From positions 19,154 through 83,153 of the forward strand of contig CAYQTT010000019.1 in assembly GCA_964420555.1 (NCBI GenBank): 64,000 nucleotides of DNA. Reading direction: 5' to 3'. Positions within the stretch are counted from its first letter, which is position 1. Every line of letters starts with the position of its first letter. A program made the translations under genes and the position numbers. The notes beneath the pieces were generated by a model. It did no database searches. It worked only from the letters and a program-made list of their open reading frames with translations, and was not told where the DNA came from. Below, piece after piece: positions 1-64,000 of the stretch. Origin of the DNA: an uncultured Lentimicrobiaceae bacterium (lineage in GTDB: Bacteria; Bacteroidota; Bacteroidia; Bacteroidales; UBA4417).

Positions 1-2028
1 TTCTGGCAGCCTATTCCGCGCATGGCTCCCGGGTTGGTTAGCCTTTACGGCGAATTGCAGGGATTAGACGGCATTCGTCCGCGGCGGGATATTGAACTGC
101 TGCCTTATACTTACGCCAAAGCTACTTTCGACGAGAAAGAAGAAGGAAATCCATTTGAAACCGGTCAGAAATTTAGCGGTACTGCAGGACTCGACGGTAA
201 AATTGCCGTTACCAATGACCTCACGCTAAATTTCACTATCAATCCCGATTTCGGACAGGTAGAAGCTGATCCGGCAGTTGTTAACCTTACTGCTTTCGAA
301 ACTTTTTATCCCGAAAAAAGGCCTTTCTTTATCGAAGGGAAAAATATTTTTACCTACAAACTAACCGGCGCCGACAGCGATAACAATCAGAACATGCTGT
401 TCTATTCGCGAAGGATCGGTCGGGCTCCGCAATATTACCCGGTGGCCGATTCGGGGGAATATATTTCGGCACCCGAACATACTACTATTCTCGGATCGTT
501 TAAGTTATCAGGCAAAACCAGAAAAGGACTATCAATAGGAATTATCGAATCGCTTACACAGGAGGAATTTGCTACACTCGACAAGGCAGGTGAAACGCAT
601 AAGGAAAGTATTGAGCCACTCAGCAATTACCTGATTGCCAGAGTATCGCAGGACTTCAACAAAGGCACAACCGTGGTTGGAGGTATTTTTACTGCAACCA
701 ACCGTTTTATATCTCAAAACGCACCTCAACTGGAGTTCCTGCCCAAAGCGGCTTATACGGGTGGTTTAAATGCCATCCATTTCTGGAATAATAAAACCTA
801 TTACCTTTCGGGCCGGGCAGTTTTTTCATCCATAAACGGAAGTAAAAAATCAATCGATTATCTTGAACGCTCACCGGCAAGATATTACCAAAGGCCCGAT
901 AATGATTACGTTACATACGATACCTCCCGAACTTCGCTGAATGGCTATGGCGGAACACTTGAATTTGGCAAAGCGGGTACCGGCAACTGGCAATTCATGA
1001 GTTATGTTACCATGCGGTCGCCGGGGCTCGATTTTAACGATGTAGGTTACCTGAAACAAGCGGATGAAATTCAGCAGCTTTTCTGGCTGCGCTACCGCAA
1101 ATACAAACCTTTCGGCATTTTCCGATGGGCCTCGGTTAATTTTACGGAATATATTACCTGGGATTTTGGCTTCGAAACCGTAAACAAAGGAATTGACCTG
1201 AATGCCAGCGGTCAGTTTGAAAATTACTATACGGCTGGTGCTGGAATAAATTATGCGGGAACAACTTTATCACGAGGCGAACTTTGGGGCGGACCGGCAA
1301 TTCTTCTTCCTCCGGTGTTCAATTTCAGCATTTATGCCGAAACTGATAGCCGCAAAAAAATAATGTTTAAAGTGAGCACTGCTCAATATTTCGGTCAGCA
1401 AAACTATTACAACAGCCACCGATACTCGCTCGAAATAACCTATAAACCTATCAGCACATTATTCTTTACGCTTAGCCCGACGTATACCTCCGGGTTTAGC
1501 GAATTACAGTACGTTGCCACATCATACTACAAAGGCGAACCCAGGTATATCATGGCCAGTCTTGATAGAGAGATTTTTGAATTATCACTTCGTGTGAATG
1601 TGAGTTTAACGCCTGAACTTTCAATTCAATACTATGCGCAACCATTTATTTTTGCAGGCGAATATAATGATTACAAGCGCATTACTGATCCAAGAGCAAC
1701 AGAATTCACTGACAGGTTTCATGCGTTTACCAGTAACGAAATATCGTATAATGAAGAATGGAACGCCTGGTTTATTGATGAAAACCAGGATGGCAACGGA
1801 GATTATGGATTCTATAAACCCGATTTCCATTACCTGCAATACCGTTCGAATATGGTTTTACGATGGGAATATAAAACCGGTTCATCACTTTACCTTGTAT
1901 GGTCGCAGGGGCGAACCCATCTCGACGAAAACGGCGAAATGGAATTCGATCAATATGTGAATGAGCTTTGGGAAACGCATCCGCGTAATGACTTTATGCT
2001 GAAAATTTCCTATCTGATTGTATTTTAA
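1..2028 (+). CDS. DUF5916-like outer-membrane protein (5' end cut by window edge)
   Basis: The frame is open from nt 1 (FWQPIPR precedes the first Met at 22). It aligns along its length with the full-length paralog at 16152..18770; the block NPDFGQVEADP..FPEKRPFFIEG is 31/39 identical by hand count. It ends ..YLIVF, an OM beta-barrel-type C-terminal Phe. Confidence 0.7.
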   Translation, partial: FWQPIPRMAPGLVSLYGELQGLDGIRPRRDIELLPYTYAKATFDEKEEGNPFETGQKFSGTAGLDGKIAVTNDLTLNFTINPDFGQVEADPAVVNLTAFETFYPEKRPFFIEGKNIFTYKLTGADSDNNQNMLFYSRRIGRAPQYYPVADSGEYISAPEHTTILGSFKLSGKTRKGLSIGIIESLTQEEFATLDKAGETHKESIEPLSNYLIARVSQDFNKGTTVVGGIFTATNRFISQNAPQLEFLPKAAYTGGLNAIHFWNNKTYYLSGRAVFSSINGSKKSIDYLERSPARYYQRPDNDYVTYDTSRTSLNGYGGTLEFGKAGTGNWQFMSYVTMRSPGLDFNDVGYLKQADEIQQLFWLRYRKYKPFGIFRWASVNFTEYITWDFGFETVNKGIDLNASGQFENYYTAGAGINYAGTTLSRGELWGGPAILLPPVFNFSIYAETDSRKKIMFKVSTAQYFGQQNYYNSHRYSLEITYKPISTLFFTLSPTYTSGFSELQYVATSYYKGEPRYIMASLDREIFELSLRVNVSLTPELSIQYYAQPFIFAGEYNDYKRITDPRATEFTDRFHAFTSNEISYNEEWNAWFIDENQDGNGDYGFYKPDFHYLQYRSNMVLRWEYKTGSSLYLVWSQGRTHLDENGEMEFDQYVNELWETHPRNDFMLKISYLIVF

Positions 2029-2145
2029 GACATCAACAAGAACACTGCTAAAAAACACACCATCTATATAATCAGCAGAATAGAATTTGATAATTGTATT
2101 CCATGGCAATGAAATGCCAATACAAAACAAATCCCATGCATTAAA

Positions 2146-2317
2146 GATTTCAGTGCGCTGCACCTTTAACGATATTTTTCCGAGTTTCTACAAATATTTC
2201 GGTGCTCTGCACCTTTATTTATTGCAAATCAAAGATGTAATTGGAAGCCACAGAGTGGCGCAATATTTGTAGTATGGCGTATGAAGTATAATTTTAAGGT
2301 GCAGCGCACCGGAATCT
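2146..2317. repeat. cluster of four REP-like hairpin elements, two per orientation
   Basis: Hairpins at 2152..2164, 2201..2213 (minus orientation) and 2247..2259, 2298..2310 (plus). The common form is AA-[5 bp stem]-AGM-[stem]-GnAATmTTTGTAG. Copy 3 has stem GCCAC/GTGGC instead of GGTGC/GCACC, which is three compensatory pairs. Confidence 0.7.
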
Positions 2318-2421
2318 AAAACCAATCATTATTCCTGTTAAGTGTTTAAGCAGATCCGATATATAATTTCCGATGCTTCCTGATAAAACTCGATGCGTTT
2401 TGCATTCATTAGAATGAAATG

Positions 2422-3042
2422 TTACTTTATCAGCTTCAATCCACTCAGAGCTGAATTGTCGTTTGGACGAAGAATAAGTGCCTGATTAAATAAAACCCTT
2501 GCATCTGCTGATTTGCCTGTATTCAGTTTCGACCATGCCAGCATTATCACCGAATCGTAGTCTAAAGGATAAAGATTTACTACTTTTTCGAAAAGCTTTA
2601 TTGCACTTACATAGTCCTTGCGGTTATAGTAAATTACGCCTAACCAGTAATTAGCAATGGTATTCTGCGGATCAATTTTCAGAATCTCCATATAATGCGT
2701 TTTTACTTTATCCCAGCTTTCGATGGCACTTAGCGGCTTAACGGCGCCAAAGCGGGCTTCGATGGCATACGGTTTCAGCGCGATGGATTTATCGTAATAT
2801 TTTATTGATTCAGTGTATTGCTTTGCGAGGTAATAAAGCCATCCAAGGCGGATGTTAATAATGTAACTATCAGCTTTGTATATCGTTTTCATCGAATTGA
2901 TAGCAGCTGTGTAATTGCCTGATTTCTCCGATTCGAAGCTTTTCACAAAAGTGGCTTGCATAACTGACGCAGTTTGTGCCATAAGGGAACCAAACACAAA
3001 AGTTAAAGTTACTGTAAGCAGAATTCTTTTTAAAGTTTCCAT
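2422..3042 (-). CDS. secreted TPR-repeat protein
   Basis: Signal peptide METLKRILLTVTLTFVFGSLMAQ. TPR-like helical repeats (YYNRKDYVSAIKLFEKVVNLYP, ARVLFNQALILRPND). AGGAGG (3049..3054, minus) lies 6 nt upstream of the ATG. The start overlaps the stop of 3030..4172 by 13 nt. Confidence 0.7.
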   Translation of the reverse strand: METLKRILLTVTLTFVFGSLMAQTASVMQATFVKSFESEKSGNYTAAINSMKTIYKADSYIINIRLGWLYYLAKQYTESIKYYDKSIALKPYAIEARFGAVKPLSAIESWDKVKTHYMEILKIDPQNTIANYWLGVIYYNRKDYVSAIKLFEKVVNLYPLDYDSVIMLAWSKLNTGKSADARVLFNQALILRPNDNSALSGLKLIK

Positions 3043-4172
3043 ATAATTCCTCCTAAAAATGATTGCTGAATGTATTGATCAGTGGTTTGTTCTACTTGTT
3101 TATTATCATACAGGTAATTGCTGTACAACGTGAGACTTTTGTTTATATTCCAGTACACTGACAAACCTGTCCGGAACAATGTAGGATCAATCGAGTTGTA
3201 AATGTATAAGGCGTTGTGATCGTTATAGTTCTGGATATTTCCCAAAGTAACTAATCCTTCGAGCCATACTGTTTTAAAAATACGGGCTCCTGCATATTGG
3301 GCAAATATCAGCCGGCTCGAATCTTTTTCAATCAATCCGCTCAAATACGAAGTAAGATAAAAATTTGCTTTCCCCGGTAAAACAATTCCGGCATGAATCC
3401 CGACTTGCTTAAAGTCGCCAATATCATACCTGAAAAATGATCCGTTCAACCCTAATGATACCCTGTTTAAGCGGGTTGCGAGTGACGAAAACACAAGATT
3501 TCCGGGGTATTTATATCCATCGAGGCTCGTATTCAGATGATGGTATGCTACCGAAAAAGAGGTATGTGATGTTACCGACCAGTTAAGCAGCGCAAAGTAA
3601 TCGGGTTGCTTAACCAAGATCGAATTTACAGTTTGCTTGTAGTTTGAAGCTGATTGATATAGCGACAGCCTGTAACCCACCTGCGAATATATGCCACCAC
3701 GAAAATAAGACGGATTGGTCCGGTTTTCGCCGTTATTGACTTTATAATTATACTCAAGGTCGACAGATGCTACCGGATTGACTTTATGAATCCGCAACCG
3801 GGTTTTCGCCTCTTCAGGCAGCTTGCCTGCATGAAAACGGGCATAGGCAATGTTGCCGGTATTCAAGCCACAATAGTATAGATATTCACGTGTATCGGTA
3901 TCGTATTCGTCAAATTCCAAAGCTTTTTCGTATTGTTCCTGCGAAGCATAATAATCAGCTTTTACAAAATAGGCATATCCCATTCGCTGACGCAGTCTTT
4001 TAAAATCAATATTTTGAGCTATTGACCGTTCAGCTGTTGCAAACAACTGATCCCAATTACCTGAAAGATAGCAGTTGTATGTAATACTGTCAACTGACTC
4101 ATAAGTAATTGAATCCTGAGCCTTTACCCCTACCGAAAACAAAATCAAAATGAAAATTATTAATTTATGCAT
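3030..4172 (-). CDS. signal-peptide protein with TPR-like N-terminus and beta-rich C-terminus (possible OM barrel)
   Basis: Signal peptide MHKLIIFILILFSVGVKAQ. TPR-like segment YYASQEQYEKALEFDEYD, then about 250 aa of short alternating strands. No family recognised. It has 13-nt overlaps with both neighbouring genes. Confidence 0.55.
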   Translation of the reverse strand: MHKLIIFILILFSVGVKAQDSITYESVDSITYNCYLSGNWDQLFATAERSIAQNIDFKRLRQRMGYAYFVKADYYASQEQYEKALEFDEYDTDTREYLYYCGLNTGNIAYARFHAGKLPEEAKTRLRIHKVNPVASVDLEYNYKVNNGENRTNPSYFRGGIYSQVGYRLSLYQSASNYKQTVNSILVKQPDYFALLNWSVTSHTSFSVAYHHLNTSLDGYKYPGNLVFSSLATRLNRVSLGLNGSFFRYDIGDFKQVGIHAGIVLPGKANFYLTSYLSGLIEKDSSRLIFAQYAGARIFKTVWLEGLVTLGNIQNYNDHNALYIYNSIDPTLFRTGLSVYWNINKSLTLYSNYLYDNKQVEQTTDQYIQQSFLGGIIWKL

Positions 4173-6367
4173 ACTGCCTTTATTTTTATTTCGGATGATT
4201 CAAATACGAATTCCTGTACACGGTTATCGCTCAGGGTTATAATACTGTTGCTTTCGATGCGGTTTTTCCTGAATACTGAAACCTGAATCCCGGATTTCAA
4301 TACCAATAAACCTGTATCGAACATATTATCGCCGGATTCAACTTTTATTGAGTATCCCGCACGAATATAGTTATAAAAAGGAGCAACAAAATCGTGTATC
4401 CAGATGCTTGTTTTTTTATTCCTGATTACGTTAAGCGGCATGGCATCGCGCAAAACAATTGATTCGGGATTACCCAAAAACACCTTGTAAACCGACAGGT
4501 AAAAATAATACAGCAATGATTTTTTATTCCCATAGAAGGCCGTAAAGTAAAACATGGAGCCGTCGTTCACATAATAAGCACTCGATTCGGTCTCCTTGCA
4601 ATACAGGTATTTATTGTTGTATGCGTCCGTGTAAGCAATCCATTGTTCAGTTACATTCACACCTTTTTCATTGGTGAAAGAGTATTTCAGACTTGTGTCG
4701 GGCATTATGTCAAAGGCTGATTTAAGGAGCGAATTGCCTGTAATTCCTGAAACCAGATCGCCTTCGGCCGGTTTTGAAAACTGCTGCAATTCAAGCCCTG
4801 ATTTTCCCTTCTGCTGGTAGTAAGCAAACGGATAGTCGATGGTGCGGGCTCCAACCAGCGGAGTTACCTGTACCTGAAAATGAAGGTGTGGCTCCGGCGA
4901 ACGGCCTGAATTGCCGCATAAGGCCAGCAAATCGCCTTTTTGAACAAAATCGCCTTTCGCTACTTTAAACGTTCCCTTTTTGAGGTGCGACATTTGCGTA
5001 TAAAGCCCCGGCAGATGACGAATTACAATTGTATTTCCCCAATTGTTTGATGTGTCAACTTTACCAATTTCGTTATCATCAACATTATCGATAATTTCTT
5101 CAACAATACCATCGGCAGGTGCAAGCACAGGTTTGTTATAGCAATAGTAATTCTCGCAAAGTAACCCCTTCGACTTATAGGTCTTCTGATTTTCATCTTT
5201 AATCATAAAATCGAATGCTTTTCCCCAGTCACCTTTATGCGTATGCTCGCCATCATGTCCTTGCGTGACTGTCCATTCGCCCCAGAAAGGCAGATAAAAC
5301 GGGAAATACAGGAAATGTGACAACCTCTCCTTGTTGTTATTAAATGTGTAAAGATTGATTTCGGGCGAATTGTACTGAATGGGTGTGAGAATCAGTTTTG
5401 ATGGTGTTACCCTTAAACGGAGAAAATAAACAAACAGTATTACCACGAATGAGAATGGCAGCGAGAAAACCGGTAGCTGAATGAAACCGAATAATTTACT
5501 TAAAAACAGCAATACCAGCGATGTAAGCGGCACTAACAGAACCGCCCACCAGTAGGAAAAGCGCGAAGGAATAAGAAAGAATCCGCCAACGGCAAGGGCT
5601 ACCATAATATAGTTTGCTCCAATGTTATAGTAAGTAATACTGGCAGCTTCCGATCCTGAAAACTGTGCAAACATATATGCCGAAAGAAACCCAAGAACAG
5701 ATAACGAAAATGCAATCCGCGAACTTAGCAATACAACAACAGATATTATGATCCCAGCAATCAGGTTATTCTGAAAAAAAATGGAGCTCATCGACCGGAG
5801 ATAAATATCCAGCATCTTATGAATTGGCAGCGAATCGATAGTTTGTAAAAATGAAAGCATCGAATTGCCGCCTATCGCGTATACTTCGTTGATCCAGTAT
5901 ATGTTGCGTTGTGTTAGTCCCAGGTTTTCGAATTGCGACGAAGGCAGTACCACAAACCAGAAAGAAATCACAAAAGGCAGGCTGAGGAACGGCAACCCGC
6001 TCTTCCCAAGCCATCCACCAAGAGTTACAGAAAGAATCAGCGTCAATAATGCAGCAATTAACAGCAAACTAAAAAAAACGAAACCGGGATCAAAAAATGT
6101 TCCCATGCCCATACCCGTCAGCAATGCATTGAAACTAAAAATTCCGTTTTTCAGCTGCAATTTATCCAACCCCATTGTATTGGCAATGAGTACCGTTACC
6201 AACACCGCAATTAATCCACTCAAGCCTGCATAAAAGTTCAAAAAAGTAATCAGGAGAATAATGGCTGCCAGCCATTTGTTGCTGAAAAAGAAAATCGCGG
6301 AATAACTGTTCAGTGTGGCTGGCAGAATTGTGTTGCGAAAAGTGTCGACAAAACGATGAAAGAGCAT
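4160..6367 (-). CDS. urea-transporter-like polytopic membrane domain fused to an M23 metallopeptidase domain
   Basis: The N-terminal ~330 aa has about 10 hydrophobic helices with a UT-family look (FFFSNKWLAAIILLITFLNFYAGLSGLIAVL). The central region has M23 signatures (GNTIVIRH..YTQMSHL..GDFVQKGDLLALCGNSGRSPEPHLHFQV). The C-terminal ~220 aa is unassigned. Confidence 0.75.
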   Translation of the reverse strand: MLFHRFVDTFRNTILPATLNSYSAIFFFSNKWLAAIILLITFLNFYAGLSGLIAVLVTVLIANTMGLDKLQLKNGIFSFNALLTGMGMGTFFDPGFVFFSLLLIAALLTLILSVTLGGWLGKSGLPFLSLPFVISFWFVVLPSSQFENLGLTQRNIYWINEVYAIGGNSMLSFLQTIDSLPIHKMLDIYLRSMSSIFFQNNLIAGIIISVVVLLSSRIAFSLSVLGFLSAYMFAQFSGSEAASITYYNIGANYIMVALAVGGFFLIPSRFSYWWAVLLVPLTSLVLLFLSKLFGFIQLPVFSLPFSFVVILFVYFLRLRVTPSKLILTPIQYNSPEINLYTFNNNKERLSHFLYFPFYLPFWGEWTVTQGHDGEHTHKGDWGKAFDFMIKDENQKTYKSKGLLCENYYCYNKPVLAPADGIVEEIIDNVDDNEIGKVDTSNNWGNTIVIRHLPGLYTQMSHLKKGTFKVAKGDFVQKGDLLALCGNSGRSPEPHLHFQVQVTPLVGARTIDYPFAYYQQKGKSGLELQQFSKPAEGDLVSGITGNSLLKSAFDIMPDTSLKYSFTNEKGVNVTEQWIAYTDAYNNKYLYCKETESSAYYVNDGSMFYFTAFYGNKKSLLYYFYLSVYKVFLGNPESIVLRDAMPLNVIRNKKTSIWIHDFVAPFYNYIRAGYSIKVESGDNMFDTGLLVLKSGIQVSVFRKNRIESNSIITLSDNRVQEFVFESSEIKIKAVCIN

Positions 6368-6516
6368 ACCGGGAGTATAAAGATTGTGTTTAAAGGTTAG
6401 TAGATTTTATTGTTCAGATACTTTGACGGTAAAAATCCAATTGCCTGATGTGTCATATGACTGAATGTTAAACTATTCCAATATCAGAACCAGTATCTGA
6501 TACTATTTCTTACGTA

Positions 6517-6747
6517 TCACAGTCTATATTTATTAAAGATCTCTTTTCTGGTTGGGCAAGTACAAATAGATGAATTCCCGAAAGACATTTTATAATTGCA
6601 GAATGACTTGCCTACGTATTTCACAAAAAGAACTTTTTTATTGATGCAATTCTCAACGTTGCAATAAACATGGCTATCACTATTCAGACAATCAAAATCT
6701 CTGGGACAATTCCATGTTACTGAGATTGTTTTCTTATCTATTTCCAT
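6517..6747 (-). CDS. small cysteine-rich hypothetical protein (76 aa, 7 Cys)
   Basis: ATG-initiated ORF on the same strand as its neighbours. Cys pattern C-x5-C-x8-C-x4-C-x15-C-x11-C-x-C-P. The DNA is visibly more AT-rich than flanking genes. No family recognised, so coding status is uncertain. Confidence 0.4.
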   Translation of the reverse strand: MEIDKKTISVTWNCPRDFDCLNSDSHVYCNVENCINKKVLFVKYVGKSFCNYKMSFGNSSICTCPTRKEIFNKYRL

Positions 6748-6849
6748 TTCAAATTATTTAGTTGTTCTGTTTACTACAAAGTAATATCGAACTAATACTT
6801 GCCTCTGACTCCAGGCTCATCGCTAAAAGCACAGAACCTGAGAATTCAG

Positions 6850-8220
6850 TTATTTGGTCTGATCCAGCCTCAAATACTCCGGAATCTGCTCATTTGAAAG
6901 CATTGTTTCGAGGGTCTCGGCTTTGCGGATCACATGCGTTTTGTTTTCGTTATCAATTAAAACGATGTTGGGCCTCAAGGTAATAAACTGCATCCATTGT
7001 GTCATATTGTATGCTCCAACTTTATGCACAACCACATTATTTCCTTTTTCGAGCAGTGGCATGGTGATGCTTTCGCGAATTACATCAATATTCATGCAAA
7101 GCGGGCCATATAGCACCATTTCTTCGGTATGCTGTCCAAAGGACTGTGTAGTGCTGATCTGGTGATCGTACCAAAATGCTGTAAAAAGGGTATTCACTCC
7201 AAAATCGAGAACAGTAGCCCGCCGTCCATCCGAAAGACGTTTAGTAGCCAGAACCGTGCCAAGTAAAAAACCTGCATCGTCAATAAGCACCCGACCCGAT
7301 TCAAGAATCAGCAGTGGCAGGTCTTCCTGCTTAAACCCATACCCAAGAATTACATCTGTAATAGCATCGGCAAACTGATCGACCGAAGGAATAGTATCAG
7401 AACCCGGCAGGTACGCTCCTTTTAATGTATTGGTCGAAGGGAAACCTCCGCCCAGATCGATATACTGCAATACTTTTTTGAATTTTTCTTTAACACTCCA
7501 TGTCAATTCACAGAGTTTGGTTGCCGCTGTCGCATAAGCTGAGGGCGAGAGCATAAATGTGCCGATGTGGCAATGCAGTCCTACCAGGTCGAGATTTTCG
7601 GAATTAATAATGCGGGAGATGGCTGTCCAGGCCTGTCCGTTTTCAAAATTAAATCCAAACCTATCCCATTTGGGGTAAATGCCGGTATCCATATTCACAC
7701 GGATAGCAACCCTGGGTTTCAGATTATTTTCTTCGCTGAGTTTGATCAGCGAGTAGAGTTCGTCGAAATGATCGATATGGATCAGCGAATTGTTGCGGGC
7801 AGCAGTAATAAGCTGTTCGTCGGTTTTATCGGGACCATTAAAAATGATTTTATTCCCGGGAACGCCATTTCCCAGCGCTTTTTCGTACTCAAAACCCGAC
7901 ACCACCTCGGCCCAGGAGCCTTCCTGGTGAAAAATGCGGCAAACGGCATCAAGGTAATTGGTTTTATACGACCAGGCAAACTGAACTTTTGGATAACGCG
8001 TTTTGAATATTCGAGTTGCATTCTGATAATTGCGCCTTATCTGTTTCTCAGATAACACAAATAACGGGGAACCGAATTCATCAATCAGGCTTTTTACCGG
8101 CACACTTTCGATGTGTGTTACCGGAATATTTTCAGTGCGGGTACCGAATTTATTCATGAGCCCTGTGCTCATTTTTTTAATAATCGGTCTTTCATATCTT
8201 AGTTTTTCCATGGTATTCAT
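6850..8220 (-). CDS. PLP-dependent amino-acid decarboxylase, Orn/DAP/Arg decarboxylase (fold type III) family
   Basis: Family motifs: FAWSYKTNY (PLP lysine context), GLHCHIGT, IDLGGGFP, ESGRVLIDDAG, GPLCMNIDV. Alternative start at Met4 (8211). The substrate cannot be assigned from sequence. Confidence 0.85.
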   Translation of the reverse strand: MNTMEKLRYERPIIKKMSTGLMNKFGTRTENIPVTHIESVPVKSLIDEFGSPLFVLSEKQIRRNYQNATRIFKTRYPKVQFAWSYKTNYLDAVCRIFHQEGSWAEVVSGFEYEKALGNGVPGNKIIFNGPDKTDEQLITAARNNSLIHIDHFDELYSLIKLSEENNLKPRVAIRVNMDTGIYPKWDRFGFNFENGQAWTAISRIINSENLDLVGLHCHIGTFMLSPSAYATAATKLCELTWSVKEKFKKVLQYIDLGGGFPSTNTLKGAYLPGSDTIPSVDQFADAITDVILGYGFKQEDLPLLILESGRVLIDDAGFLLGTVLATKRLSDGRRATVLDFGVNTLFTAFWYDHQISTTQSFGQHTEEMVLYGPLCMNIDVIRESITMPLLEKGNNVVVHKVGAYNMTQWMQFITLRPNIVLIDNENKTHVIRKAETLETMLSNEQIPEYLRLDQTK

Positions 8221-8246
8221 TGTTAGTATATTTCATTTACTTCAAT

Positions 8247-8254
8247 CAAAATTA
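8247..8254 (-). promoter_or_regulatory. -7 promoter box for the decarboxylase gene
   Basis: The minus strand reads TAATTTTG, 27 nt upstream of the ATG at 8220 and just downstream of the heptamer array. Confidence 0.45.
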
Positions 8255-8301
8255 TATCCGTGCTTTAGAAACCAAAACGGTTATTGCGATCGAAGCGACA
8301 A

Positions 8302-8378
8302 CACTTTTCACTATTCACTTTTCACTATTCACTATTCACTATTCACTTTTCACTTTTCACTTTTCCCTTTTCACTTTC
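8302..8378. repeat. tandem heptamer array (CACTWTT) x11
   Basis: Eleven head-to-tail 7-nt units (CACTTTT/CACTATT, one CCCTTTT). It starts at the ATP-grasp stop codon and ends about 50 nt upstream of the decarboxylase promoter box. Confidence 0.9.
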
Positions 8379-9453
8379 ACAGCTCACCGGTCCCAGAAAT
8401 TTTCTGAAATTCGCTGACATCGGTAATCAAATCCCAGGCGTAGCGTATAAACATTTTACCCACTTCGTATTCGCTGTAAGGTTCCACCTTTTGTCCCATT
8501 GCCATTTTAACCAGTGATGCCGGCTGGTTTTGACCTGCTGCTGCTGTTAAATAAATCCAGGCAGGAAACCGGGGATTGACTTCCATAATATAAGGCTTCC
8601 CATCATCCGACTGCATAATTTCAAGTTCACATCCACCCCGCCATTTGGTAACTTCTATAAATTTACGGGCAAGTTCAACAAACGACGAATCGTCGATTGT
8701 AATTCCCGACCATGCTTTCCCTTTATCTGTGATATAGAGTTTTCGCATGGGGATCACACTTATTGCATTTCCTTCGCCATCGCCTAAAGCGGCAACATTA
8801 ATTTCGGTGCCTTTAATAAATTCCTGAACTATAATCGGCAATCCCCATTTAGCCTGAATTTTGTAAAATGCTTTTTCAGCCTGCTCAAGCGTATTTACAA
8901 TAATAGCGTCATAAAATTTGCCTTTAACAACCATAGGGTACCCCATTTTTTCGGCTGTTGCTTTCATATCCTTTACATCATGCATGATTTTATCCTCAGG
9001 CACCATTAACCCGTGCTTTTTACCGAACTCGAATAATTTCACTTTATCACGGGCCTCAAACTGTTCAAGATCGGGAAGGAAGGAGCGAATCCCAACTTTT
9101 GCCAGCTTGTCTCTCAGTTTTATAAAATTGAAAAGTTCAGCATCAAAATTCGGGATTACCAGATCAATTTTTTCACGATCGTGGATGTACATCAGCCGGC
9201 CCATCAACGCATCAGTTCCGGCTGAAGGATAAGGAATCTGGTAGGTTTTATCAACAACATCGTGCATATACGAACCCGGTTCGAGCGATTCGTAGGAAAG
9301 GCCTATAATCCTTACTTTAAAATCGCTGCATTCGCGGATAGCGCGTATTACAGCTACACCAGGGCCCGGGCTGTCAATGGCATTTAAACCGGTAACGGCA
9401 ATTACTATTTGCTTTTGGGAGATATGGTTTCTGTTTTCGGCCTGGTCGTTCAT
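8377..9453 (-). CDS. ATP-grasp carboxylate-amine ligase family protein
   Basis: ATP-grasp signatures MVVKGKFYDA, IIVQEFIKGTE, IMEVNPRFPAWIYL. The pre-ATP-grasp N-domain has IVIAVTGLNA. The substrate is unknown. Confidence 0.8.
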   Translation of the reverse strand: MNDQAENRNHISQKQIVIAVTGLNAIDSPGPGVAVIRAIRECSDFKVRIIGLSYESLEPGSYMHDVVDKTYQIPYPSAGTDALMGRLMYIHDREKIDLVIPNFDAELFNFIKLRDKLAKVGIRSFLPDLEQFEARDKVKLFEFGKKHGLMVPEDKIMHDVKDMKATAEKMGYPMVVKGKFYDAIIVNTLEQAEKAFYKIQAKWGLPIIVQEFIKGTEINVAALGDGEGNAISVIPMRKLYITDKGKAWSGITIDDSSFVELARKFIEVTKWRGGCELEIMQSDDGKPYIMEVNPRFPAWIYLTAAAGQNQPASLVKMAMGQKVEPYSEYEVGKMFIRYAWDLITDVSEFQKISGTGEL

Positions 9454-9502
9454 GATTATAAATAATTGCAGTTAGAGTAAATGAGTTATTCTTTTATTGA
9501 AA

Positions 9503-10303
9503 TTATTTTCTCACTGAAAGTTTGTATGTTTCTGATTTAAATTCGCCAGCTTCAATCCTGTAAAAATACATTCCGTCAGCCAGATCGTTGGTTTGAACCA
9601 CTATATTATCGAACGTATGATCTACAACATATAACTTCACCAAATTACCGCTTACATTATACACTTTTAATTCAGCCTGATTTACATTAAACGGCAGGTT
9701 GTATGGTATTGTAACAGTATTGGAAGTCGGGTTTGGAAACGCATTTCGTAACGAAAACCGTTTGCCGGCCGGAAAGTCATTAATGCTTGTTGCTGTTTGC
9801 CCGGGAATCGAATACACTTTTGTGTTAACTTTTTCAGGGAAAACAGAAAAATCATATTCCCATACAAGAAGTTTAGAACCGGTTTGAGCAGGATAAATAA
9901 GAGAATAACCCCCACCTGGAATTGTTTGAAGGATTGTTCCCGATTCGCTTGCAATGCGTGTATCATACGTATAATAAGCCAGCGAGGAATTGTAGATACA
10001 GGACACATAAAGCAGTTCAATAGAGTTATCAGTATTAAACAGGTTTTCGCTTACAAACTGAATATCACAGAGATAATAATTGGCTGGAATGCTCAGATTT
10101 ATCGTTTTCCATAAGGTATGATCGTTATTATACAACTTGCACTGGCTGTTTGGTACGTCCATAACATAGTATTTATAGCCAGCAACAGGCAGATTAACAT
10201 AAGCAGCCGACACTCCTGTATAGGTATGCTCTGGAATTATCTGGCTTTTTAAACCATTAGCTACAGCCACTAAAAAGATGAGAATAAATGCGATTTGTTT
10301 CAT
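9503..10303 (-). CDS. secreted protein with T9SS C-terminal sorting domain
   Basis: Signal peptide MKQIAFILIFLVAVANGLKSQ. C-terminal ~80 aa of the type-A Por sorting pattern (FPNPTSNTVTIPY...LKVYNVSGNLV...LADGMYFYRIEAG...KLSVRK). Confidence 0.75.
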   Translation of the reverse strand: MKQIAFILIFLVAVANGLKSQIIPEHTYTGVSAAYVNLPVAGYKYYVMDVPNSQCKLYNNDHTLWKTINLSIPANYYLCDIQFVSENLFNTDNSIELLYVSCIYNSSLAYYTYDTRIASESGTILQTIPGGGYSLIYPAQTGSKLLVWEYDFSVFPEKVNTKVYSIPGQTATSINDFPAGKRFSLRNAFPNPTSNTVTIPYNLPFNVNQAELKVYNVSGNLVKLYVVDHTFDNIVVQTNDLADGMYFYRIEAGEFKSETYKLSVRK

Positions 10304-10384
10304 AAAAATTGACTTTTGTTTTGGTTCAGTTAGTCTATGGTTTATTAGTTTTTGTGAGTTAGTTTTCTGGATTTAGGCAATCAG

Positions 10385-10624
10385 TTATTCGAAAATTGCA
10401 GCTTCTTTAAGTTGCGCTACAAAATCATCGAGATCCTTTTCGAACTGGTGTTTATCCACATCATACTTTAAGCAGATCGTATCAATAATTTCATGCAAAA
10501 GTTTTTCAGCCTTGAGCAGTGAAATCACTTCTGTACCGATTGAATTTGTTGTGAAGGAATCTCCTGTACCCGGATTAAAAACAAATCCTTCTTCGCTGGT
10601 GGCAATATTTTTTCTGAGTTTCAT
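10385..10624 (-). CDS. PqqD-family (RRE-like) small protein
   Basis: FVFNPGTGDSFTTNSIGTEVISLL...DLDDFVAQLKEAAIFE matches the PqqD/peptide-chaperone pattern. I prefer the ATG at 10624; the ORF-track start at 10681 is a TTG. Confidence 0.65.
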   Translation of the reverse strand: MKLRKNIATSEEGFVFNPGTGDSFTTNSIGTEVISLLKAEKLLHEIIDTICLKYDVDKHQFEKDLDDFVAQLKEAAIFE

Positions 10625-10694
10625 TGTGATGAATTTGTATCTGGTTTCTGGTAAAAAGTAATTTATTCTTTCTTCTTTCAATTTAAACTTTAAG

Positions 10695-10702
10695 CAAAGA
10701 TA
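10695..10702 (-). promoter_or_regulatory. -7 promoter box heading the PqqD/T9SS/ATP-grasp gene string
   Basis: The minus strand reads TATCTTTG, 71 nt upstream of the ATG at 10624 (14 nt from the TTG at 10681). Confidence 0.45.
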
Positions 10703-11484
10703 AAGTGGCTATTTGCTCATTAAAAGTGAATTCAGCATAACCCCTCCTCCTTTAAGTAGAAAGCATAAATGAACAGGTGAACACTTCGAAAAAAAAATTT
10801 TTACTTATAGCACCAAATACTCATTTTTCTTCGTAACTTTAATAGGTTATAAGTTCCTTAAAGATAAAACTTGATTAATACCATTTTAGCGTTGAAAATT
10901 TGTATATAAACTAACCTATCTGTGCATAAGAACTTGGAAAACTTGTACTAAGCATTTGCAAATTCGGGTAATCTTTCAAATTGTAATTACTACTCCCATG
11001 AAAAGATATCCAGAAAATGGCTGCATAAGTGAAACGTTGTCCTGGCAAAGCTCAAAACTTACCTTCCTGATTCTTATGTGCCAATGTCAGATTGCACCCA
11101 AACTAAATCAAAAGTTTCATACTTCTCTGGTTATATTTATTCACACTGATATCATTCCTGATCCCAACCAGGCATCATTCTTTGTTTATACAAAATCCAT
11201 ACATAGGTATATTATAATTCTCCCTGTTCACAGGGCTATCCATATCTTCCCTCATTTACTTCATAAAAATTCTGGCAAGTTCTCATGCTCGCTTTTTCTC
11301 AGGCAATTAACCAACCGAAATATCCAACAATTCGGATGGCAAAAGCCATTTCACTATTTCTTCTCTATCTATACTGTTGAATGCATTACTAAAAAATTAT
11401 CCAATCTCAAACAAACATCAAAGCTGTCGTATGATGGCCTACTGTTTGCATTAATTAATCATTAATTTACTAATTCTTTTAAAA

Positions 11485-11490
11485 AGGAGG
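11485..11490 (+). promoter_or_regulatory. canonical Shine-Dalgarno site
   Basis: AGGAGG 5 nt upstream of the ATG at 11496. Most other genes in the window lack such a site. Confidence 0.5.
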
Positions 11491-11495
11491 TATTT

Positions 11496-12509
11496 ATGTT
11501 TAAAAAGATGCTTGCAATACCAATACTTTGCATCAGTATGGTATTTTTTGTTCAGTGTAGCAAAGATTTATCCGATCAGGATACAAATAATTACAGTGTT
11601 AAAAAAGGGCCCGGTGGCGGTGGAAGCGGTGGAGGAAGTGGTGGCGGAGGAGAGGAAAGTGCTACAAACAATTTATCGTTCCCAGCATTTGCAATGGATG
11701 CTTTTACTATTACGCCAATGCCAATTCCATCTTTCACAGTTCCATATACCGGACCTTACACCGGTTTGTCTGCTGAAGAACTTGCTGCTTTGGAAGGCTA
11801 TACCTGGTATGCACAAAAGGTTACTGGCAATAAATGGCAGGCCGAATTTAAGCAAATGAACGCACCAAATGTGGTTACCTTTATCGATTGGGGCGATGTG
11901 CTTGAATCGGTAAACCCGAAAATCAACAGGCCAACAAGGGTTGAAGTAACATTGTATAAGGATGTTTCCGATGACCCAATGACAGGCTACACAATGGCTT
12001 TGCTGGCATTTCCAAGCAGTAAAGATGAGAAACAGGGAACCAATGGCGTTACATATGACGGGATATGGGCTACTCTTGTTTCACCAGCACCAAAATTAGT
12101 AATACAGTCTATTGCTAATCCGAATATAGTTCCTACATGGGATGGCTCCAAGTGGATAGGCGAGGGTGTTGGAGCCCCGGCTACAGGTTTTGGTTTTGCC
12201 CCGGAACTGAATGTTGGCGGAAAATATATTTTTGGGGCATCGACAGGTGGCTGGAAACCAACTGTTACCGGTGTTTACAGGATAACCTTCTATGTACCTG
12301 CAAATGGATCCAATATCCAGATTACTTCTGAAACAATAATAGCAAATTATCCAGGGAACCAATCGTTTCCAGAGATAACTCCATTAGAAGGAGAATCCGG
12401 AGCAGCAATACCTGTTGTGAGAGGAGATCTTAACCTTACCTATGTTGATGTAACAGTCGTCGCAGGCGGTGGTGGCGGCGGAGGCGGTGGCGGCCATCAG
12501 CTACCATAA
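11496..12509 (+). CDS. lipoprotein of unknown family with Gly-rich linker and poly-Gly C-terminus
   Basis: Lipobox-like signal (ISMVFFVQC-SKD). GPGGGGSGGGSGGGGEE linker and C-terminal AGGGGGGGGGGHQLP. Canonical AGGAGG 5 nt upstream of the ATG. Strong terminator downstream. Confidence 0.65.
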   Translation: MFKKMLAIPILCISMVFFVQCSKDLSDQDTNNYSVKKGPGGGGSGGGSGGGGEESATNNLSFPAFAMDAFTITPMPIPSFTVPYTGPYTGLSAEELAALEGYTWYAQKVTGNKWQAEFKQMNAPNVVTFIDWGDVLESVNPKINRPTRVEVTLYKDVSDDPMTGYTMALLAFPSSKDEKQGTNGVTYDGIWATLVSPAPKLVIQSIANPNIVPTWDGSKWIGEGVGAPATGFGFAPELNVGGKYIFGASTGGWKPTVTGVYRITFYVPANGSNIQITSETIIANYPGNQSFPEITPLEGESGAAIPVVRGDLNLTYVDVTVVAGGGGGGGGGGHQLP

Positions 12510-12541
12510 TTATCGCCAATTTTGTTTATGGATGTTAACCT

Positions 12542-12572
12542 AAAAGAGCCTCATTTACACTGAGGCTCTTTT
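12542..12572 (+). terminator. rho-independent terminator after the lipoprotein gene
   Basis: AAAAGAGCCTCA-tttacac-TGAGGCTCTTTT, a 12-bp perfect stem followed by T residues. Confidence 0.8.
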
Positions 12573-12934
12573 GAATTTACATAATCTTTGAGTTTGCTTA
12601 TCCACATTCATTAATGAGTGAACCTTGTTAATTAGCTGTTACACGATGATTCGATTTAAAAAGGATTGTACACAGAAGATTATATTTGAAAAATATACTG
12701 AGCTGAATGAATAATTAAGTCAACCGAACTGGCAACAGAAAGCAATTAAAAGACGAAAAGACATAAAGTAATCACATAAATGAGAGAGAGCCATTTTAAG
12801 GAGTTTATTCAATTTTAAAAATTTTCTCTTAAACCCTAAATGCTTAGATAATTTAACGAATTTGCAGGATATTTTAATGCTGATCCGGATTACTTTTTTT
12901 GACAGCAAGAAAATTTAAACTGAAAAGAAAAAAC

Positions 12935-13981
12935 ATGAATTCAAAACGACTCATCCTTCCCGACCTACTCAAAGGACTTGCAGCACTCTTTATGGTTCAG
13001 ATCCATATCACCGAACTATTTATAGATACAGCCGGAAAGGAAAGCTTATTTGGGAAAATATCATTATTCCTTGGCGGGCCTTTCGCTGCTGTGGTTTTTA
13101 TGATTGTTATGGGCTATTTTATTGCCCGGAACAAAAGCACTTTAGCACAAAATGTACTTCGGGCAGTAAAGATTTTTATACTCGGATTTTTACTGAATTT
13201 CGGGTTAAATTTCCATTTACTGCTAAAAATCAGGTTTGCCGACTGGCCTTACAATCCGCTGGAATATCTTTTTGGCGTCGATATTTTATACCTTGCCGGG
13301 ATGAGCATTGTAGTGCTCGCTGTCCTGAAATCGCTCAAAAAAGGACAGGAAGCAGCTGCTCTGATCCTGCTCGTAGCAGTTATTGCATTAACAGGTTTCA
13401 TGAACCTGAAGCTAACTGCAGATAATCATTACTACATATTGCCTTTTATTGCAGGAAACTATTCGTGGTCATACTTCCCACTTTTTCCATGGCTGGCTTA
13501 CCCGCTGGCAGGATTTATCTTTGCACGCAATGAACCAAAAATTAAACTCTTCACGGAAAGCAACAAAACAGCTTCAATTTTAATTATTTCGCTAATTGCC
13601 ACAGGGGTTTTGCTTTACGCCAAACAAGGAATAAATACAACCATAAACCTTCCGGCATATTATCACCATACATTCCTGTTTATTCTGTGGGCAATAGGAT
13701 TATCGGCGCTTTGGGCCCTTTTGCTCAAATTTGTAGTGAAACTTCTGCCTGGTGCGGCTGTTACCAATATCTTCTGCTATATCGGGAAAAACATAACCGT
13801 TTTCTATGTAATACAATGGCTGATAATCGGGAATATTGCAACAGCCATTTATCAAACCCAAACTCTCGGTCAATACTGGTATTGGTTTACCGGTATATTT
13901 GCGGTTTCGGTTATGCTTACATTTTTAATTGACAAAATCCGGTTGAAATTATTTCGGAAACCGAAAAAAAAGGTGATCTAA
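12935..13981 (+). CDS. DUF1624/heparan-alpha-glucosaminide N-acetyltransferase-like membrane acyltransferase
   Basis: Polytopic membrane protein with the N-terminal LPDLLKGLAALFMVQIH motif typical of this acyltransferase family. ATG at 12935 preferred over the TTG at 12899. Confidence 0.65.
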   Translation: MNSKRLILPDLLKGLAALFMVQIHITELFIDTAGKESLFGKISLFLGGPFAAVVFMIVMGYFIARNKSTLAQNVLRAVKIFILGFLLNFGLNFHLLLKIRFADWPYNPLEYLFGVDILYLAGMSIVVLAVLKSLKKGQEAAALILLVAVIALTGFMNLKLTADNHYYILPFIAGNYSWSYFPLFPWLAYPLAGFIFARNEPKIKLFTESNKTASILIISLIATGVLLYAKQGINTTINLPAYYHHTFLFILWAIGLSALWALLLKFVVKLLPGAAVTNIFCYIGKNITVFYVIQWLIIGNIATAIYQTQTLGQYWYWFTGIFAVSVMLTFLIDKIRLKLFRKPKKKVI

Positions 13982-14020
13982 AATTAAATTTCCAATAATA
14001 AATTACAACTACCTGCTCTA

Positions 14021-14740
14021 CTAGACCAGGAATGTTTTATCCACAAACTCCTGAAATTTCTCTTTATACTGTTCGCCTACAGGGATATAAACAATATGAT
14101 CGAAAACAATCCTGTTTCGTTCAATCACTTTTATACGATCAAGATTGACGATAAATGAACGGTGCACGCGCATAAATTTTTCCTTCGGCAATTGCTCCTC
14201 CATCGCTTTAAGCCTAATAAGCGTTGTAACGGGCTCATCATTAATCAGATGAATCTGAATATATTCGTTAGCGCTTTCGATATATTTGATTTCGGATAAG
14301 AAAATACGAACCATTTTGTATTCTGATTTTACAAAAAGGCTGTCCTGGGTAGTTTGAACGGATTCCTGCTGTTTTTGATTTAACCTGAACCAGGTTTTAG
14401 CCTTGTTGGCGGACTTCAGAAATACTGTGTAACTGATCGGTTTAAGTAAATAATCAAGCGCATCAACCTGAAAACCTTCGATAGCATATTCGCTGTATGC
14501 GGTGGTAAAAATGATCTGCGGCTTTTGCGTCAGCGATTTTACAAAATCCAGTCCGTTAAGGTCGGGCATGTTAATATCCACAAACATAAGGTCCACCTCG
14601 TTGTTTGCAAGAAATTCGATGGCATCGAAAGCACTACGGCAAAGCGCAACCGCTTCCAGAAACGGAGTTTTTTCGATATACGCGATTATTTGCTTCAGAG
14701 CCAGTGGCTCATCGTCAATTGCCAGGCATTTTATTGTCAT
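14021..14740 (-). CDS. LytTR-family response regulator
   Basis: Receiver domain (CLAIDDEPLAL, LMFVDINMPDLNG, KP) plus C-terminal LytTR domain (IKYIESANEYIQIHL...FMRVHRSFIVNLDRI). Confidence 0.9.
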   Translation of the reverse strand: MTIKCLAIDDEPLALKQIIAYIEKTPFLEAVALCRSAFDAIEFLANNEVDLMFVDINMPDLNGLDFVKSLTQKPQIIFTTAYSEYAIEGFQVDALDYLLKPISYTVFLKSANKAKTWFRLNQKQQESVQTTQDSLFVKSEYKMVRIFLSEIKYIESANEYIQIHLINDEPVTTLIRLKAMEEQLPKEKFMRVHRSFIVNLDRIKVIERNRIVFDHIVYIPVGEQYKEKFQEFVDKTFLV

Positions 14741-15860
14741 AAACAGGTATGGTTAACTGTACTTCATATTCTTTTTCGCTCTCATGAATATCGAGCGAAT
14801 AGTCGTTCCCGAATAGCAGTTCGAGGCTTTTTTTAATATTTGCCAAACCAATGCCTGAATATTCTTTTTCACTGGTTTCCTTCGCTTTGAAACGACTGTT
14901 GCGGATAACACAATTCAATTTCCCATTCTTTTGTTCCAGTTTAAACAGAACAAACGATTCCTTCTGGTAACTTACACCATGTTTAAACGCATTTTCGAGG
15001 AACGAAATAAAAAGCATAGGCGGAATCGGGATATCACGGATTTCATCAGGAAGCGTCAGCATAACAGTCACATTTTCGGGGAACCGCAATTTCATTAACG
15101 TGATATAACTTTCGATAAAAGCTATCTCCTTTTTCAATGTCGTTTGTCCGTGTGCAGTATCGTAGAGCAGGTAGCGCATCATGGTCGACAACTGAATGAT
15201 CGTATTTTTAGCATCTTCGGCATTAATATCGATAAGCGCGTGAATGTTGTTAAGCGTATTCATAAAAAAATGGGGGCTCACCTGATGTCTCAGAAGGGCC
15301 AGCTGAGTTTTCAGCTGTACTTTTTCAAGGTCTTTGCGCTTATTCTCCTCGTTGAGCCATTGCGAAACCATTTTAAAAGATGTACTAATTCCTACTACAA
15401 GAACTGCAATAATAAAATTATCAAGAAACAGCATGAACATCGATTTCTGCTCAGGCTGAGCTACTGGCTGATAACCCATTGGCGGCGGCATTCCCGGACC
15501 TAATTCCATTGGTGGCATTCCAGGCCCCAGTTCCATGGGTGGCATTGACATTGGCTGTCCCGGAGCTAGCAGCATCCTGATAGTTATTGTTAAACTAACC
15601 ACAGCGATAGTAGTAAACAAAGCAGACAGAATATAGGAGCGGTATTTTTTTTGAAATAAAAAATGTGGAACTAAAACCAACGTATTAAGCAGAAACAAAA
15701 CTAAAAAGGATGACATCCTGATCCATTCGCCATAAACTTTATCCCAGTTTACCGTATTATCAATGCGGTGAAAAAAGAATGGCAAGGCAAACACAGCCGT
15801 CCAGATAACAACAAACACTATTATTTCGATGATCCGGATATTGAGTATTTTTTCTCTCAT
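14715..15860 (-). CDS. LytS/His_kinase-type sensor histidine kinase
   Basis: N-terminal TM helices. HQVSPHFFMNTLNNIHALI (PF06580-type H box). C-terminal ATPase region. Overlaps the regulator gene by 26 nt. Contains the tandem Pro-rich duplication PMELGPGMPPMELGPGMPPP. Confidence 0.85.
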   Translation of the reverse strand: MREKILNIRIIEIIVFVVIWTAVFALPFFFHRIDNTVNWDKVYGEWIRMSSFLVLFLLNTLVLVPHFLFQKKYRSYILSALFTTIAVVSLTITIRMLLAPGQPMSMPPMELGPGMPPMELGPGMPPPMGYQPVAQPEQKSMFMLFLDNFIIAVLVVGISTSFKMVSQWLNEENKRKDLEKVQLKTQLALLRHQVSPHFFMNTLNNIHALIDINAEDAKNTIIQLSTMMRYLLYDTAHGQTTLKKEIAFIESYITLMKLRFPENVTVMLTLPDEIRDIPIPPMLFISFLENAFKHGVSYQKESFVLFKLEQKNGKLNCVIRNSRFKAKETSEKEYSGIGLANIKKSLELLFGNDYSLDIHESEKEYEVQLTIPVYDNKMPGN

Positions 15861-15892
15861 TTTTTAAATTACAGAATCCGATGCTTTAACCA

Positions 15893-15900
15893 CAAAGATA
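15893..15900 (-). promoter_or_regulatory. -7 promoter box for the LytS/LytTR operon
   Basis: The minus strand reads TATCTTTG, 33 nt upstream of the ATG at 15860. Confidence 0.5.
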
Positions 15901-16151
15901 GGTTCAGCAGGGTTGATTAACAAATTATATCAGCAAAATGCCATAAAAGTTAAACAGATCATCAGGATAAATCAGCAAACCTTGTTATTCCCTGAACTGT
16001 TTAATCGATGATTCAGCCGATATCACCGTTAATATTCATGATTACACATATTTGCAATAAAACAATCCCATTTTTGAATTAAAAGACAGTATTAATTTAT
16101 TTTATTTGTAACATTTTTTAGTGCTTTCACGTCTTACACAAAATATTCTTC

Positions 16152-18770
16152 ATGCCGCGGATTCTTACCTTTTTTATAGTAATAATTCTCCAGTTTGCTG
16201 CTTTCGCGCAGAACAAAACGTATACAACAAAAAAGATAAATCCAACTCCACCGGTTATTGATGGAAACCTCAATGACGAATGCTGGAAACATATTGAATG
16301 GGGAGGTGATTTTACACAATTCGAACCTTACGAGAACGGACTTCCCAGCCAGAAAACATCGTTTGCCATTCTTTACGACGACGACAATTTATACGTCGCT
16401 ATCAAAGCCTTTGATAGTGTGCCTGAAAAAATCAATAAACGACTTTCGCGCCGCGATGATGATGACGGCGACTGGGTTGGTATTGTCATTGACAGTTACG
16501 AAGATAAAATGACGGGATTTAGTTTCAGCGTAACCGCGGCAGGCTCAAAAATGGATCAGATTTTTACCAATGACACCGATGAGGACGACAGCTGGGATCC
16601 GATATGGCATGTAAAAACAAGTATTGACGACGAAGGTTGGAACGCCGAAATGAAGATCCCTTTATCTCAACTCCGCTTTACTAAGAAACCTCGGTACGAA
16701 TGGGGCGTTGAAATTGCCCGGTATATCTTCAGAAAAAACGAACTTTCGCTCTGGAAGCCTTTGAACAAAAGTTCCAATAAGCTAGTCAGCGATTTCGGCA
16801 CGTTGGAAGGCATTGAGAATATTTCGCCGAAAAAAGATATCGAGCTGTTTCCTTTTGCTTTAAGCAAACTCACTTTCGCCGAAAAAGAAGATGGCAACCC
16901 TTTTGCCACAGGAAAAGATAAAAGTTTTTCGGCCGGGCTCGACGGGAAAATCAGTCTGACTAACGATCTGACGCTGAACATGACTGTAAACCCCGATTTC
17001 GGGCAGGTTGAAGCCGATCCTTCGCTGGTTAATCTTTCGGCCTTCGAATCCTTTTTTCCCGAAAAACGACCATTTTTTATCGAAGGACGAAATATTTTTA
17101 ATTTCCGAATGACTTCCGGCGATGGCGATGGATCAAGTACCGGTATGTTTTACTCCAGGCGCATCGGAAGGCCGCCACACTTCGAGCCCGATCTTAACGA
17201 CGATGAATACGCCCGGATTCCTGACAACACCAGTATTCTCGGTGCTTTTAAAATATCGGGTAAAACCCGCAAAGGCACATCAATAGGGATACTTGAGTCC
17301 TTTACACAAAAGGAAAATGCCGACCTGTATAAAGATGGTGAAACTTCTGAATATCCGGTTGAGCCTTTCACGAATTATATTGTCGCCCGTGTGGAACAGG
17401 ATTTCAATAAAGGAAATACCGTGGCTGGAGGTTTATTTACTGCAACAAACCGCAAAATCGACAACGATAACTTCAGTACACTCCCGGTTGCTGCTTATAC
17501 CGGAGGTGCAAATGTGACCCGCTACTGGAAAAATAAAAACTATTTTGTCTCTCTCAAAGGCATTTTCAGCAGCATAAACGGATCGAAAGAAGCGTTGACA
17601 GAATTACAGACAAGCCCTACACATTATTTCCAGCGACCGGATGCCACACATCTCAGTGTCGACAGTTCACGCACCAGTATGGCAGGCCACGGCGGCACCG
17701 TCGAATTCGGTAAATTTGGCGGTGGGCATTTAAGGGCACTCACCTGGATAACCTGGTCGTCGCCAGGCCTCGATTTTAACGACCTTGGATTTATGCAGCA
17801 GGCCGATATAATCCAGCAAGTTGCCTGGGTAGGATATAACGAATGGAGGCCAAATCATTTTTACAATTCCTATAATTTCGGTGGTGATTTTTATACCGTC
17901 TGGAATTTTGCCGGTCAAAATACATACAAAGGATTAGAGCTGAACGGGAATATTCAGTTCAAGAACAATTACTCACTCTTTACCGGTGGAAATATTCAGG
18001 GAAATTCGTTGTCGGCACACGATTTGCGTGGTGGCCCCATGCTCCGACTTCCGGCAAATGCAAGTTACCGGATCGGGGTTTCAAGCGATCCGCGAAAAAA
18101 AATACAAATGGATATTTTCCTGATGAAAAACTGGGCTAAATACGATAATTCATCATATTCAACTATCGAATATTCAATTATTTACAAGCCTGTGAATACC
18201 GTTTCAATATCCTTGTCGCCCGGTTTCAGCTCTTCGTACGATAATCTGCAATATGTTACCACAATCGACGAAAATACAGCGAATGAAAATTACATAATGA
18301 GCCGCCTCGATAGTAAACAATTTTCTCTTGCCGCCAGAATTAATGTAGGGATAACACCTGATATGTCGTTGCAGTTTTACGGTCAGCCCTTCTATTTTGC
18401 AGGGAACTATACCAAATTTAAAACCATCACCGATCCTGATGCGGATGACTATTTCGACAGATTTCATGAATATTCCGAAAGCGAAATTCAATACGACAGC
18501 GAATCCGCTCAATACCTTGTGGATACTGATGGCAACGGAACTGATTTTAGTTTCGATGACCCGAATTTCCATTTCCTGCAGTTCCGGTCGAACCTGGTTT
18601 TCAGGTGGGAATATAAACCCGGCTCCGCCTTTTACCTGGTATGGTCGCAGGGACGCACCACCGATGGTTCCGAAGGGAAATTCATGTTCAGCGATTACAC
18701 CACAGAGCTGCGGAATACACCCGCACAAAACGATTTCCTGATTAAAGTTTCGTATGCGATAATCTTTTAA
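16152..18770 (+). CDS. DUF5916 / carbohydrate-binding-family-9-like outer-membrane protein (full length)
   Basis: Signal peptide, N-terminal CBM9/DOMON-like region (PPVIDGNLNDECW). The long C-terminal region is paralogous to 1..2028. Ends ..YAIIF. Confidence 0.8.
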   Translation: MPRILTFFIVIILQFAAFAQNKTYTTKKINPTPPVIDGNLNDECWKHIEWGGDFTQFEPYENGLPSQKTSFAILYDDDNLYVAIKAFDSVPEKINKRLSRRDDDDGDWVGIVIDSYEDKMTGFSFSVTAAGSKMDQIFTNDTDEDDSWDPIWHVKTSIDDEGWNAEMKIPLSQLRFTKKPRYEWGVEIARYIFRKNELSLWKPLNKSSNKLVSDFGTLEGIENISPKKDIELFPFALSKLTFAEKEDGNPFATGKDKSFSAGLDGKISLTNDLTLNMTVNPDFGQVEADPSLVNLSAFESFFPEKRPFFIEGRNIFNFRMTSGDGDGSSTGMFYSRRIGRPPHFEPDLNDDEYARIPDNTSILGAFKISGKTRKGTSIGILESFTQKENADLYKDGETSEYPVEPFTNYIVARVEQDFNKGNTVAGGLFTATNRKIDNDNFSTLPVAAYTGGANVTRYWKNKNYFVSLKGIFSSINGSKEALTELQTSPTHYFQRPDATHLSVDSSRTSMAGHGGTVEFGKFGGGHLRALTWITWSSPGLDFNDLGFMQQADIIQQVAWVGYNEWRPNHFYNSYNFGGDFYTVWNFAGQNTYKGLELNGNIQFKNNYSLFTGGNIQGNSLSAHDLRGGPMLRLPANASYRIGVSSDPRKKIQMDIFLMKNWAKYDNSSYSTIEYSIIYKPVNTVSISLSPGFSSSYDNLQYVTTIDENTANENYIMSRLDSKQFSLAARINVGITPDMSLQFYGQPFYFAGNYTKFKTITDPDADDYFDRFHEYSESEIQYDSESAQYLVDTDGNGTDFSFDDPNFHFLQFRSNLVFRWEYKPGSAFYLVWSQGRTTDGSEGKFMFSDYTTELRNTPAQNDFLIKVSYAIIF

Positions 18771-18964
18771 ACATGATATAGCTGCATTTCTGAGACTAAT
18801 CCGGGTTGCCGGACCACAAAACAGTAAAGTATCGGAAATTAACAGAACAATAAATTATAAAATATTCATTTACTGCATTTTACCACTTCAATAATCTTCA
18901 AAAATTGTTGATAAATTCTTACGTTTCCGCGACCGGTTTCCCTGTTTATCTCGAATAAAATACT

Positions 18965-18972
18965 TACCTTTG
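18965..18972 (+). promoter_or_regulatory. Bacteroidota-type -7 promoter box (TAnnTTTG) for gyrB
   Basis: TACCTTTG, 36 nt upstream of the ATG at 19008. Confidence 0.55.
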
Positions 18973-18983
18973 CAATGCATTAG

Positions 18984-20996
<2,013 letters not shown>

Positions 20997-21023
20997 AAAC
21001 TCTGTCTTACCAGGAGTTTTAAA

Positions 21024-21058
21024 GCAAAAAAGACAGGAAAATATCCTGTCTTTTTTGC
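21024..21058. terminator. bidirectional terminator between gyrB and the DUF2461 gene
   Basis: GCAAAAAAGACAGG-aaaatat-CCTGTCTTTTTTGC, a 14-bp stem with A/T runs on both sides. Confidence 0.85.
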
Positions 21059-21084
21059 TTTATATAAATTAAGAATCAAATCAT

Positions 21085-21753
21085 CTAGCCGTTACTTATC
21101 GCCCTGTTCAGGAAAGCCATAAAAGGTTGTAGCTCTCTCACCATATCAACTGCAAGTTTTTTGTAGCCTGCCGGATCGGAAACCACTTCATCAGGGATAT
21201 CCTGCGATACTATGTACGAACGGTATTTTAAAAGATCGATATCCGGGAAATCAGCAGGAAAATCTTTGGGAGCTTTTTTCAGTTTGTCAAAATCGCCCAA
21301 CTGATCAAAATACTTCCTGAATGATGGCTTCTCAATTATCCTTTTGAGTTCATCACTGTGATAATAAATCTCATTCCGCAGCAGCTTCAACGTTTCCGGT
21401 TGAGGCATATAAACACCGCCGGCAAGCATTGATTTTCCAGGCTCGAAGTGGAAATAATATCCGGGGTTGGAGCTCTTTCGGCCACCACGGGCTATAAAAA
21501 CGCCAAAATTGGTTTTATATGGCGATTTATCTGCGCCAAAGCGTACATCCCTGAAAATACGGAATATACAATCCTTCATGGCAGGAGTTTGCAAAGCAGG
21601 ATCAATAGCCGATATCGTTGTAATCATTTCCGAAACAAAGACTTCAACCTCTTTGCGCGATTTTTCGTACCATGCTTTATTTTGCTGAAACCAATCGCGG
21701 TTGTTATTCACGGTTAATTGCGAAAGGAAATCAAGAACTGTAACTGTATCCAT
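21085..21753 (-). CDS. DUF2461 (TIGR02453) family protein
   Basis: NNNRDWFQQNKAWYE, FRIFRDVRFGADKSPYKTNFG and GYYFHFEPG are characteristic of the DUF2461 family. Confidence 0.8.
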   Translation of the reverse strand: MDTVTVLDFLSQLTVNNNRDWFQQNKAWYEKSRKEVEVFVSEMITTISAIDPALQTPAMKDCIFRIFRDVRFGADKSPYKTNFGVFIARGGRKSSNPGYYFHFEPGKSMLAGGVYMPQPETLKLLRNEIYYHSDELKRIIEKPSFRKYFDQLGDFDKLKKAPKDFPADFPDIDLLKYRSYIVSQDIPDEVVSDPAGYKKLAVDMVRELQPFMAFLNRAISNG

Positions 21754-21781
21754 TTAACATCTGTTTTACTGAGTATGTCTA

Positions 21782-21789
21782 CAAAAATA
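21782..21789 (-). promoter_or_regulatory. -7 promoter box for the DUF2461 gene
   Basis: The minus strand reads TATTTTTG, 29 nt upstream of the ATG at 21753. Confidence 0.45.
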
Positions 21790-21919
21790 ACACTTAAACC
21801 AAACTAAAAACAGAAATTACTCTTATAATTTACTACTAACTCCAGTCTTTACATTTCCTTTTGCTGCACAAATGGCATGAATCCGATTTTTTTATACATT
21901 AGACGAAAAATATAACCGC

Positions 21920-22732
21920 ATGAAGTTTAGCTTTACAATTATCCTTTTATTCATAATTTTCAAATCAGCATTTGCTTCAGGAGAATGGATTACACATGGC
22001 GGCCGTGCAGCCGGTATGGGTCTTTCGTCGGTAGCAGTCAGCGATTTCTGGAGTGTAAATAACAACCAGGCAGGCATGGCTTTTTACGATAAAACGGCAG
22101 CAGGTATTTATTACGAAAACCGTTTCCTGATTAATGAAATGGCCACTCAAAGCGGGGCTTTTACTTTAAAAACAAAACATGGAATGCTTGGCGCAACAGT
22201 GGGTTATTCGGGTGATGCCAATTATAACACTACCAAAGCAGGCCTTGCTTATGCAATGAAATTTGGTAACCGTTTTGCTGCAGGAGTTCAACTCGACTAT
22301 ATCGGCACCACACTTGGCGAAGAATACGGCAAACGAAGCAGCATAACTTTTGATGCAGGAATAATGGTTCGCATAACTGAACAATTTACTTTTGGGGCAC
22401 ATGTGTTCAACCCGATACATGCAAAAATATCCGATTACAACAACGAAAGTATTCCCTCAACTTTAAATGCCGGGTTCAGTTATACTTTTTCCGATAAACT
22501 TCTTCTTACTGCCGAAGCATATAAAAACAGCGAATTCCCCATGGAATTCCGTTCCGGCGCCGAATACAAACTTGGCAGAATTGCGTATGCCCGCATCGGC
22601 GTAAGCACAAATCCGGCCCGCTACACTTTTGGTTTCGGTCTGGAAATGAAAAAACTGACTATCGATCTTTCTTCCTCCATCCATCAGCAACTAGGCTATT
22701 CGCCCCAGGTTTCCCTGCAATACGCATTTTAA
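21920..22732 (+). CDS. PorV/PorQ-like outer-membrane beta-barrel protein
   Basis: Signal peptide. N-terminal GGRAAGMGLSSVAVSD..NNQAGMA motif resembles the PorV/PorQ/UPF0164 signature. Beta-strand-rich, with C-terminal ..LQYAF. Confidence 0.5.
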   Translation: MKFSFTIILLFIIFKSAFASGEWITHGGRAAGMGLSSVAVSDFWSVNNNQAGMAFYDKTAAGIYYENRFLINEMATQSGAFTLKTKHGMLGATVGYSGDANYNTTKAGLAYAMKFGNRFAAGVQLDYIGTTLGEEYGKRSSITFDAGIMVRITEQFTFGAHVFNPIHAKISDYNNESIPSTLNAGFSYTFSDKLLLTAEAYKNSEFPMEFRSGAEYKLGRIAYARIGVSTNPARYTFGFGLEMKKLTIDLSSSIHQQLGYSPQVSLQYAF

Positions 22733-22735
22733 ACA

Positions 22736-24859
22736 ATGAAAAAACAACGGGAAACCATGCCAAAACTAACTTTTAGTCTGATCATGCTTCTTATGCTTTT
22801 CAGCACAGGTATCGCAATTGCGCAGCAACCTGACACATTGCGATATACAGGTGCCGAAGGGATAGAGCAACATATTGAAAACCTGGCTGAGCGCTCGGAA
22901 GTGGAAATGGATTATAGCGATTGGGTAGAAGAAATTAACCTGCTTCGCGAACGTCCTGTTAATTTAAATTCAGGCGATGAAAATGAACTGCGAAGGTTGT
23001 TTTTTCTCAACGAATTACAAATCAGCAATTTAATTGAATACACCACACTGTACGGACAGCTTGTATCTATTTACGAATTGCAGGTTATCGATGGTTTTAA
23101 CGAAAAGATAGTCAGCCAGATGCTTCCGTTTATATCGCTGTCACCTTTTGTTCTGGAGAAATTTTCACTAAAAAAAGCGTTAAAATATGGCAGTACCGAT
23201 GTAATGCTGCGTTATCAGCGTGTTTTGCAGGAGCAAAGCGGATATGCCGAAGTATCCGATTCAGTCAGGCAGGCAAATCCCAATAAATATTATCTTGGCA
23301 ATCAAAACAGTGCTTTCCTGCGGGTTCAGTATTCGTATAAAGATTATTTAAAATTCGGATTGGTTTGCGATAAAGATGCAGGTGAAACATTTTTACCAAA
23401 ATCGGATACTTTACCAAAAGGATTTGATTTTTACTCCATCCATTTATTTTTGAAGAACATTGGCATAATCAAGCAGTTAGCTATTGGCGATTACCATGTA
23501 CAATTCGGGCAGGGATTGACAATGTGGTCGGGTTTTTCGATGGGTAAGGCGGCAGGCTCAGTAGTTATGCGTAAACGGGCTCCTGCATTACGCCCACATG
23601 CTTCGTCAAACGAATATGCATTTATGCGCGGCGTAGCAACCACGGTTGGTTTAGGAAAATTCGATCTCACCGCATTTTATTCGAACCGGAAAGTTGATGC
23701 TAATCTGGTTGCATCCGATTCAATTACTTCGACCGAGGATTATGTAACTTCTTTACAGCAAACAGGTTACCACCGCACACCTGCCGAACTTGCCGACAAA
23801 GGTGCTAACCGCGAAATTGCCACAGGCGGCCATCTGACCTGGAACGGACAACATCTCAGAACTGGCATCACTCTGTTTCATGTAAATTATGAAATCCCTT
23901 TCGAAAACGATGACGAATTGTACAAAAAATTCCAGCCGGTTTTAAATTCAAATACGTATGCTGGTTTCGATTACAGTTATAACTATAAAACGCTGACGCT
24001 GTATGGCGAAGCAACCAAACAGATTGATGCCGGGCTGGCTTTTCTTCAGGGACTTTCCTTCAGTCCTGATCCGCGCCTTGCCTTTGCCATGGTTTATCGC
24101 AATTATCAGAAAGATTATCTCAATACTTTTAATGCAGCATTTGGCGAAAGCAGCAACAGTACAAACGAGAAGGGTTTATATATGGGATTGGTGGCTACTC
24201 CTTTCAAAAAGATAACATTAAGCGCTTACGCAGATATGTTTCGCTACGAGTGGCTGCATTACCGGGTTGATGCGCCTTCGAACGGACAGGAATATTCAGC
24301 GCAGGCCGTTTATAATATTTCGCGCCGCGGCGACCTGGTATTCGGATACCGGCGAATGCTGAACCCGCTGAACTATTCAGAAAATACGGAAAAAATGAAC
24401 CAGGTTGGTGAATCGGACCGCTCCTATTTCAGAATACAATTAAATTATCAGGCCCTGGATTGGTTAAAACTGCAAAGCCGTATAGAAATATCAAAACGCG
24501 AAGCACCGCTTAAAAATACTGAAACCGGATATCTCATTTACCAGGGATTTCAGATAAAACCTGTTAAAAAGGACTGGACTCTGAATTTCAGGTATTCACT
24601 TTTCGATACCGATTCGTATGATACACGGCTGTATGCTTTCGAAAACGATGTTCCATACTCCTTCTCAGTTCCTGCCTTTTCGGGAAAAGGAAGCCGTTTT
24701 TATGTCATGCTCAATACAAAATTAAGCAGGAATCTTTCGTTAATATTCCGTTTCGCGAAAACCTGGTATTCCGATAGAAACGTGATAAGCAGTGATCTTG
24801 ACCAAATTAACGGCAACAAAAAATCGGATGTCAAGGCGGTGCTTAGGTTTTCTTTTTAG
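22736..24859 (+). CDS. ComEA-like helix-hairpin-helix domain fused to a large beta-rich (OM-barrel-like) domain
   Basis: Signal peptide. VNLNSGDENELRRLFFLNELQISNLIEYTTLYGQLVSIYELQVIDGFNEKIVSQMLPFI follows the ComEA HhH pattern. The ~560-aa C-terminal region ends ..LRFSF. The start lies 4 nt after the upstream gene. Confidence 0.7.
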   Translation: MKKQRETMPKLTFSLIMLLMLFSTGIAIAQQPDTLRYTGAEGIEQHIENLAERSEVEMDYSDWVEEINLLRERPVNLNSGDENELRRLFFLNELQISNLIEYTTLYGQLVSIYELQVIDGFNEKIVSQMLPFISLSPFVLEKFSLKKALKYGSTDVMLRYQRVLQEQSGYAEVSDSVRQANPNKYYLGNQNSAFLRVQYSYKDYLKFGLVCDKDAGETFLPKSDTLPKGFDFYSIHLFLKNIGIIKQLAIGDYHVQFGQGLTMWSGFSMGKAAGSVVMRKRAPALRPHASSNEYAFMRGVATTVGLGKFDLTAFYSNRKVDANLVASDSITSTEDYVTSLQQTGYHRTPAELADKGANREIATGGHLTWNGQHLRTGITLFHVNYEIPFENDDELYKKFQPVLNSNTYAGFDYSYNYKTLTLYGEATKQIDAGLAFLQGLSFSPDPRLAFAMVYRNYQKDYLNTFNAAFGESSNSTNEKGLYMGLVATPFKKITLSAYADMFRYEWLHYRVDAPSNGQEYSAQAVYNISRRGDLVFGYRRMLNPLNYSENTEKMNQVGESDRSYFRIQLNYQALDWLKLQSRIEISKREAPLKNTETGYLIYQGFQIKPVKKDWTLNFRYSLFDTDSYDTRLYAFENDVPYSFSVPAFSGKGSRFYVMLNTKLSRNLSLIFRFAKTWYSDRNVISSDLDQINGNKKSDVKAVLRFSF

Positions 24860-24930
24860 TAAAATATCCCCTCGCCGGAAACACTCTTTTTTTGCATTGT
24901 AATGACTGATAATTAATTGAGAAATTAGTT

Positions 24931-24938
24931 TATTTTTG
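24931..24938 (+). promoter_or_regulatory. -7 promoter box for the POT transporter gene
   Basis: TATTTTTG, 48 nt upstream of the ATG at 24986. Confidence 0.45.
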
Positions 24939-24985
24939 CCTTCAGAAAAATACCTAAAACCTAATACAAACTAAATCTAACAGTT

Positions 24986-26482
24986 ATGTTTAAAGACCAA
25001 CCTAAAGGACTTATCGCCGCAGCTTTGGCCAACATGGGTGAGCGTTTCGGCTTCTACACAATGATGGCAATCCTCACATTGTTTCTGATGTCGAAATTTA
25101 ACATCACCGGGACAGAAGCAGGAAAATTTTACTCCATTTTTTATGGCTCAATCTATATTCTCGCTTTGGTTGGCGGTTTAATTGCCGACAAACTACGTAA
25201 CTACAAGGGTACTATCATCGTAGGTTTGATTATCATGGCTGCCGGCTATATTTTTCTGGCAACTCCTTCGTTAATTACATCCAAGTATATTGCACTGGCT
25301 GCATTGCTTGTGATTGCGTTCGGCAACGGTCTTTTCAAAGGAAACCTTCAGGCACTGGTTGGCCAGATGTACGACAACGATAAATATCGCGCCAAACGCG
25401 ATTCCGGTTTCCAGATCTTCTACATGTTCATCAATGTAGGTGCTATGTTTGCCCCTTTTATGGCTACGTGGGTGAGAAATACCTTCGTAAAAATGCAAGG
25501 GTTTGGCTATAATGCTGAATTACCGGGCCTTTGCCATCAATATCTTGACGGTAAAATGTCAGAGGATGTTGTAAGTGGAAGGTTTACCGAGTTAGCAACT
25601 TCTGTTTCTGGAAACATGCCGGCAAACCTTGGTGATTTTGCCGCCAAATATCTGGATGCATTTAATACTGGTTTTCACTACGCCTTTTATACTGCAGTTG
25701 TTGCAATGATTATTTCCCTTGTGGTTTTCATTGCCTCCAAAAAAATTCTTCCTGATCCCAAGGACAAAGTAAAAGCTGGTCACGGAATGTCAAAAGAGGA
25801 AATCAAACAGGATGCCAAAGAAATTAAACAGCGTATTCTCGCACTCATGGCCGTATTTGGTGTTGTGATCTTTTTCTGGTTCTCTTTCCACCAAAACGGA
25901 CTTACGCTTACAATGTTTGCAAAGGACTATACCTTACTTGGGGGAATTTTCCCATCGGTTGAGAGTTTCCAATCTATTAATCCATTCCTGGTTGTATTCC
26001 TTACACCGGTGATTATTTTTATCTTCAGTGCCCTGGCAAAAAAAGGCAAAGAACCCTCTACTCCAAGAAAAATCGGTATCGGAATGGGAATTGCGGCCTT
26101 AGCTTTTATTGTTATGGCGGTAGGATCTATTGGATTACCAATGCTAAAAGATGTAACGGCCATGGGTGGTTTACCAGATACTGCAAAAATGACTCCATGG
26201 TTTCTTTTCAGTGTTTACTTTATACTAACAGTTGCTGAACTGTTCATTTCGCCGCTGGGTCTTTCTTTTGTATCAAAAGTGGCTCCGGTTCATTTACAGG
26301 GATTGATGCAGGGGGGATGGCTTACAGCTACCGCCATTGGAAACTTCTCTTTGTTCCTGGGAGCTATGATGTACGAAAGCATTTCAATTTCAGTAACCTG
26401 GACCGTTTTTGTTGTGGTTTGTTTCCTGTCAATGATTGCCATGTTTGCAATGGTTAGCTGGCTCGAAAGGGTTTCAAAATAA
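24986..26482 (+). CDS. POT/PTR2-family di-/tripeptide:proton symporter
   Basis: MFS topology with the ERFGFYTMMAILTLFL signature of proton-dependent oligopeptide transporters. Confidence 0.9.
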   Translation: MFKDQPKGLIAAALANMGERFGFYTMMAILTLFLMSKFNITGTEAGKFYSIFYGSIYILALVGGLIADKLRNYKGTIIVGLIIMAAGYIFLATPSLITSKYIALAALLVIAFGNGLFKGNLQALVGQMYDNDKYRAKRDSGFQIFYMFINVGAMFAPFMATWVRNTFVKMQGFGYNAELPGLCHQYLDGKMSEDVVSGRFTELATSVSGNMPANLGDFAAKYLDAFNTGFHYAFYTAVVAMIISLVVFIASKKILPDPKDKVKAGHGMSKEEIKQDAKEIKQRILALMAVFGVVIFFWFSFHQNGLTLTMFAKDYTLLGGIFPSVESFQSINPFLVVFLTPVIIFIFSALAKKGKEPSTPRKIGIGMGIAALAFIVMAVGSIGLPMLKDVTAMGGLPDTAKMTPWFLFSVYFILTVAELFISPLGLSFVSKVAPVHLQGLMQGGWLTATAIGNFSLFLGAMMYESISISVTWTVFVVVCFLSMIAMFAMVSWLERVSK

Positions 26483-26501
26483 ACTTTTTCCAAATAACAT
26501 T

Positions 26502-26534
26502 AAAAAGGCTGCCCATTCAAAAGGCAGCCTTTTT
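26502..26534 (+). terminator. terminator after the POT transporter gene
   Basis: AAAAAGGCTGCC-cattcaaaa-GGCAGCCTTTTT, a 12-bp stem plus T-run. Confidence 0.85.
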
Positions 26535-26549
26535 CATTATTTTTGCCCT

Positions 26550-27503
26550 ATGACAGAAATCCAGTACCCATGGCAGCACAACCGCCGGTATAATTCCTAT
26601 TCCGAATATTTTAAACGTGAATTTGGCACCCGCGTTCAAAAAGTTACTATCGATGCCGGATTCACCTGTCCGAACCGCGATGGAGTTAAAGGTGTGGGTG
26701 GTTGTACATATTGTAATAATGATGCTTTTAACCCTTCGTATTGCCAGCCACACAAAACGGTAACTCAACAAATAACCGAAGGCATCGAATTTCACCAGAA
26801 GCGCTATCGCCGGGCAAAAAACTACCTGGCCTATTTTCAGGCTTATTCCAACACCTATGGTTCGTTGGAATATTTAAAATCGCTGTACGACGAGGCACTC
26901 GCATTTCCCGGCGTAAGTGGCCTGGTTATTGGTACACGCCCCGATTGTATTGACGATCAGAAACTTGAATACTTTGCAAGGCTTGCCGAGAAGCATTATG
27001 TAATTATTGAATATGGAATTGAATCCTGCTACAACCGAACGTTGGAGCGAATTAACCGTGGGCATACTTTTGAGGAATCGGAAGCCGCTATCCTCAAAAC
27101 AGCATCTTATGGAATACATACCGGCGCTCATCTGATTTTCGGGCTACAGGGCGAAACGGAGGCTGATATGCTGGCTGAGGCAGAAATAGTATCGAAACTT
27201 CCGCTTGACACTATAAAATTTCACCAGCTTCAGATTATAAAAGGAACCAGGATGGCCCAGGATTACCTTGAGTCTCCAACGCAGTTCAACCTGTTTTCAT
27301 TGGATGTATATATTGATTTTATTGTGCGTTTCACCGAAAGATTGAACCCGCAATTTGTCATTGAGCGTTTTACGGGCGAAGCTCCTCCCCGGTTCCAGGC
27401 CGGACCCATTTGGGGCGGATTGCGGAGCGATGAAGTTCAGATTTTGATAGAGAAGGAATTAGAAAAGAGAGATACGTGGCAGGGGAAGTTTGAAATGGAA
27501 TAG
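26550..27503 (+). CDS. TIGR01212-family radical SAM protein
   Basis: YSEYFKREFGTRVQKVTIDAGFTCPNRDG..GGCTYCN matches the TIGR01212 radical-SAM N-terminus. ATG at 26550 chosen; the ORF-track extension from 26436 overlaps the POT gene and its terminator. Confidence 0.85.
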   Translation: MTEIQYPWQHNRRYNSYSEYFKREFGTRVQKVTIDAGFTCPNRDGVKGVGGCTYCNNDAFNPSYCQPHKTVTQQITEGIEFHQKRYRRAKNYLAYFQAYSNTYGSLEYLKSLYDEALAFPGVSGLVIGTRPDCIDDQKLEYFARLAEKHYVIIEYGIESCYNRTLERINRGHTFEESEAAILKTASYGIHTGAHLIFGLQGETEADMLAEAEIVSKLPLDTIKFHQLQIIKGTRMAQDYLESPTQFNLFSLDVYIDFIVRFTERLNPQFVIERFTGEAPPRFQAGPIWGGLRSDEVQILIEKELEKRDTWQGKFEME

Positions 27504-27600
27504 TTGTCATTCAATGGTCATTCAATTGTTGAGGAATGAGCTTTTTGAGGGATTGAGAGGAATAGGTTGTCATTCGATAGTTGAAGATTGAGCTTTAGAG
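27504..27600. repeat. degenerate tandem duplication filling a convergent spacer
   Basis: GTCATTCAATTGTTGAGGAATGAGCTTTTTGAG (27518..27549) recurs as GTCATTCGATAGTTGAAGATTGAGCTTTAGAG (27570..27600). An extra GTTGTCATTCAATG lies at 27504. Together these occupy the whole 97-nt gap between two stop codons. Confidence 0.7.
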
Positions 27601-28296
27601 TTAACTGCTCACAACCAATCGGTATCCAATATTGTGAATATTCTCGATTTTAACTTTAGGATCCGATTGAAGCAGTTTCCGCAAACGGGAAATAAACACA
27701 TCGAGGCTGCGGCTTGAGAAAAAATGATCATTGCCCCAAACCTTATTAAGTATATCATCGCGTTTGAGAATGGTGCCTGTATTTGAACAAAAATAAGCAA
27801 GCAGTTCTGCTTCCCGATGCGTAAGCGGATGTGAGCCACTTTCATTCTTCAGAAATTGTCCATTTTGCGAAAAGGTAAAATTCCCGATGCTGAAGATCAT
27901 TTCTTTCTGCATTCGTGAAGTATCAATGTTGCTTCGTTTCAGAAAGACCTCAATTTTAAGGATCAGTTCTTCGATACTAAAAGGCTTTGTGATATAATCG
28001 TCAGCGCCTAATTGCAATCCGTATATTTTATCGTCGCGAGTTGATTTAGCCGAAAGAAAAAGTATTGGCACCGCTTCGTTTTTTTCGCGGATTTTACGTG
28101 CCAAGGTGTAACCGTCAATTTTCGGAAGCATTACATCCAATATGTAAAGATCGTAATTCCCTGTATTTATCTTATCGTAAGCCGCAATGCCATCATCACA
28201 GGATTCAACCGTGTAGCCAGCCCTTTCGAGGTTATCGCGCGTTACGAAGCTAAGGGTAAGATCGTCCTCAACATATAAAATCCGTGCATTTTTCAT
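27601..28296 (-). CDS. OmpR/PhoB-family response regulator
   Basis: Receiver domain (ILYVEDDLTL, LYILDVMLPKIDG) plus winged-helix domain (LTHREAELLAYF...LDVFISRLRKLL...GYRL). Confidence 0.9.
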   Translation of the reverse strand: MKNARILYVEDDLTLSFVTRDNLERAGYTVESCDDGIAAYDKINTGNYDLYILDVMLPKIDGYTLARKIREKNEAVPILFLSAKSTRDDKIYGLQLGADDYITKPFSIEELILKIEVFLKRSNIDTSRMQKEMIFSIGNFTFSQNGQFLKNESGSHPLTHREAELLAYFCSNTGTILKRDDILNKVWGNDHFFSSRSLDVFISRLRKLLQSDPKVKIENIHNIGYRLVVSS

Positions 28297-29570
28297 TTTC
28301 CAGGTTGTTTTAAGGCGATTTCGAGTATAAAGGCTGATCCTTTGGCCGGGGAAGGATCAAGGTTTATTTTCCAGTGATGCGCGTCGCATATACTTTTCAC
28401 GTAAAAAAGTCCGAGACCAAAACCTTTCACATCATGAACATTAGCTGTCGGAATACGGTAAAATTTCTGGAAAACCCTTTTATGAAGAGCTTTAGGTATT
28501 CCCGGCCCATTATCACTAATAGTAACTATTGCTTTTCGAGACTTCAGGATGGAATGAATCCTGATTACAGGCGAATCGCCGGCATATTTTACTGCATTAT
28601 CGAGCAGGTTATACAGAATATTTGTCAGATGGTTACGATCAGCTTCTACATAAACAGCTTCACCTGCGAGATCAGTAGTAATTGACACTTTCTCCCGGTG
28701 ATTAGCAAGGCAATTCTCAACAACCTTATTTATTACTTCATACAAATCTATGATTTCCAATCGAAGGTGAATACCACTTTTTTCAATTCTGGCTATTTGC
28801 AAAACCTTATCTACCTGATCATTAAGCCTCGATACTTCCTGTTTTATAACAGATCCATAAGTAAGTATGCGCGCTGGCTCATTAATAGAATCCGGATTCG
28901 AAATTACATCGGCAGCAATATTTATACTCGCAATAGGAGTTTTAAATTCGTGAGTCATGTTATTTATAAAATCGCGCTGCAATTCCGAAAGCTTTTTCTG
29001 ATTCAGTATAACAAATATGGCGTATGCGAAGAATATAAGTGACACTGCTAAAATGCCGGCAAGGAAAAACCAGATGGTCATATCACCTGCAATAGTATTG
29101 GTAAGAAGTGGGAAATTGACTCCGAAATAATAATTGTAACCGCTGTATTTTGGCAGATCGACTGTTAAGGCATTCTGCTTAACAATTCCGTTGTGAAAAA
29201 GGTAATTCCCGTATTCCATCGCATCTGTTTCGCAGTTATAAATACCATATTCGAAATCGGTTTGTATATTGTATTTCTCAAATTCCAGTTTGAGATAATG
29301 TTCCAGGATATTTGCATCAATTTCGCTGTTCACATCCACTACAAAATAATTCGACGATAATTGCCTGACCGGATTGGGTGTTGAAGGCATGGTATGATTA
29401 AACTCATAAATTTTTGCGGCCACATTTCGCAGGCTTATAGTAACGGTTTGTGCAAATTGCTTTTCCTTATTGCTCCACTCCTTTTTCATAAAATAAACCT
29501 GGATACCAATTATTCCAATAATGGCAATTGCACCCAACAAAACAACATACCTGATATGCCTGTACTTCAT
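28293..29570 (-). CDS. sensor histidine kinase (HisKA + HATPase_c)
   Basis: Two TM segments. H box MTHEFKTPIASI, N box NLLDNAVKY, G boxes DNGPGI and GFGLGL. 4-nt overlap with the regulator gene. Confidence 0.9.
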   Translation of the reverse strand: MKYRHIRYVVLLGAIAIIGIIGIQVYFMKKEWSNKEKQFAQTVTISLRNVAAKIYEFNHTMPSTPNPVRQLSSNYFVVDVNSEIDANILEHYLKLEFEKYNIQTDFEYGIYNCETDAMEYGNYLFHNGIVKQNALTVDLPKYSGYNYYFGVNFPLLTNTIAGDMTIWFFLAGILAVSLIFFAYAIFVILNQKKLSELQRDFINNMTHEFKTPIASINIAADVISNPDSINEPARILTYGSVIKQEVSRLNDQVDKVLQIARIEKSGIHLRLEIIDLYEVINKVVENCLANHREKVSITTDLAGEAVYVEADRNHLTNILYNLLDNAVKYAGDSPVIRIHSILKSRKAIVTISDNGPGIPKALHKRVFQKFYRIPTANVHDVKGFGLGLFYVKSICDAHHWKINLDPSPAKGSAFILEIALKQPGK

Positions 29571-29638
29571 CAGTACCTTTTTTAATGAAAGGATAAAAAT
29601 AACTTATTTTCCTGAGCGGGTCAGGAATTTACATTTCA

Positions 29639-29679
29639 TTTACAAACTTTTACAAATCGTTTGATTTGTTTTACAAATC
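29639..29679. promoter_or_regulatory. operator-like cluster: three TTTACAAAY direct repeats plus an embedded 7-bp inverted repeat
   Basis: TTTACAAAC at 29639, TTTACAAATC at 29649 and at 29670 (offsets of 10 and 21 bp). ACAAATC-gttt-GATTTGT palindrome at 29652..29669. It lies in the divergent spacer between the OmpR-type TCS operon and the DUF1573 gene. Confidence 0.35.
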
Positions 29680-29738
29680 CTTTAATCTGATTCGAAAAAA
29701 TCATATCATCTTTGCATAAACAAACAAAACATAAAACG

Positions 29739-30170
29739 ATGAAAAAACTGATTCTACTCGCTTTTGTATTATCTCTTGGCTTCAGCCAGGTATATGCCCA
29801 AAACATGAATCCCGGAGTTGTTACCGAAGCCAACTCTGCAGTAAACCCCAATGCTCCAAAAGCAAAATTCAACAAAACAACCAGCGATTTTGGTGAAATT
29901 GAACAAGGCATTCCTAAAGAAGCTGAATTCAAACTGACTAACGAAGGGAAAGAGCCATTGATTATTCAAACTGCCAAGGCTGGTTGCGGTTGTACCAACC
30001 TGAAATATTCGCAGGAACCTATTTTACCCGGCAAATCAACCATTATTGCAGCAACTTACAATGCTGCTGCAATGGGTCAGTTCAGTAAAAGTATAACAGT
30101 TACCACCAATGCATCGCCAAACCCGGTAATGCTAATTATTAAAGGAACTGTGGTCGGAAAAAAGCAATAG
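29739..30170 (+). CDS. DUF1573 domain protein (secreted)
   Basis: Signal peptide MKKLILLAFVLSLGFSQVYAQ. FDFGEIEQG...AGCGCTN...PG..T motif set of DUF1573. ATG at 29739 preferred over the TTG at 29712. Confidence 0.8.
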   Translation: MKKLILLAFVLSLGFSQVYAQNMNPGVVTEANSAVNPNAPKAKFNKTTSDFGEIEQGIPKEAEFKLTNEGKEPLIIQTAKAGCGCTNLKYSQEPILPGKSTIIAATYNAAAMGQFSKSITVTTNASPNPVMLIIKGTVVGKKQ

Positions 30171-30192
30171 TCTTCCCAAAATTTCAATAAGT

Positions 30193-30228
30193 AAAGCGGC
30201 CGAATGATGAGTTCAGCCGCTTTATTTT
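30193..30228. terminator. bidirectional terminator between DUF1573 and Arc genes
   Basis: AAAGCGGC(C)GAA-tgatgag-TTC(A)GCCGCTTT followed by ATTTT. It sits between convergent stops. Confidence 0.7.
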
Positions 30229-30409
30229 ATTTATCAATATCTGTTTCATCCTCCCCCGATGAAGGTTTTCGGTGCGAATCCTTTAATGCTTTGGAAATAA
30301 TCCACTCCAATTGCCCGTTGGTACTGCGAAATTCGTCCGCAGCCCATCGTTCAATGGCTGCATAAACTTCCTCATCCAAACGGAGGGCAAAAACTTTTTT
30401 CTTCGCCAT
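30227..30409 (-). CDS. Arc/MetJ-type ribbon-helix-helix DNA-binding protein
   Basis: FALRLDEEVYAAIERWAADEFRSTNGQLEWIISKAL fits the Arc-like RHH pattern. The start overlaps the stop of the upstream gene. Confidence 0.65.
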   Translation of the reverse strand: MAKKKVFALRLDEEVYAAIERWAADEFRSTNGQLEWIISKALKDSHRKPSSGEDETDIDK

Positions 30410-30954
30410 TACATTCCATATTTATTTTTATCGACGAGCATCATTTTATCGATAGCCCGTTTCATTTCATTCTCCTGTCGGGTGCCAAACAAAATCTGAC
30501 TTCCATTCTTCAACACCACCCTCATTCCAACATTGCCACTGATGTTATAAGCTGTTTTCCGGGCAAAAAACTTCTTTCGTACACCCCAGCCTCCAAATTC
30601 AGTAAGGGGCTTGTATTTGGCTACTTCAACCGAGGCGATTTCAGTGAGAGGAATATGTTTCATTTTTCGCACAAATGGCGCAAACTTATAACGAATCCCA
30701 TCCGACCAGATTTCAGTAATCAGTTTTCGGTTCAGGATAAAAAGGAATGTGCCACTCATTACAACAATTGAAATTATACTGCCCCAGATTAATTCTTGTT
30801 TGCTCGTCCCATCATCAGGTGTTTGGCCTAAATAAAGCTGCTGGTACATTGCCACACCAAATCCGGCAATAACAGCAACTATAACTGCAAGCATTAGCCA
30901 GGGAACAAATGATTGCCTGAATGACTGTTCTTCACTAAAAATGATGCGTTCCAT
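30409..30954 (-). CDS. two-TM membrane protein with PH-like C-terminal domain (family not recognised)
   Basis: Two hydrophobic helices (WLMLAVIVAVIAGFGVAMY, IISIVVMSGTFLFIL) followed by a beta-rich soluble domain. Tightly packed between the SPFH and Arc genes. Confidence 0.6.
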   Translation of the reverse strand: MERIIFSEEQSFRQSFVPWLMLAVIVAVIAGFGVAMYQQLYLGQTPDDGTSKQELIWGSIISIVVMSGTFLFILNRKLITEIWSDGIRYKFAPFVRKMKHIPLTEIASVEVAKYKPLTEFGGWGVRKKFFARKTAYNISGNVGMRVVLKNGSQILFGTRQENEMKRAIDKMMLVDKNKYGM

Positions 30955-30959
30955 TTTAC

Positions 30960-31826
30960 TTAATAAATTGAACCGGCATTTACCACCGGCGACGCATCCT
31001 TATCCGAGCATAAAACCACAAGCAAATTGCTCACCATCACAGCTTTGCGTTCATCGTCGAGCTCAACAATTTTGCGTTCCGAAAGTTTATTTAAAGCCAT
31101 TTCGACCATACTAACAGCACCTTCAACAATTTTGGTGCGCGCTGCAACCACGGCAGTAGCCTGCTGGCGCTTGAGCATAGCCTGAGCAATTTCAGATGAA
31201 TAGGCAAGGTGGGCGATACGCGCTTCAATCACGTTTATACCTGCTATATGTAGCCGTTCAGCAAGTTCTTTTTCCAGAACATGATTTACTTCCTCGCCGC
31301 CACCACGAAGTGTGATTTCGGTAAGTTCATCATCAAAATTATCATAGGCATAATGCCCGGCAAGTTTTCGTACAGCCGACTCACTTTGTATTTCGACAAA
31401 ACGCAGATAATCATCAACCTGAAATGCAGCTTTAAACGTTTCCTCCACTTTCCAAACAAGTACAATACCAATCATAATCGGATTGCCTAACTTGTCATTT
31501 ACTTTAAGCAATTCGCTGTTAAAATTACGTGCCCGTAGTGACACTTTCTTTTTAACATAGAAGGGATTAAGCCAATAGAAACCATTACTTTTTAAAGTTC
31601 CTTTGTATGCGCCAAAGAGAGTTAGAACTGATGACTCATTTGGATTAATAACAAGGAACCCGGCAGAAACGAATGCAGCCAGAACCAGGAACAGTGGCCC
31701 AAGTATTACTGCAAAAAGCTGATCGTTGAACATTGCAAGCAGTGAAATTCCGCCTGCGACCAAAACAAGAATAACTAACAGGCCCACATAGCCTGATGAT
31801 GTTGAGTTAAATTTTTCTTTTTCCAT
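30960..31826 (-). CDS. SPFH/Band-7 domain protein
   Basis: N-terminal TM helices then an SPFH core ([16 protein letters not shown]...[21 protein letters not shown]...[10 protein letters not shown]). Confidence 0.85.
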
Positions 31827-31919
31827 TTTATTATGATATTATTTTGATATTGCAATAATACAACATTATTAGTCATTTTTGACAAAACCCATTAAATTTT
31901 TTTTCTAATTTGTAAGAAT

Positions 31920-31927
31920 TACTTTTG
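31920..31927 (+). promoter_or_regulatory. -7 promoter box for the HAD hydrolase gene
   Basis: TACTTTTG, 21 nt upstream of the ATG at 31948. Confidence 0.5.
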
Positions 31928-31947
31928 CAACTTATTCAATAGCAACT

Positions 31948-32646
31948 ATGGGAAAAACTTATAAGCATATCTTTTTTGATCTTGATCATACATTATGGGA
32001 TTTTGAGCGCAACGCAGAGGAAACAAAGCGCGAGATGTTCGAAAATTTTCAATTAAAAGCAAAAGGAATAGAAAGTTATGAAAGATTTAGGGAAAAGTAC
32101 GTAGTAATCAATCAGGCTTTATGGGCGCAGTACCGGGAGGACAAGATAGAAAAGGACGAGTTGAATTTTCGCCGGTTTTATAATACCTTAGTTTTATTCG
32201 GTGTAAATGACCGAAAATTAGGAGAAGAAATGGCCGGAGCTTTCATTAAAGGAATTACTTCAAAAACATACCTTTTTCCTTATACCCGCGAATTACTTGA
32301 TTACCTCTTCGCTAAATACCCGTTGCATATAATAACTAATGGTTTTGAAGAAGTTCAATACGGGAAACTGAAGAACTCGGGACTTGGAAAATATTTTACA
32401 ACAATAATTACGAGCGAGGCCGCAGGATCAAAGAAACCTGACTCTGAAATATTCCGATATGCTCTTCAGGAAGCTGGAGCCGAAGCTGCAGAAAGTATAA
32501 TGATAGGTGATGATCTTGAAATTGATATTGCTGGCGCCCGCCAGATGGGTATTGACCAGATATATGTAAATCACGATAACAAAAAGCACACAGAAAGGAC
32601 TACTATGGAAGTTTTTTCTCTCGACGAAATAATAAATTTGCTATAA
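31948..32646 (+). CDS. HAD-superfamily hydrolase, YjjG-like nucleotidase
   Basis: HAD motif I IFFDLDHTLWDF, motif II ITNG, motif III/IV KKPD...IGDD. Confidence 0.85.
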   Translation: MGKTYKHIFFDLDHTLWDFERNAEETKREMFENFQLKAKGIESYERFREKYVVINQALWAQYREDKIEKDELNFRRFYNTLVLFGVNDRKLGEEMAGAFIKGITSKTYLFPYTRELLDYLFAKYPLHIITNGFEEVQYGKLKNSGLGKYFTTIITSEAAGSKKPDSEIFRYALQEAGAEAAESIMIGDDLEIDIAGARQMGIDQIYVNHDNKKHTERTTMEVFSLDEIINLL

Positions 32647-32656
32647 AAAAGAACAT

Positions 32657-32689
32657 AAAAAAAACCCACTGAATAAAAGTGGGTTTTTT
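32657..32689. terminator. bidirectional terminator between the HAD gene and the Cys-rich gene
   Basis: AAAAAACCCACT-gaataaa-AGTGGGTTTTTT. Confidence 0.85.
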
Positions 32690-32707
32690 ATTTCTTAAAG
32701 ATTAAGA

Positions 32708-33016
32708 TTAATTCTTTTTTGGAACCGGAGCTACTTCAGTTTTAGCTTCGCCTTTGCTGCAACAACCTTTTGCTGCTGCAGTACCGCTGCATGACTTTGC
32801 GCAGTCCGCTTTGGTTGCTGATTCGGAGCAAGCTGCTGAAGATTTAGCTTCAGTTTTTGAGCAGCATGATTTTCCGGAAGCTGGTGCTTCTTTACTTGAG
32901 CTAACTTTTTCTGTTTTTGCTTTTTCAGCAGTAGTAACTTTTTGTGCCGAAACAGTTGAAACTGTGAAAGCAAAAATCAGGGTGAAAAGCGAAATTACGA
33001 GAGCAACTTTTTTCAT
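32708..33016 (-). CDS. secreted low-complexity Cys/Ala/Lys/Ser-rich protein
   Basis: Signal peptide MKKVALVISLFTLIFAFTVSTVSAQ, then an A/K/S/T-rich region with 8 Cys including two CC pairs (SCCSK, GCCSK). Other frames are also open because of low complexity, so the coding call is moderate. Confidence 0.5.
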   Translation of the reverse strand: MKKVALVISLFTLIFAFTVSTVSAQKVTTAEKAKTEKVSSSKEAPASGKSCCSKTEAKSSAACSESATKADCAKSCSGTAAAKGCCSKGEAKTEVAPVPKKN

Positions 33017-33116
33017 AGTTATAATTTGTTTAATGGTTTCGATTAATTAGAACGCAAAAGTATGTTGATTTGTTGGACAAACAAGTCAATATTTTGTTAA
33101 AAAGATGTTAATGATT

Positions 33117-33788
33117 TTAACGCTCTCCAGCGTCCAGTGTAGCAATCACAGAAATACCACCCTTTACCTTCTGCTCCAGCTGCACATTAAGCTTTGAATC
33201 GAGAGGAAGAAAAAGATCAACCCTGCTGCCAAATTTGATAAAACCAAGTTCACGACCCTGCTCAATTCGCTCGTCAGGTTTCGAATAGCAAACTATACGG
33301 CGGGCAAGTGCGCCTGCTATCTGGCGTACCATAATTGGTCCATAAACAGGGTGTTCAACAACAACTGTGTTCCGCTCATTTTCAGTGGACGATTTCGGAT
33401 GCCAGGCCACCAGAAACGAACCTGGCCAGTAGTTTGTATATACAATTTTACCCGAAACAGGATACCGGTTTACGTGTACATTGTTAGGTGACATAAAGAC
33501 GGAAACCTGAAGGCGTTTGTCATTAAAAAATTCATCGACAACAACTTCCTCAATAGCCACAACGGTACCATCTGCTGGGCAAAGCACAATATCAGCTCCC
33601 TGCACCAGTTCGCGTTTTGGCATTCGAAAAAACCTCACAACACTAACAAGGAGGAAAAGCAAACCAGCGTAAATCAGGTAATGGTAAAGCGTGATTACAG
33701 GGAAAAAATAATTGATAGAAACAGCTAATACAGCTATCAATATTGTTACAGCTGCAATACTGTTATACCCCTCTTTGTGTATTTTCAT
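33117..33788 (-). CDS. psd: phosphatidylserine decarboxylase proenzyme
   Basis: N-terminal TM region. Short-form Psd family with the FGSR self-cleavage motif (GFIKFGSRVDLFLP). Confidence 0.9.
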   Translation of the reverse strand: MKIHKEGYNSIAAVTILIAVLAVSINYFFPVITLYHYLIYAGLLFLLVSVVRFFRMPKRELVQGADIVLCPADGTVVAIEEVVVDEFFNDKRLQVSVFMSPNNVHVNRYPVSGKIVYTNYWPGSFLVAWHPKSSTENERNTVVVEHPVYGPIMVRQIAGALARRIVCYSKPDERIEQGRELGFIKFGSRVDLFLPLDSKLNVQLEQKVKGGISVIATLDAGER

Positions 33789-33806
33789 TAAATGTCAGAG
33801 TGTTAA

Positions 33807-34634
33807 TTACCGGCAAAAGAGCGCCAAATATACGAATACAAACGGTGCCGACAGCAATACAGCATCAAAACGATCGAGTATTCCTCCGTGACCGGGCAAA
33901 ATATCACCCGAATCTTTAATTCCAAGGCTTCTTTTAAGCATGGATTCAACCAGATCGCCAAGTGTTCCGGTAACTACAATTATTATTGCTAACACCATCC
34001 ATTGCAAATCGCTTAGCTGGTTAAAAATAAATGAAAGTCCCCAGGCTGTGAGCAGCCCGAAAATAGCTCCTCCGGCACTCCCCTCCCATGTTTTACCTGG
34101 TGATATACGTTCGAAAAGTTTGTGCTTCCCAATCAGAGATCCTACAAAATAGGCCCCGGTATCGTTGAGCCATAGTATTAGCAGAAATCCTAAAACAATC
34201 CCAAAGTGTTTGTATCCCGAAAGAATGACCGGATCAAAGAAATACATCATTAACCCGAAAGGCATTGCAATATACATGACACCCGCAATACTCATAGCAA
34301 TATTGACAAATGGATGTTGTTTATTCCGCCAGAGTTCAATAATGAACAGCATAAAAATGGCAGGAATTATAACGAATAATCCTTCAGGAGCAATAAGACC
34401 CATAGCATTTGCAGTAAGAATACCATAGGTGAAACCACCTGCTATGAGAGTAGGCCAAAGAGCAGGTTTTACTTTTTCGCTTGTAACAATAGTCAAAAAC
34501 TCATTCAGGCTGAGGATAGTAACAATAAACATCAGAACGGAGAACACATTTTGCCCGAGCAAAACCGAACCCACCATAACAATGACAAAGAAAACTGCCG
34601 TCAGCGAGCGTGTAGCTAGATTATTCACCTTCAA
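33807..34634 (-). CDS. cdsA: phosphatidate cytidylyltransferase
   Basis: Polytopic membrane protein with the C-terminal CdsA signature SMLKRSLGIKDSGDILPGHGGILDRFD. Confidence 0.9.
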   Translation of the reverse strand: MKVNNLATRSLTAVFFVIVMVGSVLLGQNVFSVLMFIVTILSLNEFLTIVTSEKVKPALWPTLIAGGFTYGILTANAMGLIAPEGLFVIIPAIFMLFIIELWRNKQHPFVNIAMSIAGVMYIAMPFGLMMYFFDPVILSGYKHFGIVLGFLLILWLNDTGAYFVGSLIGKHKLFERISPGKTWEGSAGGAIFGLLTAWGLSFIFNQLSDLQWMVLAIIIVVTGTLGDLVESMLKRSLGIKDSGDILPGHGGILDRFDAVLLSAPFVFVYLALFCR

Positions 34635-34830
34635 ATTTTAGAATTAGTTGTTTGGCTGCCAGCACATTTTCGGTAGGTACAAGCACTTCTATTTCGCCAA
34701 AACGGTATGTTGAATCCTGTTTATTCATGATTACGCATTCTATATCATGATCTTCCATAATATTGCGTACCATCTCAGCTTCGTAAATCTGGTTGGTGGT
34801 ATAAATAACTTCCCAATTGTCCATAGCCAC
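34621..34830 (-). CDS. DUF2007 domain protein
   Basis: 69-aa protein with the DUF2007 pattern (WEVIYTTNQIYEAEMVRNIMEDHDIECVIMN). Overlaps the cdsA start. Confidence 0.7.
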   Translation of the reverse strand: MAMDNWEVIYTTNQIYEAEMVRNIMEDHDIECVIMNKQDSTYRFGEIEVLVPTENVLAAKQLILKFEGE

Positions 34831-34833
34831 AGA

Positions 34834-35481
34834 TTATTCGTCAGAAGGCGGTGTTTCAATCAGGATAAGAAACAGTTCTCTGGGTCCATGCGCACCCATA
34901 ACCAGCGTTTTTTCAATATCGGCTGTCCGGCTTGGACCGGTGATTACCGATACCATCGATGGAAGTTTGCCCGAATATTTTTCCAGAATAGCGCTGAAAG
35001 CATCCTTTAAGTCGTCAACCAATTGATGAACATAGGCAATAACGACATGAGTTTCGGGGTATACATTCAGCCGGCGGCTGTTCCGCGACGAAACCATAAT
35101 ACTGCCCAGCCTGGCTACAACGAATTCGCATCCGGTAACACCTACCTTAAGCGCCTGAAGACTTTCTTCATCTGATTCGAATGGGATACCGGCCTGAGTA
35201 AGCATATATTGAAACTCAGGTTCAGTGCAATAAATATTATGCCAATTACACTCAGTGCTTAAGGCTGAAAGAGTGCTTACAGCCTCAGCTTCGTTTTCGC
35301 AATAAATAAAAACACCACCGGTTTTTGTAAATTCCTGTGCAAAATTCACATCAGAAGTGTCATTCATCGGCTTATAAACCGGCGAATCAAAATCAACCTG
35401 GGGATAAGGATTGTCAGTCTTATAAATTAAAGCGTGGCGTACTTTTTTAAGCACTTTTTCCCTCGATGTACTTTCTTCCAT
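34834..35481 (-). CDS. LUD-domain (LutC/YkgG-like) protein
   Basis: VTGCEFVVARLGSIMVSS and ITGPSRTADIE are typical of the LUD (lactate-utilisation C-like) domain. Confidence 0.8.
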   Translation of the reverse strand: MEESTSREKVLKKVRHALIYKTDNPYPQVDFDSPVYKPMNDTSDVNFAQEFTKTGGVFIYCENEAEAVSTLSALSTECNWHNIYCTEPEFQYMLTQAGIPFESDEESLQALKVGVTGCEFVVARLGSIMVSSRNSRRLNVYPETHVVIAYVHQLVDDLKDAFSAILEKYSGKLPSMVSVITGPSRTADIEKTLVMGAHGPRELFLILIETPPSDE

Positions 35482-35567
35482 TGGAGATTATAGTATTTAT
35501 CCTGACTAATTTATCTGACAGGGTAAATTTATATAATTTTCCCCGTCATATAACACTATACAGAAAC

Positions 35568-37649
35568 TTATAAAGTAGTTTCAGGCTTGTCGGGTTCAAT
35601 CGGTTCTTCAGACTTTTCAGCAGCAACTTCTGTAACTGCTTCAATTTTAGCTTCGGGCGCTTTTCGTTCGTTAGTTTCGCCGTTTCCGTTAATCATTAGG
35701 TGGTCATGATCGTCAAAAGGCCTTTTACCGAAAATTTTCTCAAGGTCTTCGCGGAAAATAACTTCTTTCTGAAGGAGAATTTCAGCTAACTGGTTCAGTT
35801 TTTCACGGTTATCGGAAAGCAGTTTTTTTGCTTTTTCGTATGATTCTTCAACCATCTTATGAATTTCCTGATCAATTATCTGTGCTGTTTGTTCGCTGAA
35901 TGGTTTCGAAAATGAGTATTCACTCTGACCTGACGAATCGTAATAGCTGATATTTCCAATCTTTTTATTTAATCCGTAGAACGCAACCATCGCGTAAGCT
36001 TGCTTGGTAACTTTTTCAAGATCGTTAAGCGCTCCGGTCGATATTTTGCCAAAAACAATTTCCTCGGCAGCTCGTCCTCCAAGAGTAGCAATCATTTCGT
36101 CAATCATTTGTTCGTATGTGGTTATCTGCCTTTCATCAGGCAGGTACCAGGCAGCTCCAAGAGCTTTCCCACGGGGCACAATAGTAACTTTAACAAGCGG
36201 ATGCGCATGTTCGAGCAACCAGCTCACAGCAGCATGACCTGATTCGTGGTAAGCAATAACTTTCTTTTCGGATAGTGAAATGATTTTATTCCTTTTCTCC
36301 AAGCCACCAACTATACGATCGATAGCATCGAGGAAATCCTGTTTATCAATTTGTTTTTTATCACCACGGGCTGCAATAAGAGCAGCTTCGTTACAAACAT
36401 TAGCAATATCAGCTCCCGAAAAACCGGGGGTTTGCTTGGCAAGGAATTCAACATTGGCTGAATCATCTTTTTTAAGATTACGCATATGTACCTTAAAAAT
36501 AGCTTTACGTTCCTCCAAATCAGGAAGTTCAATATATATCTGCCTGTCGAAACGCCCGGCACGCATTAAAGCGCGATCGAGAATATCGGCACGGTTAGTT
36601 GCGGCCAGAATAATTACACCGGCGTTGGTTTGAAATCCATCCATTTCGGTGAGAAGCTGATTGAGTGTATTTTCACGCTCATCATTTCCACCTGTCATAG
36701 CGCTTTTGCCACGGGCGCGCCCAACGGCATCAATTTCATCAATAAAAATAATACTTGGAGCTTTTTCTTTAGCCTGTTTAAAAAGATCACGCACACGCGA
36801 AGCGCCCACACCCACAAACATTTCGACAAAATCGGAGCCGGAGAGAGAGAAAAACGGAACTTTAGCTTCGCCTGCTACCGCTTTGGCAAGCAAGGTTTTA
36901 CCAGTACCCGGAGGACCAACAAGAAGAGCACCTTTAGGTATCTTTCCGCCCAGGTCGGTATATTTAGAAGGGTTTTTAAGGAACTCTACAATTTCCATTA
37001 CTTCAACTTTGGCTTCTTCCAGACCGGCAACATCGTTAAAATTTAACGAAACCATAGTGTCTTTATCAAAAAGCTGTGCTTTCGATTTTCCGATATTAAA
37101 TATCTGACCGCCACCGCCGGCACCGCCTTTGGTCATCATGCGCATAATTAGGAACCATAAACCTACGAGCACTACAATGGGTAAGATCCAACTTAACAGA
37201 TCGCCACCCCAGTTTTTTCGGGTTTCATTCTTAACGTAAACAGGCGTAGGAAGAGCGGCCTGTACTTCGCGAATGTCTTTCTCAAAAGTTTCGACAGAAC
37301 CGATCTGATACACATAATGCGGAGTAGCTGCAGCCAGCGAATTGGCAGGTTTCAGGTCTTTGTATTTGGGAAGGCTGAGTTTATCTTTCTTAATATAAAT
37401 TTCAGCATGATCCTTATTTACAAGTATCAGTTTTTCAATTTCCTGGTTTACAAGCATTTCCTTTAATTCGCCCCAACCTAATTCTTTTGGTGCCCCACCC
37501 ATGTTATTAAGGTAAAGTCCAAATAGAATGACGCCAAGAATCCCATAAATCCAGTAAAAATTGAATTTAATATTGGGCATTTTCGGCATTTTCGGTCCAC
37601 CGGAATCCTGTGGTTTATCTTTTTTGGTATTCTTTATATCGTCGCTCAT
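35568..37649 (-). CDS. ftsH: ATP-dependent zinc metalloprotease FtsH
   Basis: Walker [19 protein letters not shown], Walker [10 protein letters not shown], second region of homology, zinc motif HESGHA. Confidence 0.97.
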
Positions 37650-37666
37650 TATACGTTATTCTAAGA

Positions 37667-38122
37667 TTAGTCCTTTTTGACAGTTCGTTTAACAACCTTT
37701 TTTGCTTTTGGCTTCATTACCGGTTTAACTGTTGTTTTTGGTTCCGGTTTAATTTCTTTAATTTCTTCGCGGGGAGCATCGGCCCACAATTTTTCGAGCT
37801 GATAAAAACTCCGGGCTTCGGCCTGAAATATATGCACAACAACATCAAAATAATCAAGCAATATCCATTCACAGTTTTCAAAACCTTCTTTATGAGAAGC
37901 GATGGCACCAATTGCCTTTTTTACTTCAAACTGCACCGAATCAGCTATAGCATCCACCTGAGACCGCGATGATCCGTGGCAGATTACAAAATAATCGGTA
38001 ATTGAATTCGGAATTTCTGAAAGGTTAAGTTTTACTATATCTAACCCAAGTTTTTCCTGCATTCCTTTCACAATGATATCAGCAAGCATTCCTGAGGTTT
38101 CGCTCTTTTTACGTTTCACCAT
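37667..38122 (-). CDS. rsfS: ribosome silencing factor RsfS with Lys-rich C-terminal tail
   Basis: DIVKLNLSEIPNSITDYFVICHGSSRSQVDAIADSV and WILLDYFDVVVHIF match RsfS/iojap. Lies immediately upstream of ftsH. Confidence 0.9.
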   Translation of the reverse strand: MVKRKKSETSGMLADIIVKGMQEKLGLDIVKLNLSEIPNSITDYFVICHGSSRSQVDAIADSVQFEVKKAIGAIASHKEGFENCEWILLDYFDVVVHIFQAEARSFYQLEKLWADAPREEIKEIKPEPKTTVKPVMKPKAKKVVKRTVKKD

Positions 38123-38269
38123 TTAAATTGTATTATTTTTTTTATCATCTTAATTTTGCTGATGGTACACAATGTCATGAATATTCACCAATTAATTTAC
38201 TGAAAAATGACACTGTAAAATTATTTACCCTGTTTCCAGCTATTTACCACCCTAATTCACATCAGGTTG

Positions 38270-38277
38270 CAAAGATA
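38270..38277 (-). promoter_or_regulatory. possible -7 promoter box for rsfS-ftsH
   Basis: The minus strand reads TATCTTTG, but it lies 148 nt upstream of the rsfS ATG, so the leader would be long. Confidence 0.3.
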
Positions 38278-38454
38278 CAGATTAAAAGCAAATATATTTT
38301 ATGCTATCAGCACGATAACCTACATCAAACTTCAAACCTTTTTCAACAGGCACGACATTTTGTCACTATTTATTACAAAGCTTTTGAACGCAATACCTAA
38401 GGATTTGTTTTAATTTTGTTTCATAAAAGAAGTTAACTGCTAAACCAATTACTT

Positions 38455-39192
38455 TTGAAAGCATCAATCATCAGGCTTCCTGAAACCGAATCGACAAACA
38501 CCTTCGCTTTGCAGCTACTTTCGCAACAGCGACCGGAGAATGGTTGTGTTATTATAACTGACCACCAGACAAAAGGAAAAGGTCAGGATACCAGCAGTTG
38601 GGAAAGTGAGAAAGGGAAAAACCTGACATTCAGCATTATTCTGTACCCCGGATTTACTGCCGATCAACAATTTGTATTCAATAAAGCTATTTCTTTGGGC
38701 ATTTGCGATTTCTTAAAAACCGAATTGCCCGAACATATAATTACCATAAAATGGCCTAATGATATTTACATCGGCAATAAGAAATCCTGCGGCATTTTGA
38801 TACAGAACTCAGTAATCGGGAATATACTCGATTTTATGGTGGTTGGGATCGGGCTTAATGTGAATCAAACCGTTTTTAAGAGCGATGCACCGAATCCGGT
38901 TTCGTTACAAACAATAACAGGCATGGAATATGACCTCGATATAGTACTGGAAAAACTTCTGAAGCGTATTTTCGAACGTTATTCGCAGGTTAAACCAGAA
39001 TCTAAACAAATCATTGAAAATGAATACCATAAAGTACTCTATCGCCTTATGGAATGGCACGAATTTCTTGTTAAAAATAATAAATACATAGCCAGAATTA
39101 CAGGCACAAATGAATATGGGCAATTACTCCTCGAAGTTGAAACCGGTGATGTTTTAGTTTGTGATTTGAAGGATGTAAAATTTATACTTTAA
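38455..39192 (+). CDS. birA: biotin--[acetyl-CoA-carboxylase] ligase
   Basis: STNTFAL, TKGKGQDTSSWES and KWPNDIYIGNKKSCGILIQ are BirA catalytic-domain motifs. The only in-frame start is the TTG at 38455, so the start is uncertain. Confidence 0.8.
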   Translation: MKASIIRLPETESTNTFALQLLSQQRPENGCVIITDHQTKGKGQDTSSWESEKGKNLTFSIILYPGFTADQQFVFNKAISLGICDFLKTELPEHIITIKWPNDIYIGNKKSCGILIQNSVIGNILDFMVVGIGLNVNQTVFKSDAPNPVSLQTITGMEYDLDIVLEKLLKRIFERYSQVKPESKQIIENEYHKVLYRLMEWHEFLVKNNKYIARITGTNEYGQLLLEVETGDVLVCDLKDVKFIL

Positions 39193-39197
39193 TAAGG

Positions 39198-39232
39198 CAC
39201 CCGGAAGGAAATAACAATTTCTCTTCCGGGTG
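39198..39232. terminator. hairpin between convergent birA and sugar-binding genes
   Basis: CACCCGGAAG-15 nt-CTTCCGGGTG, a 10-bp GC-rich stem. The flanking T-run is weak. Confidence 0.6.
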
Positions 39233-39276
39233 GATGTATTAATTTAAAAATTAACCTACACAAAGAGAGTGATGAT

Positions 39277-40263
39277 TTATTCGACTTTTTTACCGGCCAT
39301 GATTTCCATTCCAATATTCCCTTTATGAACCGAAATAGGATCAATCAGCAAAGCCGGAACAAGTTTAGATCCGTTGTTGACAGTGTAACTGGCATAAAAA
39401 ATTGTATTGCCCAGGGCCATATCCATTGCCATACGGGCAGCGCTTGAGGCAATATCCTCAATTGACTTATACACGGTCATCGTTTGCATACCTTTAACTA
39501 TATTCTCGCGGGCTTCGGAATCGGCATCCTGTCCGGCAACAAGTACTTTTCCTGCCAGGCCTTTTTCATCAAGAGCCTTAATAGCTCCACGAGCCAGAAG
39601 ATCGTTACCACAAATAATGGCGTCAACTTTCCCTTTTTTAAGGCATTCCTTAGCGGCTGCATAACCTTCATCGAAAGTCCAGGCATTTACCATTTTATCA
39701 TACACTATTTTTATATCGCCGCGTTCGATATAGGGCTGTAATACACCCATTTGCCCAAACTGGAGGTAATATGAGTTTTTGTCAGTATATGCACCTCCAA
39801 TAAGTGCCACATTGCCTTTCTGCAGCCTTGTCCTTATATAATCGGCCTGAAGCTCGCCAACTTTAACATTATCAAATGAAATATAATAATCCACATTTGC
39901 ATCCTGAATAAGGCGGTCGTAGGAAATAACTCCAACCTTGGCTTTTCTCGCCAGGCTAACAATTTCGCCTGTTTTGCCAAGTTCAACCGGCAAGATTACA
40001 AGCACATCAACATTCTGATCAATCAATTGCCTGGCTTGTTCGAGTTGTTTGGCTGGATCGCCATTGGCCGAAAGGCAAATCACTTTTCCACCTAATTTTT
40101 CAACATTTTGGATAAAATAGGTGGTATCCTTTGCCCATCGTTCCACGTTGTACTCGTCCATCAAAAGGCCGATCAGGGGTTCCTTAGGGGTTGGTTTACA
40201 ATTCTGGATCAGGATGGATCCGGCAATGAGCACTAGAATGAGTAAAATTGACCTGGTTTTCAT
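39277..40263 (-). CDS. periplasmic sugar-binding-protein-fold lipoprotein (PBP type I)
   Basis: Lipoprotein signal MKTRSILLILVLIAGSILIQNC. The body resembles xylose/ribose-type binding proteins (NVDVLVILPV, VISYDRLI, ALIGG, IICGNDLLARGAIKAL). ATG at 40263 preferred over the extended ORF start at 40377. Confidence 0.75.
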   Translation of the reverse strand: MKTRSILLILVLIAGSILIQNCKPTPKEPLIGLLMDEYNVERWAKDTTYFIQNVEKLGGKVICLSANGDPAKQLEQARQLIDQNVDVLVILPVELGKTGEIVSLARKAKVGVISYDRLIQDANVDYYISFDNVKVGELQADYIRTRLQKGNVALIGGAYTDKNSYYLQFGQMGVLQPYIERGDIKIVYDKMVNAWTFDEGYAAAKECLKKGKVDAIICGNDLLARGAIKALDEKGLAGKVLVAGQDADSEARENIVKGMQTMTVYKSIEDIASSAARMAMDMALGNTIFYASYTVNNGSKLVPALLIDPISVHKGNIGMEIMAGKKVE

Positions 40264-40453
40264 AGCGTGTAGGTATTTGGATTTATATAACACTGGTAAT
40301 TCACTAAGTATCAGGAGATGCAAATTTTTACCCGCAATTTGAAGTTCTAAAGTTAAAACATAAATGAGGAAAATCAAAATATAACTTGATTTTTACCTGA
40401 TTAACAATCTACAAATATCTGATATTATGATTGATACGAACTACTATAAACAC

Positions 40454-40480
40454 AAAAGCAGGCTAAAAAAACCTGCTTTC
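40454..40480 (-). terminator. terminator after the pyrE-SRPBCC operon
   Basis: On the minus strand it reads AAAGCAGG-ttttttagc-CCTGCTTTTGTG. It lies 40 nt downstream of the stop at 40520. Confidence 0.7.
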
Positions 40481-40519
40481 AATTTTTATCTATAAAAGTT
40501 AAGAAATCTGATAGAGCAA

Positions 40520-40927
40520 TTATTTCTCCATTTCTATTTTCAATTTATTAACCAGAGTGTTTATAAAATCCTTCAACGGATTTGCTGCCATCATAGCAAT
40601 AAACTGGCTCATATCCGAATCAATAATTAATTGAACTTCGCTTTGCTGAAGCGATGTTTCATGCATGATGGCTGCCAGGGTAAAATCAAACGGCAGTTTA
40701 CCTTCGCCAGTCATACTGACTTTTGTAAACGGCACTTTCTCGGTAATCCGCAGACCAATTGTCGCCAATCCTTTAACCTCGAACGAACACGAATCGCCTG
40801 TAGATTGCCAGTTTTCAACTTTTTCGGGCAGTAATGCCGAGAAATTATCAAAGTTTCCTATGAAATTAAAAATTTTCTCCGGACTACAGTTGATAGTCAC
40901 TTTTTCACTTTCGATTCGTTTACTCAT
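40520..40927 (-). CDS. SRPBCC-like small protein
   Basis: 135-aa protein with a helix-grip-like pattern. 4-nt overlap with pyrE suggests co-translation. Family call is tentative. Confidence 0.5.
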   Translation of the reverse strand: MSKRIESEKVTINCSPEKIFNFIGNFDNFSALLPEKVENWQSTGDSCSFEVKGLATIGLRITEKVPFTKVSMTGEGKLPFDFTLAAIMHETSLQQSEVQLIIDSDMSQFIAMMAANPLKDFINTLVNKLKIEMEK

Positions 40928-41574
40928 TTATCGAGCCCCCATCCTTTGGGATTCTCGCGCCACTGAATGAGCGACTGCATATCCGAGTCTTTAATATAAT
41001 TTTGCTCAAGGGCTTTTTTAACCAGAAAATCATAACTGGTAAGTGTGTGCAAAGTACATGATGCCGCTTTAAAGCTTTCCTCCGCGTCAATTAATCCGTA
41101 TGTAAAAATGGCAACCATACCTTTTACATTACAACCGGCATCGCGCAAAGCCTGAACAGCATTCAGACTGCTTTTGCCGGTCGAAATAAGATCTTCAATT
41201 ACTACGACCGACTGTCCGCTTTCAACAACACCTTCGATCATGTTGGTTAAACCATGACTCTTTTTTTCGGAACGAACGTAAACGAAGGGCAGTCCCAGAT
41301 CCTGAGCTACTAGTGCCCCGATTGCAATTGCTCCGGTTGCAACACCGGCAATTACATCAACGGTTCCAAATTCCTCATTGATCAGTTTTACAAATTCCTG
41401 GCGGATGTAAGTCCTGATTTTCGGAAAGGATAAAGTACGGCGGTTATCGCAATAAATTGGTGATTTTATACCTGAAGCCCATGTAAACGGGTTAGTATTA
41501 TCGAGCTTTATTGCTTTAATTTGCAAAAGCGATTCGGCTGTTATAAGCGCTGTTTCTTCAAATTTCTGTCTCAT
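40924..41574 (-). CDS. pyrE: orotate phosphoribosyltransferase
   Basis: FTWASGIKSPIYCDNR and PRPP-binding loop VVVIEDLISTGKS. Confidence 0.93.
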   Translation of the reverse strand: MRQKFEETALITAESLLQIKAIKLDNTNPFTWASGIKSPIYCDNRRTLSFPKIRTYIRQEFVKLINEEFGTVDVIAGVATGAIAIGALVAQDLGLPFVYVRSEKKSHGLTNMIEGVVESGQSVVVIEDLISTGKSSLNAVQALRDAGCNVKGMVAIFTYGLIDAEESFKAASCTLHTLTSYDFLVKKALEQNYIKDSDMQSLIQWRENPKGWGLDK

Positions 41575-42208
41575 GATGCAAAGGTATATAGTTTTTTTGA
41601 ATGAGCGGGCAGTTATCGTCCATCAAGATATTAACATGCTGCCTGAAAACGATAACGAAATGGATATCCGTTATACTGATAAAACCGCACTGGCAGAGGC
41701 TTATAAACGTTTTTACAAGGAGGAACATTGCATTCAGCTTAACATTGAAGCCAAAGATTTTTTTGCGGATGCATGTAAAGCATTTAACAACATGTTTACC
41801 CGGATTGAAGCTGCCGGTGGCATAGTCCGAAACCCAAATAACGAATATCTTTTTATTAAAAGACTGGGTAAATGGGACCTCCCGAAAGGTAAACTGCATA
41901 AAAAAGAAGCAGCTCAAAAGGGCGCAATCCGCGAGGTGACAGAAGAAACAGGCCTTACTGATCTGAGCATTACAAAAAAGCTGCCATCGACCTTTCATAT
42001 TTATACTGACAGGAAAGGAAAGGAAGTGCTGAAAGAGACTTTTTGGTTCGAAATGACTTGTGAGCGAAATCAGATTCTGATCCCACAAACTGAAGAAGAT
42101 ATTACTGAAGTAAGATGGTTTTCGGCTGATGAACTGCATATCCCTCTGCATGATACATATGCTTCACTGAAAAACCTGCTGGAAAACTACCTGAAACGTG
42201 AAACATGA
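41573..42208 (+). CDS. NUDIX hydrolase
   Basis: Nudix box GKLHKKEAAQKGAIREVTEETGL preceded by a ~70-aa N-terminal extension. Confidence 0.85.
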   Translation: MMQRYIVFLNERAVIVHQDINMLPENDNEMDIRYTDKTALAEAYKRFYKEEHCIQLNIEAKDFFADACKAFNNMFTRIEAAGGIVRNPNNEYLFIKRLGKWDLPKGKLHKKEAAQKGAIREVTEETGLTDLSITKKLPSTFHIYTDRKGKEVLKETFWFEMTCERNQILIPQTEEDITEVRWFSADELHIPLHDTYASLKNLLENYLKRET

Positions 42209-42252
42209 AACGCTTCAACTAAACGAGCTAACGGCATTTCACCGATTGTTTT

Positions 42253-42260
42253 TACCTTTG
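42253..42260 (+). promoter_or_regulatory. -7 promoter box for coaD
   Basis: TACCTTTG, 15 nt upstream of the ATG at 42275. Confidence 0.5.
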
Positions 42261-42274
42261 CACAAAACCGTTAT

Positions 42275-42730
42275 ATGAAAATTGCAGTTTTTCCAGGATC
42301 ATTTGATCCAATCACCCGCGGACACGAATCGATTGTAAGGCGTGCATTGCCATTATTCGATAAAATAATTGTCGCTATTGGCGTAAATGCTGACAAAAGC
42401 GGGTATTTCCCTATCGAAAAAAGACTCGAGTGGCTCAACCAGGCATTCAGCGATCTTCCGCAGGTTAGCGTTGAAAGTTATAATGGCTTAACTGTTGATT
42501 TTTGTAAAAAAGTGCACGCAGAATATATTATCCGGGGATTGCGAACTTCTGCTGATTTTGAATTCGAGCGGAGTGTTGCACAGGTGAACCTTAAACTTGT
42601 ACCGGAAATAGAAACCGTTTTCCTGCTCACTATCCCCGAATATGTCATGGTAACTTCATCCATAGTGCGCGAAGTACATAAACATGGCGGCAATATCGAT
42701 CAGTTTATTCCCGAAACCATTTCTATTTAA
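42275..42730 (+). CDS. coaD: pantetheine-phosphate adenylyltransferase
   Basis: FPGSFDPITRGH nucleotidyltransferase motif. CoaD length and C-terminal SSIVRE motif. Confidence 0.95.
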   Translation: MKIAVFPGSFDPITRGHESIVRRALPLFDKIIVAIGVNADKSGYFPIEKRLEWLNQAFSDLPQVSVESYNGLTVDFCKKVHAEYIIRGLRTSADFEFERSVAQVNLKLVPEIETVFLLTIPEYVMVTSSIVREVHKHGGNIDQFIPETISI

Positions 42731-43290
42731 TCCTCGTTCTGAGGCTCTTCCAGAGTTTCTTTTGTAAAAAAGGTGAAATGAACTTTCCCGTAACGCCTTT
42801 CGCTGGCAAAAAAGGGATGTTCTTTAAAATTGATAGATTTATCGTGTTCCATTACGAACCAGCCATCATCGGCCAGCCAGTTATTTTCAAATATTAATTC
42901 AGGGATTTTTGCCCTGTCTTCGAGATCGTAGGGAGGATCGGCAAAAATAACATCGTATTTACCAGTCGGCCGAGCCAAAAAAGTAAAAACATTGGTACGT
43001 ATTGCCGTTAAATTTTTAAAATTAAAGTCTGAAGCCATCTTTGAAATAAAATCAACACAACGGCTGTTTAATTCAACGCTTAAAACCGAAACAGCATCGC
43101 GGGAGGCAAACTCAAGAGAGATATTTCCCGTTCCGGCAAACAGATCGAGCACTTTAATTTCCGTAAAGTCGATATAATTATTCAGGATATTAAACAGACT
43201 TTCTTTTGCAAGGTCGGTTGTTGGCCTTACCGGCAACCCCATTGGCGGGCGAAGCACTCTTCCTTTATGACTTCCGCTTATTATTCGCAC
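42727..43290 (-). CDS. rsmD: 16S rRNA (guanine966-N2)-methyltransferase RsmD
   Basis: MRIISG..KGR.L, SAM motif LDLFAGTGNISLE, catalytic DPPY. Confidence 0.9.
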   Translation of the reverse strand: MRIISGSHKGRVLRPPMGLPVRPTTDLAKESLFNILNNYIDFTEIKVLDLFAGTGNISLEFASRDAVSVLSVELNSRCVDFISKMASDFNFKNLTAIRTNVFTFLARPTGKYDVIFADPPYDLEDRAKIPELIFENNWLADDGWFVMEHDKSINFKEHPFFASERRYGKVHFTFFTKETLEEPQNED

Positions 43291-44150
43291 AGTGGTATAT
43301 TTAGCAAGGTGAAATAATTATGAAAATGAATGCCGGCAAAATCTTCACCGTACTCAACCCCAGCTGGTTGCTTAGCATAACGAAGCGAAGCGCAATACAT
43401 TTTCAATTGATTGAAAATAGTTTCGCTGTCCGAAATTTCGCCCATTAATGTTATATTTTCTTCCGAAGGGACAAATCCCAGCTGCTCAAGAACAAAAATT
43501 ACGAAATACAATACATCCGAAGGAGCGGTGTACCGGAATGCATTCAGATAAAGCAACCTCGATCCCTGAATAACGCACAATTCGAAATACCCGGTAAACA
43601 CATTAAGAAATATCTGACGCGTAATGAGATCGGAATGTTTGCGAAACACTCCTTTAACAAAAACAGCAGGCGCAACCCGCATGGCAGCATCAGGAAAAAG
43701 TTTGTTGCTGTATTCTTTAATGTACCCCGGAATAGCGATGGCAATTACTGGTCCCTGTTCATGAATAGGCTCTGTGAGAATTCCTTCACTCTCATTCACT
43801 GAATGAGCTACAGCCATCAAGGCTAATTCGTTACCCTTTATAAAATTATGAGGGGCAAGTGTTACTTTATATGAGGAAATGGCAATGTCAACCTTTTGAT
43901 AAGTAAGCTGTGAAAGACTACTTTTCTTCAACTCATCAAAATAATCATCACCATTAGAAGGCCATCCTCTTTCGTTATGATGATTTTCGGAAAGGTTTGA
44001 TCTGTATGATTCAAGAGCCAGTATTTTTTTTGAAGTTGCATGAGTTACCAAAAAAGAAAATCCATTCTGCCCGAGCAGAATGGATAGCCTGTATTGTAAC
44101 CCAAGAGTAGCGTCGAACTGAGGATCAACCTTATTCAGAATACATTCCAA
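43281..44150 (-). CDS. DUF3822-like protein
   Basis: LSILLGQNGFSFLV N-terminal motif and position next to rsmD fit the Bacteroidota DUF3822 family. Recognition is from memory only. Confidence 0.6.
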   Translation of the reverse strand: MECILNKVDPQFDATLGLQYRLSILLGQNGFSFLVTHATSKKILALESYRSNLSENHHNERGWPSNGDDYFDELKKSSLSQLTYQKVDIAISSYKVTLAPHNFIKGNELALMAVAHSVNESEGILTEPIHEQGPVIAIAIPGYIKEYSNKLFPDAAMRVAPAVFVKGVFRKHSDLITRQIFLNVFTGYFELCVIQGSRLLYLNAFRYTAPSDVLYFVIFVLEQLGFVPSEENITLMGEISDSETIFNQLKMYCASLRYAKQPAGVEYGEDFAGIHFHNYFTLLNIPLCE

Positions 44151-44167
44151 GGGATTTGTTGTATTAG

Positions 44168-44764
44168 TTATTCCCAGTTTCCATCAGTGGAAGCATCGGT
44201 CATTGAACCCACTTTAAGACCAGGAAATTTCGATCTGTCTTCAATTTCTTTAATCCTGTTTATGATAAGTTGCTTGTCAAGATCTTTAGTATAAGTCTCG
44301 ATCCGGGCCGAAACTTCGAAAACGGCTACATCAACTCCACCCTTATTGATTTGTCCTGCAAGTATTGAAAAATAATCACCATTGGAAAAAGGAATTTCGT
44401 TTAGTTTCACCAGCTCGTAATTTTTCTTGGCAAAAATAGAGTCGTAAATACTAATAAAACCTATTGTATCAGAAATAGAACGAGTGAAAGTAGTATCATT
44501 CGGATCCGGGATAAGTTTAACTTCAGGAATTTTTCCGTTTTGGATAAAAGCAATAAGTGTATCGAAACTGGCTGTGTAGCGACCATACTGATTACGGAAA
44601 AGATTTTGAGCCGTACGAATGTCCTTGAGCTTCGACACAATAACTTCACCCCTTGAATTCAGGGTATTTTCAAATTTAACCGGTTTATTTATACTACTGA
44701 AGATCAGGTATCCCAATACAAGGATAACCACTGCAAGTACAGCCTTAATGATACTATTTTTCAT
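44168..44764 (-). CDS. N-terminally membrane-anchored hypothetical protein
   Basis: Single N-terminal helix (AVLAVVILVLGYLIFSS), ATG start, 17 nt upstream of the next gene. No family recognised. Confidence 0.55.
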   Translation of the reverse strand: MKNSIIKAVLAVVILVLGYLIFSSINKPVKFENTLNSRGEVIVSKLKDIRTAQNLFRNQYGRYTASFDTLIAFIQNGKIPEVKLIPDPNDTTFTRSISDTIGFISIYDSIFAKKNYELVKLNEIPFSNGDYFSILAGQINKGGVDVAVFEVSARIETYTKDLDKQLIINRIKEIEDRSKFPGLKVGSMTDASTDGNWE

Positions 44765-45162
44765 GACATTATATGTTTTGAATATGGATCAGGATATCAA
44801 CCGCTTAAGAATCAAATAAATTATAATTTATCAGATTCCCCATTCAGGAGTGCAAATGTATAACAATTTTCAATAATTACTCTTCGTAATATTAAAATAT
44901 CATGCGGAGACACTTAATAAATAAGGGTTTTAAAACTTCAGCTGACAGTTATAAATATTTTCAGAAATTTCGAAACGGCTTTAAATTATTAATAAAAACA
45001 CATTGCATTTCTTACCAAAAAGATCATTTTTGAAGCAAAGAATCCGTTATTGAAACAATTTTTTATTTTTTTAACAAATCACTAAACCCAACTGCAGCGC
45101 TATTGGAATAGTTTTTGGTAATCTTTATTGCAAAACAGGTTTGGTACAAATGATCAAATATG

Positions 45163-45170
45163 TATATTTG
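45163..45170 (+). promoter_or_regulatory. -7 promoter box for the TPR gene at 45215
   Basis: TATATTTG, 45 nt upstream of the ATG. Confidence 0.45.
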
Positions 45171-45214
45171 CAACTACCAAATAATTAAAATCACTAATAA
45201 ATCCCTTACAATCA

Positions 45215-46189
45215 ATGAAGAAAAATCTGATCCTGGCTTTTGCACTGACAATTATCACCACTTTTTCAGTGAATCAACTGTCAGCACAAACCAAAGAAGA
45301 TGCAGGCAATGCATTTAATGCAGCTCTTGAGCTTTCGAAAACGGATATGGCCGGTGCCGTAGTTAAAATGCAGGAAGTTGTAACCATGTGTACTGCACTT
45401 GGAGCTGAAGGCGATACTATTAAAATGAGCGCCGCGAAAGTGATTCCTGCCTGGCAGTATAATGTCGGCAATAATTTCCTGAAGGTAAAAGATTATGATA
45501 AAGCCACTGCAGCTTTCGAAAAGAGCGATGAATTAGCAGTTAAATTCAACGATGATAATATCAAACAGAAATCAGAAGATATTCTGGTAAAACTTTACGC
45601 CAGCCAGGGGAATACACTTCTGAAAGCAGATAAAGCTGATGAGGCCATTGCTGTGCTCGACAAATCATTGAAAATAGATCCCACTAACAGCAAAGCTTTG
45701 TATGCCAAAGGACAAGCCTACAAGAAAAAAGGTGATACCCAAAAGCTTCTGGAAAACATGGAACTCGCATTAGCTTCAGCAACAAAGGACAATGATACTG
45801 TTACAGCTAAAGCAGCAAAAAGCACTATAGGGCTTACTTATTATCAGGATGGCAAAGCCCTTTTCACGAAAAAATCGTACAGCGATGCCATTGAGAAATT
45901 CAACAGTGCGCTCAAATATGACGATAACAATAAAGAGCTTTTCTACCTGCTGACGGTGTCGAACAATAACATCAAAAAATACGATGAAGCTATTGCAGCC
46001 GGCACTTCCGGACTTGCACTTGAGGAACAAACCAATGATAAAATGGCCCGTTTCTATTATGAAATAGCAAAAGCTTACGAAGGGAAACAGGACAAAGCGA
46101 ATGCCTGCGATAATTACAAAAAATCAGCATTTGGCACCTTTGCACAATCAGCAACCTACCAGATGAAAACAGTTTTGAAATGCCAGTAA
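45215..46189 (+). CDS. secreted TPR-repeat protein
   Basis: Signal peptide ending ..SVNQLSAQ. Multiple TPR-like repeats (ALYAKGQAYKKKGD, YSDAIEKFNSALKYDDNN). Terminator downstream. Confidence 0.75.
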   Translation: MKKNLILAFALTIITTFSVNQLSAQTKEDAGNAFNAALELSKTDMAGAVVKMQEVVTMCTALGAEGDTIKMSAAKVIPAWQYNVGNNFLKVKDYDKATAAFEKSDELAVKFNDDNIKQKSEDILVKLYASQGNTLLKADKADEAIAVLDKSLKIDPTNSKALYAKGQAYKKKGDTQKLLENMELALASATKDNDTVTAKAAKSTIGLTYYQDGKALFTKKSYSDAIEKFNSALKYDDNNKELFYLLTVSNNNIKKYDEAIAAGTSGLALEEQTNDKMARFYYEIAKAYEGKQDKANACDNYKKSAFGTFAQSATYQMKTVLKCQ

Positions 46190-46204
46190 AATAATGAATC
46201 ATAT

Positions 46205-46233
46205 AAAAGAAGCCGGAAGTTCCGGCTTTTTTT
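46205..46233. terminator. bidirectional terminator between TPR and HsdR_N genes
   Basis: AAAAGAAGCCGGA-agt-TCCGGCTTTTTTT. Confidence 0.8.
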
Positions 46234-46268
46234 ATGCACTGTTATTAATGAATCGGTAAGTCACATTT

Positions 46269-46736
46269 TTATTCCGCATCAACACCCGATTTGGGTTCAA
46301 AATCCGGAACATCTTCAATAAATATATACCGTTTATTTTCGTAATCCAGCCGGCAAGGGTAATGCTCCAGCCCGTTTGTGATCAGAAAATATTCAGCTTT
46401 TAACAACATATTATACCTGGCAGCCTGATCAAATGCTTTTTCAGTTATTTGCACCCCGGGCGCTTTACATTCGACTAATATGTAAGGTTGCGCTTTGCGC
46501 GAAAACACAACCAGATCAAAACGTTTCGGTTTCTTATTCAGCATAAGCTGTTTCTCCACTCCAATAATTGAAATCGGGTATCGCTTAACTTGTATAAGGT
46601 AAGCAATCAGGTGCTGACGCACCCATTCCTCGGGAGTAAGTGTCACATATTTGTGACGAACCGGGTCATAAATCTCCTGCCGGCTATTAATCTCCAGGAA
46701 TTTAAAATCGAAATGAGGAAAGTTTAATGGCTGCAT
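46269..46736 (-). CDS. type I restriction enzyme HsdR N-terminal-domain-only protein
   Basis: IYDPVRHKYVTLTPEEWVRQHLIAYL...RFDLVVF...ILVECKAP...ITNG matches the stand-alone HsdR_N (PF13588-like) family. ATG at 46736 preferred. Confidence 0.75.
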   Translation of the reverse strand: MQPLNFPHFDFKFLEINSRQEIYDPVRHKYVTLTPEEWVRQHLIAYLIQVKRYPISIIGVEKQLMLNKKPKRFDLVVFSRKAQPYILVECKAPGVQITEKAFDQAARYNMLLKAEYFLITNGLEHYPCRLDYENKRYIFIEDVPDFEPKSGVDAE

Positions 46737-46834
46737 TTTATCAACATTTCGGAAAAAACCTGAACGAAACAACTGCAAAGATGGGTAAAAAATCTAAATT
46801 TGCCTGTAATACTTATTTAAAGTCAGTTCGAGGA

Positions 46835-47605
46835 ATGAAAACGAAAAAAGAGATAGTAGAAAACTGGTTGCCCCGTTATACCGGTACTGAACTTGGTGAA
46901 TTTGGCGAATACATACTGCTGGTGAATTTCGGGGCTTATCTCGAAACTTTTGCCCGACTTAACAATGCAGAAATCAAGGGCCGGGACCGATCCATGCCCA
47001 GCGCAACTGCAGGTAATATTACAATGATCAAATTCGGCATGGGGAGTGCTAATGCAGCTACGGTGATGGACCTGCTTGGTGCTATAAATCCAAAGGCATG
47101 CCTTTTCCTCGGTAAATGCGGCGGATTGAAACATATAAATGCCCTGGGCGATTACATTCTCCCGATTGCAGCAATCAGGGGTGAAGGTACTTCCGACGAC
47201 TATTTCCCACCCGAAATTCCTGCCCTTCCGGCATTCAACCTGCAGAAAGCAATTTCGACCACAATCCGCGAAATGGGCCTCGATTATTACACCGGAACTG
47301 TGTACACTACCAACCGCAGAGTTTGGGAACATGACGATGAGTTTAAACAATACCTTCAGAGTACCCGCGCAATGGCTATTGACCTCGAAACCGCAACAAT
47401 TTTTATAGTAGGGTTTGCCAATTATATTTCGACCGGCGCGCTTCTGCTGGTTTCGGATCAACCTATGATTTCGAGTGGAGTAAAGACTGAACAGAGCGAT
47501 AAGGTAGTAACTGAAAACTATATGGAAAACCATGTTAAAATAGGAATCGAATCGCTGAAACAGCTTATTGAAACCCGTGTTACAGTAAAGCATTTGAAGT
47601 TTTAA
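46835..47605 (+). CDS. amn: short-form AMP nucleosidase / nucleoside phosphorylase family protein
   Basis: ITMIKFGMGSANAATVMDLL, FLGKCGGL and AIDLETATIF match the catalytic domain of AMP nucleosidase. ATG at 46835 preferred over the ORF-track start at 46727. Confidence 0.8.
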   Translation: MKTKKEIVENWLPRYTGTELGEFGEYILLVNFGAYLETFARLNNAEIKGRDRSMPSATAGNITMIKFGMGSANAATVMDLLGAINPKACLFLGKCGGLKHINALGDYILPIAAIRGEGTSDDYFPPEIPALPAFNLQKAISTTIREMGLDYYTGTVYTTNRRVWEHDDEFKQYLQSTRAMAIDLETATIFIVGFANYISTGALLLVSDQPMISSGVKTEQSDKVVTENYMENHVKIGIESLKQLIETRVTVKHLKF

Positions 47606-47634
47606 TCACGTTAATTATACCTGCATCAAGCGCA

Positions 47635-48654
47635 ATGACCTCAACCTATTTTCAGTTAGTAAAGGATCTTCAGAAAAGAGATTTCGCAAACGTATATCTC
47701 TTTTACGGCGATGAACCCTATTTTATTGACGAACTCACTGATTATCTGACCGAAAATACGCTTACAGATATTGAGAAAGATCTAAACCAGTATGTTTTGT
47801 ACGGTCGCGACTCATCGGCAGCGATGGTTGTAAATTCGAGCAAACAATTTCCGATGGCGGGCGACAAGCAGCTTGTGGTTTTGCGCGAAGCCCAGGACAT
47901 GGATCTTAAAAAGGAGGAAACACTGGGATTGTTGCTTTCCTATATTAAAAATCCACAGCCATCAACTGTACTCGTTATTGCGCATAAATACAAAACAATT
48001 CCTGCCAAATTACTGAAAGCAATTTCGGCATCAGACAAAGCGGTTGCCGTTGAGTCGAAACGAAAATACGAAAGTGAACTGCCTGCATGGATTACCGCAC
48101 AGGTAAAAAACAGCGGATATTCCATTTCAGATAAAGCAGCTATTATGCTGGTTGAATTTCTAGGCAACAACCTCGAAAAAATCAACAACGAATTAAGTAA
48201 ACTTTATATCAATCTTACCAGGACCAAGGCAATAACCGAAGAGTCGGTAGAGCAATTTATCGGGATTAGCAAGGACTATAATATCTTTGAATTTCAGAAA
48301 GCATTAGCTAAAAAAAATATCACGGTAGCCAATAAAATTGCGAATCATTTTGCTATTAATCCGGGCGAAAACTCAATTTTCAAAACCATACCTATGCTGT
48401 TCAACTTTTTCAGTAAGGTATTAATCATCCATTCATTACCCGATAAATCAGAATCGTCAATCATAAGCAAAGCAAAAATATCGCCCTATACCAAGCAGGA
48501 TTATATTGATGCCTACCGGAATTATAATGCAAAAAAAGTTATGGATATTATTGGCTGGCTTCGCGAATGCAATACACGCGCTTTAGGTATTGACAATTAC
48601 TCTGTCGACCAGGGAGAGCTGCTTAAAGAGCTGGTTTTTAAAATTTTGCATTAG
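47635..48654 (+). CDS. holA: DNA polymerase III subunit delta
   Basis: VYLFYGDEPYFIDELTDYL N-terminus, length and helical C-terminal domains fit HolA. Confidence 0.85.
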   Translation: MTSTYFQLVKDLQKRDFANVYLFYGDEPYFIDELTDYLTENTLTDIEKDLNQYVLYGRDSSAAMVVNSSKQFPMAGDKQLVVLREAQDMDLKKEETLGLLLSYIKNPQPSTVLVIAHKYKTIPAKLLKAISASDKAVAVESKRKYESELPAWITAQVKNSGYSISDKAAIMLVEFLGNNLEKINNELSKLYINLTRTKAITEESVEQFIGISKDYNIFEFQKALAKKNITVANKIANHFAINPGENSIFKTIPMLFNFFSKVLIIHSLPDKSESSIISKAKISPYTKQDYIDAYRNYNAKKVMDIIGWLRECNTRALGIDNYSVDQGELLKELVFKILH

Positions 48655-48689
48655 CATAATCTCCAACATCCCACATCTATACTACTTCT

Positions 48690-50465
48690 CTATGGTTTCC
48701 CGTACATTTCATCAATCAGATTCTCATATTTTGCTGTCAGGTATTTACGGCGTAGTTTAAGGGTGGGTGATAGTTCGCCGGAATCGGTGCTCCAATGGTC
48801 AGTAATTATTTCCCACTTTTTTATCTGTTCATGATGGCCGAAATGCTGGTTAATCTCATAGATTTCCTCTTCAATGCGATGAATCACCCTCGAATGCCTT
48901 ATAATATCATCATCTGAACCATAAGGGATGTCTTTCACCCTGCACCAGCCTTTGAGGTAATCGAATGATGGGATAATAATGGCGGCAGGGTGTTTACGGT
49001 TTTCACCTATAACAAGGATGTGTTCAATAAACGCTGATTCTTTGAAACGGTTTTCCAGCACCTGGGGGGCAACATATTTGCCGCCTGATGTTTTAAACAT
49101 TTCCTTTTTCCGGTCAGTTATCTGAAGATATTTTTCATCGACTATATGGCCAATATCTCCGGTATGAAACCAACCATCGGAATCGATAACTTCGGCAGTT
49201 CGGTCAGGGCGGTTGTAATATCCTAACATCACATTAGGTCCCCGGACAAGGATTTCGCCATCAGGAGCAAATTTAAGCTCCACTCCTGGCAGAACCGGGC
49301 CGACCGTTCCTGTGCGTGCGCCGCCTTTAAGAAAATTGCTGACAGCAATAACCGGAGATGTTTCGGTAAGTCCATATCCTTCCATAAGTTTAAATCCTGC
49401 AGCCCAGAAAATACGCGCGATTCGGGGATTCAGGCTGGCCCCGCCCGAAACTATTGAAACCAGGTTGCCACCTAATGCTTCGTGCCATTTTTTGAACACC
49501 AGCTTGCGGTAAACTGCCAATTTAAACTTGTACAACAGCGAAAACTCCTGATCGGGTTCATAAAGCTGTCCGACAGCAATGGCCCGGTAAAAAAGGGCTC
49601 GTTTTATGCCTTTCAAATCGCGACCTTTCGCCATTATAGCATCGAAAAGTTTCTCCAGTATCCGTGGAACGGCACAAAATATTTCAGGTTTGGCTTCGGC
49701 GAGTTCTTCTTTAATTTTATCAAAACCATCAATGTACCAGATAGCAGTTCCGCAATTCTGATAAGTATAGTTGAGAATTCTTTCGTAAATATGGCATAAT
49801 GGCAATATGCTTGCTGCCCTTCGTGCCGGCTGCTGTTTTAAAATTGCAGTCAGCGCAGTAAAATTACTTACCAGGTTGGCATGCGATAGCATAACACCTT
49901 TGGGCCTCCCGGTAGTTCCGGAAGTATAAATGATCGAAAACAGATCATCGGCGCTGATGCTGTTCGCCATTTTCACGACTTTTTCCGACGGATAAAACAA
50001 ATGATACTTTTGCAAGAGGTCATCCAGGCAGATGGTTCCGGCAGTTTTATCAATGGAAACAATAAATTTCAGCGTAGGAATGTCACCAAGAATGCCGGAA
50101 ATTCTGTCGAGGGCAACAGCATCATTCACAACAAGGCCTGTAATTGCGGCATCGTTAAAAATAAACTGAATCTGCGAAGGGCTGATTGTAGGATACACCG
50201 GAACCTGAACCGCGCCGGCCAGGCAAATAGCCATATCGAAGAAATTCCATTCGGGACGGTTATTAATTATAGTTGCAACCCTTTCGCCTTTTTGAATTCC
50301 TGATTCGATAAGGGCGTGAGCAAGCATATAACTATTTCGGTGGTAGGTAGCCCTGTCAACTTCAAGAACCTGCCCGTTTTTCTTTCCGAACAATACCGGC
50401 TCATCAGCTTTATAATGCTGTTGTGATACTTCAAGCAGATCGAAAATGCGGGTCACTCCGTTCAT
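48690..50465 (-). CDS. long-chain fatty-acid--CoA ligase (AMP-forming)
   Basis: AMP-binding motif YTSGTTGRPKGV, GYGLTETS, TGD, GKY. Paralog of 50644..52425. Confidence 0.9.
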   Translation of the reverse strand: MNGVTRIFDLLEVSQQHYKADEPVLFGKKNGQVLEVDRATYHRNSYMLAHALIESGIQKGERVATIINNRPEWNFFDMAICLAGAVQVPVYPTISPSQIQFIFNDAAITGLVVNDAVALDRISGILGDIPTLKFIVSIDKTAGTICLDDLLQKYHLFYPSEKVVKMANSISADDLFSIIYTSGTTGRPKGVMLSHANLVSNFTALTAILKQQPARRAASILPLCHIYERILNYTYQNCGTAIWYIDGFDKIKEELAEAKPEIFCAVPRILEKLFDAIMAKGRDLKGIKRALFYRAIAVGQLYEPDQEFSLLYKFKLAVYRKLVFKKWHEALGGNLVSIVSGGASLNPRIARIFWAAGFKLMEGYGLTETSPVIAVSNFLKGGARTGTVGPVLPGVELKFAPDGEILVRGPNVMLGYYNRPDRTAEVIDSDGWFHTGDIGHIVDEKYLQITDRKKEMFKTSGGKYVAPQVLENRFKESAFIEHILVIGENRKHPAAIIIPSFDYLKGWCRVKDIPYGSDDDIIRHSRVIHRIEEEIYEINQHFGHHEQIKKWEIITDHWSTDSGELSPTLKLRRKYLTAKYENLIDEMYGKP

Positions 50466-50643
50466 CGGTCCAACTTATTGCTCATTCTAATATATCAGCT
50501 AATATAATGAATAAATCGATTTAAGGCAAAAAAAGGTTTAGTCATCATTTAAAACAACAGCTAGGTAATGACATTAAAACCAAATACATACTAAGCTACA
50601 CAGGTTTTTCAGGTATAAATGAATTGAAAAACTGAGGCCAGGT

Positions 50644-52425
50644 TTAATCATCCTGCCTTGAAAACAGTTTCTCAATAGTAGATTTGTATTTATTGTTTAA
50701 GAAAGTCCTCCGAAGTTTGAGAGTTGCCGTTAATTCGCCCGAATCGACCGTCCATTCGCTATCGAGAAGCTCGAATGCTTTAATTTGCTCAGTAGCGCCA
50801 AGATGCCTGTTGAATTTATGAATTTCTTTTTCAAAACGTTTTTGAATACGTTCAAGTGAAATCATTTCAGTATTGGTAGTATATGGTATTCCTTTAATCT
50901 CGCACCACGAACGAAGGTGGTTAAAGTCAGGGGCTATAATGGCGGCAGCATATTTCTGATTTTCGCCAACCACCATCAGCGCATCAATAAACGGTGATTC
51001 TTTCAGCCTGTTTTCGACCAGTTCGGGACTTACATATTTGCCAAAAGAAGTTTTAAATATTTCCTTTTTCCGGCCGGTTATTTTCAAATGTCCTTCGGGT
51101 TCAATTTTTCCCAGGTCGCCTGTATGGAACCAGCCTTCGCTGTCAATGGCCTGCGCCGTTAGTTCCGGCTCCTTATAATATCCCTGCATTAAACCAGGGC
51201 CTTTACATAGGATTTCATGATCTTCGGCAATTCTGACAGTTGTATTTTTTAATATCGGCCCAACGGTACCAAATTTTACACCGTTTGGTTCAAACGTATT
51301 AACTGCGATAACAGGGGAAGTTTCAGTAAGGCCATATCCTTCAAGCACCGGGATACCTGCTGCCCAGAAAATATGTGCAAGCCTGGGCTGAAGAGCAGCA
51401 CCTCCACTTACAATCACTTTGAGGTTTCCGCCGAGCGCTTCCTGCCATTTGCTGAAGACGAGTTTTCGTGCAATTTTAAGTTTCAAAGTATAATAAGGAC
51501 CTTTTGCACCATACATTTCATAATGTTTCCCAACATTCACAGCCCAGAAGAAAATCATTTTCTTAATCCCGGTAAGCTTACGACCTGAATTCATGATGCG
51601 GTCGAACACTTTTTCGAGCAAACGCGGAACAGTGGACAAAATATGAGGCTTGATATCGCGGAGGTTATCGCCAACTGTTGCAGGGCTTTCGGCATAATAC
51701 ACCGAAATACCGAGGTATTGATACAAATATACCAGCATCCTTTCGTAAATATGGCACAAAGGCAGGTAGCTCAACGCTCTTCCCTCCTCGCCTACCGGAG
51801 GAATTTCTTTCACTGCCATAAAATTGGAAATGATATTGGCGTGCGAAAGCAAAACACCTTTTGGATGGCCGGTGGTGCCTGAAGTATAAATAATAGTTGC
51901 CAGATCGTGAGTTCCGATTCCTGCTTTAATTTCTTCAACTTTAGCAGGTTCAGGATTTTCGCGACCGAGGTCGGTAAGTTCGCCAAGAAGTTTAACGCCT
52001 TCGGTTTGTTTAAAAGAATAAATCCCAAGCAAACCTTCGATATCCCCTAAAATGTGCTCAATTTTACGATATGTATCCCAACCCGAAACAAATATTACTT
52101 TAACTCCGGCATGAGTAAGTATGTATTTATAATCGCTTTCGCTGATAGTAGGATAAACAGGTACATGAATGGCACCTGCCTGTTGTATGCCCATATCCAC
52201 CAAGTTCCATTCGGGGCGGCTACCCGAAATTGTTGCTACTCTGTCGCCGGGCTTAACGCCAAGTTTCAGTAAGCCGAAACTTATATTATCGGCTGATGAG
52301 ATATAATCGTTAATTGAGTATTTAACCCAATTTCCATTGTCGCGGCCAGCGAGAACATCATCTTTAGGTTTAAATGATTTCGAGTAATGTGGCAGGATGT
52401 CAAATAGGCGGGTAACTTCTTGCAT
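50644..52425 (-). CDS. long-chain fatty-acid--CoA ligase (AMP-forming), second copy
   Basis: YTSGTTGHPKGV, GYGLTETS, TGD. Collinear with the adjacent paralog. Confidence 0.9.
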   Translation of the reverse strand: MQEVTRLFDILPHYSKSFKPKDDVLAGRDNGNWVKYSINDYISSADNISFGLLKLGVKPGDRVATISGSRPEWNLVDMGIQQAGAIHVPVYPTISESDYKYILTHAGVKVIFVSGWDTYRKIEHILGDIEGLLGIYSFKQTEGVKLLGELTDLGRENPEPAKVEEIKAGIGTHDLATIIYTSGTTGHPKGVLLSHANIISNFMAVKEIPPVGEEGRALSYLPLCHIYERMLVYLYQYLGISVYYAESPATVGDNLRDIKPHILSTVPRLLEKVFDRIMNSGRKLTGIKKMIFFWAVNVGKHYEMYGAKGPYYTLKLKIARKLVFSKWQEALGGNLKVIVSGGAALQPRLAHIFWAAGIPVLEGYGLTETSPVIAVNTFEPNGVKFGTVGPILKNTTVRIAEDHEILCKGPGLMQGYYKEPELTAQAIDSEGWFHTGDLGKIEPEGHLKITGRKKEIFKTSFGKYVSPELVENRLKESPFIDALMVVGENQKYAAAIIAPDFNHLRSWCEIKGIPYTTNTEMISLERIQKRFEKEIHKFNRHLGATEQIKAFELLDSEWTVDSGELTATLKLRRTFLNNKYKSTIEKLFSRQDD

Positions 52426-52544
52426 AAGGTGACTTTGAGTTTACGATTCGATGTAAAGATAATTATAAAATTACATGTGTAACATCTGTAAGCCTTAAGA
52501 TTTTATTAACAATACGAGGGGGCGTGGTTCCAAAAGGTAAAAGT

Positions 52545-52649
52545 CCAAATACCAAGTTCCAAATTCCAAATTCCAAATTCCACGGCCAAATCACAAATCC
52601 CAAAAACCAAAAACCAAAAACCAAGGCTAAATCACAAATCCCAAATCCA
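52545..52649. repeat. tandem heptamer array (CCAAATT / CAAATCC / CAAAAAC variants) x15
   Basis: Fifteen consecutive 7-nt units read in register from 52545, strongly A+C-rich on the plus strand. It lies between the SDR stop and the acyl-CoA ligase start. Confidence 0.9.
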
Positions 52650-52750
52650 TCATGATTTCTTAGTGTCTCTTATTGCTCTATGTGCCTTAGTGGTTTTAAA
52701 AATCACAAATCCAGCATCCCAATTCCCTAAATTACGCTCGTCGACTTCTT

Positions 52751-52781
52751 GGAATTTGGGATTTGGTTTTTGGAATTTGGA
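52751..52781. repeat. inverted partial copy of the 52545..52649 array
   Basis: GGAATTT GGGATTT GGTTTTT GGAATTT GGA is the reverse complement of unit types in the upstream array (CCAAATT, AAATCCC, AAAAACC). It ends 7 nt before the SDR stop codon. Confidence 0.8.
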
Positions 52782-52787
52782 TCTTTT

Positions 52788-53549
52788 CTACAGCACTTTA
52801 TTGAAATAACCCGGACTTGCCTGTGCGGTTGGCATTATCACCATATCGTTAATATTTACATGGCCCGGAAGGCTTGTAATCCACAACACGGCATTTGAAA
52901 TATCCTCTGCCTCCAGCGGTTTAAATCCTTTATACACATTGGCTGCAGCTTCTTTATCACCTTTGAAACGAACTTGTGAGAATTCCGTTTCTGCAGCTCC
53001 GGGAGCAACCTGCGATACTTTTATTCCATGGCTGAGCATATCAATACGCATGGCTCGGGTAAGCGCTTCAACAGCGAATTTGGTGGCACAATATACATTT
53101 CCTTTTGCATACACTTCCTTACCGGCAATAGACCCAATATTCACAATATGAGGGCATTCGCTCTTTAACAACAAGGGAAAAACATTTTTAGTTACATACA
53201 GAAGTCCTTTTATGTTGGTATCAATCATTGTATCCCAGTCATCCAAATTGCCATCCTGCAAAGGATCGCTTCCGGCAGCTAAACCTGCATTATTAATCAG
53301 TACATCAATATTGCGCCAGTTTTGCGGAATACTGTCAATGGCTTGCTTTACAGCATCACGATCGCGGACATCAAAGTTTAAGGTAAGAACTTCAACACCA
53401 TACATTTTCAATAAGTTTTCAGCTTCTGCTTCCAGTCTGTCGGCCCTGCGGCCGGTTATAATTATGCGGTGACCTTCGTGAGCAAAGGAATGTGCGCAAG
53501 CTTTTCCAAAACCGCTGGTGGCGCCTGTAATAAATATCGTTTTCTGCAT
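52788..53549 (-). CDS. SDR-family NADP-dependent oxidoreductase (YdfG-like)
   Basis: TGATSGFG cofactor motif, NNAG, catalytic YCATK. Confidence 0.9.
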   Translation of the reverse strand: MQKTIFITGATSGFGKACAHSFAHEGHRIIITGRRADRLEAEAENLLKMYGVEVLTLNFDVRDRDAVKQAIDSIPQNWRNIDVLINNAGLAAGSDPLQDGNLDDWDTMIDTNIKGLLYVTKNVFPLLLKSECPHIVNIGSIAGKEVYAKGNVYCATKFAVEALTRAMRIDMLSHGIKVSQVAPGAAETEFSQVRFKGDKEAAANVYKGFKPLEAEDISNAVLWITSLPGHVNINDMVIMPTAQASPGYFNKVL

Positions 53550-53590
53550 AATTTATGTCTCTTAATTTTTCTTACAGCTTTGTTAATCAA

Positions 53591-53908
53591 TTATTTGGCA
53601 AGTATCCGCAATCCCACTATTCCAAAAATAATTAGCATAATACATGCAATGCGAAGAATATCGGTTGGTTCCTTAAAAAACACAATACCATAAACAACGG
53701 TACCGACGGTTCCGACGCCAGTCCACACTGCGTAAGCTGTTCCCATGGGTAAATGTTTCAGCGCCAGCGAAAGGAAGTAAAAGGATGCCACCATAGCAAT
53801 AACGGTCAGCACTGATGGCCATAAGCGGGTCCAGCCCTCGGTGTATTTGATACCGATAGCCCAGGCAATTTCGAATAAACCGGCGATGAAAAGGATGAAC
53901 CAGGACAT
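53591..53908 (-). CDS. sugE: SMR-family transporter, SugE/Gdx type
   Basis: 105 aa, four TM helices. MSWFILFIAGLFEIAWAIGIKYTEG is the SugE/Gdx N-terminus with the conserved Glu. Confidence 0.9.
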   Translation of the reverse strand: MSWFILFIAGLFEIAWAIGIKYTEGWTRLWPSVLTVIAMVASFYFLSLALKHLPMGTAYAVWTGVGTVGTVVYGIVFFKEPTDILRIACIMLIIFGIVGLRILAK

Positions 53909-53915
53909 GGGTTAA

Positions 53916-53967
53916 GTGAAAAGTGAACAGTGAAAAGTGAACAGTGAAGAGTGAATAGTGAAGAGTG
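53916..53967. repeat. tandem heptamer array (GTGAANA) x7, reverse complement of the CACTNTT family
   Basis: GTGAAAA GTGAACA GTGAAAA GTGAACA GTGAAGA GTGAATA GTGAAGA GTG. It begins 8 nt upstream of the sugE start codon. Confidence 0.9.
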
Positions 53968-54017
53968 TGGTTTCACTGCTTGCAACTACTTGCAATTACA
54001 TTGTTATCAGAGGGAAA

Positions 54018-54725
54018 TTATTCAGCCAGCGAAAGAGCCAGTTTTGTCATGTTGGTAAAATTGGTTTGTCTTTCTTCGGCACTTACATGTTCGCCGGTGA
54101 GCAGGTGATCACTAACTGTCAGCAGCGACAAAGCTTCGACGCCAAGGCGCGATGCAAGCAGATACAATCCTGCTGATTCCATTTCAACAGCCAGGGTTCC
54201 ATAATTGCGCCAAAGTTCATAGGCATCTCCTTCTTCAGCAAAATGATAAAAAAGATCGGACGAGAGTATATTGCCAACTTTTACAGGCATGCCCATCTTT
54301 GCGGCATTGGCAGCAGCCAGTTGTGTTAAACGGAAACTTGCCGTTGGGGCGAATGTCATCCCCGGAAAATACCTCCCAACTGAAAACGAATCGGTTGAAG
54401 CACTTATGGCAAGAACAACATCGCGTAATTTCACTTCTTCGAGCAATCCGCCGCAGGTACCAATCCTGACCAGCGTTTTTACTTTATAATCATTAATAAG
54501 TTCGGTTACATATATCATGTGGGAGGGCAAACCCATTCCTGTTCCCTGCACCGAAACTCTTTTTCCGTTGTAATAACCGGTATAGCCAAGCATACCACGT
54601 ACATTATTATAACAAACGGCATCGGTAAGTAAATTTTCGGCTATATGTTTTGCCCTCAACGGATCACCTGGAAGTAACACAAAATCAGCTATTTCGCCTT
54701 CTTTTGCTTCGATATGAATACTCAT
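54018..54725 (-). CDS. deoD: purine nucleoside phosphorylase, DeoD type
   Basis: SIHIEAKEGEIA, VQGTGMGLPS, RIGTCGG, EMESAGLY. Confidence 0.93.
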   Translation of the reverse strand: MSIHIEAKEGEIADFVLLPGDPLRAKHIAENLLTDAVCYNNVRGMLGYTGYYNGKRVSVQGTGMGLPSHMIYVTELINDYKVKTLVRIGTCGGLLEEVKLRDVVLAISASTDSFSVGRYFPGMTFAPTASFRLTQLAAANAAKMGMPVKVGNILSSDLFYHFAEEGDAYELWRNYGTLAVEMESAGLYLLASRLGVEALSLLTVSDHLLTGEHVSAEERQTNFTNMTKLALSLAE

Positions 54726-54743
54726 GTTTTAAAAAATAAGGAG

Positions 54744-54751
54744 CAAAGATA
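54744..54751 (-). promoter_or_regulatory. -7 promoter box for deoD
   Basis: The minus strand reads TATCTTTG, 19 nt upstream of the ATG at 54725. Confidence 0.5.
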
Positions 54752-54976
54752 ATGACAAATCGTTCAGCAAAATAAATTTTCCCATTTTGAGGTTGATTCA
54801 TTCATTTATAAACACAATCTGCGATATATGCATCGGCTGTAGGCTTTCAGGCTGAATTGTTTCTTTCAGCAACAAACTGTGCCATATACCTTTTTACGAC
54901 AAATCTGTAAATGTTAAGTTTTAATGATTCAGCAAAAAAGACCATTTATAATTGCCAACAGAAATTGCAGGAATAC

Positions 54977-57900
54977 TTATCTCCCATTCGATTTCATCCA
55001 CTCGCGTGCATTTACAAACGCTTCTATCCATGGAGAAAGTTCGTCGGCTTTGTGCGAATCAGGATACAACGGCCATTGCCATGGCAGCAATGAGCGTTCC
55101 AGATGTGGCATCATAACTAAATGGCGTCCGTCGTTGCTGAAAATACAGGCGGCATCGTACATCGAACCGTTAGGATTTCCGGGATAAGCACTGTATGAAT
55201 ATTTTGCAGCGATATTATATTTTTCTTCCTCATACGGGAAACTGAATTGTCCTTCGCCATGAGCAACCCAAATACCTAACTTGCTACCCGAAAGCGATTT
55301 AAGCATTACTGAGTCATTTTCAAGTATATCAACCGTAAGGAATGTGGATTCGAATTTACCGGAAGCATTGTGCAGCATTTTTGTTTTTTGCTGATGTTCC
55401 GGATTTACAAGACCGAGTTCGATCATTACCTGGCAACCGTTGCAAACGCCAAGGCTTAACGTATCCTCGCGTGCATAAAATTTCTCAAGGGCTATGCGCG
55501 CATTTTCGTTGTACTTAAAAGCTCCGGCCCAACCTTTGGCCGAACCAAGTACATCGGAATTTGAAAATCCGCCGACAAAAACTATCATCCTGATATCTTC
55601 GAGTGTTTCGCGTCCACTCATAAGGTCAGTCATATGAACATCTTTCACATCCAGTCCGGCCAGGTGCATGCTCCAGGCCATTTCGCGGTCACCGTTTACG
55701 CCTTTCTCGCGGATGATAGCGGCTTTTATTCCTGAACGGGTTTTGCGTTTGGGATCAATACCAAACTGAAGGTATTTCCCGGTAAAAGTTTCGGGGAAAA
55801 CAAATTTCCTTTCCTGAACGGCATAATTATCAAACCGTTCTTTCGCTTTGCTTTCACCACTCTGAATGCGGTCGAGCAGGTAGGAAGTACGGAACCATTT
55901 GTTGCGCAGTGCATGAATATCAAGTATATACTCACTATCCTGATGCATGATCTCCAGTGATTTCCCGGCAACGGGTTTACCTATGACACTGTATTTTATT
56001 CCTTTGTCATGAAGAAAAATACTTACAAAATCGAGGTCGTTTACCTGAACAACTACTCCCGGTTTTTCGCTAAAAAGCACTTTTACAATATCATTTTCAT
56101 TAAAACCATCCAGGTTCAGTTTCATACCTATTGTATTATGACTGAATGCCATTTCGAGCAGGGTTGTAACCAATCCGCCCGCCGAAACATCATGACCTGC
56201 CAGTATCATATCCCTTGAAATGAGTTCCTGCAACGCTTCGAAACATACACGGAAATAATCCGCGTCCTTTACATCAGGCGTTACACCGCCAAGCAAATTT
56301 AAAGCTTGTGCAAATGAACTTCCGCCCAAGTTAAAATCACTTTTCGAGAAATCGATATAAACAAGCGATGACGTATAACTTTCCTTTAAAACAGGGCTGA
56401 TAACCTTGCGGATATCGCTTACCTCGCCAACCGTGGAAATAATAACGGTTCCCGGCGCCATAACGGTTTCGCCGTCAGGGTATTTCTGGGTCATGGAAAG
56501 TGAATCTTTTCCGGTAGGGATATTTATTCCCAGTTCGATAGCAAATTCACTGATTGCTTTTACGGCTTTGTACAAACGGGCATCTTCGCCTTCGTTGCGG
56601 CATGGCCACATCCAGTTAGCGCTGAGCGAAACGCCACTCAAGCCCTGCTCAACCGGAGCCCATACCAGGTTAGTAAGCGCTTCGGCAACAGAAAGTACCG
56701 AACCTGCTTCAGGATCAATCAATCCCGAAACCGGAGCATGACCGATAGAAGTTGCAATGCCTTTAACGCCCTGGTAATCGAGGGCAACAATACCCAGGTT
56801 ATTGAGCGGAAGTTGGAGTGGTCCGGCAGTTTGCTGATGCGCAATGCGGCCTGTAACCGAACGGTCCACTTTATTGGTAAGCCAGTCCTTGCAGGCTACC
56901 GCTTCGAGTTGCAGAACCTGTTCGATATAATGAGTGAGGTTAATTTTGTCATATTCCGCTTGCAGGAACGATGCTGTGATTTCCTTGTCGCGCATAAAAG
57001 TGCGTGGCGGTTTCCCGAAAAAGTTTTCGAGTGGCATGTTTATCGGCGCTTCACCTGTTTTGGAATGTACGAACGAAAAATTCATATCGCCGGTAATTTT
57101 ACCCACGTTATAAAAAGGAGCTCTTTCGCGTTCGGCAACTTTTTGGAGTATGTCAACATCCGAAGCTTTCATTACCAATCCCATACGCTCCTGCGATTCG
57201 TTGCCAACAATTTCCTTAAACGAAAGAGTTGGATCGCCGACAGGCAATTTACTGATATCGATGGTTCCGCCTTGTTCCTCAACCAGTTCGGAAAGTGAAT
57301 TCAAATGCCCTCCGGCACCGTGATCGTGAACAGAAACAATAGGATTTTCGGGCATTTCAGCCATAGCACGGATGGCATTGTACACGCGCTTCTGCATTTC
57401 GGGATTCGAACGTTGTATGGCATTCATTTCGATACCGCTGTGATATTCGCCGGTTGCCACCGAAGAAACAGCGCCACCGCCCATACCGATGCGGTAGTTG
57501 TCGCCGCCCATTACAATGACATTGTCGCCGGGCTGAGGATGACCTTTGAGGCTATCGGGTTTTCGTCCGTAGCCAATTCCGCCAGCCTGCATAATTACTT
57601 TATCGTAACCGTAGCGTTTGTTATTTTCGGTGTGTTCAAAAGTTAAAACCGAACCACAAATCAGGGGTTGACCAAATTTATTACCGAAATCGCTGGCACC
57701 ATTCGACGCTTTAATAAGGATTTCTTCAGGCGTTTGATACAGCCAGGGACGGGGTTCATTTTCAGCTTCCCATTCGCGGCCATCACCTGAACGGGGGTAC
57801 GAAGTCATGTAAACTGCTGTTCCGGCAATAGGCATCGAACCTTTTCCACCGGCCATGCGGTCGCGGATTTCGCCACCCGAACCGGTTGCCGCACCATTGA

Positions 57901-58669
57901 AAGGTTCAACAGTGGTAGGGAAATTGTGAGTTTCAGCTTTCAGCGATATCACAGTTTCTATTTCGCGGGTTTCGAAATAATCGGGTTTATCCTGGGTAGC
58001 GGGAGCAAATTGTTCAGCAACAGGTCCTTCCACAAAAGCAACATTATCTTTGTAGGCGGATACAATTCGTCCATGATGCTCTTTCGAGGTTTTTTTGATA
58101 AGCTGAAAAAGACTTTCAGGCATTTCGTCGCCATCAATTACAAAAGTGCCGTTGAAAATTTTATGCCTGCAATGCTCTGAGTTAACCTGCGAAAACCCAA
58201 ACACTTCGCTATCAGTGAGTTTTCGGCCTAATTTCAGGCTAACGCCATTGAGGTATTCAATTTCCTCGTCGCTGAGCGCAAGGCCTTCCTCTTTATTAAA
58301 CGTAGCGATATCCTCAATTTCGATAATAGGCTCCGGTTGTTTCACAATAGTAAAAATATCCTGATCAAGTCCATGATACAAACGCTGCAGCATATGATCG
58401 TAGGTAGCATTTTCGCTATCAACTTCGGTAAATTCCTCAATACGGATTATACCATCAATACCCATGTTCTGGGTGATTTCGACGGCATTGGTACTCCAGG
58501 GAGTAATCATTTCGCGGCGGGGGCCAACGAAAAACCCGGCCATTTTGCTTTCGCTAACCTGCCGGGCTTCACCGAAAAGCCATTCCAGCTTTGGGATGTC
58601 GATGCTGTTTATATCTGTTTGATGGTGTACCGTGTAAACCGTTTTTTCTTTACGAAAGTAGAGGATCAT
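54977..58669 (-). CDS. purL: phosphoribosylformylglycinamidine synthase (single-chain large PurL)
   Basis: About 1230 aa with FGAM synthase domains and a C-terminal glutamine amidotransferase (GVCNGCQ, HGEG). ATG at 58669 preferred; the TTG at 58693 lies inside the promoter box. Confidence 0.97.
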   Translation of the reverse strand: MILYFRKEKTVYTVHHQTDINSIDIPKLEWLFGEARQVSESKMAGFFVGPRREMITPWSTNAVEITQNMGIDGIIRIEEFTEVDSENATYDHMLQRLYHGLDQDIFTIVKQPEPIIEIEDIATFNKEEGLALSDEEIEYLNGVSLKLGRKLTDSEVFGFSQVNSEHCRHKIFNGTFVIDGDEMPESLFQLIKKTSKEHHGRIVSAYKDNVAFVEGPVAEQFAPATQDKPDYFETREIETVISLKAETHNFPTTVEPFNGAATGSGGEIRDRMAGGKGSMPIAGTAVYMTSYPRSGDGREWEAENEPRPWLYQTPEEILIKASNGASDFGNKFGQPLICGSVLTFEHTENNKRYGYDKVIMQAGGIGYGRKPDSLKGHPQPGDNVIVMGGDNYRIGMGGGAVSSVATGEYHSGIEMNAIQRSNPEMQKRVYNAIRAMAEMPENPIVSVHDHGAGGHLNSLSELVEEQGGTIDISKLPVGDPTLSFKEIVGNESQERMGLVMKASDVDILQKVAERERAPFYNVGKITGDMNFSFVHSKTGEAPINMPLENFFGKPPRTFMRDKEITASFLQAEYDKINLTHYIEQVLQLEAVACKDWLTNKVDRSVTGRIAHQQTAGPLQLPLNNLGIVALDYQGVKGIATSIGHAPVSGLIDPEAGSVLSVAEALTNLVWAPVEQGLSGVSLSANWMWPCRNEGEDARLYKAVKAISEFAIELGINIPTGKDSLSMTQKYPDGETVMAPGTVIISTVGEVSDIRKVISPVLKESYTSSLVYIDFSKSDFNLGGSSFAQALNLLGGVTPDVKDADYFRVCFEALQELISRDMILAGHDVSAGGLVTTLLEMAFSHNTIGMKLNLDGFNENDIVKVLFSEKPGVVVQVNDLDFVSIFLHDKGIKYSVIGKPVAGKSLEIMHQDSEYILDIHALRNKWFRTSYLLDRIQSGESKAKERFDNYAVQERKFVFPETFTGKYLQFGIDPKRKTRSGIKAAIIREKGVNGDREMAWSMHLAGLDVKDVHMTDLMSGRETLEDIRMIVFVGGFSNSDVLGSAKGWAGAFKYNENARIALEKFYAREDTLSLGVCNGCQVMIELGLVNPEHQQKTKMLHNASGKFESTFLTVDILENDSVMLKSLSGSKLGIWVAHGEGQFSFPYEEEKYNIAAKYSYSAYPGNPNGSMYDAACIFSNDGRHLVMMPHLERSLLPWQWPLYPDSHKADELSPWIEAFVNAREWMKSNGR

Positions 58670-58690
58670 GCCAAAAGTGTTTTTACGGTG

Positions 58691-58698
58691 CAAAGATA
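58691..58698 (-). promoter_or_regulatory. -7 promoter box for purL
   Basis: The minus strand reads TATCTTTG, 22 nt upstream of the ATG at 58669. Confidence 0.5.
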
Positions 58699-58750
58699 GG
58701 AATTACGCTTTAAAATCTCAGTTATGCAACTAGTAAACAAAAAAACAGAT

Positions 58751-58758
58751 TATCTTTG
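58751..58758 (+). promoter_or_regulatory. -7 promoter box for the T9SS YD-like repeat gene
   Basis: TATCTTTG, 54 nt upstream of the ATG at 58812. Confidence 0.4.
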
Positions 58759-58811
58759 TGGATAAGTGGTGATACTCTTTGGCATCCATTTTGAAAAACA
58801 TTCTTATCTAT

Positions 58812-60224
58812 ATGCAAAAAATAATTCTAATTATCACAATATTAGCATCTCTAACCGCTAGACCTCAGGGAGTATATACACAGATTTGTTTACAAGGTGA
58901 TAAAAACCATTCCATAGATACTTGTGTTTTTATTAATAATGCTGAAAAATTTGAAAGTATTAATCGTGAATTTCATAATTTATCAATAAGCAAAAAAAAT
59001 AATTTCACTTTCCCTGTTACTCAACCATATCATGAAAAAGGCTCAGGTTCATTGAGCATATATTATGATAGTATTTATAAATGGTCATGGGATTCATCAA
59101 AGAATAGTTGGGAAACAAAACCGTCTAAAAGAACTATAGACATCTTATACGATAAAAATAACAATAAGTTAAGCGAATTGAACCAAATAATGCGGCCTCA
59201 TCCGGATCAATGGATTGATAACATGAAATATACATATACATATGACAGCAGCAATAATCTTAAGAGTGAATTAATTCAGAAGTGGAATAGTATTTATAAC
59301 GCATGGGACCTTTACTATTCAACTAATTTCTCGTATGACAGTAAGAATAATCGTACAGGTATGATAACCGAGCACTGGAATGGCAATTCGTTAGAAAGTT
59401 CTTATCAGTATATCTCAACTTTTGATGATAACAATAATGAGATAACATACTTAGCACAAAGATTGGAAGGTAGTTGGACGGATTTATATAAGTATTTCTT
59501 TGAATATGATGAAAATAACAATCGCATTAGTCTAATATTTAAAAAATACGGCAATACTTCTTCGGTAGATTCCTGTAAAAGTTATTCCTTTTATGATAGT
59601 AACAATAACATGTTAAAAGAATTGTTTCTCTGGAAGATTAACAATGAATGGGTAAATTACGAACAGCATTTATTTACTTATAGTAATAATAATATGTTAA
59701 GTATTCTTGTGCAGAAATGGGATAATAATATATGGTCTGATCTTGCGCGAAATCTTTATACATATGATTTAAACAACAATCAGACAAGTGAAATTTCGCA
59801 AGATTGGATTGGCGGCAACTGGAGAAATAACCTTATTTACAAGCACACATATAACAACGATAATAATAAAAACAGTACTACTTTTCACTGGTACAATAAT
59901 GATGGCATCTCATATTATTCCGGTGATAGCACTTATTATTATTCCCATATGTCTTCATATGATATAAATAAACCAGAAACTCAGGCAATAAGCATTTATC
60001 CTAATCCTGCAGCAGATTTTGTAACTTTTATGATTGATAATGTGAACAATGAAATTGTAGAATTTAGAATCTATTCTGTTATGGGAGTATTAGTTAGGTC
60101 AGAAATGCTGGAACAGTTTAACCACCAAATTAATGTTAAAGACTTAAGTAACGGCACATATTTTATTACAATTAGGTTAAAAAAACTGATATATAACCAG
60201 AAACTTATTATACAAAGGCCATGA
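58812..60224 (+). CDS. T9SS-sorted secreted protein with Asn-rich YD-like repeats
   Basis: Signal peptide MQKIILIITILASLTARPQG. Repeats YTYDSSNNLKSE, FSYDSKNNRTGM, FEYDENNNRISL, SFYDSNNNMLKE, YTYDLNNNQTSE. C-terminal sorting domain (ISIYPNPAADFVTF...LSNGTYFITI). Confidence 0.75.
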   Translation: MQKIILIITILASLTARPQGVYTQICLQGDKNHSIDTCVFINNAEKFESINREFHNLSISKKNNFTFPVTQPYHEKGSGSLSIYYDSIYKWSWDSSKNSWETKPSKRTIDILYDKNNNKLSELNQIMRPHPDQWIDNMKYTYTYDSSNNLKSELIQKWNSIYNAWDLYYSTNFSYDSKNNRTGMITEHWNGNSLESSYQYISTFDDNNNEITYLAQRLEGSWTDLYKYFFEYDENNNRISLIFKKYGNTSSVDSCKSYSFYDSNNNMLKELFLWKINNEWVNYEQHLFTYSNNNMLSILVQKWDNNIWSDLARNLYTYDLNNNQTSEISQDWIGGNWRNNLIYKHTYNNDNNKNSTTFHWYNNDGISYYSGDSTYYYSHMSSYDINKPETQAISIYPNPAADFVTFMIDNVNNEIVEFRIYSVMGVLVRSEMLEQFNHQINVKDLSNGTYFITIRLKKLIYNQKLIIQRP

Positions 60225-60358
60225 TTACTTTTATAAAACATAAAATATTAATCAAACTTTATAAAAATATTGAATCCAATTCTGATTAAAAGGATAACTC
60301 AAAACCAATAAACTCCACATTATTAACTACTTCATGTTATTTGATCGGGATTAAAGAG

Positions 60359-60366
60359 TACCTTTG
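60359..60366 (+). promoter_or_regulatory. -7 promoter box for the DEAD-box helicase gene
   Basis: TACCTTTG, 24 nt upstream of the ATG at 60390. Confidence 0.55.
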
Positions 60367-60389
60367 CCGGCTTAATCTTAAACTATTTA

Positions 60390-62327
60390 ATGAATACATT
60401 TGACGAATTAGGTTTACAGGAAAATATCCTGAAAGCTATCAAAGAACTGGGATTCGAAAATCCCATGCCCGTGCAGGAGGCTGTTATCCCGCGAATAATT
60501 GAAAACAACACCGACATTGTTGCCCTGGCGCAAACAGGAACTGGAAAAACCGCAGCTTTTGGATTACCGCTGCTACAGCTTATTGATCCTGACAACAAAA
60601 AAACACAGGCACTGATTCTTAGCCCTACACGCGAATTGTGTATGCAGATTGCAAGTGACCTGAATTCTTACTCAAAGTATATGCCTGATATTAAAGTTAC
60701 CGCCGTTTACGGTGGTGCTAGTATTGAGGCACAAGCAAAACAGCTGAGAGCCGGCACCCAGATTATCGCCGCTACCCCGGGCCGTATGCTCGATATGATT
60801 ATGCGTAAATACGCTGATCTGTCGGAAGTACGTTTCCTGGTTCTTGATGAAGCTGACGAAATGCTCGATATGGGATTTGAGGAAGATGTTCAATCAATTA
60901 TTGAAAGTACTCCCAAAGACCGCCACACATTCCTTTTCTCGGCTACCATGCCGACGGATGTTGAAAAAATTGCCCGGCGGTACATGAAAAACCCTGAAAC
61001 ATTAAGTATGGGTCAGCGTAACATTGGTGCCACCAATGTGAAACACATTTATTACCTCACACATGCGAGGGATCGTTACACGGTTCTGAAACGTGTTGCC
61101 GATTTTCATCCCGACATGTATGCTATTGTTTTTTGCCGTACACGCCAGGAAACACAGGAAATTTCCGATTCACTGATCCGCGACGGATACAGCGCAGATG
61201 CCCTTCATGGCGATCTGTCGCAATCGCAGCGCGACCATGTAATGAAAAAATTCCGCGAAAAACACCTCAATATGCTTGTAGCAACTGATGTGGCTGCACG
61301 CGGTATTGATGTAAGCGACCTTACTCACGTTATCAACTACCAGCTGCCTGACGACAGCGATAACTACATTCACCGCTCAGGTCGTACAGGCCGTGCCGGT
61401 AAGGACGGAATAAGTATTTCCATCATTAATATGAAGGAAAAAGGCCGTATTAAAATGCTTGAAAGGCAGATTGGAAAACCTTTCAGTGCAGGTAAAATTC
61501 CATCAGGGCGCCAGGTTTGTGAGAAACAGCTTTATCACCTGATTGACCGCATGGAAAATGTAAATGTGATTGAAGACGAAATCAACGATTTCCTTCCGGT
61601 TATTTTCAAGAAACTGGAATGGATGAGCAACGAGGAAATCATCAAACGATTTGTTTCGGTTGAGTTCAACAGTTTCCTCGAATACTACCGCGATGCGAAA
61701 GATTTGAATGTGGATGAATCGCGTGAGCGTTCTGACCGTTCCGATCGTTCCGAAGGTGGCGGATTTACAAGGATTTTCATGAGTATCGGTCGCAAGGATG
61801 GGCTTTTACCGCCAAAACTCCTGGGTATGATCAATGAATTTACTCAAAGCCGCGACTTACGTGTCGGCAGGATTGAACTTGGCGATACATTTACTTTCGT
61901 AGAAATTGACACCAAGTATGTTCCACTGTTTATGGAGTCGTTCAAAGACAGAACCTTGAATGATCGCCCTATACGCGTTGATATTTCAGAAGGTCAGAGT
62001 TCCGATCGTCCGGGTCGTTCATCGTATGGTGGCGGAAGGCGTGGCGATAGTGACCGCGGCGGATCAGGCGGAGGATATGGCGGCGGACGCAGCAGAGGCG
62101 GCGATCGTGGCGACCGCGGTGGTTCCGGTGGCGGAGGATACAAAAAGAGCTATGGTGGCGGATCAGGCGACAGGCCTGCTTATAAAGGTGGCGACCGCAG
62201 ATCCGATTCAAGCCGCTCAGCAACCCGTCCGGATTCGGATAGAGGCAGCAGCCGGCCAGCACCAAGCGGAGAACCCTGGTATAAAGAACAAGCCGGAAAA
62301 CCTGGAAGGAAGAAGAAGAGGTTTTAG
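60390..62327 (+). CDS. DEAD-box ATP-dependent RNA helicase (DeaD/CsdA-like) with RGG-rich tail
   Basis: Q motif, AQTGTGKT, DEAD, SAT, HRSGRTGRAG. DbpA-like domain. The C-terminal ~100 aa is rich in GGR/GGS/DR. Confidence 0.93.
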   Translation: MNTFDELGLQENILKAIKELGFENPMPVQEAVIPRIIENNTDIVALAQTGTGKTAAFGLPLLQLIDPDNKKTQALILSPTRELCMQIASDLNSYSKYMPDIKVTAVYGGASIEAQAKQLRAGTQIIAATPGRMLDMIMRKYADLSEVRFLVLDEADEMLDMGFEEDVQSIIESTPKDRHTFLFSATMPTDVEKIARRYMKNPETLSMGQRNIGATNVKHIYYLTHARDRYTVLKRVADFHPDMYAIVFCRTRQETQEISDSLIRDGYSADALHGDLSQSQRDHVMKKFREKHLNMLVATDVAARGIDVSDLTHVINYQLPDDSDNYIHRSGRTGRAGKDGISISIINMKEKGRIKMLERQIGKPFSAGKIPSGRQVCEKQLYHLIDRMENVNVIEDEINDFLPVIFKKLEWMSNEEIIKRFVSVEFNSFLEYYRDAKDLNVDESRERSDRSDRSEGGGFTRIFMSIGRKDGLLPPKLLGMINEFTQSRDLRVGRIELGDTFTFVEIDTKYVPLFMESFKDRTLNDRPIRVDISEGQSSDRPGRSSYGGGRRGDSDRGGSGGGYGGGRSRGGDRGDRGGSGGGGYKKSYGGGSGDRPAYKGGDRRSDSSRSATRPDSDRGSSRPAPSGEPWYKEQAGKPGRKKKRF

Positions 62328-62341
62328 TTGATTGAGATAAC

Positions 62342-62460
62342 GGGATGAGTGAGTGACAAGGCGACAAGGCGAGGGGCGACACGGAGAGTGGAAAATGTGA
62401 GGGGTGACAAGGAGAGGAGAGACAAGGAGAAGGGCGACAAGTAGAAGGGGGAATTAGAAA
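62342..62460. repeat. purine-rich degenerate 7-8-nt tandem array (GACAAGG / GAGAGGA variants)
   Basis: The plus strand is almost entirely A/G over ~120 nt (gacaaggcgacaaggcgaggggcgac...gacaaggagaagggcgacaag). It lies between the helicase stop (62327) and the terminator hairpin (62513). Confidence 0.8.
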
Positions 62461-62512
62461 GTGTTGTGAAATTAAAGCTTATTCTACTGAAAATCAACGG
62501 ACTTTTAGTCAT

Positions 62513-62546
62513 AAAAAAAACGCCTCTTTTTAGGGGCGTTTTTTAT
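62513..62546. terminator. bidirectional terminator shared by the helicase and trxB
   Basis: AAAAAAAACGCCTC-ttttta-GGGGCGTTTTTT (one G-U pair), with A-run and T-run flanks. It lies 186 nt after the helicase stop and ~290 nt after the trxB stop. Confidence 0.8.
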
Positions 62547-62638
62547 GCTTTGTTAAATGTTTTCATTTGGCACTTTTCGCTTTACAAACAAAATTTGATC
62601 CCATGTGCCCTCAATTGGGGCTTTTCACTGTTCAAAAA

Positions 62639-62701
62639 CCTCACCCCCGTCCTCCCGCGAAAAAGCGGGACAGGCTCTCTCCTGAAAAAGGCGAGGGGTG
62701 A
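62639..62701. repeat. GC-rich composite palindromic (Y-shaped) element
   Basis: Outer stem TCACCCC (62641..62647) / GGGGTGA (62695..62701) encloses two hairpins, CTCCCGC-GAAAAA-GCGGGA(G) and CTCTCCT-GAAAAA-GGCGAG, both with GAAAA(A) loops. Confidence 0.6.
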
Positions 62702-62742
62702 CTACACCCCCCAGATTTTATATAGAACGACTCAACTAACTG

Positions 62743-62833
62743 TTCATTTTTCGCTCTTCACTTTCATTGCGAGCGAAGCGAAGCAACACTCTTCACTCTT
62801 CACTTTTCACTCTTCACTATTCACTTTTCACTT
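62743..62833. repeat. CACTNTT heptamer array (core 62787..62833) with degenerate 5' part
   Basis: CACTCTT CACTCTT CACTTTT CACTCTT CACTATT CACTTTT CACTT abuts the trxB stop codon. It is preceded by ttcatttttcgctcttcactttc and a GC-rich insert cattgcgagcgaagcgaagcaa. Confidence 0.85.
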
Positions 62834-62837
62834 ATAA

Positions 62838-63782
62838 CTACTCCTTCGCCCCCAGCCACCGTTCAGCTTCAATAGCAGCCATACATCCTGTACCTGCAGC
62901 AGTTACAGCCTGGCGGAAAACATGGTCCTGAACATCGCCGGCAGCAAACACGCCTTCAATATTTGTACGGGTACTTCCTGGAATGGTTTTGATATAACCT
63001 TGCTCGTCCAATTCAAGCTGATCTTTAAAGATGTCGGTATTAGGAGTGTGACCAATGGCCACGAAAAATCCCTGAATCTCAATATTTCTGATCTCGCCGG
63101 TTTTTGCATTTTTCAGCCTTGCGCCAGTTACCACTTTGCCATCGCCGGTAATTTCTTCAGTGATATGATTCCAGATAACTTCGATATTGGCTGTGTTCAT
63201 TACGCGGTGCTGCATTGCTTTTGATGCACGTAATTCGTCGCGGCGAACGATAAGATATACTTTACGGCCGAGTTTCGATAAATAGGAAGCTTCTTCACAA
63301 GCGGTATCGCCACCTCCGACAACTGCAATATCCAAACCACGATAGAAAAACCCATCACAGGTAGCACAGGCCGAAACACCATGACCGTTGTATGTTTTCT
63401 CCGATTCAAGTCCCAGCCAGCGGGCAGTGGCGCCGGTAGCTATAATAACAGTTTCGGCTTCTATAACTTTGCCGTTGTCGGTAGTAGCTTTAAACGGGCG
63501 GTTCTGAAGTTCGACTTTTTCAATAATTCCAAAACGAACATCCGTACCAAAACGCTCGGCCTGGTGCTGGAGGTCTTCCATCATAACAGGACCAGTAACA
63601 CCTTTCGGATAACCGGGGAAATTATCAACTTCGGTAGTTGTAGTAAGCTGTCCGCCCATTTGCATGCCGGTGTACATTACCGGTTTAAGGTCAGCTCGCG
63701 CAGCATAAATTGCAGCAGTATATCCGGCAGGTCCGGAACCTATGATAAGGCATTCAACTTTTTCAAATTCAGAGGATGACAT
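62838..63782 (-). CDS. trxB: thioredoxin-disulfide reductase
   Basis: GSGPAGYTAAIYAAR FAD motif, redox-active CATCDG, GGGDTACEEA NADPH motif, GDV. Confidence 0.95.
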   Translation of the reverse strand: MSSSEFEKVECLIIGSGPAGYTAAIYAARADLKPVMYTGMQMGGQLTTTTEVDNFPGYPKGVTGPVMMEDLQHQAERFGTDVRFGIIEKVELQNRPFKATTDNGKVIEAETVIIATGATARWLGLESEKTYNGHGVSACATCDGFFYRGLDIAVVGGGDTACEEASYLSKLGRKVYLIVRRDELRASKAMQHRVMNTANIEVIWNHITEEITGDGKVVTGARLKNAKTGEIRNIEIQGFFVAIGHTPNTDIFKDQLELDEQGYIKTIPGSTRTNIEGVFAAGDVQDHVFRQAVTAAGTGCMAAIEAERWLGAKE

Positions 63783-63807
63783 GATATGGTTATATTTTTT
63801 GTGGGTG

Positions 63808-63815
63808 CAAAATTA
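63808..63815 (-). promoter_or_regulatory. -7 promoter box for trxB
   Basis: The minus strand reads TAATTTTG, 26 nt upstream of the ATG at 63782. Confidence 0.5.
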
Positions 63816-64000
63816 ATGTATTAAGTCGTATTGACATAAATTATACCATTCTTAAATACGACAAATATCTCAATAAAAAAGCTGACATGGATATGACAGA
63901 TTGGCGGATACAAATTCACTTTTCGTTTATTGAGAAGCATGCAATCCCCTTAAAAATAGATGTATCTGAATATCCTGAAAAACTAATAAATCCATTATAC

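Follow-up and report, generated by a model that had tools for sequence, protein, structure and literature searches.

The eight consecutive genes at this locus raise the question of whether they form one functional unit and what such a unit could do in the cell. The window, meaning the whole analysed stretch of 64,000 nucleotides, carries all eight open reading frames on the minus strand, at the coordinates given in the preliminary description, and its domain calls were confirmed as real by Pfam and NCBIfam profile searches (Table 1). No described pathway, curated family or literature account matches the operon, which is conserved and apparently represents an undescribed system. The earlier interpretation as a whole is partly supported. 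Six of the eight genes make up the conserved unit, and the operon probably makes and exports a small amine-containing compound.

Table 1. Features of the operon and its surroundings, in window coordinates.
Feature	Position	Strand	Length	Place	Family match or structural remark
TAnnTTTG promoter-type box (TATCTTTG)	10695..10702	-		71-78 nt before pqqD ATG	
PqqD-family small protein	10385..10624	-	79 aa	core gene 1	PF05402, E=3e-12; RRE-type peptide-binding fold
T9SS-sorted secreted protein	9503..10303	-	266 aa	insert, outside core	Por_Secre_tail PF18962, E=1e-11
ATP-grasp ligase	8377..9453	-	358 aa	core gene 2	uncharacterised CPSase-like/ATPgrasp_Ter subfamily
Fold-type-III PLP decarboxylase	6850..8220	-	456 aa	core gene 3	Orn_Arg_deC_N, E=5e-30; FigC/FslC-like
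Codons of Y9-E-R-P-I-I14	8179..8196	-		decarboxylase tail	leader-like motif YxxPx[ILV]
7-Cys protein	6517..6747	-	76 aa	insert, outside core	no family match
UT (urea-transporter-fold) membrane domain	5423..6319	-		core gene 4, N-terminal part	PF03253, E=2e-51, full length
M23 metallopeptidase domain	4853..5290	-		core gene 4	PF01551, E=2e-16; predicted cytoplasmic
C-terminal beta-rich domain of UT/M23 protein	4163..4852	-		core gene 4	no Pfam family
Outer-membrane protein	3030..4172	-		core gene 5	signal peptide, TPR-like helices 24-125, ~14-strand beta-barrel 132-379
Secreted TPR protein	2422..3042	-	206 aa	core gene 6	TPR families up to E=1e-21; signal peptide visible
LytTR response regulator	14021-14740	-		upstream of operon, same strand	Pfam
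PF06580 histidine kinase	14715-15860	-		upstream of operon, same strand	Pfam

In a pattern-limited scan of 185,579 species, relatives were confirmed at 104 places, and 80 distinct loci were kept. The operon was found in many Bacteroidota, and altered forms of it in other phyla. The genes for PqqD, ATP-grasp, PLP decarboxylase, UT/M23, TPR+beta-barrel and TPR proteins form one operon: they are colinear in 37 of the 38 loci with room for all six, spanning four Bacteroidota classes. Taken singly, PqqD was present in 76/76 loci, the decarboxylase in 59/59, UT/M23 in 48/48, the barrel protein in 39/40 and the TPR protein in 40/40. Most core genes lie less than 100 nt from the next, with overlaps of -13 and -16 nt kept phylum-wide. 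The start/stop overlaps described for the last three genes are both exactly 13 nt (4160-4172 for UT/M23 with the barrel gene, 3030-3042 for the barrel gene with the TPR gene); among the loci, the barrel gene overlaps its upstream gene by 13-16 nt, and the 13-nt overlap of the TPR gene with the barrel gene is likewise conserved. The remaining two of the eight genes are lineage-specific inserts. The T9SS gene occurs in only 12 of the 80 loci, all of the Lentimicrobiaceae type, and where it is missing the distance from pqqD to the ATP-grasp gene is -23 to about 100 nt. The 7-Cys protein, which belongs to no family in Pfam or NCBIfam, is encoded in only two of the 80 loci (L008 and L044).

The first four kinds of core gene also stay linked in other lineages, at times fused to one another. 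Relatives with an ATP-grasp identity of 30-50% retain PqqD, ATP-grasp and decarboxylase, and usually the UT protein. Among these distant contexts PqqD was found in 10/10, the decarboxylase in all eight with enough sequence, UT in 6/8, a hydrolase in 6/8 (M23 twice, SIR2 three times, DLH once) and secreted TPR proteins alongside in 6/8. The ATP-grasp relatives include tandem doublets as well as PqqD fusions, such as P0426, and decarboxylase fusions, such as P0411. In some relatives UT+SIR2(+GNAT) stands in for UT+M23, and GNATs similar to acetyltransferases of diamines or amino-acid analogues are met repeatedly in the system. Some variants (L093 and L098) lack the TPR and barrel proteins, and the envelope leg may thus be dispensable.

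The two enzymes of the core are strongly conserved. The ATP-grasp orthologues are 60-96% identical, with 146 of 358 residues at least 97% conserved. The ligase matches the Pfam models ATP-grasp_3 and ATPgrasp_Ter (E~1e-12), all its Pfam and NCBIfam matches lie under the equivalog cut-offs, and none of the NCBIfam graspetide maturase families was matched. The PDB search gave no characterised close relative, the matches being remote (CPSase, biotin carboxylases and Ddl). The decarboxylase is at least 97% conserved at 201 of its 456 residues, and its best PDB match is the N-citrylornithine decarboxylase 7kh2 (5e-62). With the NCBIfam LysA model it scores 220.8, short of the cut-off of 297.9. In the segment GPLCMNID the catalytic Cys is followed by Met, a feature shared with the N-citrylornithine decarboxylase FigC, and a Thr occupies the position of DAPDC R343, so that both the DAPDC Arg and an acidic residue after the Cys are missing. 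The Cys-Met pair and the Thr/aromatic specificity helix are FigC-like, and these determinants are conserved in all variants. Assignment as LysA, NspC or SpeC was therefore rejected, and the possibility of a housekeeping decarboxylase, raised in the preliminary description, falls away. The FigC-type specificity residues indicate that the substrate is probably an amino acid with an acyl group already on its side chain. Together with the ATP-grasp+decarboxylase and PqqD+ATP-grasp fusions in distant relatives, they lend support to the earlier idea of ligation followed by decarboxylation.

The start of pqqD is most likely the ATG at 10624 and not the TTG at 10681, as the corresponding 79-aa form is found in all orthologues. 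PqqD adjoins the ATP-grasp directly upstream, or is fused to it, in 76/76 loci and 10/10 distant contexts, and its best NCBIfam matches, below cut-off, are lasso-peptide PqqD chaperones. The decarboxylase carries an N-terminal tail with a YxxPx[ILV] motif, which is present in 76/76 orthologues and 8/9 distant variants; overall, 78 of 84 decarboxylases have it, against a background of 1.4% in other ORFs. PqqD-type RREs bind the lasso-leader motif YxxPxL (PMC6784204, PMC10368454), and this identity of motifs suggests that PqqD may clamp the decarboxylase tail. A carrier function, which formed part of the ligate-then-decarboxylate route as first proposed, is not borne out: the PqqD orthologues share no C-terminal residue for attachment, and one relative has PqqD joined to ATP-grasp through this very end, which argues against a LysW-like carrier.

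The UT and M23 domains lie within one 735-aa protein. The UT domain aligns over its full span to dvUT (3k3f), scores 107.6 against the Yut equivalog cut-off of 274.6 and retains the conserved motifs LPxLSxxF and FSLPF. The M23 domain is nearest to the peptidoglycan peptidases Pgp3, Csd and MepM; residues H377, D386, H451, S460-H461 and H494-x-H496 are invariant in six divergent members, and the first zinc motif is atypical, with H377 and D386 nine residues apart (eight between) instead of HxxxD. Since NAD-dependent SIR2 and acetyl-CoA-dependent GNAT replace the post-UT domain in relatives, M23 is most likely cytoplasmic, although its C-terminal neighbour bears a weak likeness to LolA, whose fold is usual in the periplasm (E about 5e-3, from a low-confidence AF2 model of the fusion with pLDDT 56). 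The cytoplasmic placement is supported by the positively charged segment RLRVTPSK after the last UT helix and by the intracellular termini of UT-B (PMC12998343). For the following gene product, first described as beta-rich, the AF2 model (pLDDT 91.9) corrects the picture to a TPR-like domain plus a beta-barrel of about 14 strands. This 380-aa protein has no family in Pfam or NCBIfam; its Foldseek matches are the OmpG, CymA and FadL barrels and the TPR+barrel exporters PelB, BcsC, PgaA and AlgE.

Two promoter-type boxes had been reported, and both exist, but only the one before pqqD is conserved. TAnnTTTG occurs within 150 nt of pqqD in 42/74 loci (8.6% expected), with a modal position of 70-89 nt before the ATG, whereas the decarboxylase-side box was found in 0/77 other loci. 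The number of such boxes in the window corresponds to chance (73 observed, 75+/-9 expected). The LytTR regulator and the PF06580 kinase are probable regulators of the operon: orthologues with 54-95% identity precede the operon on its own strand in 23/58 (regulator) and 22/58 (kinase) of the loci that have more than 3 kb of upstream sequence, and in several loci the LytTR regulator ends 180-400 nt from pqqD.

We tentatively propose, with somewhat less than even confidence, that a small metabolite is built by a ligate-then-decarboxylate module that PqqD assembles, and is then exported by way of a channel-tethered hydrolase and an envelope conduit. The ATP-grasp would form an amide on a side-chain group of an amino acid, in the simplest case the distal amine of Orn, Lys or a DAP-like diamino acid, leaving the alpha-amino-acid head free. 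The FigC-like decarboxylase would then take off the alpha-carboxylate to give an N-acylated amine or diamine. PqqD would present no ribosomal precursor; by clamping the YxxPx[ILV] tail it would keep ligase and decarboxylase together. The UT-tethered cytoplasmic hydrolase (M23 here, CobB-like SIR2 or an alpha/beta hydrolase in relatives) could trim or deprotect the intermediate at the membrane, the UT-fold protein could hand the product to the periplasm, and the TPR protein and TPR+barrel porin could carry it to or across the outer membrane. In Bacteroidales, the operon is probably regulated by a LytTR two-component system. UT channels form narrow pores that admit small neutral amides; passage of an acyl-diamine outward through the UT domain is therefore speculative, and the domain might serve solely to anchor the protein in the membrane. 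Transport may run outward or inward.

Other explanations have to be weighed against this proposal. Chance adjacency of a LysA, a generic ligase, a urea transporter and a wall hydrolase would suit the generic public annotation ('carbamoyl-phosphate synthase large subunit', 'urea transporter'), but its probability is practically negligible. The colinearity in 37/38 genomes of four classes is far beyond chance, and together with the conserved overlaps and the fused genes of other lineages it refutes coincidental housekeeping neighbours; moreover, each component scores below its housekeeping equivalog cut-off (NCBIfam), and the decarboxylase specificity residues are not LysA-type. PqqD could alternatively present a ribosomal peptide whose gene lies at another place in the genome or escaped detection through small size or divergence. 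The ATP-grasp would add an amino acid to this peptide via its side chain, the decarboxylase modifying it, the hydrolase releasing the product and the membrane proteins exporting that product. PqqD is a bona fide RRE-family protein, fused to ATP-grasp in one relative in the manner of RiPP enzymes, and the LytTR system nearby recalls peptide-pheromone loci. PQQ, mycofactocin, 3-thiaglutamate and fosfazinomycin are made on peptide templates, and an RRE with an ATP-dependent amide ligase, a hydrolase and a membrane exporter parallels lasso B1/C/B2/D. Scaffold peptides have a precedent in small-molecule synthesis (PMC13622209). Such peptide tailoring, the first suggestion made for the locus, is nevertheless unlikely. 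It is weakened by the lack of a conserved small precursor ORF inside or up to 450 nt upstream of about 75 operons, in which many junctions are shorter than 20 nt, and none is evident in the distant variants. The ATP-grasp also falls outside the graspetide maturase families, the enzymes are unusually conserved compared with the typical diversifying RiPP systems, and the cognate-looking recognition motif is on the decarboxylase itself.

Modification of the envelope, also suggested earlier, would place a decarboxylation-derived amine or an altered stem residue on peptidoglycan, its precursor or an outer-membrane polymer, with M23, the TPR proteins and the barrel acting on or anchoring the modified wall. 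The nearest well-studied relatives of three components (Ddl-type ATP-grasp, DAP-decarboxylase-like enzymes and Pgp3/Csd/MepM-like M23 domains) serve D-Ala/meso-DAP wall chemistry, a stem-peptide DAP with an acylated L-centre would also fit the missing DAPDC Arg and acidic determinants, and the TPR and outer-membrane partners are envelope proteins. This explanation is nonetheless quite doubtful: relatives use CobB-like SIR2(+GNAT) or an alpha/beta hydrolase where this operon has M23, and the probable cytoplasmic site of M23 conflicts with the idea of M23-type processing in the envelope. We know of no role for PqqD in wall synthesis, the neighbouring genes include none of the Mur, Fem or LD-transpeptidase type, and the 104 places found among 185,579 species by the pattern-limited scan point to an accessory trait, not to core wall chemistry. 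Uptake and salvage, in which an external amide or peptide-like compound enters via the barrel and the UT channel and then meets hydrolase, ligase and decarboxylase, or sensing by the UT/hydrolase protein, would agree with the bidirectional nature of UT channels, the uptake function of the 14-strand barrels CymA, FadL and OmpG, a hydrolase at the cytoplasmic mouth of the channel, which suits import-coupled cleavage, and the linked regulatory systems. It is improbable, however, given that ATP-consuming ligases and FigC-type decarboxylases are biosynthetic in every characterised precedent (PMC7857480), that fusions bind PqqD, ligase and decarboxylase into one module, and that no catabolic enzymes or binding-protein transporters are linked among the neighbouring genes.

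The decarboxylase shares the specificity residues of FigC, which itself has no N-terminal tail, and differs from LysA in both these residues and the tail, which LysA also lacks. PqqD differs from LysW-like carriers in the C-terminal attachment residue. PelB, BcsC and PgaA share the TPR+barrel architecture of the fifth core protein.

The core of the locus is an operon of six minus-strand genes encoding a PqqD protein, an ATP-grasp ligase, a PLP decarboxylase, a 735-aa protein in which an M23 metallopeptidase domain is fused behind a urea-transporter-fold membrane domain (UT/M23), a 380-aa barrel protein and a 206-aa TPR protein. The conservation of this gene set was determined in a genome scan with the ATP-grasp query, using one genome per species, in which relatives were confirmed at 104 places and 80 distinct Bacteroidota loci were kept. 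These loci span Bacteroidales (Lentimicrobiaceae, Paludibacter, Mariniphaga, Prolixibacteraceae), Chitinophagaceae, Hymenobacter and Crocinitomicaceae. They include a cultivable carrier, Hymenobacter sp. 15J16-1T3B (L067), and complete genomes with the operon are available as OY782677.1 and OW818689.1. Gene presence was judged by tblastn with all window proteins, and the loci with room for the given gene served as denominators. The complete colinear order pqqD, ATP-grasp, decarboxylase, UT/M23, barrel protein and TPR was observed by tblastn in 37 of 38 loci with enough sequence, and PqqD was present in 76/76, the decarboxylase in 59/59, UT/M23 in 48/48, the barrel protein in 39/40 and the TPR protein in 40/40 loci with room. 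The operon junctions are short, with gaps mostly of 4-100 nt, and the gene overlaps are kept phylum-wide (-13 or -16 nt from UT/M23 to barrel, -13 nt from barrel to TPR). Among orthologues the identity amounts to 60-96% for the ATP-grasp and 64-98% for the decarboxylase, with 146 of 358 and 201 of 456 residues, respectively, conserved at the 97% level. The C-terminus of the ATP-grasp, G-E-L followed by the stop, is invariant in 81 orthologues, which suggests that this extreme end may play a docking or catalytic role.

The preliminary description had presented eight consecutive genes as one locus. All eight minus-strand ORFs are present as described, including the exact 13-nt overlaps, and the domain calls were confirmed with Pfam and NCBIfam. 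The PqqD domain (PF05402, E=3e-12) exceeds the gathering score, the T9SS gene product carries a type-A T9SS sorting tail, the ligase contains ATP-grasp_3 and ATPgrasp_Ter domains, the decarboxylase is a fold-type-III PLP enzyme, the UT domain (E=2e-51) is fused to Peptidase_M23 (E=2e-16) in one protein, and the TPR protein matches TPR families; the 76-aa Cys protein and the 380-aa protein have no family match in Pfam or NCBIfam. The pqqD gene most likely starts at the ATG listed in the table, giving a product of 79 aa, the same as in every orthologue. Only the six colinear core genes, however, hold as members of the locus. Just 12 loci, each of Lentimicrobiaceae type, contain the T9SS gene and 2 contain the Cys gene, and unrelated inserts occupy the same junctions in other loci; therefore, both genes are passengers. 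Such junction cargo occurs in the ATP-grasp/decarboxylase spacer of the orthologous loci L050/L052 and L008/L010 and in the decarboxylase/UT spacer of L024, where a 121-aa helical protein, a 255-aa lipoprotein and a 765-aa secreted protein are encoded, and the window's T9SS and Cys genes resemble these insertions. The length of the ATP-grasp/decarboxylase spacer ranges from 2 to 1172 nt across orthologous loci.

Positions of features in the window and in distant variant loci
Feature	Sequence	Positions	Strand	Remarks
DUF5916 paralogue	window	22-2028	+	
Gene overlaps	window	3030-3042 and 4160-4172		
Decarboxylase gene	window	6850-8220	-	456 aa
Tandem repeat	window	8302-8377	+	7-nt unit CACTTTT, 10.9 copies, 91% matches; occupies spacer between ATP-grasp stop and decarboxylase start
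ATP-grasp C-terminus with stop	window	8377-8388	-	
ATP-grasp gene	window	8377-9453	-	358 aa
pqqD start codon	window	10624	-	
Lipoprotein-like ORF	window	11496-12509	+	337 aa; glycine tracts GGGGSGGGSGGGG near N-terminus, G10 near C-terminus; no Pfam family
Acyl_transf_3/HGSNAT-type membrane acyltransferase	window	12899-13981	+	
Histidine kinase and LytTR regulator	window	14021-15860		
DUF5916 paralogue	window	16152-18770	+	also with CBM9 domain
UT-fold domain fused to CobB-like sirtuin	L083	7233-9344		
UT-fold domain fused to CobB-like sirtuin	L090	12544-14217		
637-aa protein	L084	12670-14583		no Pfam family

TAnnTTTG boxes had been reported ahead of both pqqD and the decarboxylase gene. Both boxes exist, but the motif is no commoner in the window than expected by chance (73 observed vs. 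75+/-9 expected). Across the loci, the box lies within 150 nt of pqqD in 42 of 74 cases, against 8.6% expected, and in most loci having one it is placed 70-89 nt before the pqqD ATG; before the decarboxylase, none was found in 77 other loci. This distribution indicates a single operon with a single putative promoter. Scans for sigma-70 promoters and terminators gave counts near the shuffle expectation and were uninformative, and Rfam covariance models run over the leader and operon (window 1-17000) gave no match up to E=1. Of the loci, 58 extend more than 3 kb upstream; among these, orthologues of the histidine kinase were found upstream on the operon strand in 22 and of the LytTR regulator in 23. 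In several loci the regulator lies only 180-400 nt from pqqD, and in Chitinophagaceae a RimJ/SpeG-like GNAT is found instead, 80-220 nt upstream. The acyltransferase gene is divergent and upstream of pqqD, an arrangement repeated in 10 Lentimicrobiaceae-type loci. The DUF5916 paralogues flank the locus on both sides, and in related Lentimicrobiaceae-type loci the TPR gene likewise has a DUF5916 gene downstream of it.

The best solved relative of the decarboxylase is the N-citrylornithine decarboxylase FigC/FslC (7kh2, 5e-62), followed by LysA (1e-44) and BtrK (1e-21). The enzyme scores below the cut-offs of both the LysA equivalog TIGR01048 (220.8 vs. 297.9 bits) and the FslC/FigC model NF041039 (230.3 vs. 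500 bits). In ODC, ADC and DAPDC, an acidic residue after the catalytic Cys binds the distal amine of the substrate, in DAPDC R343 on the specificity helix (M. jannaschii numbering) serves the distal carboxylate, and FigC has Met and Thr/Tyr at these two positions (PMC7857480). In the residue-level alignment, the decarboxylase follows the FigC pattern, with Met after Cys (GPLCMNID) and Thr in place of Arg (LFTAFWY), and these determinants are kept in 68 orthologues and in all distant variants. The LysA identity, which the preliminary description had named, together with a housekeeping ATP-grasp, as grounds for doubting the locus, is rejected on the score and on the absence of the specificity-helix Arg and of the acidic residue after Cys. 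By inference from these residues, the substrate would be an amino acid that reaches the enzyme with its distal group acylated or conjugated, and because of this the ligase would act before the decarboxylase. Such an order would parallel FigA/FigC, SbnE/SbnH and BtrJ/BtrK. No IucA/IucC-type (NIS synthetase) gene was present in any of the loci examined.

The PqqD protein had given rise to the idea of a RiPP-like peptide-tailoring system. A PqqD/RRE-fold protein is indeed present, fused to the ATP-grasp in the distant protein P0426, and the best curated matches of the PqqD encoded here are lasso PqqD chaperones (NCBIfam). The precursor peptide gene was not found: in about 75 loci, neither the operon junctions nor the 450 nt upstream contain a conserved small ORF, none was called in the distant variants, and small-ORF clustering across loci gave only alternative-frame or neighbouring-gene fragments. 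Membership in the graspetides was rejected, as the 24 NCBIfam hits include no maturase family (the best being CPSase-like PRK12767 models) and a precursor with Thr/Ser/Lys and Asp/Glu core motifs is lacking. PqqD as a LysW-like carrier was also rejected, because its C-termini vary in residue (E, D, N, S, F, Y and others) and in length and the C-terminal end is internal in P0426. The decarboxylases, on the other hand, possess an N-terminal tail of about 35 residues without counterpart in FigC and LysA. This tail carries the motif Y-x-x-P-x-[ILV] (here Y9-E-R-P-I-I14) in 76/76 orthologues and 8/9 distant variants; when decarboxylases were collected by the GPLCM signature, it was found in 78 of 84, compared with 1.4% of other ORFs. 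YxxPxL is the leader motif of lasso peptides and fits the hydrophobic cleft of the PqqD-type RRE B1 (PMC6784204; PMC10368454). We infer that PqqD may dock on the decarboxylase tail and thereby couple the decarboxylase to the ATP-grasp, which agrees with the existence of both PqqD+ATP-grasp and ATP-grasp+decarboxylase fusions. The tail as a true lasso precursor was rejected, since conserved acidic acceptors are lacking downstream of the motif.

When the ATP-grasp was used as the query of an exhaustive HMMER search, 234 cluster representatives were obtained at E<=1e-30, and Pfam was run on those of unusual length. The PqqD+ATP-grasp fusion (P0426), an ATP-grasp+decarboxylase fusion (P0411) and many tandem double ATP-grasps of ~710 aa were recognised in this way. 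The clusters of distant relatives bear no informative names, the plasmid collection contained one unrelated Streptomyces protein (28% identity), and sequence and profile searches of the PDB gave no characterised close relative of the ATP-grasp. The distant variants lie on contigs with a G+C content of 0.46 to 0.70. PqqD accompanied the ATP-grasp in 10/10 contexts, and the decarboxylase was found in 8/8 with enough sequence. The count was 6/8 for a UT protein, likewise 6/8 for a hydrolase of amides or esters, and 6/8 for secreted TPR proteins.

Gene content of the distant variant loci
Locus	Genes
L083	TPR, PqqD~ATP-grasp, 290-aa protein, decarboxylase, UT+SIR2+GNAT
L084-87	giant TPR, HEAT and TonB_C-like proteins, PqqD, ATP-grasp~decarboxylase
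L088/89 and L095/96	six-gene type as in the core operon, with UT+M23
L090	TPR lipoprotein, PqqD, double ATP-grasp, decarboxylase, UT+SIR2
L093/94	PqqD, double ATP-grasp, decarboxylase, UT alone, DLH/S9 hydrolase
L097	TPR, PqqD, ATP-grasp, 315-aa protein, decarboxylase, UT
L098	PqqD, double ATP-grasp, decarboxylase, SIR2 protein

The fusions and the recurrence in distant contexts show PqqD, ligase and decarboxylase to be one functional module, of which a UT-fold protein with a hydrolase is the usual partner. One of the two UT+CobB-like sirtuin fusions also carries a GNAT domain, and no description of the UT+sirtuin architecture was found in the literature searched. In L084, a high-GC variant without UT, the 637-aa protein follows the ATP-grasp~decarboxylase and is itself followed by a hybrid PAS histidine kinase.

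Both dvUT and UT-B can be aligned with the whole of the UT domain, in which the LPxLSxxF, FSLPF and second FQNN motifs are kept. The domain scores below the cut-off of the Yut equivalog TIGR03441 (107.6 vs. 274.6 bits), and no urease or urea genes occur near the operon in the loci examined. In relatives, the position after UT is occupied by a CobB-like NAD-dependent deacylase and GNAT, which use cytoplasmic cofactors. The positively charged segment RLRVTPSK follows the last UT helix, and the termini of UT-B are intracellular (PMC12998343). On these grounds, the M23 domain is most likely cytoplasmic, and the periplasmic or extracellular location, with access to the sacculus, that would go with a peptidoglycan endopeptidase is improbable. 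Six divergent members all have the M23 motifs H377/D386, SHL461 and H494-x-H496 unchanged; the spacing of the first motif is atypical, H377 and D386 being nine residues apart compared with the catalytic HxxxD. The AF2 model of UT/M23 (pLDDT 56, shallow alignment) is too poor for topology or the zinc site, and Foldseek gave only UT matches plus a weak LolA-like hint for the C-terminal domain. In the 380-aa protein, modelled by AF2 with a pLDDT of 92, the signal peptide is followed by a TPR-like domain and then by a ~14-strand barrel. According to Foldseek, this barrel resembles those of OmpG, CymA and FadL and the architecture is like that of PelB, BcsC and PgaA; no Pfam barrel family, including DUF560, was matched. 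Its TPR partner protein gave weak TPR_Slam matches.

In the proposed mechanism, the ATP-grasp would form an amide on an amino-acid side chain, and alpha-decarboxylation by the decarboxylase would follow. The channel-tethered hydrolase would trim or deprotect the intermediate, and the product would pass through the UT-fold protein to be handled downstream by the TPR protein and the TPR+barrel porin, with PqqD acting as an assembly adaptor. The simplest guess for the product is an N-acyl or possibly ureido diamine. There is a substantial, though less than even, chance that this is a new kind of system, in which the RRE grips the YxxPx[ILV] enzyme tail rather than a ribosomal precursor, so that a ligase-decarboxylase metabolon is gathered at the UT-fold protein and the product is deprotected at the pore mouth by an amide hydrolase tethered on the cytoplasmic side, be it M23, a sirtuin or a serine hydrolase. 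A peptide-templated pathway would need a precursor encoded elsewhere in the genome, which could be the case, but in about 75 loci neither the operon nor the 450 nt upstream of it holds one. Envelope modification and uptake or salvage are further rivals to the proposed synthesis and secretion. A coincidental adjacency of housekeeping genes is refuted by the colinearity in 37/38 loci, by the LysA score below its cut-off and by the non-LysA residues.

The gene set is compact, its enzymes are unusually conserved, it recurs in rearranged forms at G+C 0.46-0.70, and no curated family, name or paper was found for it. If the ligate-then-decarboxylate model holds, this chemistry, used for rhizoferrin, staphyloferrin B and butirosin, extends to an ATP-grasp ligase. 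The RRE/PqqD fold would gain an enzyme-docking role, to which RiPP-mining tools treating every RRE as a RiPP marker would have to adjust, and the UT fold would gain its first non-urea role, as a membrane partner of cytoplasmic amide hydrolases. With these new tasks for both folds, the locus would represent an unrecognised 'protected-amine' synthesis and secretion system common to several diderm lineages. For the product, a role as signal, polyamine-like envelope factor or antimicrobial can be envisaged, and the hosts are abundant freshwater and sediment Bacteroidota. These hypotheses are directly testable with three soluble proteins.

Among known systems, in FigA/FigC (FslA/FslC) of rhizoferrin and SbnE/SbnH of staphyloferrin B an acid is first joined to the side chain of an amino acid, and an alanine-racemase-fold PLP enzyme then decarboxylates the conjugate. 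As in these pairs, an ATP-dependent amide former is encoded beside the decarboxylase, which shares the Cys-Met and the Thr/aromatic helix with FigC and, like it, lacks the determinants for free basic amino acids and DAP. Here, however, an ATP-grasp takes the place of the NIS (IucA/IucC) synthetase, neither a TonB-dependent receptor nor an MFS exporter is linked, and PqqD, the UT/hydrolase protein and TPR proteins are added. Butirosin biosynthesis (BtrI/BtrJ/BtrK) relies on a carrier protein to which an ATP-grasp attaches Glu, the substrate of a fold-III PLP decarboxylase. Both gene sets pair an ATP-grasp with a DAPDC-like decarboxylase and add a small accessory protein, and the ligate-then-decarboxylate logic is similar, but the small protein here has a PqqD/RRE fold and is not a phosphopantetheinyl carrier, further aminoglycoside machinery is absent, and the decarboxylase is nearer to FigC than to BtrK. 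In the amino-group carrier pathways of LysW/LysX/LysK, an ATP-grasp attaches the substrate, enzymes modify it and a metallopeptidase releases it. Ligation, modification and a metal-dependent hydrolase would fit such a protect-modify-deprotect scheme, whereas a C-terminal Glu is not conserved in PqqD, M23 or SIR2 stands in place of an M20 hydrolase, and no LysW-like zinc-ribbon protein is conserved. Lasso-peptide machinery consists of the B1 RRE, the B2 peptidase, the ATP-dependent lactam synthetase C and the exporter D. The PqqD-type RRE, the YxxPx[L/I] motif and the set of roles (RRE, hydrolase, ATP-dependent amide former, membrane exporter) are shared, but there is no precursor gene, the motif is carried by a 456-aa enzyme, the ligase is an ATP-grasp where lasso systems use an Asn-synthetase homologue, the hydrolase differs from the transglutaminase-fold B2 and no acidic acceptor is conserved. 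PelB, BcsC, PgaA and AlgK/AlgE are TPR + beta-barrel outer-membrane exporters, and Slam proteins are translocators; they are among the Foldseek matches and likewise place an N-terminal periplasmic TPR domain before the barrel. The barrel described here has ~14 strands instead of 16-18 and only 250 residues, TM-scores are low (0.35-0.5), and no glycosyltransferase or synthase is linked, so that the resemblance is architectural only. With the urea transporters Yut, dvUT and UT-B, the UT domain shares the full-length fold, LPxx[S/T]xPF-type motifs and the second-half FQNN; unlike them, its first-half FQNN has diverged to FFSN, it stays below the Yut cut-off, and, within a biosynthetic operon, it is usually joined to a hydrolase in one protein or encoded next to one. 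The UT+M23 architecture is noted only in passing, in one line (PMC12998343), and this was the only mention that the literature searches for the system returned.

Summarizing, no curated NCBIfam family reaches its cut-off for the ATP-grasp, the decarboxylase or UT/M23, and none matches the barrel protein. Tests of membership in RiPP, graspetide, LysA, FslC/FigC, LysW, Yut, M23 and exporter families indicate that the system fails a defining feature of each known family compared. It is rated as a variant of ligate-then-decarboxylate biosynthesis within an undescribed system.

Follow-up and report, generated by a model that had tools for sequence, protein, structure and literature searches.

An orphan ligase-decarboxylase cassette with a PqqD-like candidate peptide reader

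An ATP-grasp ligase, a PLP decarboxylase and a small PqqD-like protein form the cytoplasmic core of a widely conserved six-gene system for which our literature search found no description. We believe this system probably joins an amino acid to a partner, removes its carboxyl group and hands the product to a membrane channel, although this is inferred from sequence and predicted structure alone. The PqqD-like protein looks like a docking adaptor rather than a carrier. The genes were examined in a window of 64,000 nucleotides from an uncultured Lentimicrobiaceae bacterium (GCA_964420555.1, contig CAYQTT010000019.1, positions 19,154 to 83,153), and all positions below refer to this window. An earlier note had pointed out the two enzymes, the PqqD protein and a T9SS cargo gene lying among them, and had drawn an analogy to butirosin biosynthesis, where BtrJ loads glutamate onto the carrier BtrI and BtrK decarboxylates the tethered residue. 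What the note observed is correct. Its interpretation is only partly supported: the ligase and decarboxylase are a real, tightly linked functional unit and the logic of ligation followed by decarboxylation fits, but PqqD as the carrier does not, and the triad is only half of the cassette.

The cassette and its distribution

All four genes lie on the minus strand where the note placed them. Pfam identifies the ORF at 10385-10681 as PqqD (3e-12), with a likely ATG start at 10624 that gives 79 aa, although the ORF could extend to the TTG at 10681. The gene at 9503-10303 carries a Por_Secre_tail (9.5e-12), the ligase at 8377-9453 matches ATP-grasp_3 (3e-12) and ATPgrasp_Ter (9e-12), and the decarboxylase at 6850-8220 matches Orn_Arg_deC_N (4.9e-30) and Orn_DAP_Arg_deC (3e-12). 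The note had found only peptides of 14 aa or fewer on the minus strand between 10682 and 10960. We find no ORF of 20 aa or more wholly inside that stretch, but one 45-aa ORF with a TTG start (10911-11048) overlaps it.

The adjacency of these genes is far beyond chance. In 401 sampled Bacteroidota genomes, orthologues of the ligase and the decarboxylase occur in exactly the same 31 and are always adjacent, while PqqD is present in 30 of these 31 and in 0 of the other 370. The distribution is patchy, covering 24 of 180 genera. The full gene order is PqqD-like protein, ATP-grasp ligase, PLP decarboxylase, urea-transporter-like (UT) channel fused to an M23 peptidase, TPR/beta-barrel protein, and periplasmic TPR protein. 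This order is kept in 80 loci from Bacteroidales, Chitinophagaceae, Hymenobacter and Crocinitomicaceae, with tight or overlapping spacing. The T9SS cargo protein (signal peptide plus a sorting domain found by both Pfam and NCBIfam) is not part of the core. It is a lineage-specific insertion found between PqqD and the ligase in about 12 of the 80 loci (L001-L008, L014, L020, L022 and L040 in our numbering), and elsewhere PqqD and the ligase are 1-116 nt apart in most loci.

What is new here is that the cassette extends to Methylomirabilota and Nitrospinota in altered form. There it keeps PqqD and a tailed decarboxylase and has two ATP-grasp modules, but its channel is fused to a sirtuin (UT::SIR2) in place of M23. 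Other phyla also hold a PqqD::ATP-grasp fusion (protein P0200) and ATP-grasp::decarboxylase fusions (proteins P0177 and P0330). It is important to realize that these fusions are single metagenomic representatives from high-GC DNA and could be read-through artefacts.

The decarboxylase and the ligase

The decarboxylase is an AR-fold (group IV) enzyme related to FigC and LysA, but it is not LysA. Its likely true start is the ATG at 8211 (MEKLRYERP...). Among solved structures it is nearest FigC (213 bits), ahead of the LysA enzyme MjLysA (156) and BtrK (80). Against NCBIfam it scores 230 bits for FslC (cut-off 500) and 221 bits for LysA (cut-off 297.9). The catalytic residues are invariant in orthologues: the SYK PLP lysine, HCHIGT, GGGF, ESGR, the catalytic Cys and GAYN. 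Its C-M-N-I-D motif has Met where LysA and ODC have the Asp that binds a free side-chain amine, as FigC does at M355. The DAP-binding Arg of DAPDC and the citrate-binding H357, R387 and N389 of FigC are replaced by W, I, Q and M. The earlier note had conceded that its reading would fail if the decarboxylase grouped tightly with bona fide LysA and the linkage was absent from other genomes. Neither holds, since the enzyme scores below the LysA cut-off, the tree places the cassette enzymes apart from the LysA group, a true LysA is encoded elsewhere in the genome, and the linkage is near-perfect.

The ligase (358 aa) is an ATP-grasp carboxylate-amine ligase in a family of its own. It falls below every NCBIfam cut-off, but orthologues of 60-96% identity are present in 80 loci and its E-x-N-P-R motif is invariant among them. 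A fold search with its AF2 model (pLDDT 82) gave only generic hits, to biotin carboxylases, 2pn1 and RizA, which point to no substrate class.

The PqqD-like protein and the decarboxylase tail

A profile built from orthologues of the PqqD-like protein (10385-10624) hits the lasso-peptide B1 leader-binding proteins best, TbiB1 at 1.7e-11 and TfuB1 at 3.8e-8, against 0.0026 for PqqD proper. These are its closest solved relatives. It is the only PqqD-like gene in this genome.

The decarboxylase begins with a leader-like tail of 27 aa (8131-8211, minus strand), MEKLRYERPIIKKMSTGLMNKFGTRTE, with the pattern YxxPxI...GxxNKFG. Y6, P9, G17, N20 and K21 are invariant, and I11, K13, F22 and G23 are 90% or more conserved. 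The tail is as conserved as the catalytic core, yet it is predicted to be disordered, with an AF2 pLDDT below 50 and no secondary structure. Both motifs occur in 78 of 78 Bacteroidota loci, and the composite motif is unique in the genome. Y-x-x-P-x-I has the spacing of the lasso leader motif Y(-17)xxP(-14)xL(-12) needed for B1 binding (PMC10368454). Tail-less relatives (loci L100 and L101) lack the cassette ligase and PqqD within about 9 kb. However, not every observation fits this pairing. In one genome (G089) the cassette has a good tail but no adjacent PqqD, and a PqqD-like gene lies on another contig instead. In loci L092 and L093 the Pro of the motif is shifted by one position (YEPMxL), and the R/S and E/S changes in tail and PqqD do not covary cleanly.

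The envelope genes

The channel gene (4160-6367, minus strand) matches Pfam UT (2.2e-51) and M23 (2.4e-16) and ends in a C-terminal domain of about 220 aa. About 10 TM segments end near residue 316 and are followed by RLR. The motifs NWGNxIxIxH, SHL and PHLHF are conserved, as is an atypical THKGxWxxAxDF, and the gene is present in every sufficiently long locus. The placement of M23 in the cytoplasm rests only on the known UT topology plus hydropathy. Next is a secreted protein (3030-4172, minus strand) with a signal peptide, a TPR-like N-domain and a probable outer-membrane beta-barrel. It has no Pfam hit, its C-terminus ..GG(I/L)xWK(L/F/I) is conserved, and it overlaps both neighbours by about 10 nt in most loci. 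The last gene of the cassette in nearly all loci encodes a periplasmic TPR protein of 206 aa with a signal peptide (2422-3042, minus strand), which matches TPR families.

A proposed mechanism

We believe the triad is the cytoplasmic half of a trans-envelope cassette, and we consider the following scheme about as likely as not. The ATP-grasp enzyme would form an amide that leaves an alpha-amino-acid end free. The decarboxylase would then remove the alpha-carboxylate of that conjugate, as FigC, SbnH, BtrK, CtaF and MccE do; ligation of an amino acid through its side chain followed by decarboxylation is the best-fitting chemistry. The PqqD protein, in this view a peptide reader of the lasso B1 type, most likely docks on the disordered tail of the decarboxylase and so couples decarboxylase and ligase. 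The amide-cleaving domain on the inner face of the channel, M23 here and a sirtuin in other phyla, would unmask or release the amine/amide product at the pore, and the outer-membrane barrel and TPR proteins would pass it outwards. The analysis itself shows the linkage, the fold of the decarboxylase, its intact catalytic residues and its FigC-like pocket. The substrate, the product, the ligation, the docking of PqqD on the tail, the amide cleavage and the export are all inferred. A further difficulty is that a narrow urea-type pore may not pass anything larger than a small amide.

Alternative explanations

A true RiPP or scaffold-peptide pathway with an unlinked, very small precursor is possible but unlikely. 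In this view PqqD binds a separately encoded peptide, the ligase adds a diamino acid to it through the side-chain amine, the decarboxylase trims it, and M23 cuts the product off, following the logic of pearlin and fosfazinomycin biosynthesis. PqqD-type RREs normally bind precursor peptides, overlooked short scaffold peptides have been found in known clusters (PMC13622209), MccE shows that an AR-fold decarboxylase can act on a modified peptide, and the cassette does contain a peptidase domain. However, the spacers inside the cassette are too short for a conserved ORF (medians 38, 90 and 87 nt, with overlaps of 10 nt), and no small ORF family is shared between Bacteroidales-type and Chitinophagales-type loci within 500-700 nt of the cassette. 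In this genome the only sequence with the B1-type composite motif is the decarboxylase tail.

Slightly less likely is that the tail is itself the carrier the earlier note was looking for. PqqD would present the tail to the ligase, which would load an acidic amino acid through its side-chain carboxylate onto the epsilon-amine of K21. The decarboxylase would act on the tethered residue, probably in trans within the dimer, and the channel-fused M23 or sirtuin would cleave the N-epsilon-acyl-lysine bond to release the product. The G-x-x-[NST]-K motif with its Lys is kept in Bacteroidota (78 of 78 loci plus 4 divergent) and in 6 of 7 loci from two other phyla. The domain fused to the channel in other phyla is a full sirtuin (SIR2 1e-34 to 1e-40), an enzyme class whose known substrates are N-epsilon-acyl-lysines in peptides, and M23 enzymes also cut amides at side-chain amines. 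The two ATP-grasp modules recall the iterative loading by BtrJ and CtaD (PMC11350588), the decarboxylase pocket is hydrophobic where FigC binds citrate, and the PqqD::ATP-grasp fusion fits an RRE that serves the ligase. Against this, locus L099 and the fusion protein P0177 lack the Lys, sirtuin deacylation gives O-acyl-ADP-ribose rather than a free acid, and an enzyme acting as its own carrier is unprecedented. The geometry is conjectural, and the model offers no clear reason why such a product would need a urea-type channel.

Cell-envelope remodelling seems more doubtful still. M23 would act as a murein endopeptidase and the two enzymes would alter a DAP- or Lys-type residue in peptidoglycan stem peptides or another envelope polymer. 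M23 does match murein endopeptidase models weakly (MepM, ShyA, Pgp3), the TPR and barrel proteins resemble envelope and export parts, and the decarboxylase is a LysA relative. However, M23 follows an even-numbered UT-type TM bundle and is most likely cytoplasmic, it is replaced in other phyla by a sirtuin, which needs cytoplasmic NAD+, the DAP-binding Arg is missing, and the cassette is patchy.

The literal reading of the note, PqqD as a BtrI-like carrier, has in its favor the same two enzyme classes as BtrJ and BtrK with a small co-conserved protein, but it is very unlikely, since the fold is PqqD/wHTH and not ACP, the only invariant residues are M1, A8, G13, F14, F16, P18, G21, N27 and D64 (no Ser, Cys or Lys; Ser23 of 'GDS' varies), the C-terminus varies in length and residue with no conserved acid, no phosphopantetheinyl transferase is in the cassette, and the closest structures are leader-binding B1 proteins.

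Comparison with known systems

The closest known chemistry is that of FigA/FigC (FslA/FslC) in Francisella rhizoferrin biosynthesis, together with SbnH and AcsE. There an amide or ester ligase is followed by an AR-fold PLP decarboxylase acting on an amino acid already conjugated through its side chain; FigC decarboxylates an N-acylated ornithine, and both it and the enzyme here have Met next to the catalytic Cys. The ligase here is an ATP-grasp enzyme and not an NIS synthetase, the citrate-binding residues are replaced by hydrophobic or neutral ones, and no siderophore transporter is present. The cassette also adds a PqqD protein, a UT channel with peptidase, and outer-membrane parts.

In BtrI/BtrJ/BtrK (butirosin), CtaE/CtaD/CtaF (closthioamide) and FlvL/FlvN/FlvO, an ATP-dependent ligase is paired with an AR-fold PLP decarboxylase acting on a side-chain-tethered Glu or Asp, with iterative loading (PMC11350588), which the two-module ligases of other phyla recall. 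Here there is no ACP, no phosphopantetheine site and no thioester chemistry, BtrK is a more distant relative than FigC, and the small protein is an RRE. The lasso-peptide machinery (B1 RRE, B2 protease, C cyclase) shares the B1-like protein, the spacing of the leader motif, a protease domain and an ATP-dependent amide-forming enzyme. However, no precursor gene, no transglutaminase-type B2 and no Asn-synthetase-type cyclase are present, the 'leader' sits on a 450-aa enzyme, and the NCBIfam lasso_PqqD scores (30.6 and 26.9) are far below their cut-offs of 70 and 80.

In microcin C maturation, MccD and the N-terminal domain of MccE, an AR-fold PLP decarboxylase works on an amino-acid moiety appended to a ribosomal peptide derivative. 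The appended group there comes from SAM and not from an ATP-grasp ligation, there is no RRE, and the context is an antibiotic operon. The same fusion of a urea-transporter domain with a C-terminal M23 peptidase in bacteria is noted in a survey of urea transporters (PMC12998343), which records only the domain combination, without operon, partners or function.

Neighbouring and sporadic features

A 76-aa ORF with seven Cys (6517-6747, minus strand) is a lineage-specific insertion and not core; it has no Pfam or NCBIfam hit, and a homologue was detected only in loci L006 and L042 of 80. Tandem Repeats Finder reports 10.9 copies of CACTTTT (score 117) in the ligase-decarboxylase spacer at 8302-8377, but this is not a conserved feature of the cassette, as the spacer is 7-1175 nt long in other loci. 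Upstream, at 14021-15860 on the minus strand, lie a LytS-type histidine kinase (Pfam His_kinase 3.8e-23) and a LytTR response regulator (Response_reg plus LytTR). This candidate regulator pair is found upstream and co-oriented in many Bacteroidales-type loci but not in Chitinophagaceae-type loci.

Gene content of the locus

The minus strand carries a co-directional run of genes. It begins with a PqqD-like gene (ORF 10385-10681, with a likely start at the ATG at 10624, giving 79 aa), followed by a T9SS cargo gene (9503-10303), an ATP-grasp ligase (8377-9453) and an Orn/DAP/Arg-type PLP decarboxylase (6850-8220). Next come a 76-aa ORF with seven cysteines (6517-6747), a 735-aa fusion of a urea-transporter (UT) domain with an M23 peptidase (4160-6367), a 380-aa secreted protein with no Pfam match (3030-4172), and a 206-aa TPR protein (2422-3042). 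The Pfam and NCBIfam assignments agree with the families named in the earlier note, so its observation holds. The catalytic motifs of the ligase (E-x-N-P-R) and of the decarboxylase (SYK, HCHIGT, GGGF, ESGR, the catalytic Cys and GAYN) are invariant among orthologues. The earlier note had also scanned the stretch upstream of PqqD (10682-10960) for short ORFs, and no ORF of 20 aa or more lies wholly within it.

The earlier note compared these genes to the BtrI/BtrJ/BtrK pathway. This interpretation is only partly supported. An ATP-grasp ligase is indeed adjacent to an AR-fold PLP decarboxylase, although BtrK is a much weaker match to the decarboxylase than FigC is. The small acyl carrier protein with an invariant phosphopantetheinylated Ser that the pathway requires is missing; the small protein has a PqqD fold.

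A conserved six-gene cassette

The three genes are part of a larger unit. A scan of one genome per species returned 80 loci with a 60-96% identical ligase, from Bacteroidales, Chitinophagaceae, Hymenobacter and Crocinitomicaceae. Mapping the window's proteins onto these loci shows a fixed order wherever the contig is long enough: PqqD, ATP-grasp, decarboxylase, UT::M23, the 380-aa protein and TPR. The spacers are short, with medians of 38, 90 and 87 nt, and the last three genes overlap by about 10 nt.

Some of what is seen in the window is not core. The T9SS gene sits between PqqD and the ligase only in the window's close relatives, about 12 of 80 loci. A homologue of the Cys-rich ORF, which has no family match, is detectable only in loci L006 and L042 and is absent from the closest relative, locus L001. 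The spacer between the ligase stop and the decarboxylase start is filled by 10.9 tandem copies of the heptamer CACTTTT (8302-8377), but the equivalent spacer ranges from 7 to 1175 nt in other loci, so the array is not a feature of the cassette.

We searched the same sample of 401 Bacteroidota genomes three times. The ligase orthologue is in 31 genomes, from 24 of 180 genera. The decarboxylase orthologue is in exactly the same 31, always adjacent and on the same strand. PqqD is in 30 of these 31 and in none of the other 370. The exception, genome G089, has a PqqD-like gene on another contig beside barrel-like genes. Related genomes are not independent, so we attach no P value to this pattern, but it is nevertheless near-perfect. 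Absence of linkage in other genomes had been set beforehand as grounds for giving up the Btr analogy, and that condition is not fulfilled.

The decarboxylase is not LysA

The decarboxylase scores 220.8 bits on the LysA model (TIGR01048, cut-off 297.9) and 230 bits on the N-citrylornithine decarboxylase FslC/FigC model (NF041039, cut-off 500). It is not the sole or housekeeping copy either, since the same genome encodes a LysA at 386 bits. A further, third LysA-like decarboxylase in this genome (G000 C1:646034-647236, locus L082) scores 263 bits, below the LysA cut-off, and has no leader-like tail. Among solved structures, FigC/FslC (7kh2) is the best match at 213 bits, ahead of M. jannaschii LysA (MjLysA) at 156 and BtrK at 80. 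In a maximum-likelihood tree built from the matched regions, cassette decarboxylases from three phyla lie apart from a LysA group made of the genome's LysA, MjLysA and the C1 paralogue. The supports of that group are 93.7/95, while the position of FigC is unresolved.

Comparing the alignments with the FigC structure paper (PMC7857480) narrows the likely substrate. The Asp next to the catalytic Cys binds a free side-chain amine in ODC, ADC and DAPDC, but in this enzyme it is Met (C-M-N-I-D), as in FigC (M355). The Arg on the specificity helix that binds the distal carboxylate of DAP is absent, the helix reading FTAFWY. The citrate-binding H357, R387 and N389 of FigC are I, Q and M here. So the substrate is most likely an amino acid whose side-chain group is already in an amide, and its distal part would be neutral or hydrophobic rather than citrate.

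The ligase and the PqqD-like protein

The ligase forms its own family. It is below every NCBIfam cut-off and only remotely similar to solved proteins. An AlphaFold model (pLDDT 82) matches biotin carboxylases, the uncharacterised CPS-like protein 2pn1 and the L-amino-acid ligase RizA about equally. This confirms a carboxylate-amine ligase, but the sequence and fold searches returned only generic relatives and give no substrate class.

We considered several identities for the PqqD-like protein. A LysW-like carrier in the LysW/LysX amino-group carrier system would end in a conserved C-terminal Glu ligated by an ATP-grasp enzyme, but the C-termini vary in residue and length (E, D, EQ, ENNL, DLN, EF, GD, NHD and others), which rules this out. 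The Ser of a 'GDS' triplet, Ser23, varies, so there is no ACP-like attachment site, and no other nucleophile is conserved. The only invariant residues are M1, A8, G13, F14, F16, P18, G21, N27 and D64. It is not the PqqD of PQQ biosynthesis, since it scores 19 bits on TIGR03859 (cut-off 46) and no pqqA/B/C/E genes are in the locus. A profile of the family hits the lasso-peptide leader-binding proteins TbiB1 (1.7e-11) and TfuB1 (3.8e-8) far better than PqqD proper (0.0026). These B1 proteins are its closest solved relatives, although its scores are below the NCBIfam lasso_PqqD cut-offs. The rest of a lasso pathway is not among the cassette genes, which include no precursor gene, no B2 transglutaminase-type protease and no C Asn-synthetase-type cyclase. 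In our view the protein resembles a peptide reader rather than a carrier.

A leader-like tail on the decarboxylase

The decarboxylase begins with a 27-residue extension, MEKLRYERPIIKKMSTGLMNKFGTRTE, that LysA and FigC lack. Y6, P9, G17, N20 and K21 are invariant, and I11, K13, F22 and G23 are at least 90% conserved, even in orthologues that are only 46-49% identical overall. Both motifs, of the types Y-x-x-P-x-I and G-x-x-[NST]-K, are present in 78 of 78 Bacteroidota loci with a complete N-terminus. AlphaFold gives residues 1-27 a pLDDT below 50 and no secondary structure while the body is confident, which is the signature of a linear motif that folds on a partner.

Y-x-x-P-x-I has the spacing of the lasso leader motif Y(-17)xxP(-14)xL(-12) needed for B1 binding (PMC10368454). 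If Y6 is placed at lasso-leader position -17, position +1 falls on the conserved G23 of NKFG (residues 6-23, 8143-8196), and lasso cores typically start with Gly. This may be coincidence, since there is no Thr at -2 and no ring acceptor at positions 7-9 of this would-be core, only Glu27 at +5. The composite motif occurs only in this tail in the genome, and the PqqD-like gene is the genome's only one. We looked for a separate precursor upstream of PqqD (700 nt, ATG starts) and on both flanks of the cassette (500 nt, all starts), but found only lineage-restricted shadows of neighbouring genes and no small ORF family shared across lineages. Covariation of R/S at tail position 8 with E/S at PqqD position 12 is inconsistent across lineages.

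Relatives in other phyla

A profile search of 1.8 billion cluster representatives found 296 relatives of the ligase at E below 1e-30. Among the best 150, about 25 are roughly 710-aa proteins with two ATP-grasp modules, one (P0200) is a PqqD::ATP-grasp fusion, and one (P0177) is an ATP-grasp::decarboxylase fusion that keeps YVRPSI. A more distant fusion is P0330. The single fusions come from high-GC metagenomic DNA and could be read-through artefacts, but the two-module ligases are a real family in Rokubacteria/Methylomirabilota, Nitrospinota and Terriglobales. Their loci read: a secreted 450-aa TPR protein, PqqD, two ATP-grasp modules (fused, about 710 aa, or split), a tailed decarboxylase, and a UT domain fused to a complete sirtuin (SIR2, 1e-34 to 1e-40) instead of M23. 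In Methylomirabilota and Nitrospinota this fusion is seen at L092 11541-13229, L093 11541-13256 and L096 9307-10971.

Six cassette loci in Methylomirabilota and one in Nitrospinota carry an aromatic-x-x-P-x-L-type motif, although in two of them the Pro is shifted by one position. All but one keep G-x-x-[NST]-K. Two tail-less decarboxylases, in loci L100 and L101, nest inside the cassette clade, and no cassette-type ligase or PqqD lies within about 9 kb of either. In L101 (9042-13290), the one of the two that we annotated, the neighbours are a different ATP-grasp gene, DUF1464 and DUF6513/pterin-binding-like genes. This is possibly a cofactor (H4MPT-type) biosynthesis cluster that reuses the same ligase-decarboxylase pairing. 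The absence of the tail in these two fits a tail that is tied to the cassette partners.

The membrane half

The UT part has about ten hydrophobic segments ending near residue 316, followed by RLR. Both termini of urea transporters lie inside the cell, so M23 would be cytoplasmic. Its NWGNxIxIxH, SHL and PHLHF motifs are conserved, and the first zinc motif is atypical but also conserved (THKGxWxxAxDF). A cytoplasmic, NAD-dependent sirtuin at the same position in other phyla supports an inner-face, amide-cleaving role. The UT::M23 architecture is mentioned in print only as a domain combination (PMC12998343). The 380-aa protein has a signal peptide and a barrel-type C-terminus.

Interpretation

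We consider the following to be established by this analysis: the genes with their domains and intact catalytic motifs, the near-perfect linkage, the non-LysA identity of the decarboxylase and its FigC-like pocket, the resemblance of PqqD to B1 proteins, the invariant, predicted-disordered, leader-like tail, and the alternative M23 and sirtuin fusions. What these parts do together is our inference. In this view the ligase makes an amide that leaves an alpha-amino-acid end free, and the decarboxylase removes its carboxylate, as FigC, SbnH, BtrK, CtaF and MccE do. PqqD would dock on the tail and couple the two enzymes, and the channel-fused domain would unmask or release the product for export. 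We regard this scheme as about as likely as not, and we say the same of the docking of PqqD on the tail taken alone.

None of the alternatives is likely in our opinion. The one that survives best is a true scaffold-peptide pathway with an unlinked, tiny precursor (compare PMC13622209), although this is doubtful. Nearly as possible, and still unlikely, is that the decarboxylase is its own carrier. A lasso-type reader protein would present the built-in 'leader' tail to the ATP-grasp ligase, which would load an amino acid onto the invariant tail lysine as acyl acceptor, and the enzyme would then decarboxylate its tethered cargo. A channel-fused isopeptidase (M23, or a sirtuin in other phyla) would release the product at a urea-type pore. 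If true, this would be a RiPP-like, protein-templated route to a small molecule in which the carrier is part of a catalytic enzyme. Envelope remodelling is more unlikely again. The literal reading of PqqD as a BtrI-type carrier is very improbable.

The ligate-then-decarboxylate chemistry is already known from other systems. In the literature searched we found no paper describing the cassette, and three things appear to be undescribed: the orphan lasso-type reader, the leader-like tail on an enzyme, and the UT channel fused to an amide-cleaving domain. About 8% of the sampled Bacteroidota genomes carry the cassette. If the docking model holds, it would widen the role of RiPP recognition elements (RREs) from reading precursor peptides to assembling enzyme complexes, and genome-mining tools that treat every orphan RRE as a sign of a RiPP would then mislabel these loci. 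The alternative fusions of a urea-type channel to an M23 peptidase or to a sirtuin point to an undescribed way of unmasking and releasing a metabolite at the membrane. Cultured carriers exist (Hymenobacter sp. 15J16-1T3B, locus L065), so the question is open to direct testing.

Genomic context

The neighbours upstream of the cassette differ by lineage. A GNAT is found in Chitinophagaceae and lumazine synthase in a Crocinitomicaceae genome. In many Bacteroidales-type loci, including the window (14021-15860), a LytS-type histidine kinase and a LytTR response regulator lie upstream and are co-oriented with the cassette, and they are a candidate dedicated regulator. A promoter and terminator scan gave results at or near shuffle expectation and was uninformative. 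A PADLOC search with eight proteins returned no hits to known anti-phage defence systems. T9SS-tail proteins also lie directly upstream of the cassette in two distant Bacteroidota genomes, G089 and G101 (L085 1806-4547 and L087 about 10569-10733), but this may reflect only the abundance of T9SS cargo genes in the phylum. In genome G337, identical copies of the PqqD/ligase/decarboxylase stretch sit at both ends of a 3.74-Mb single contig (C1:2571-5192 and C1:3733987-3736608), which is most likely the overlap of a circular assembly rather than a duplication.
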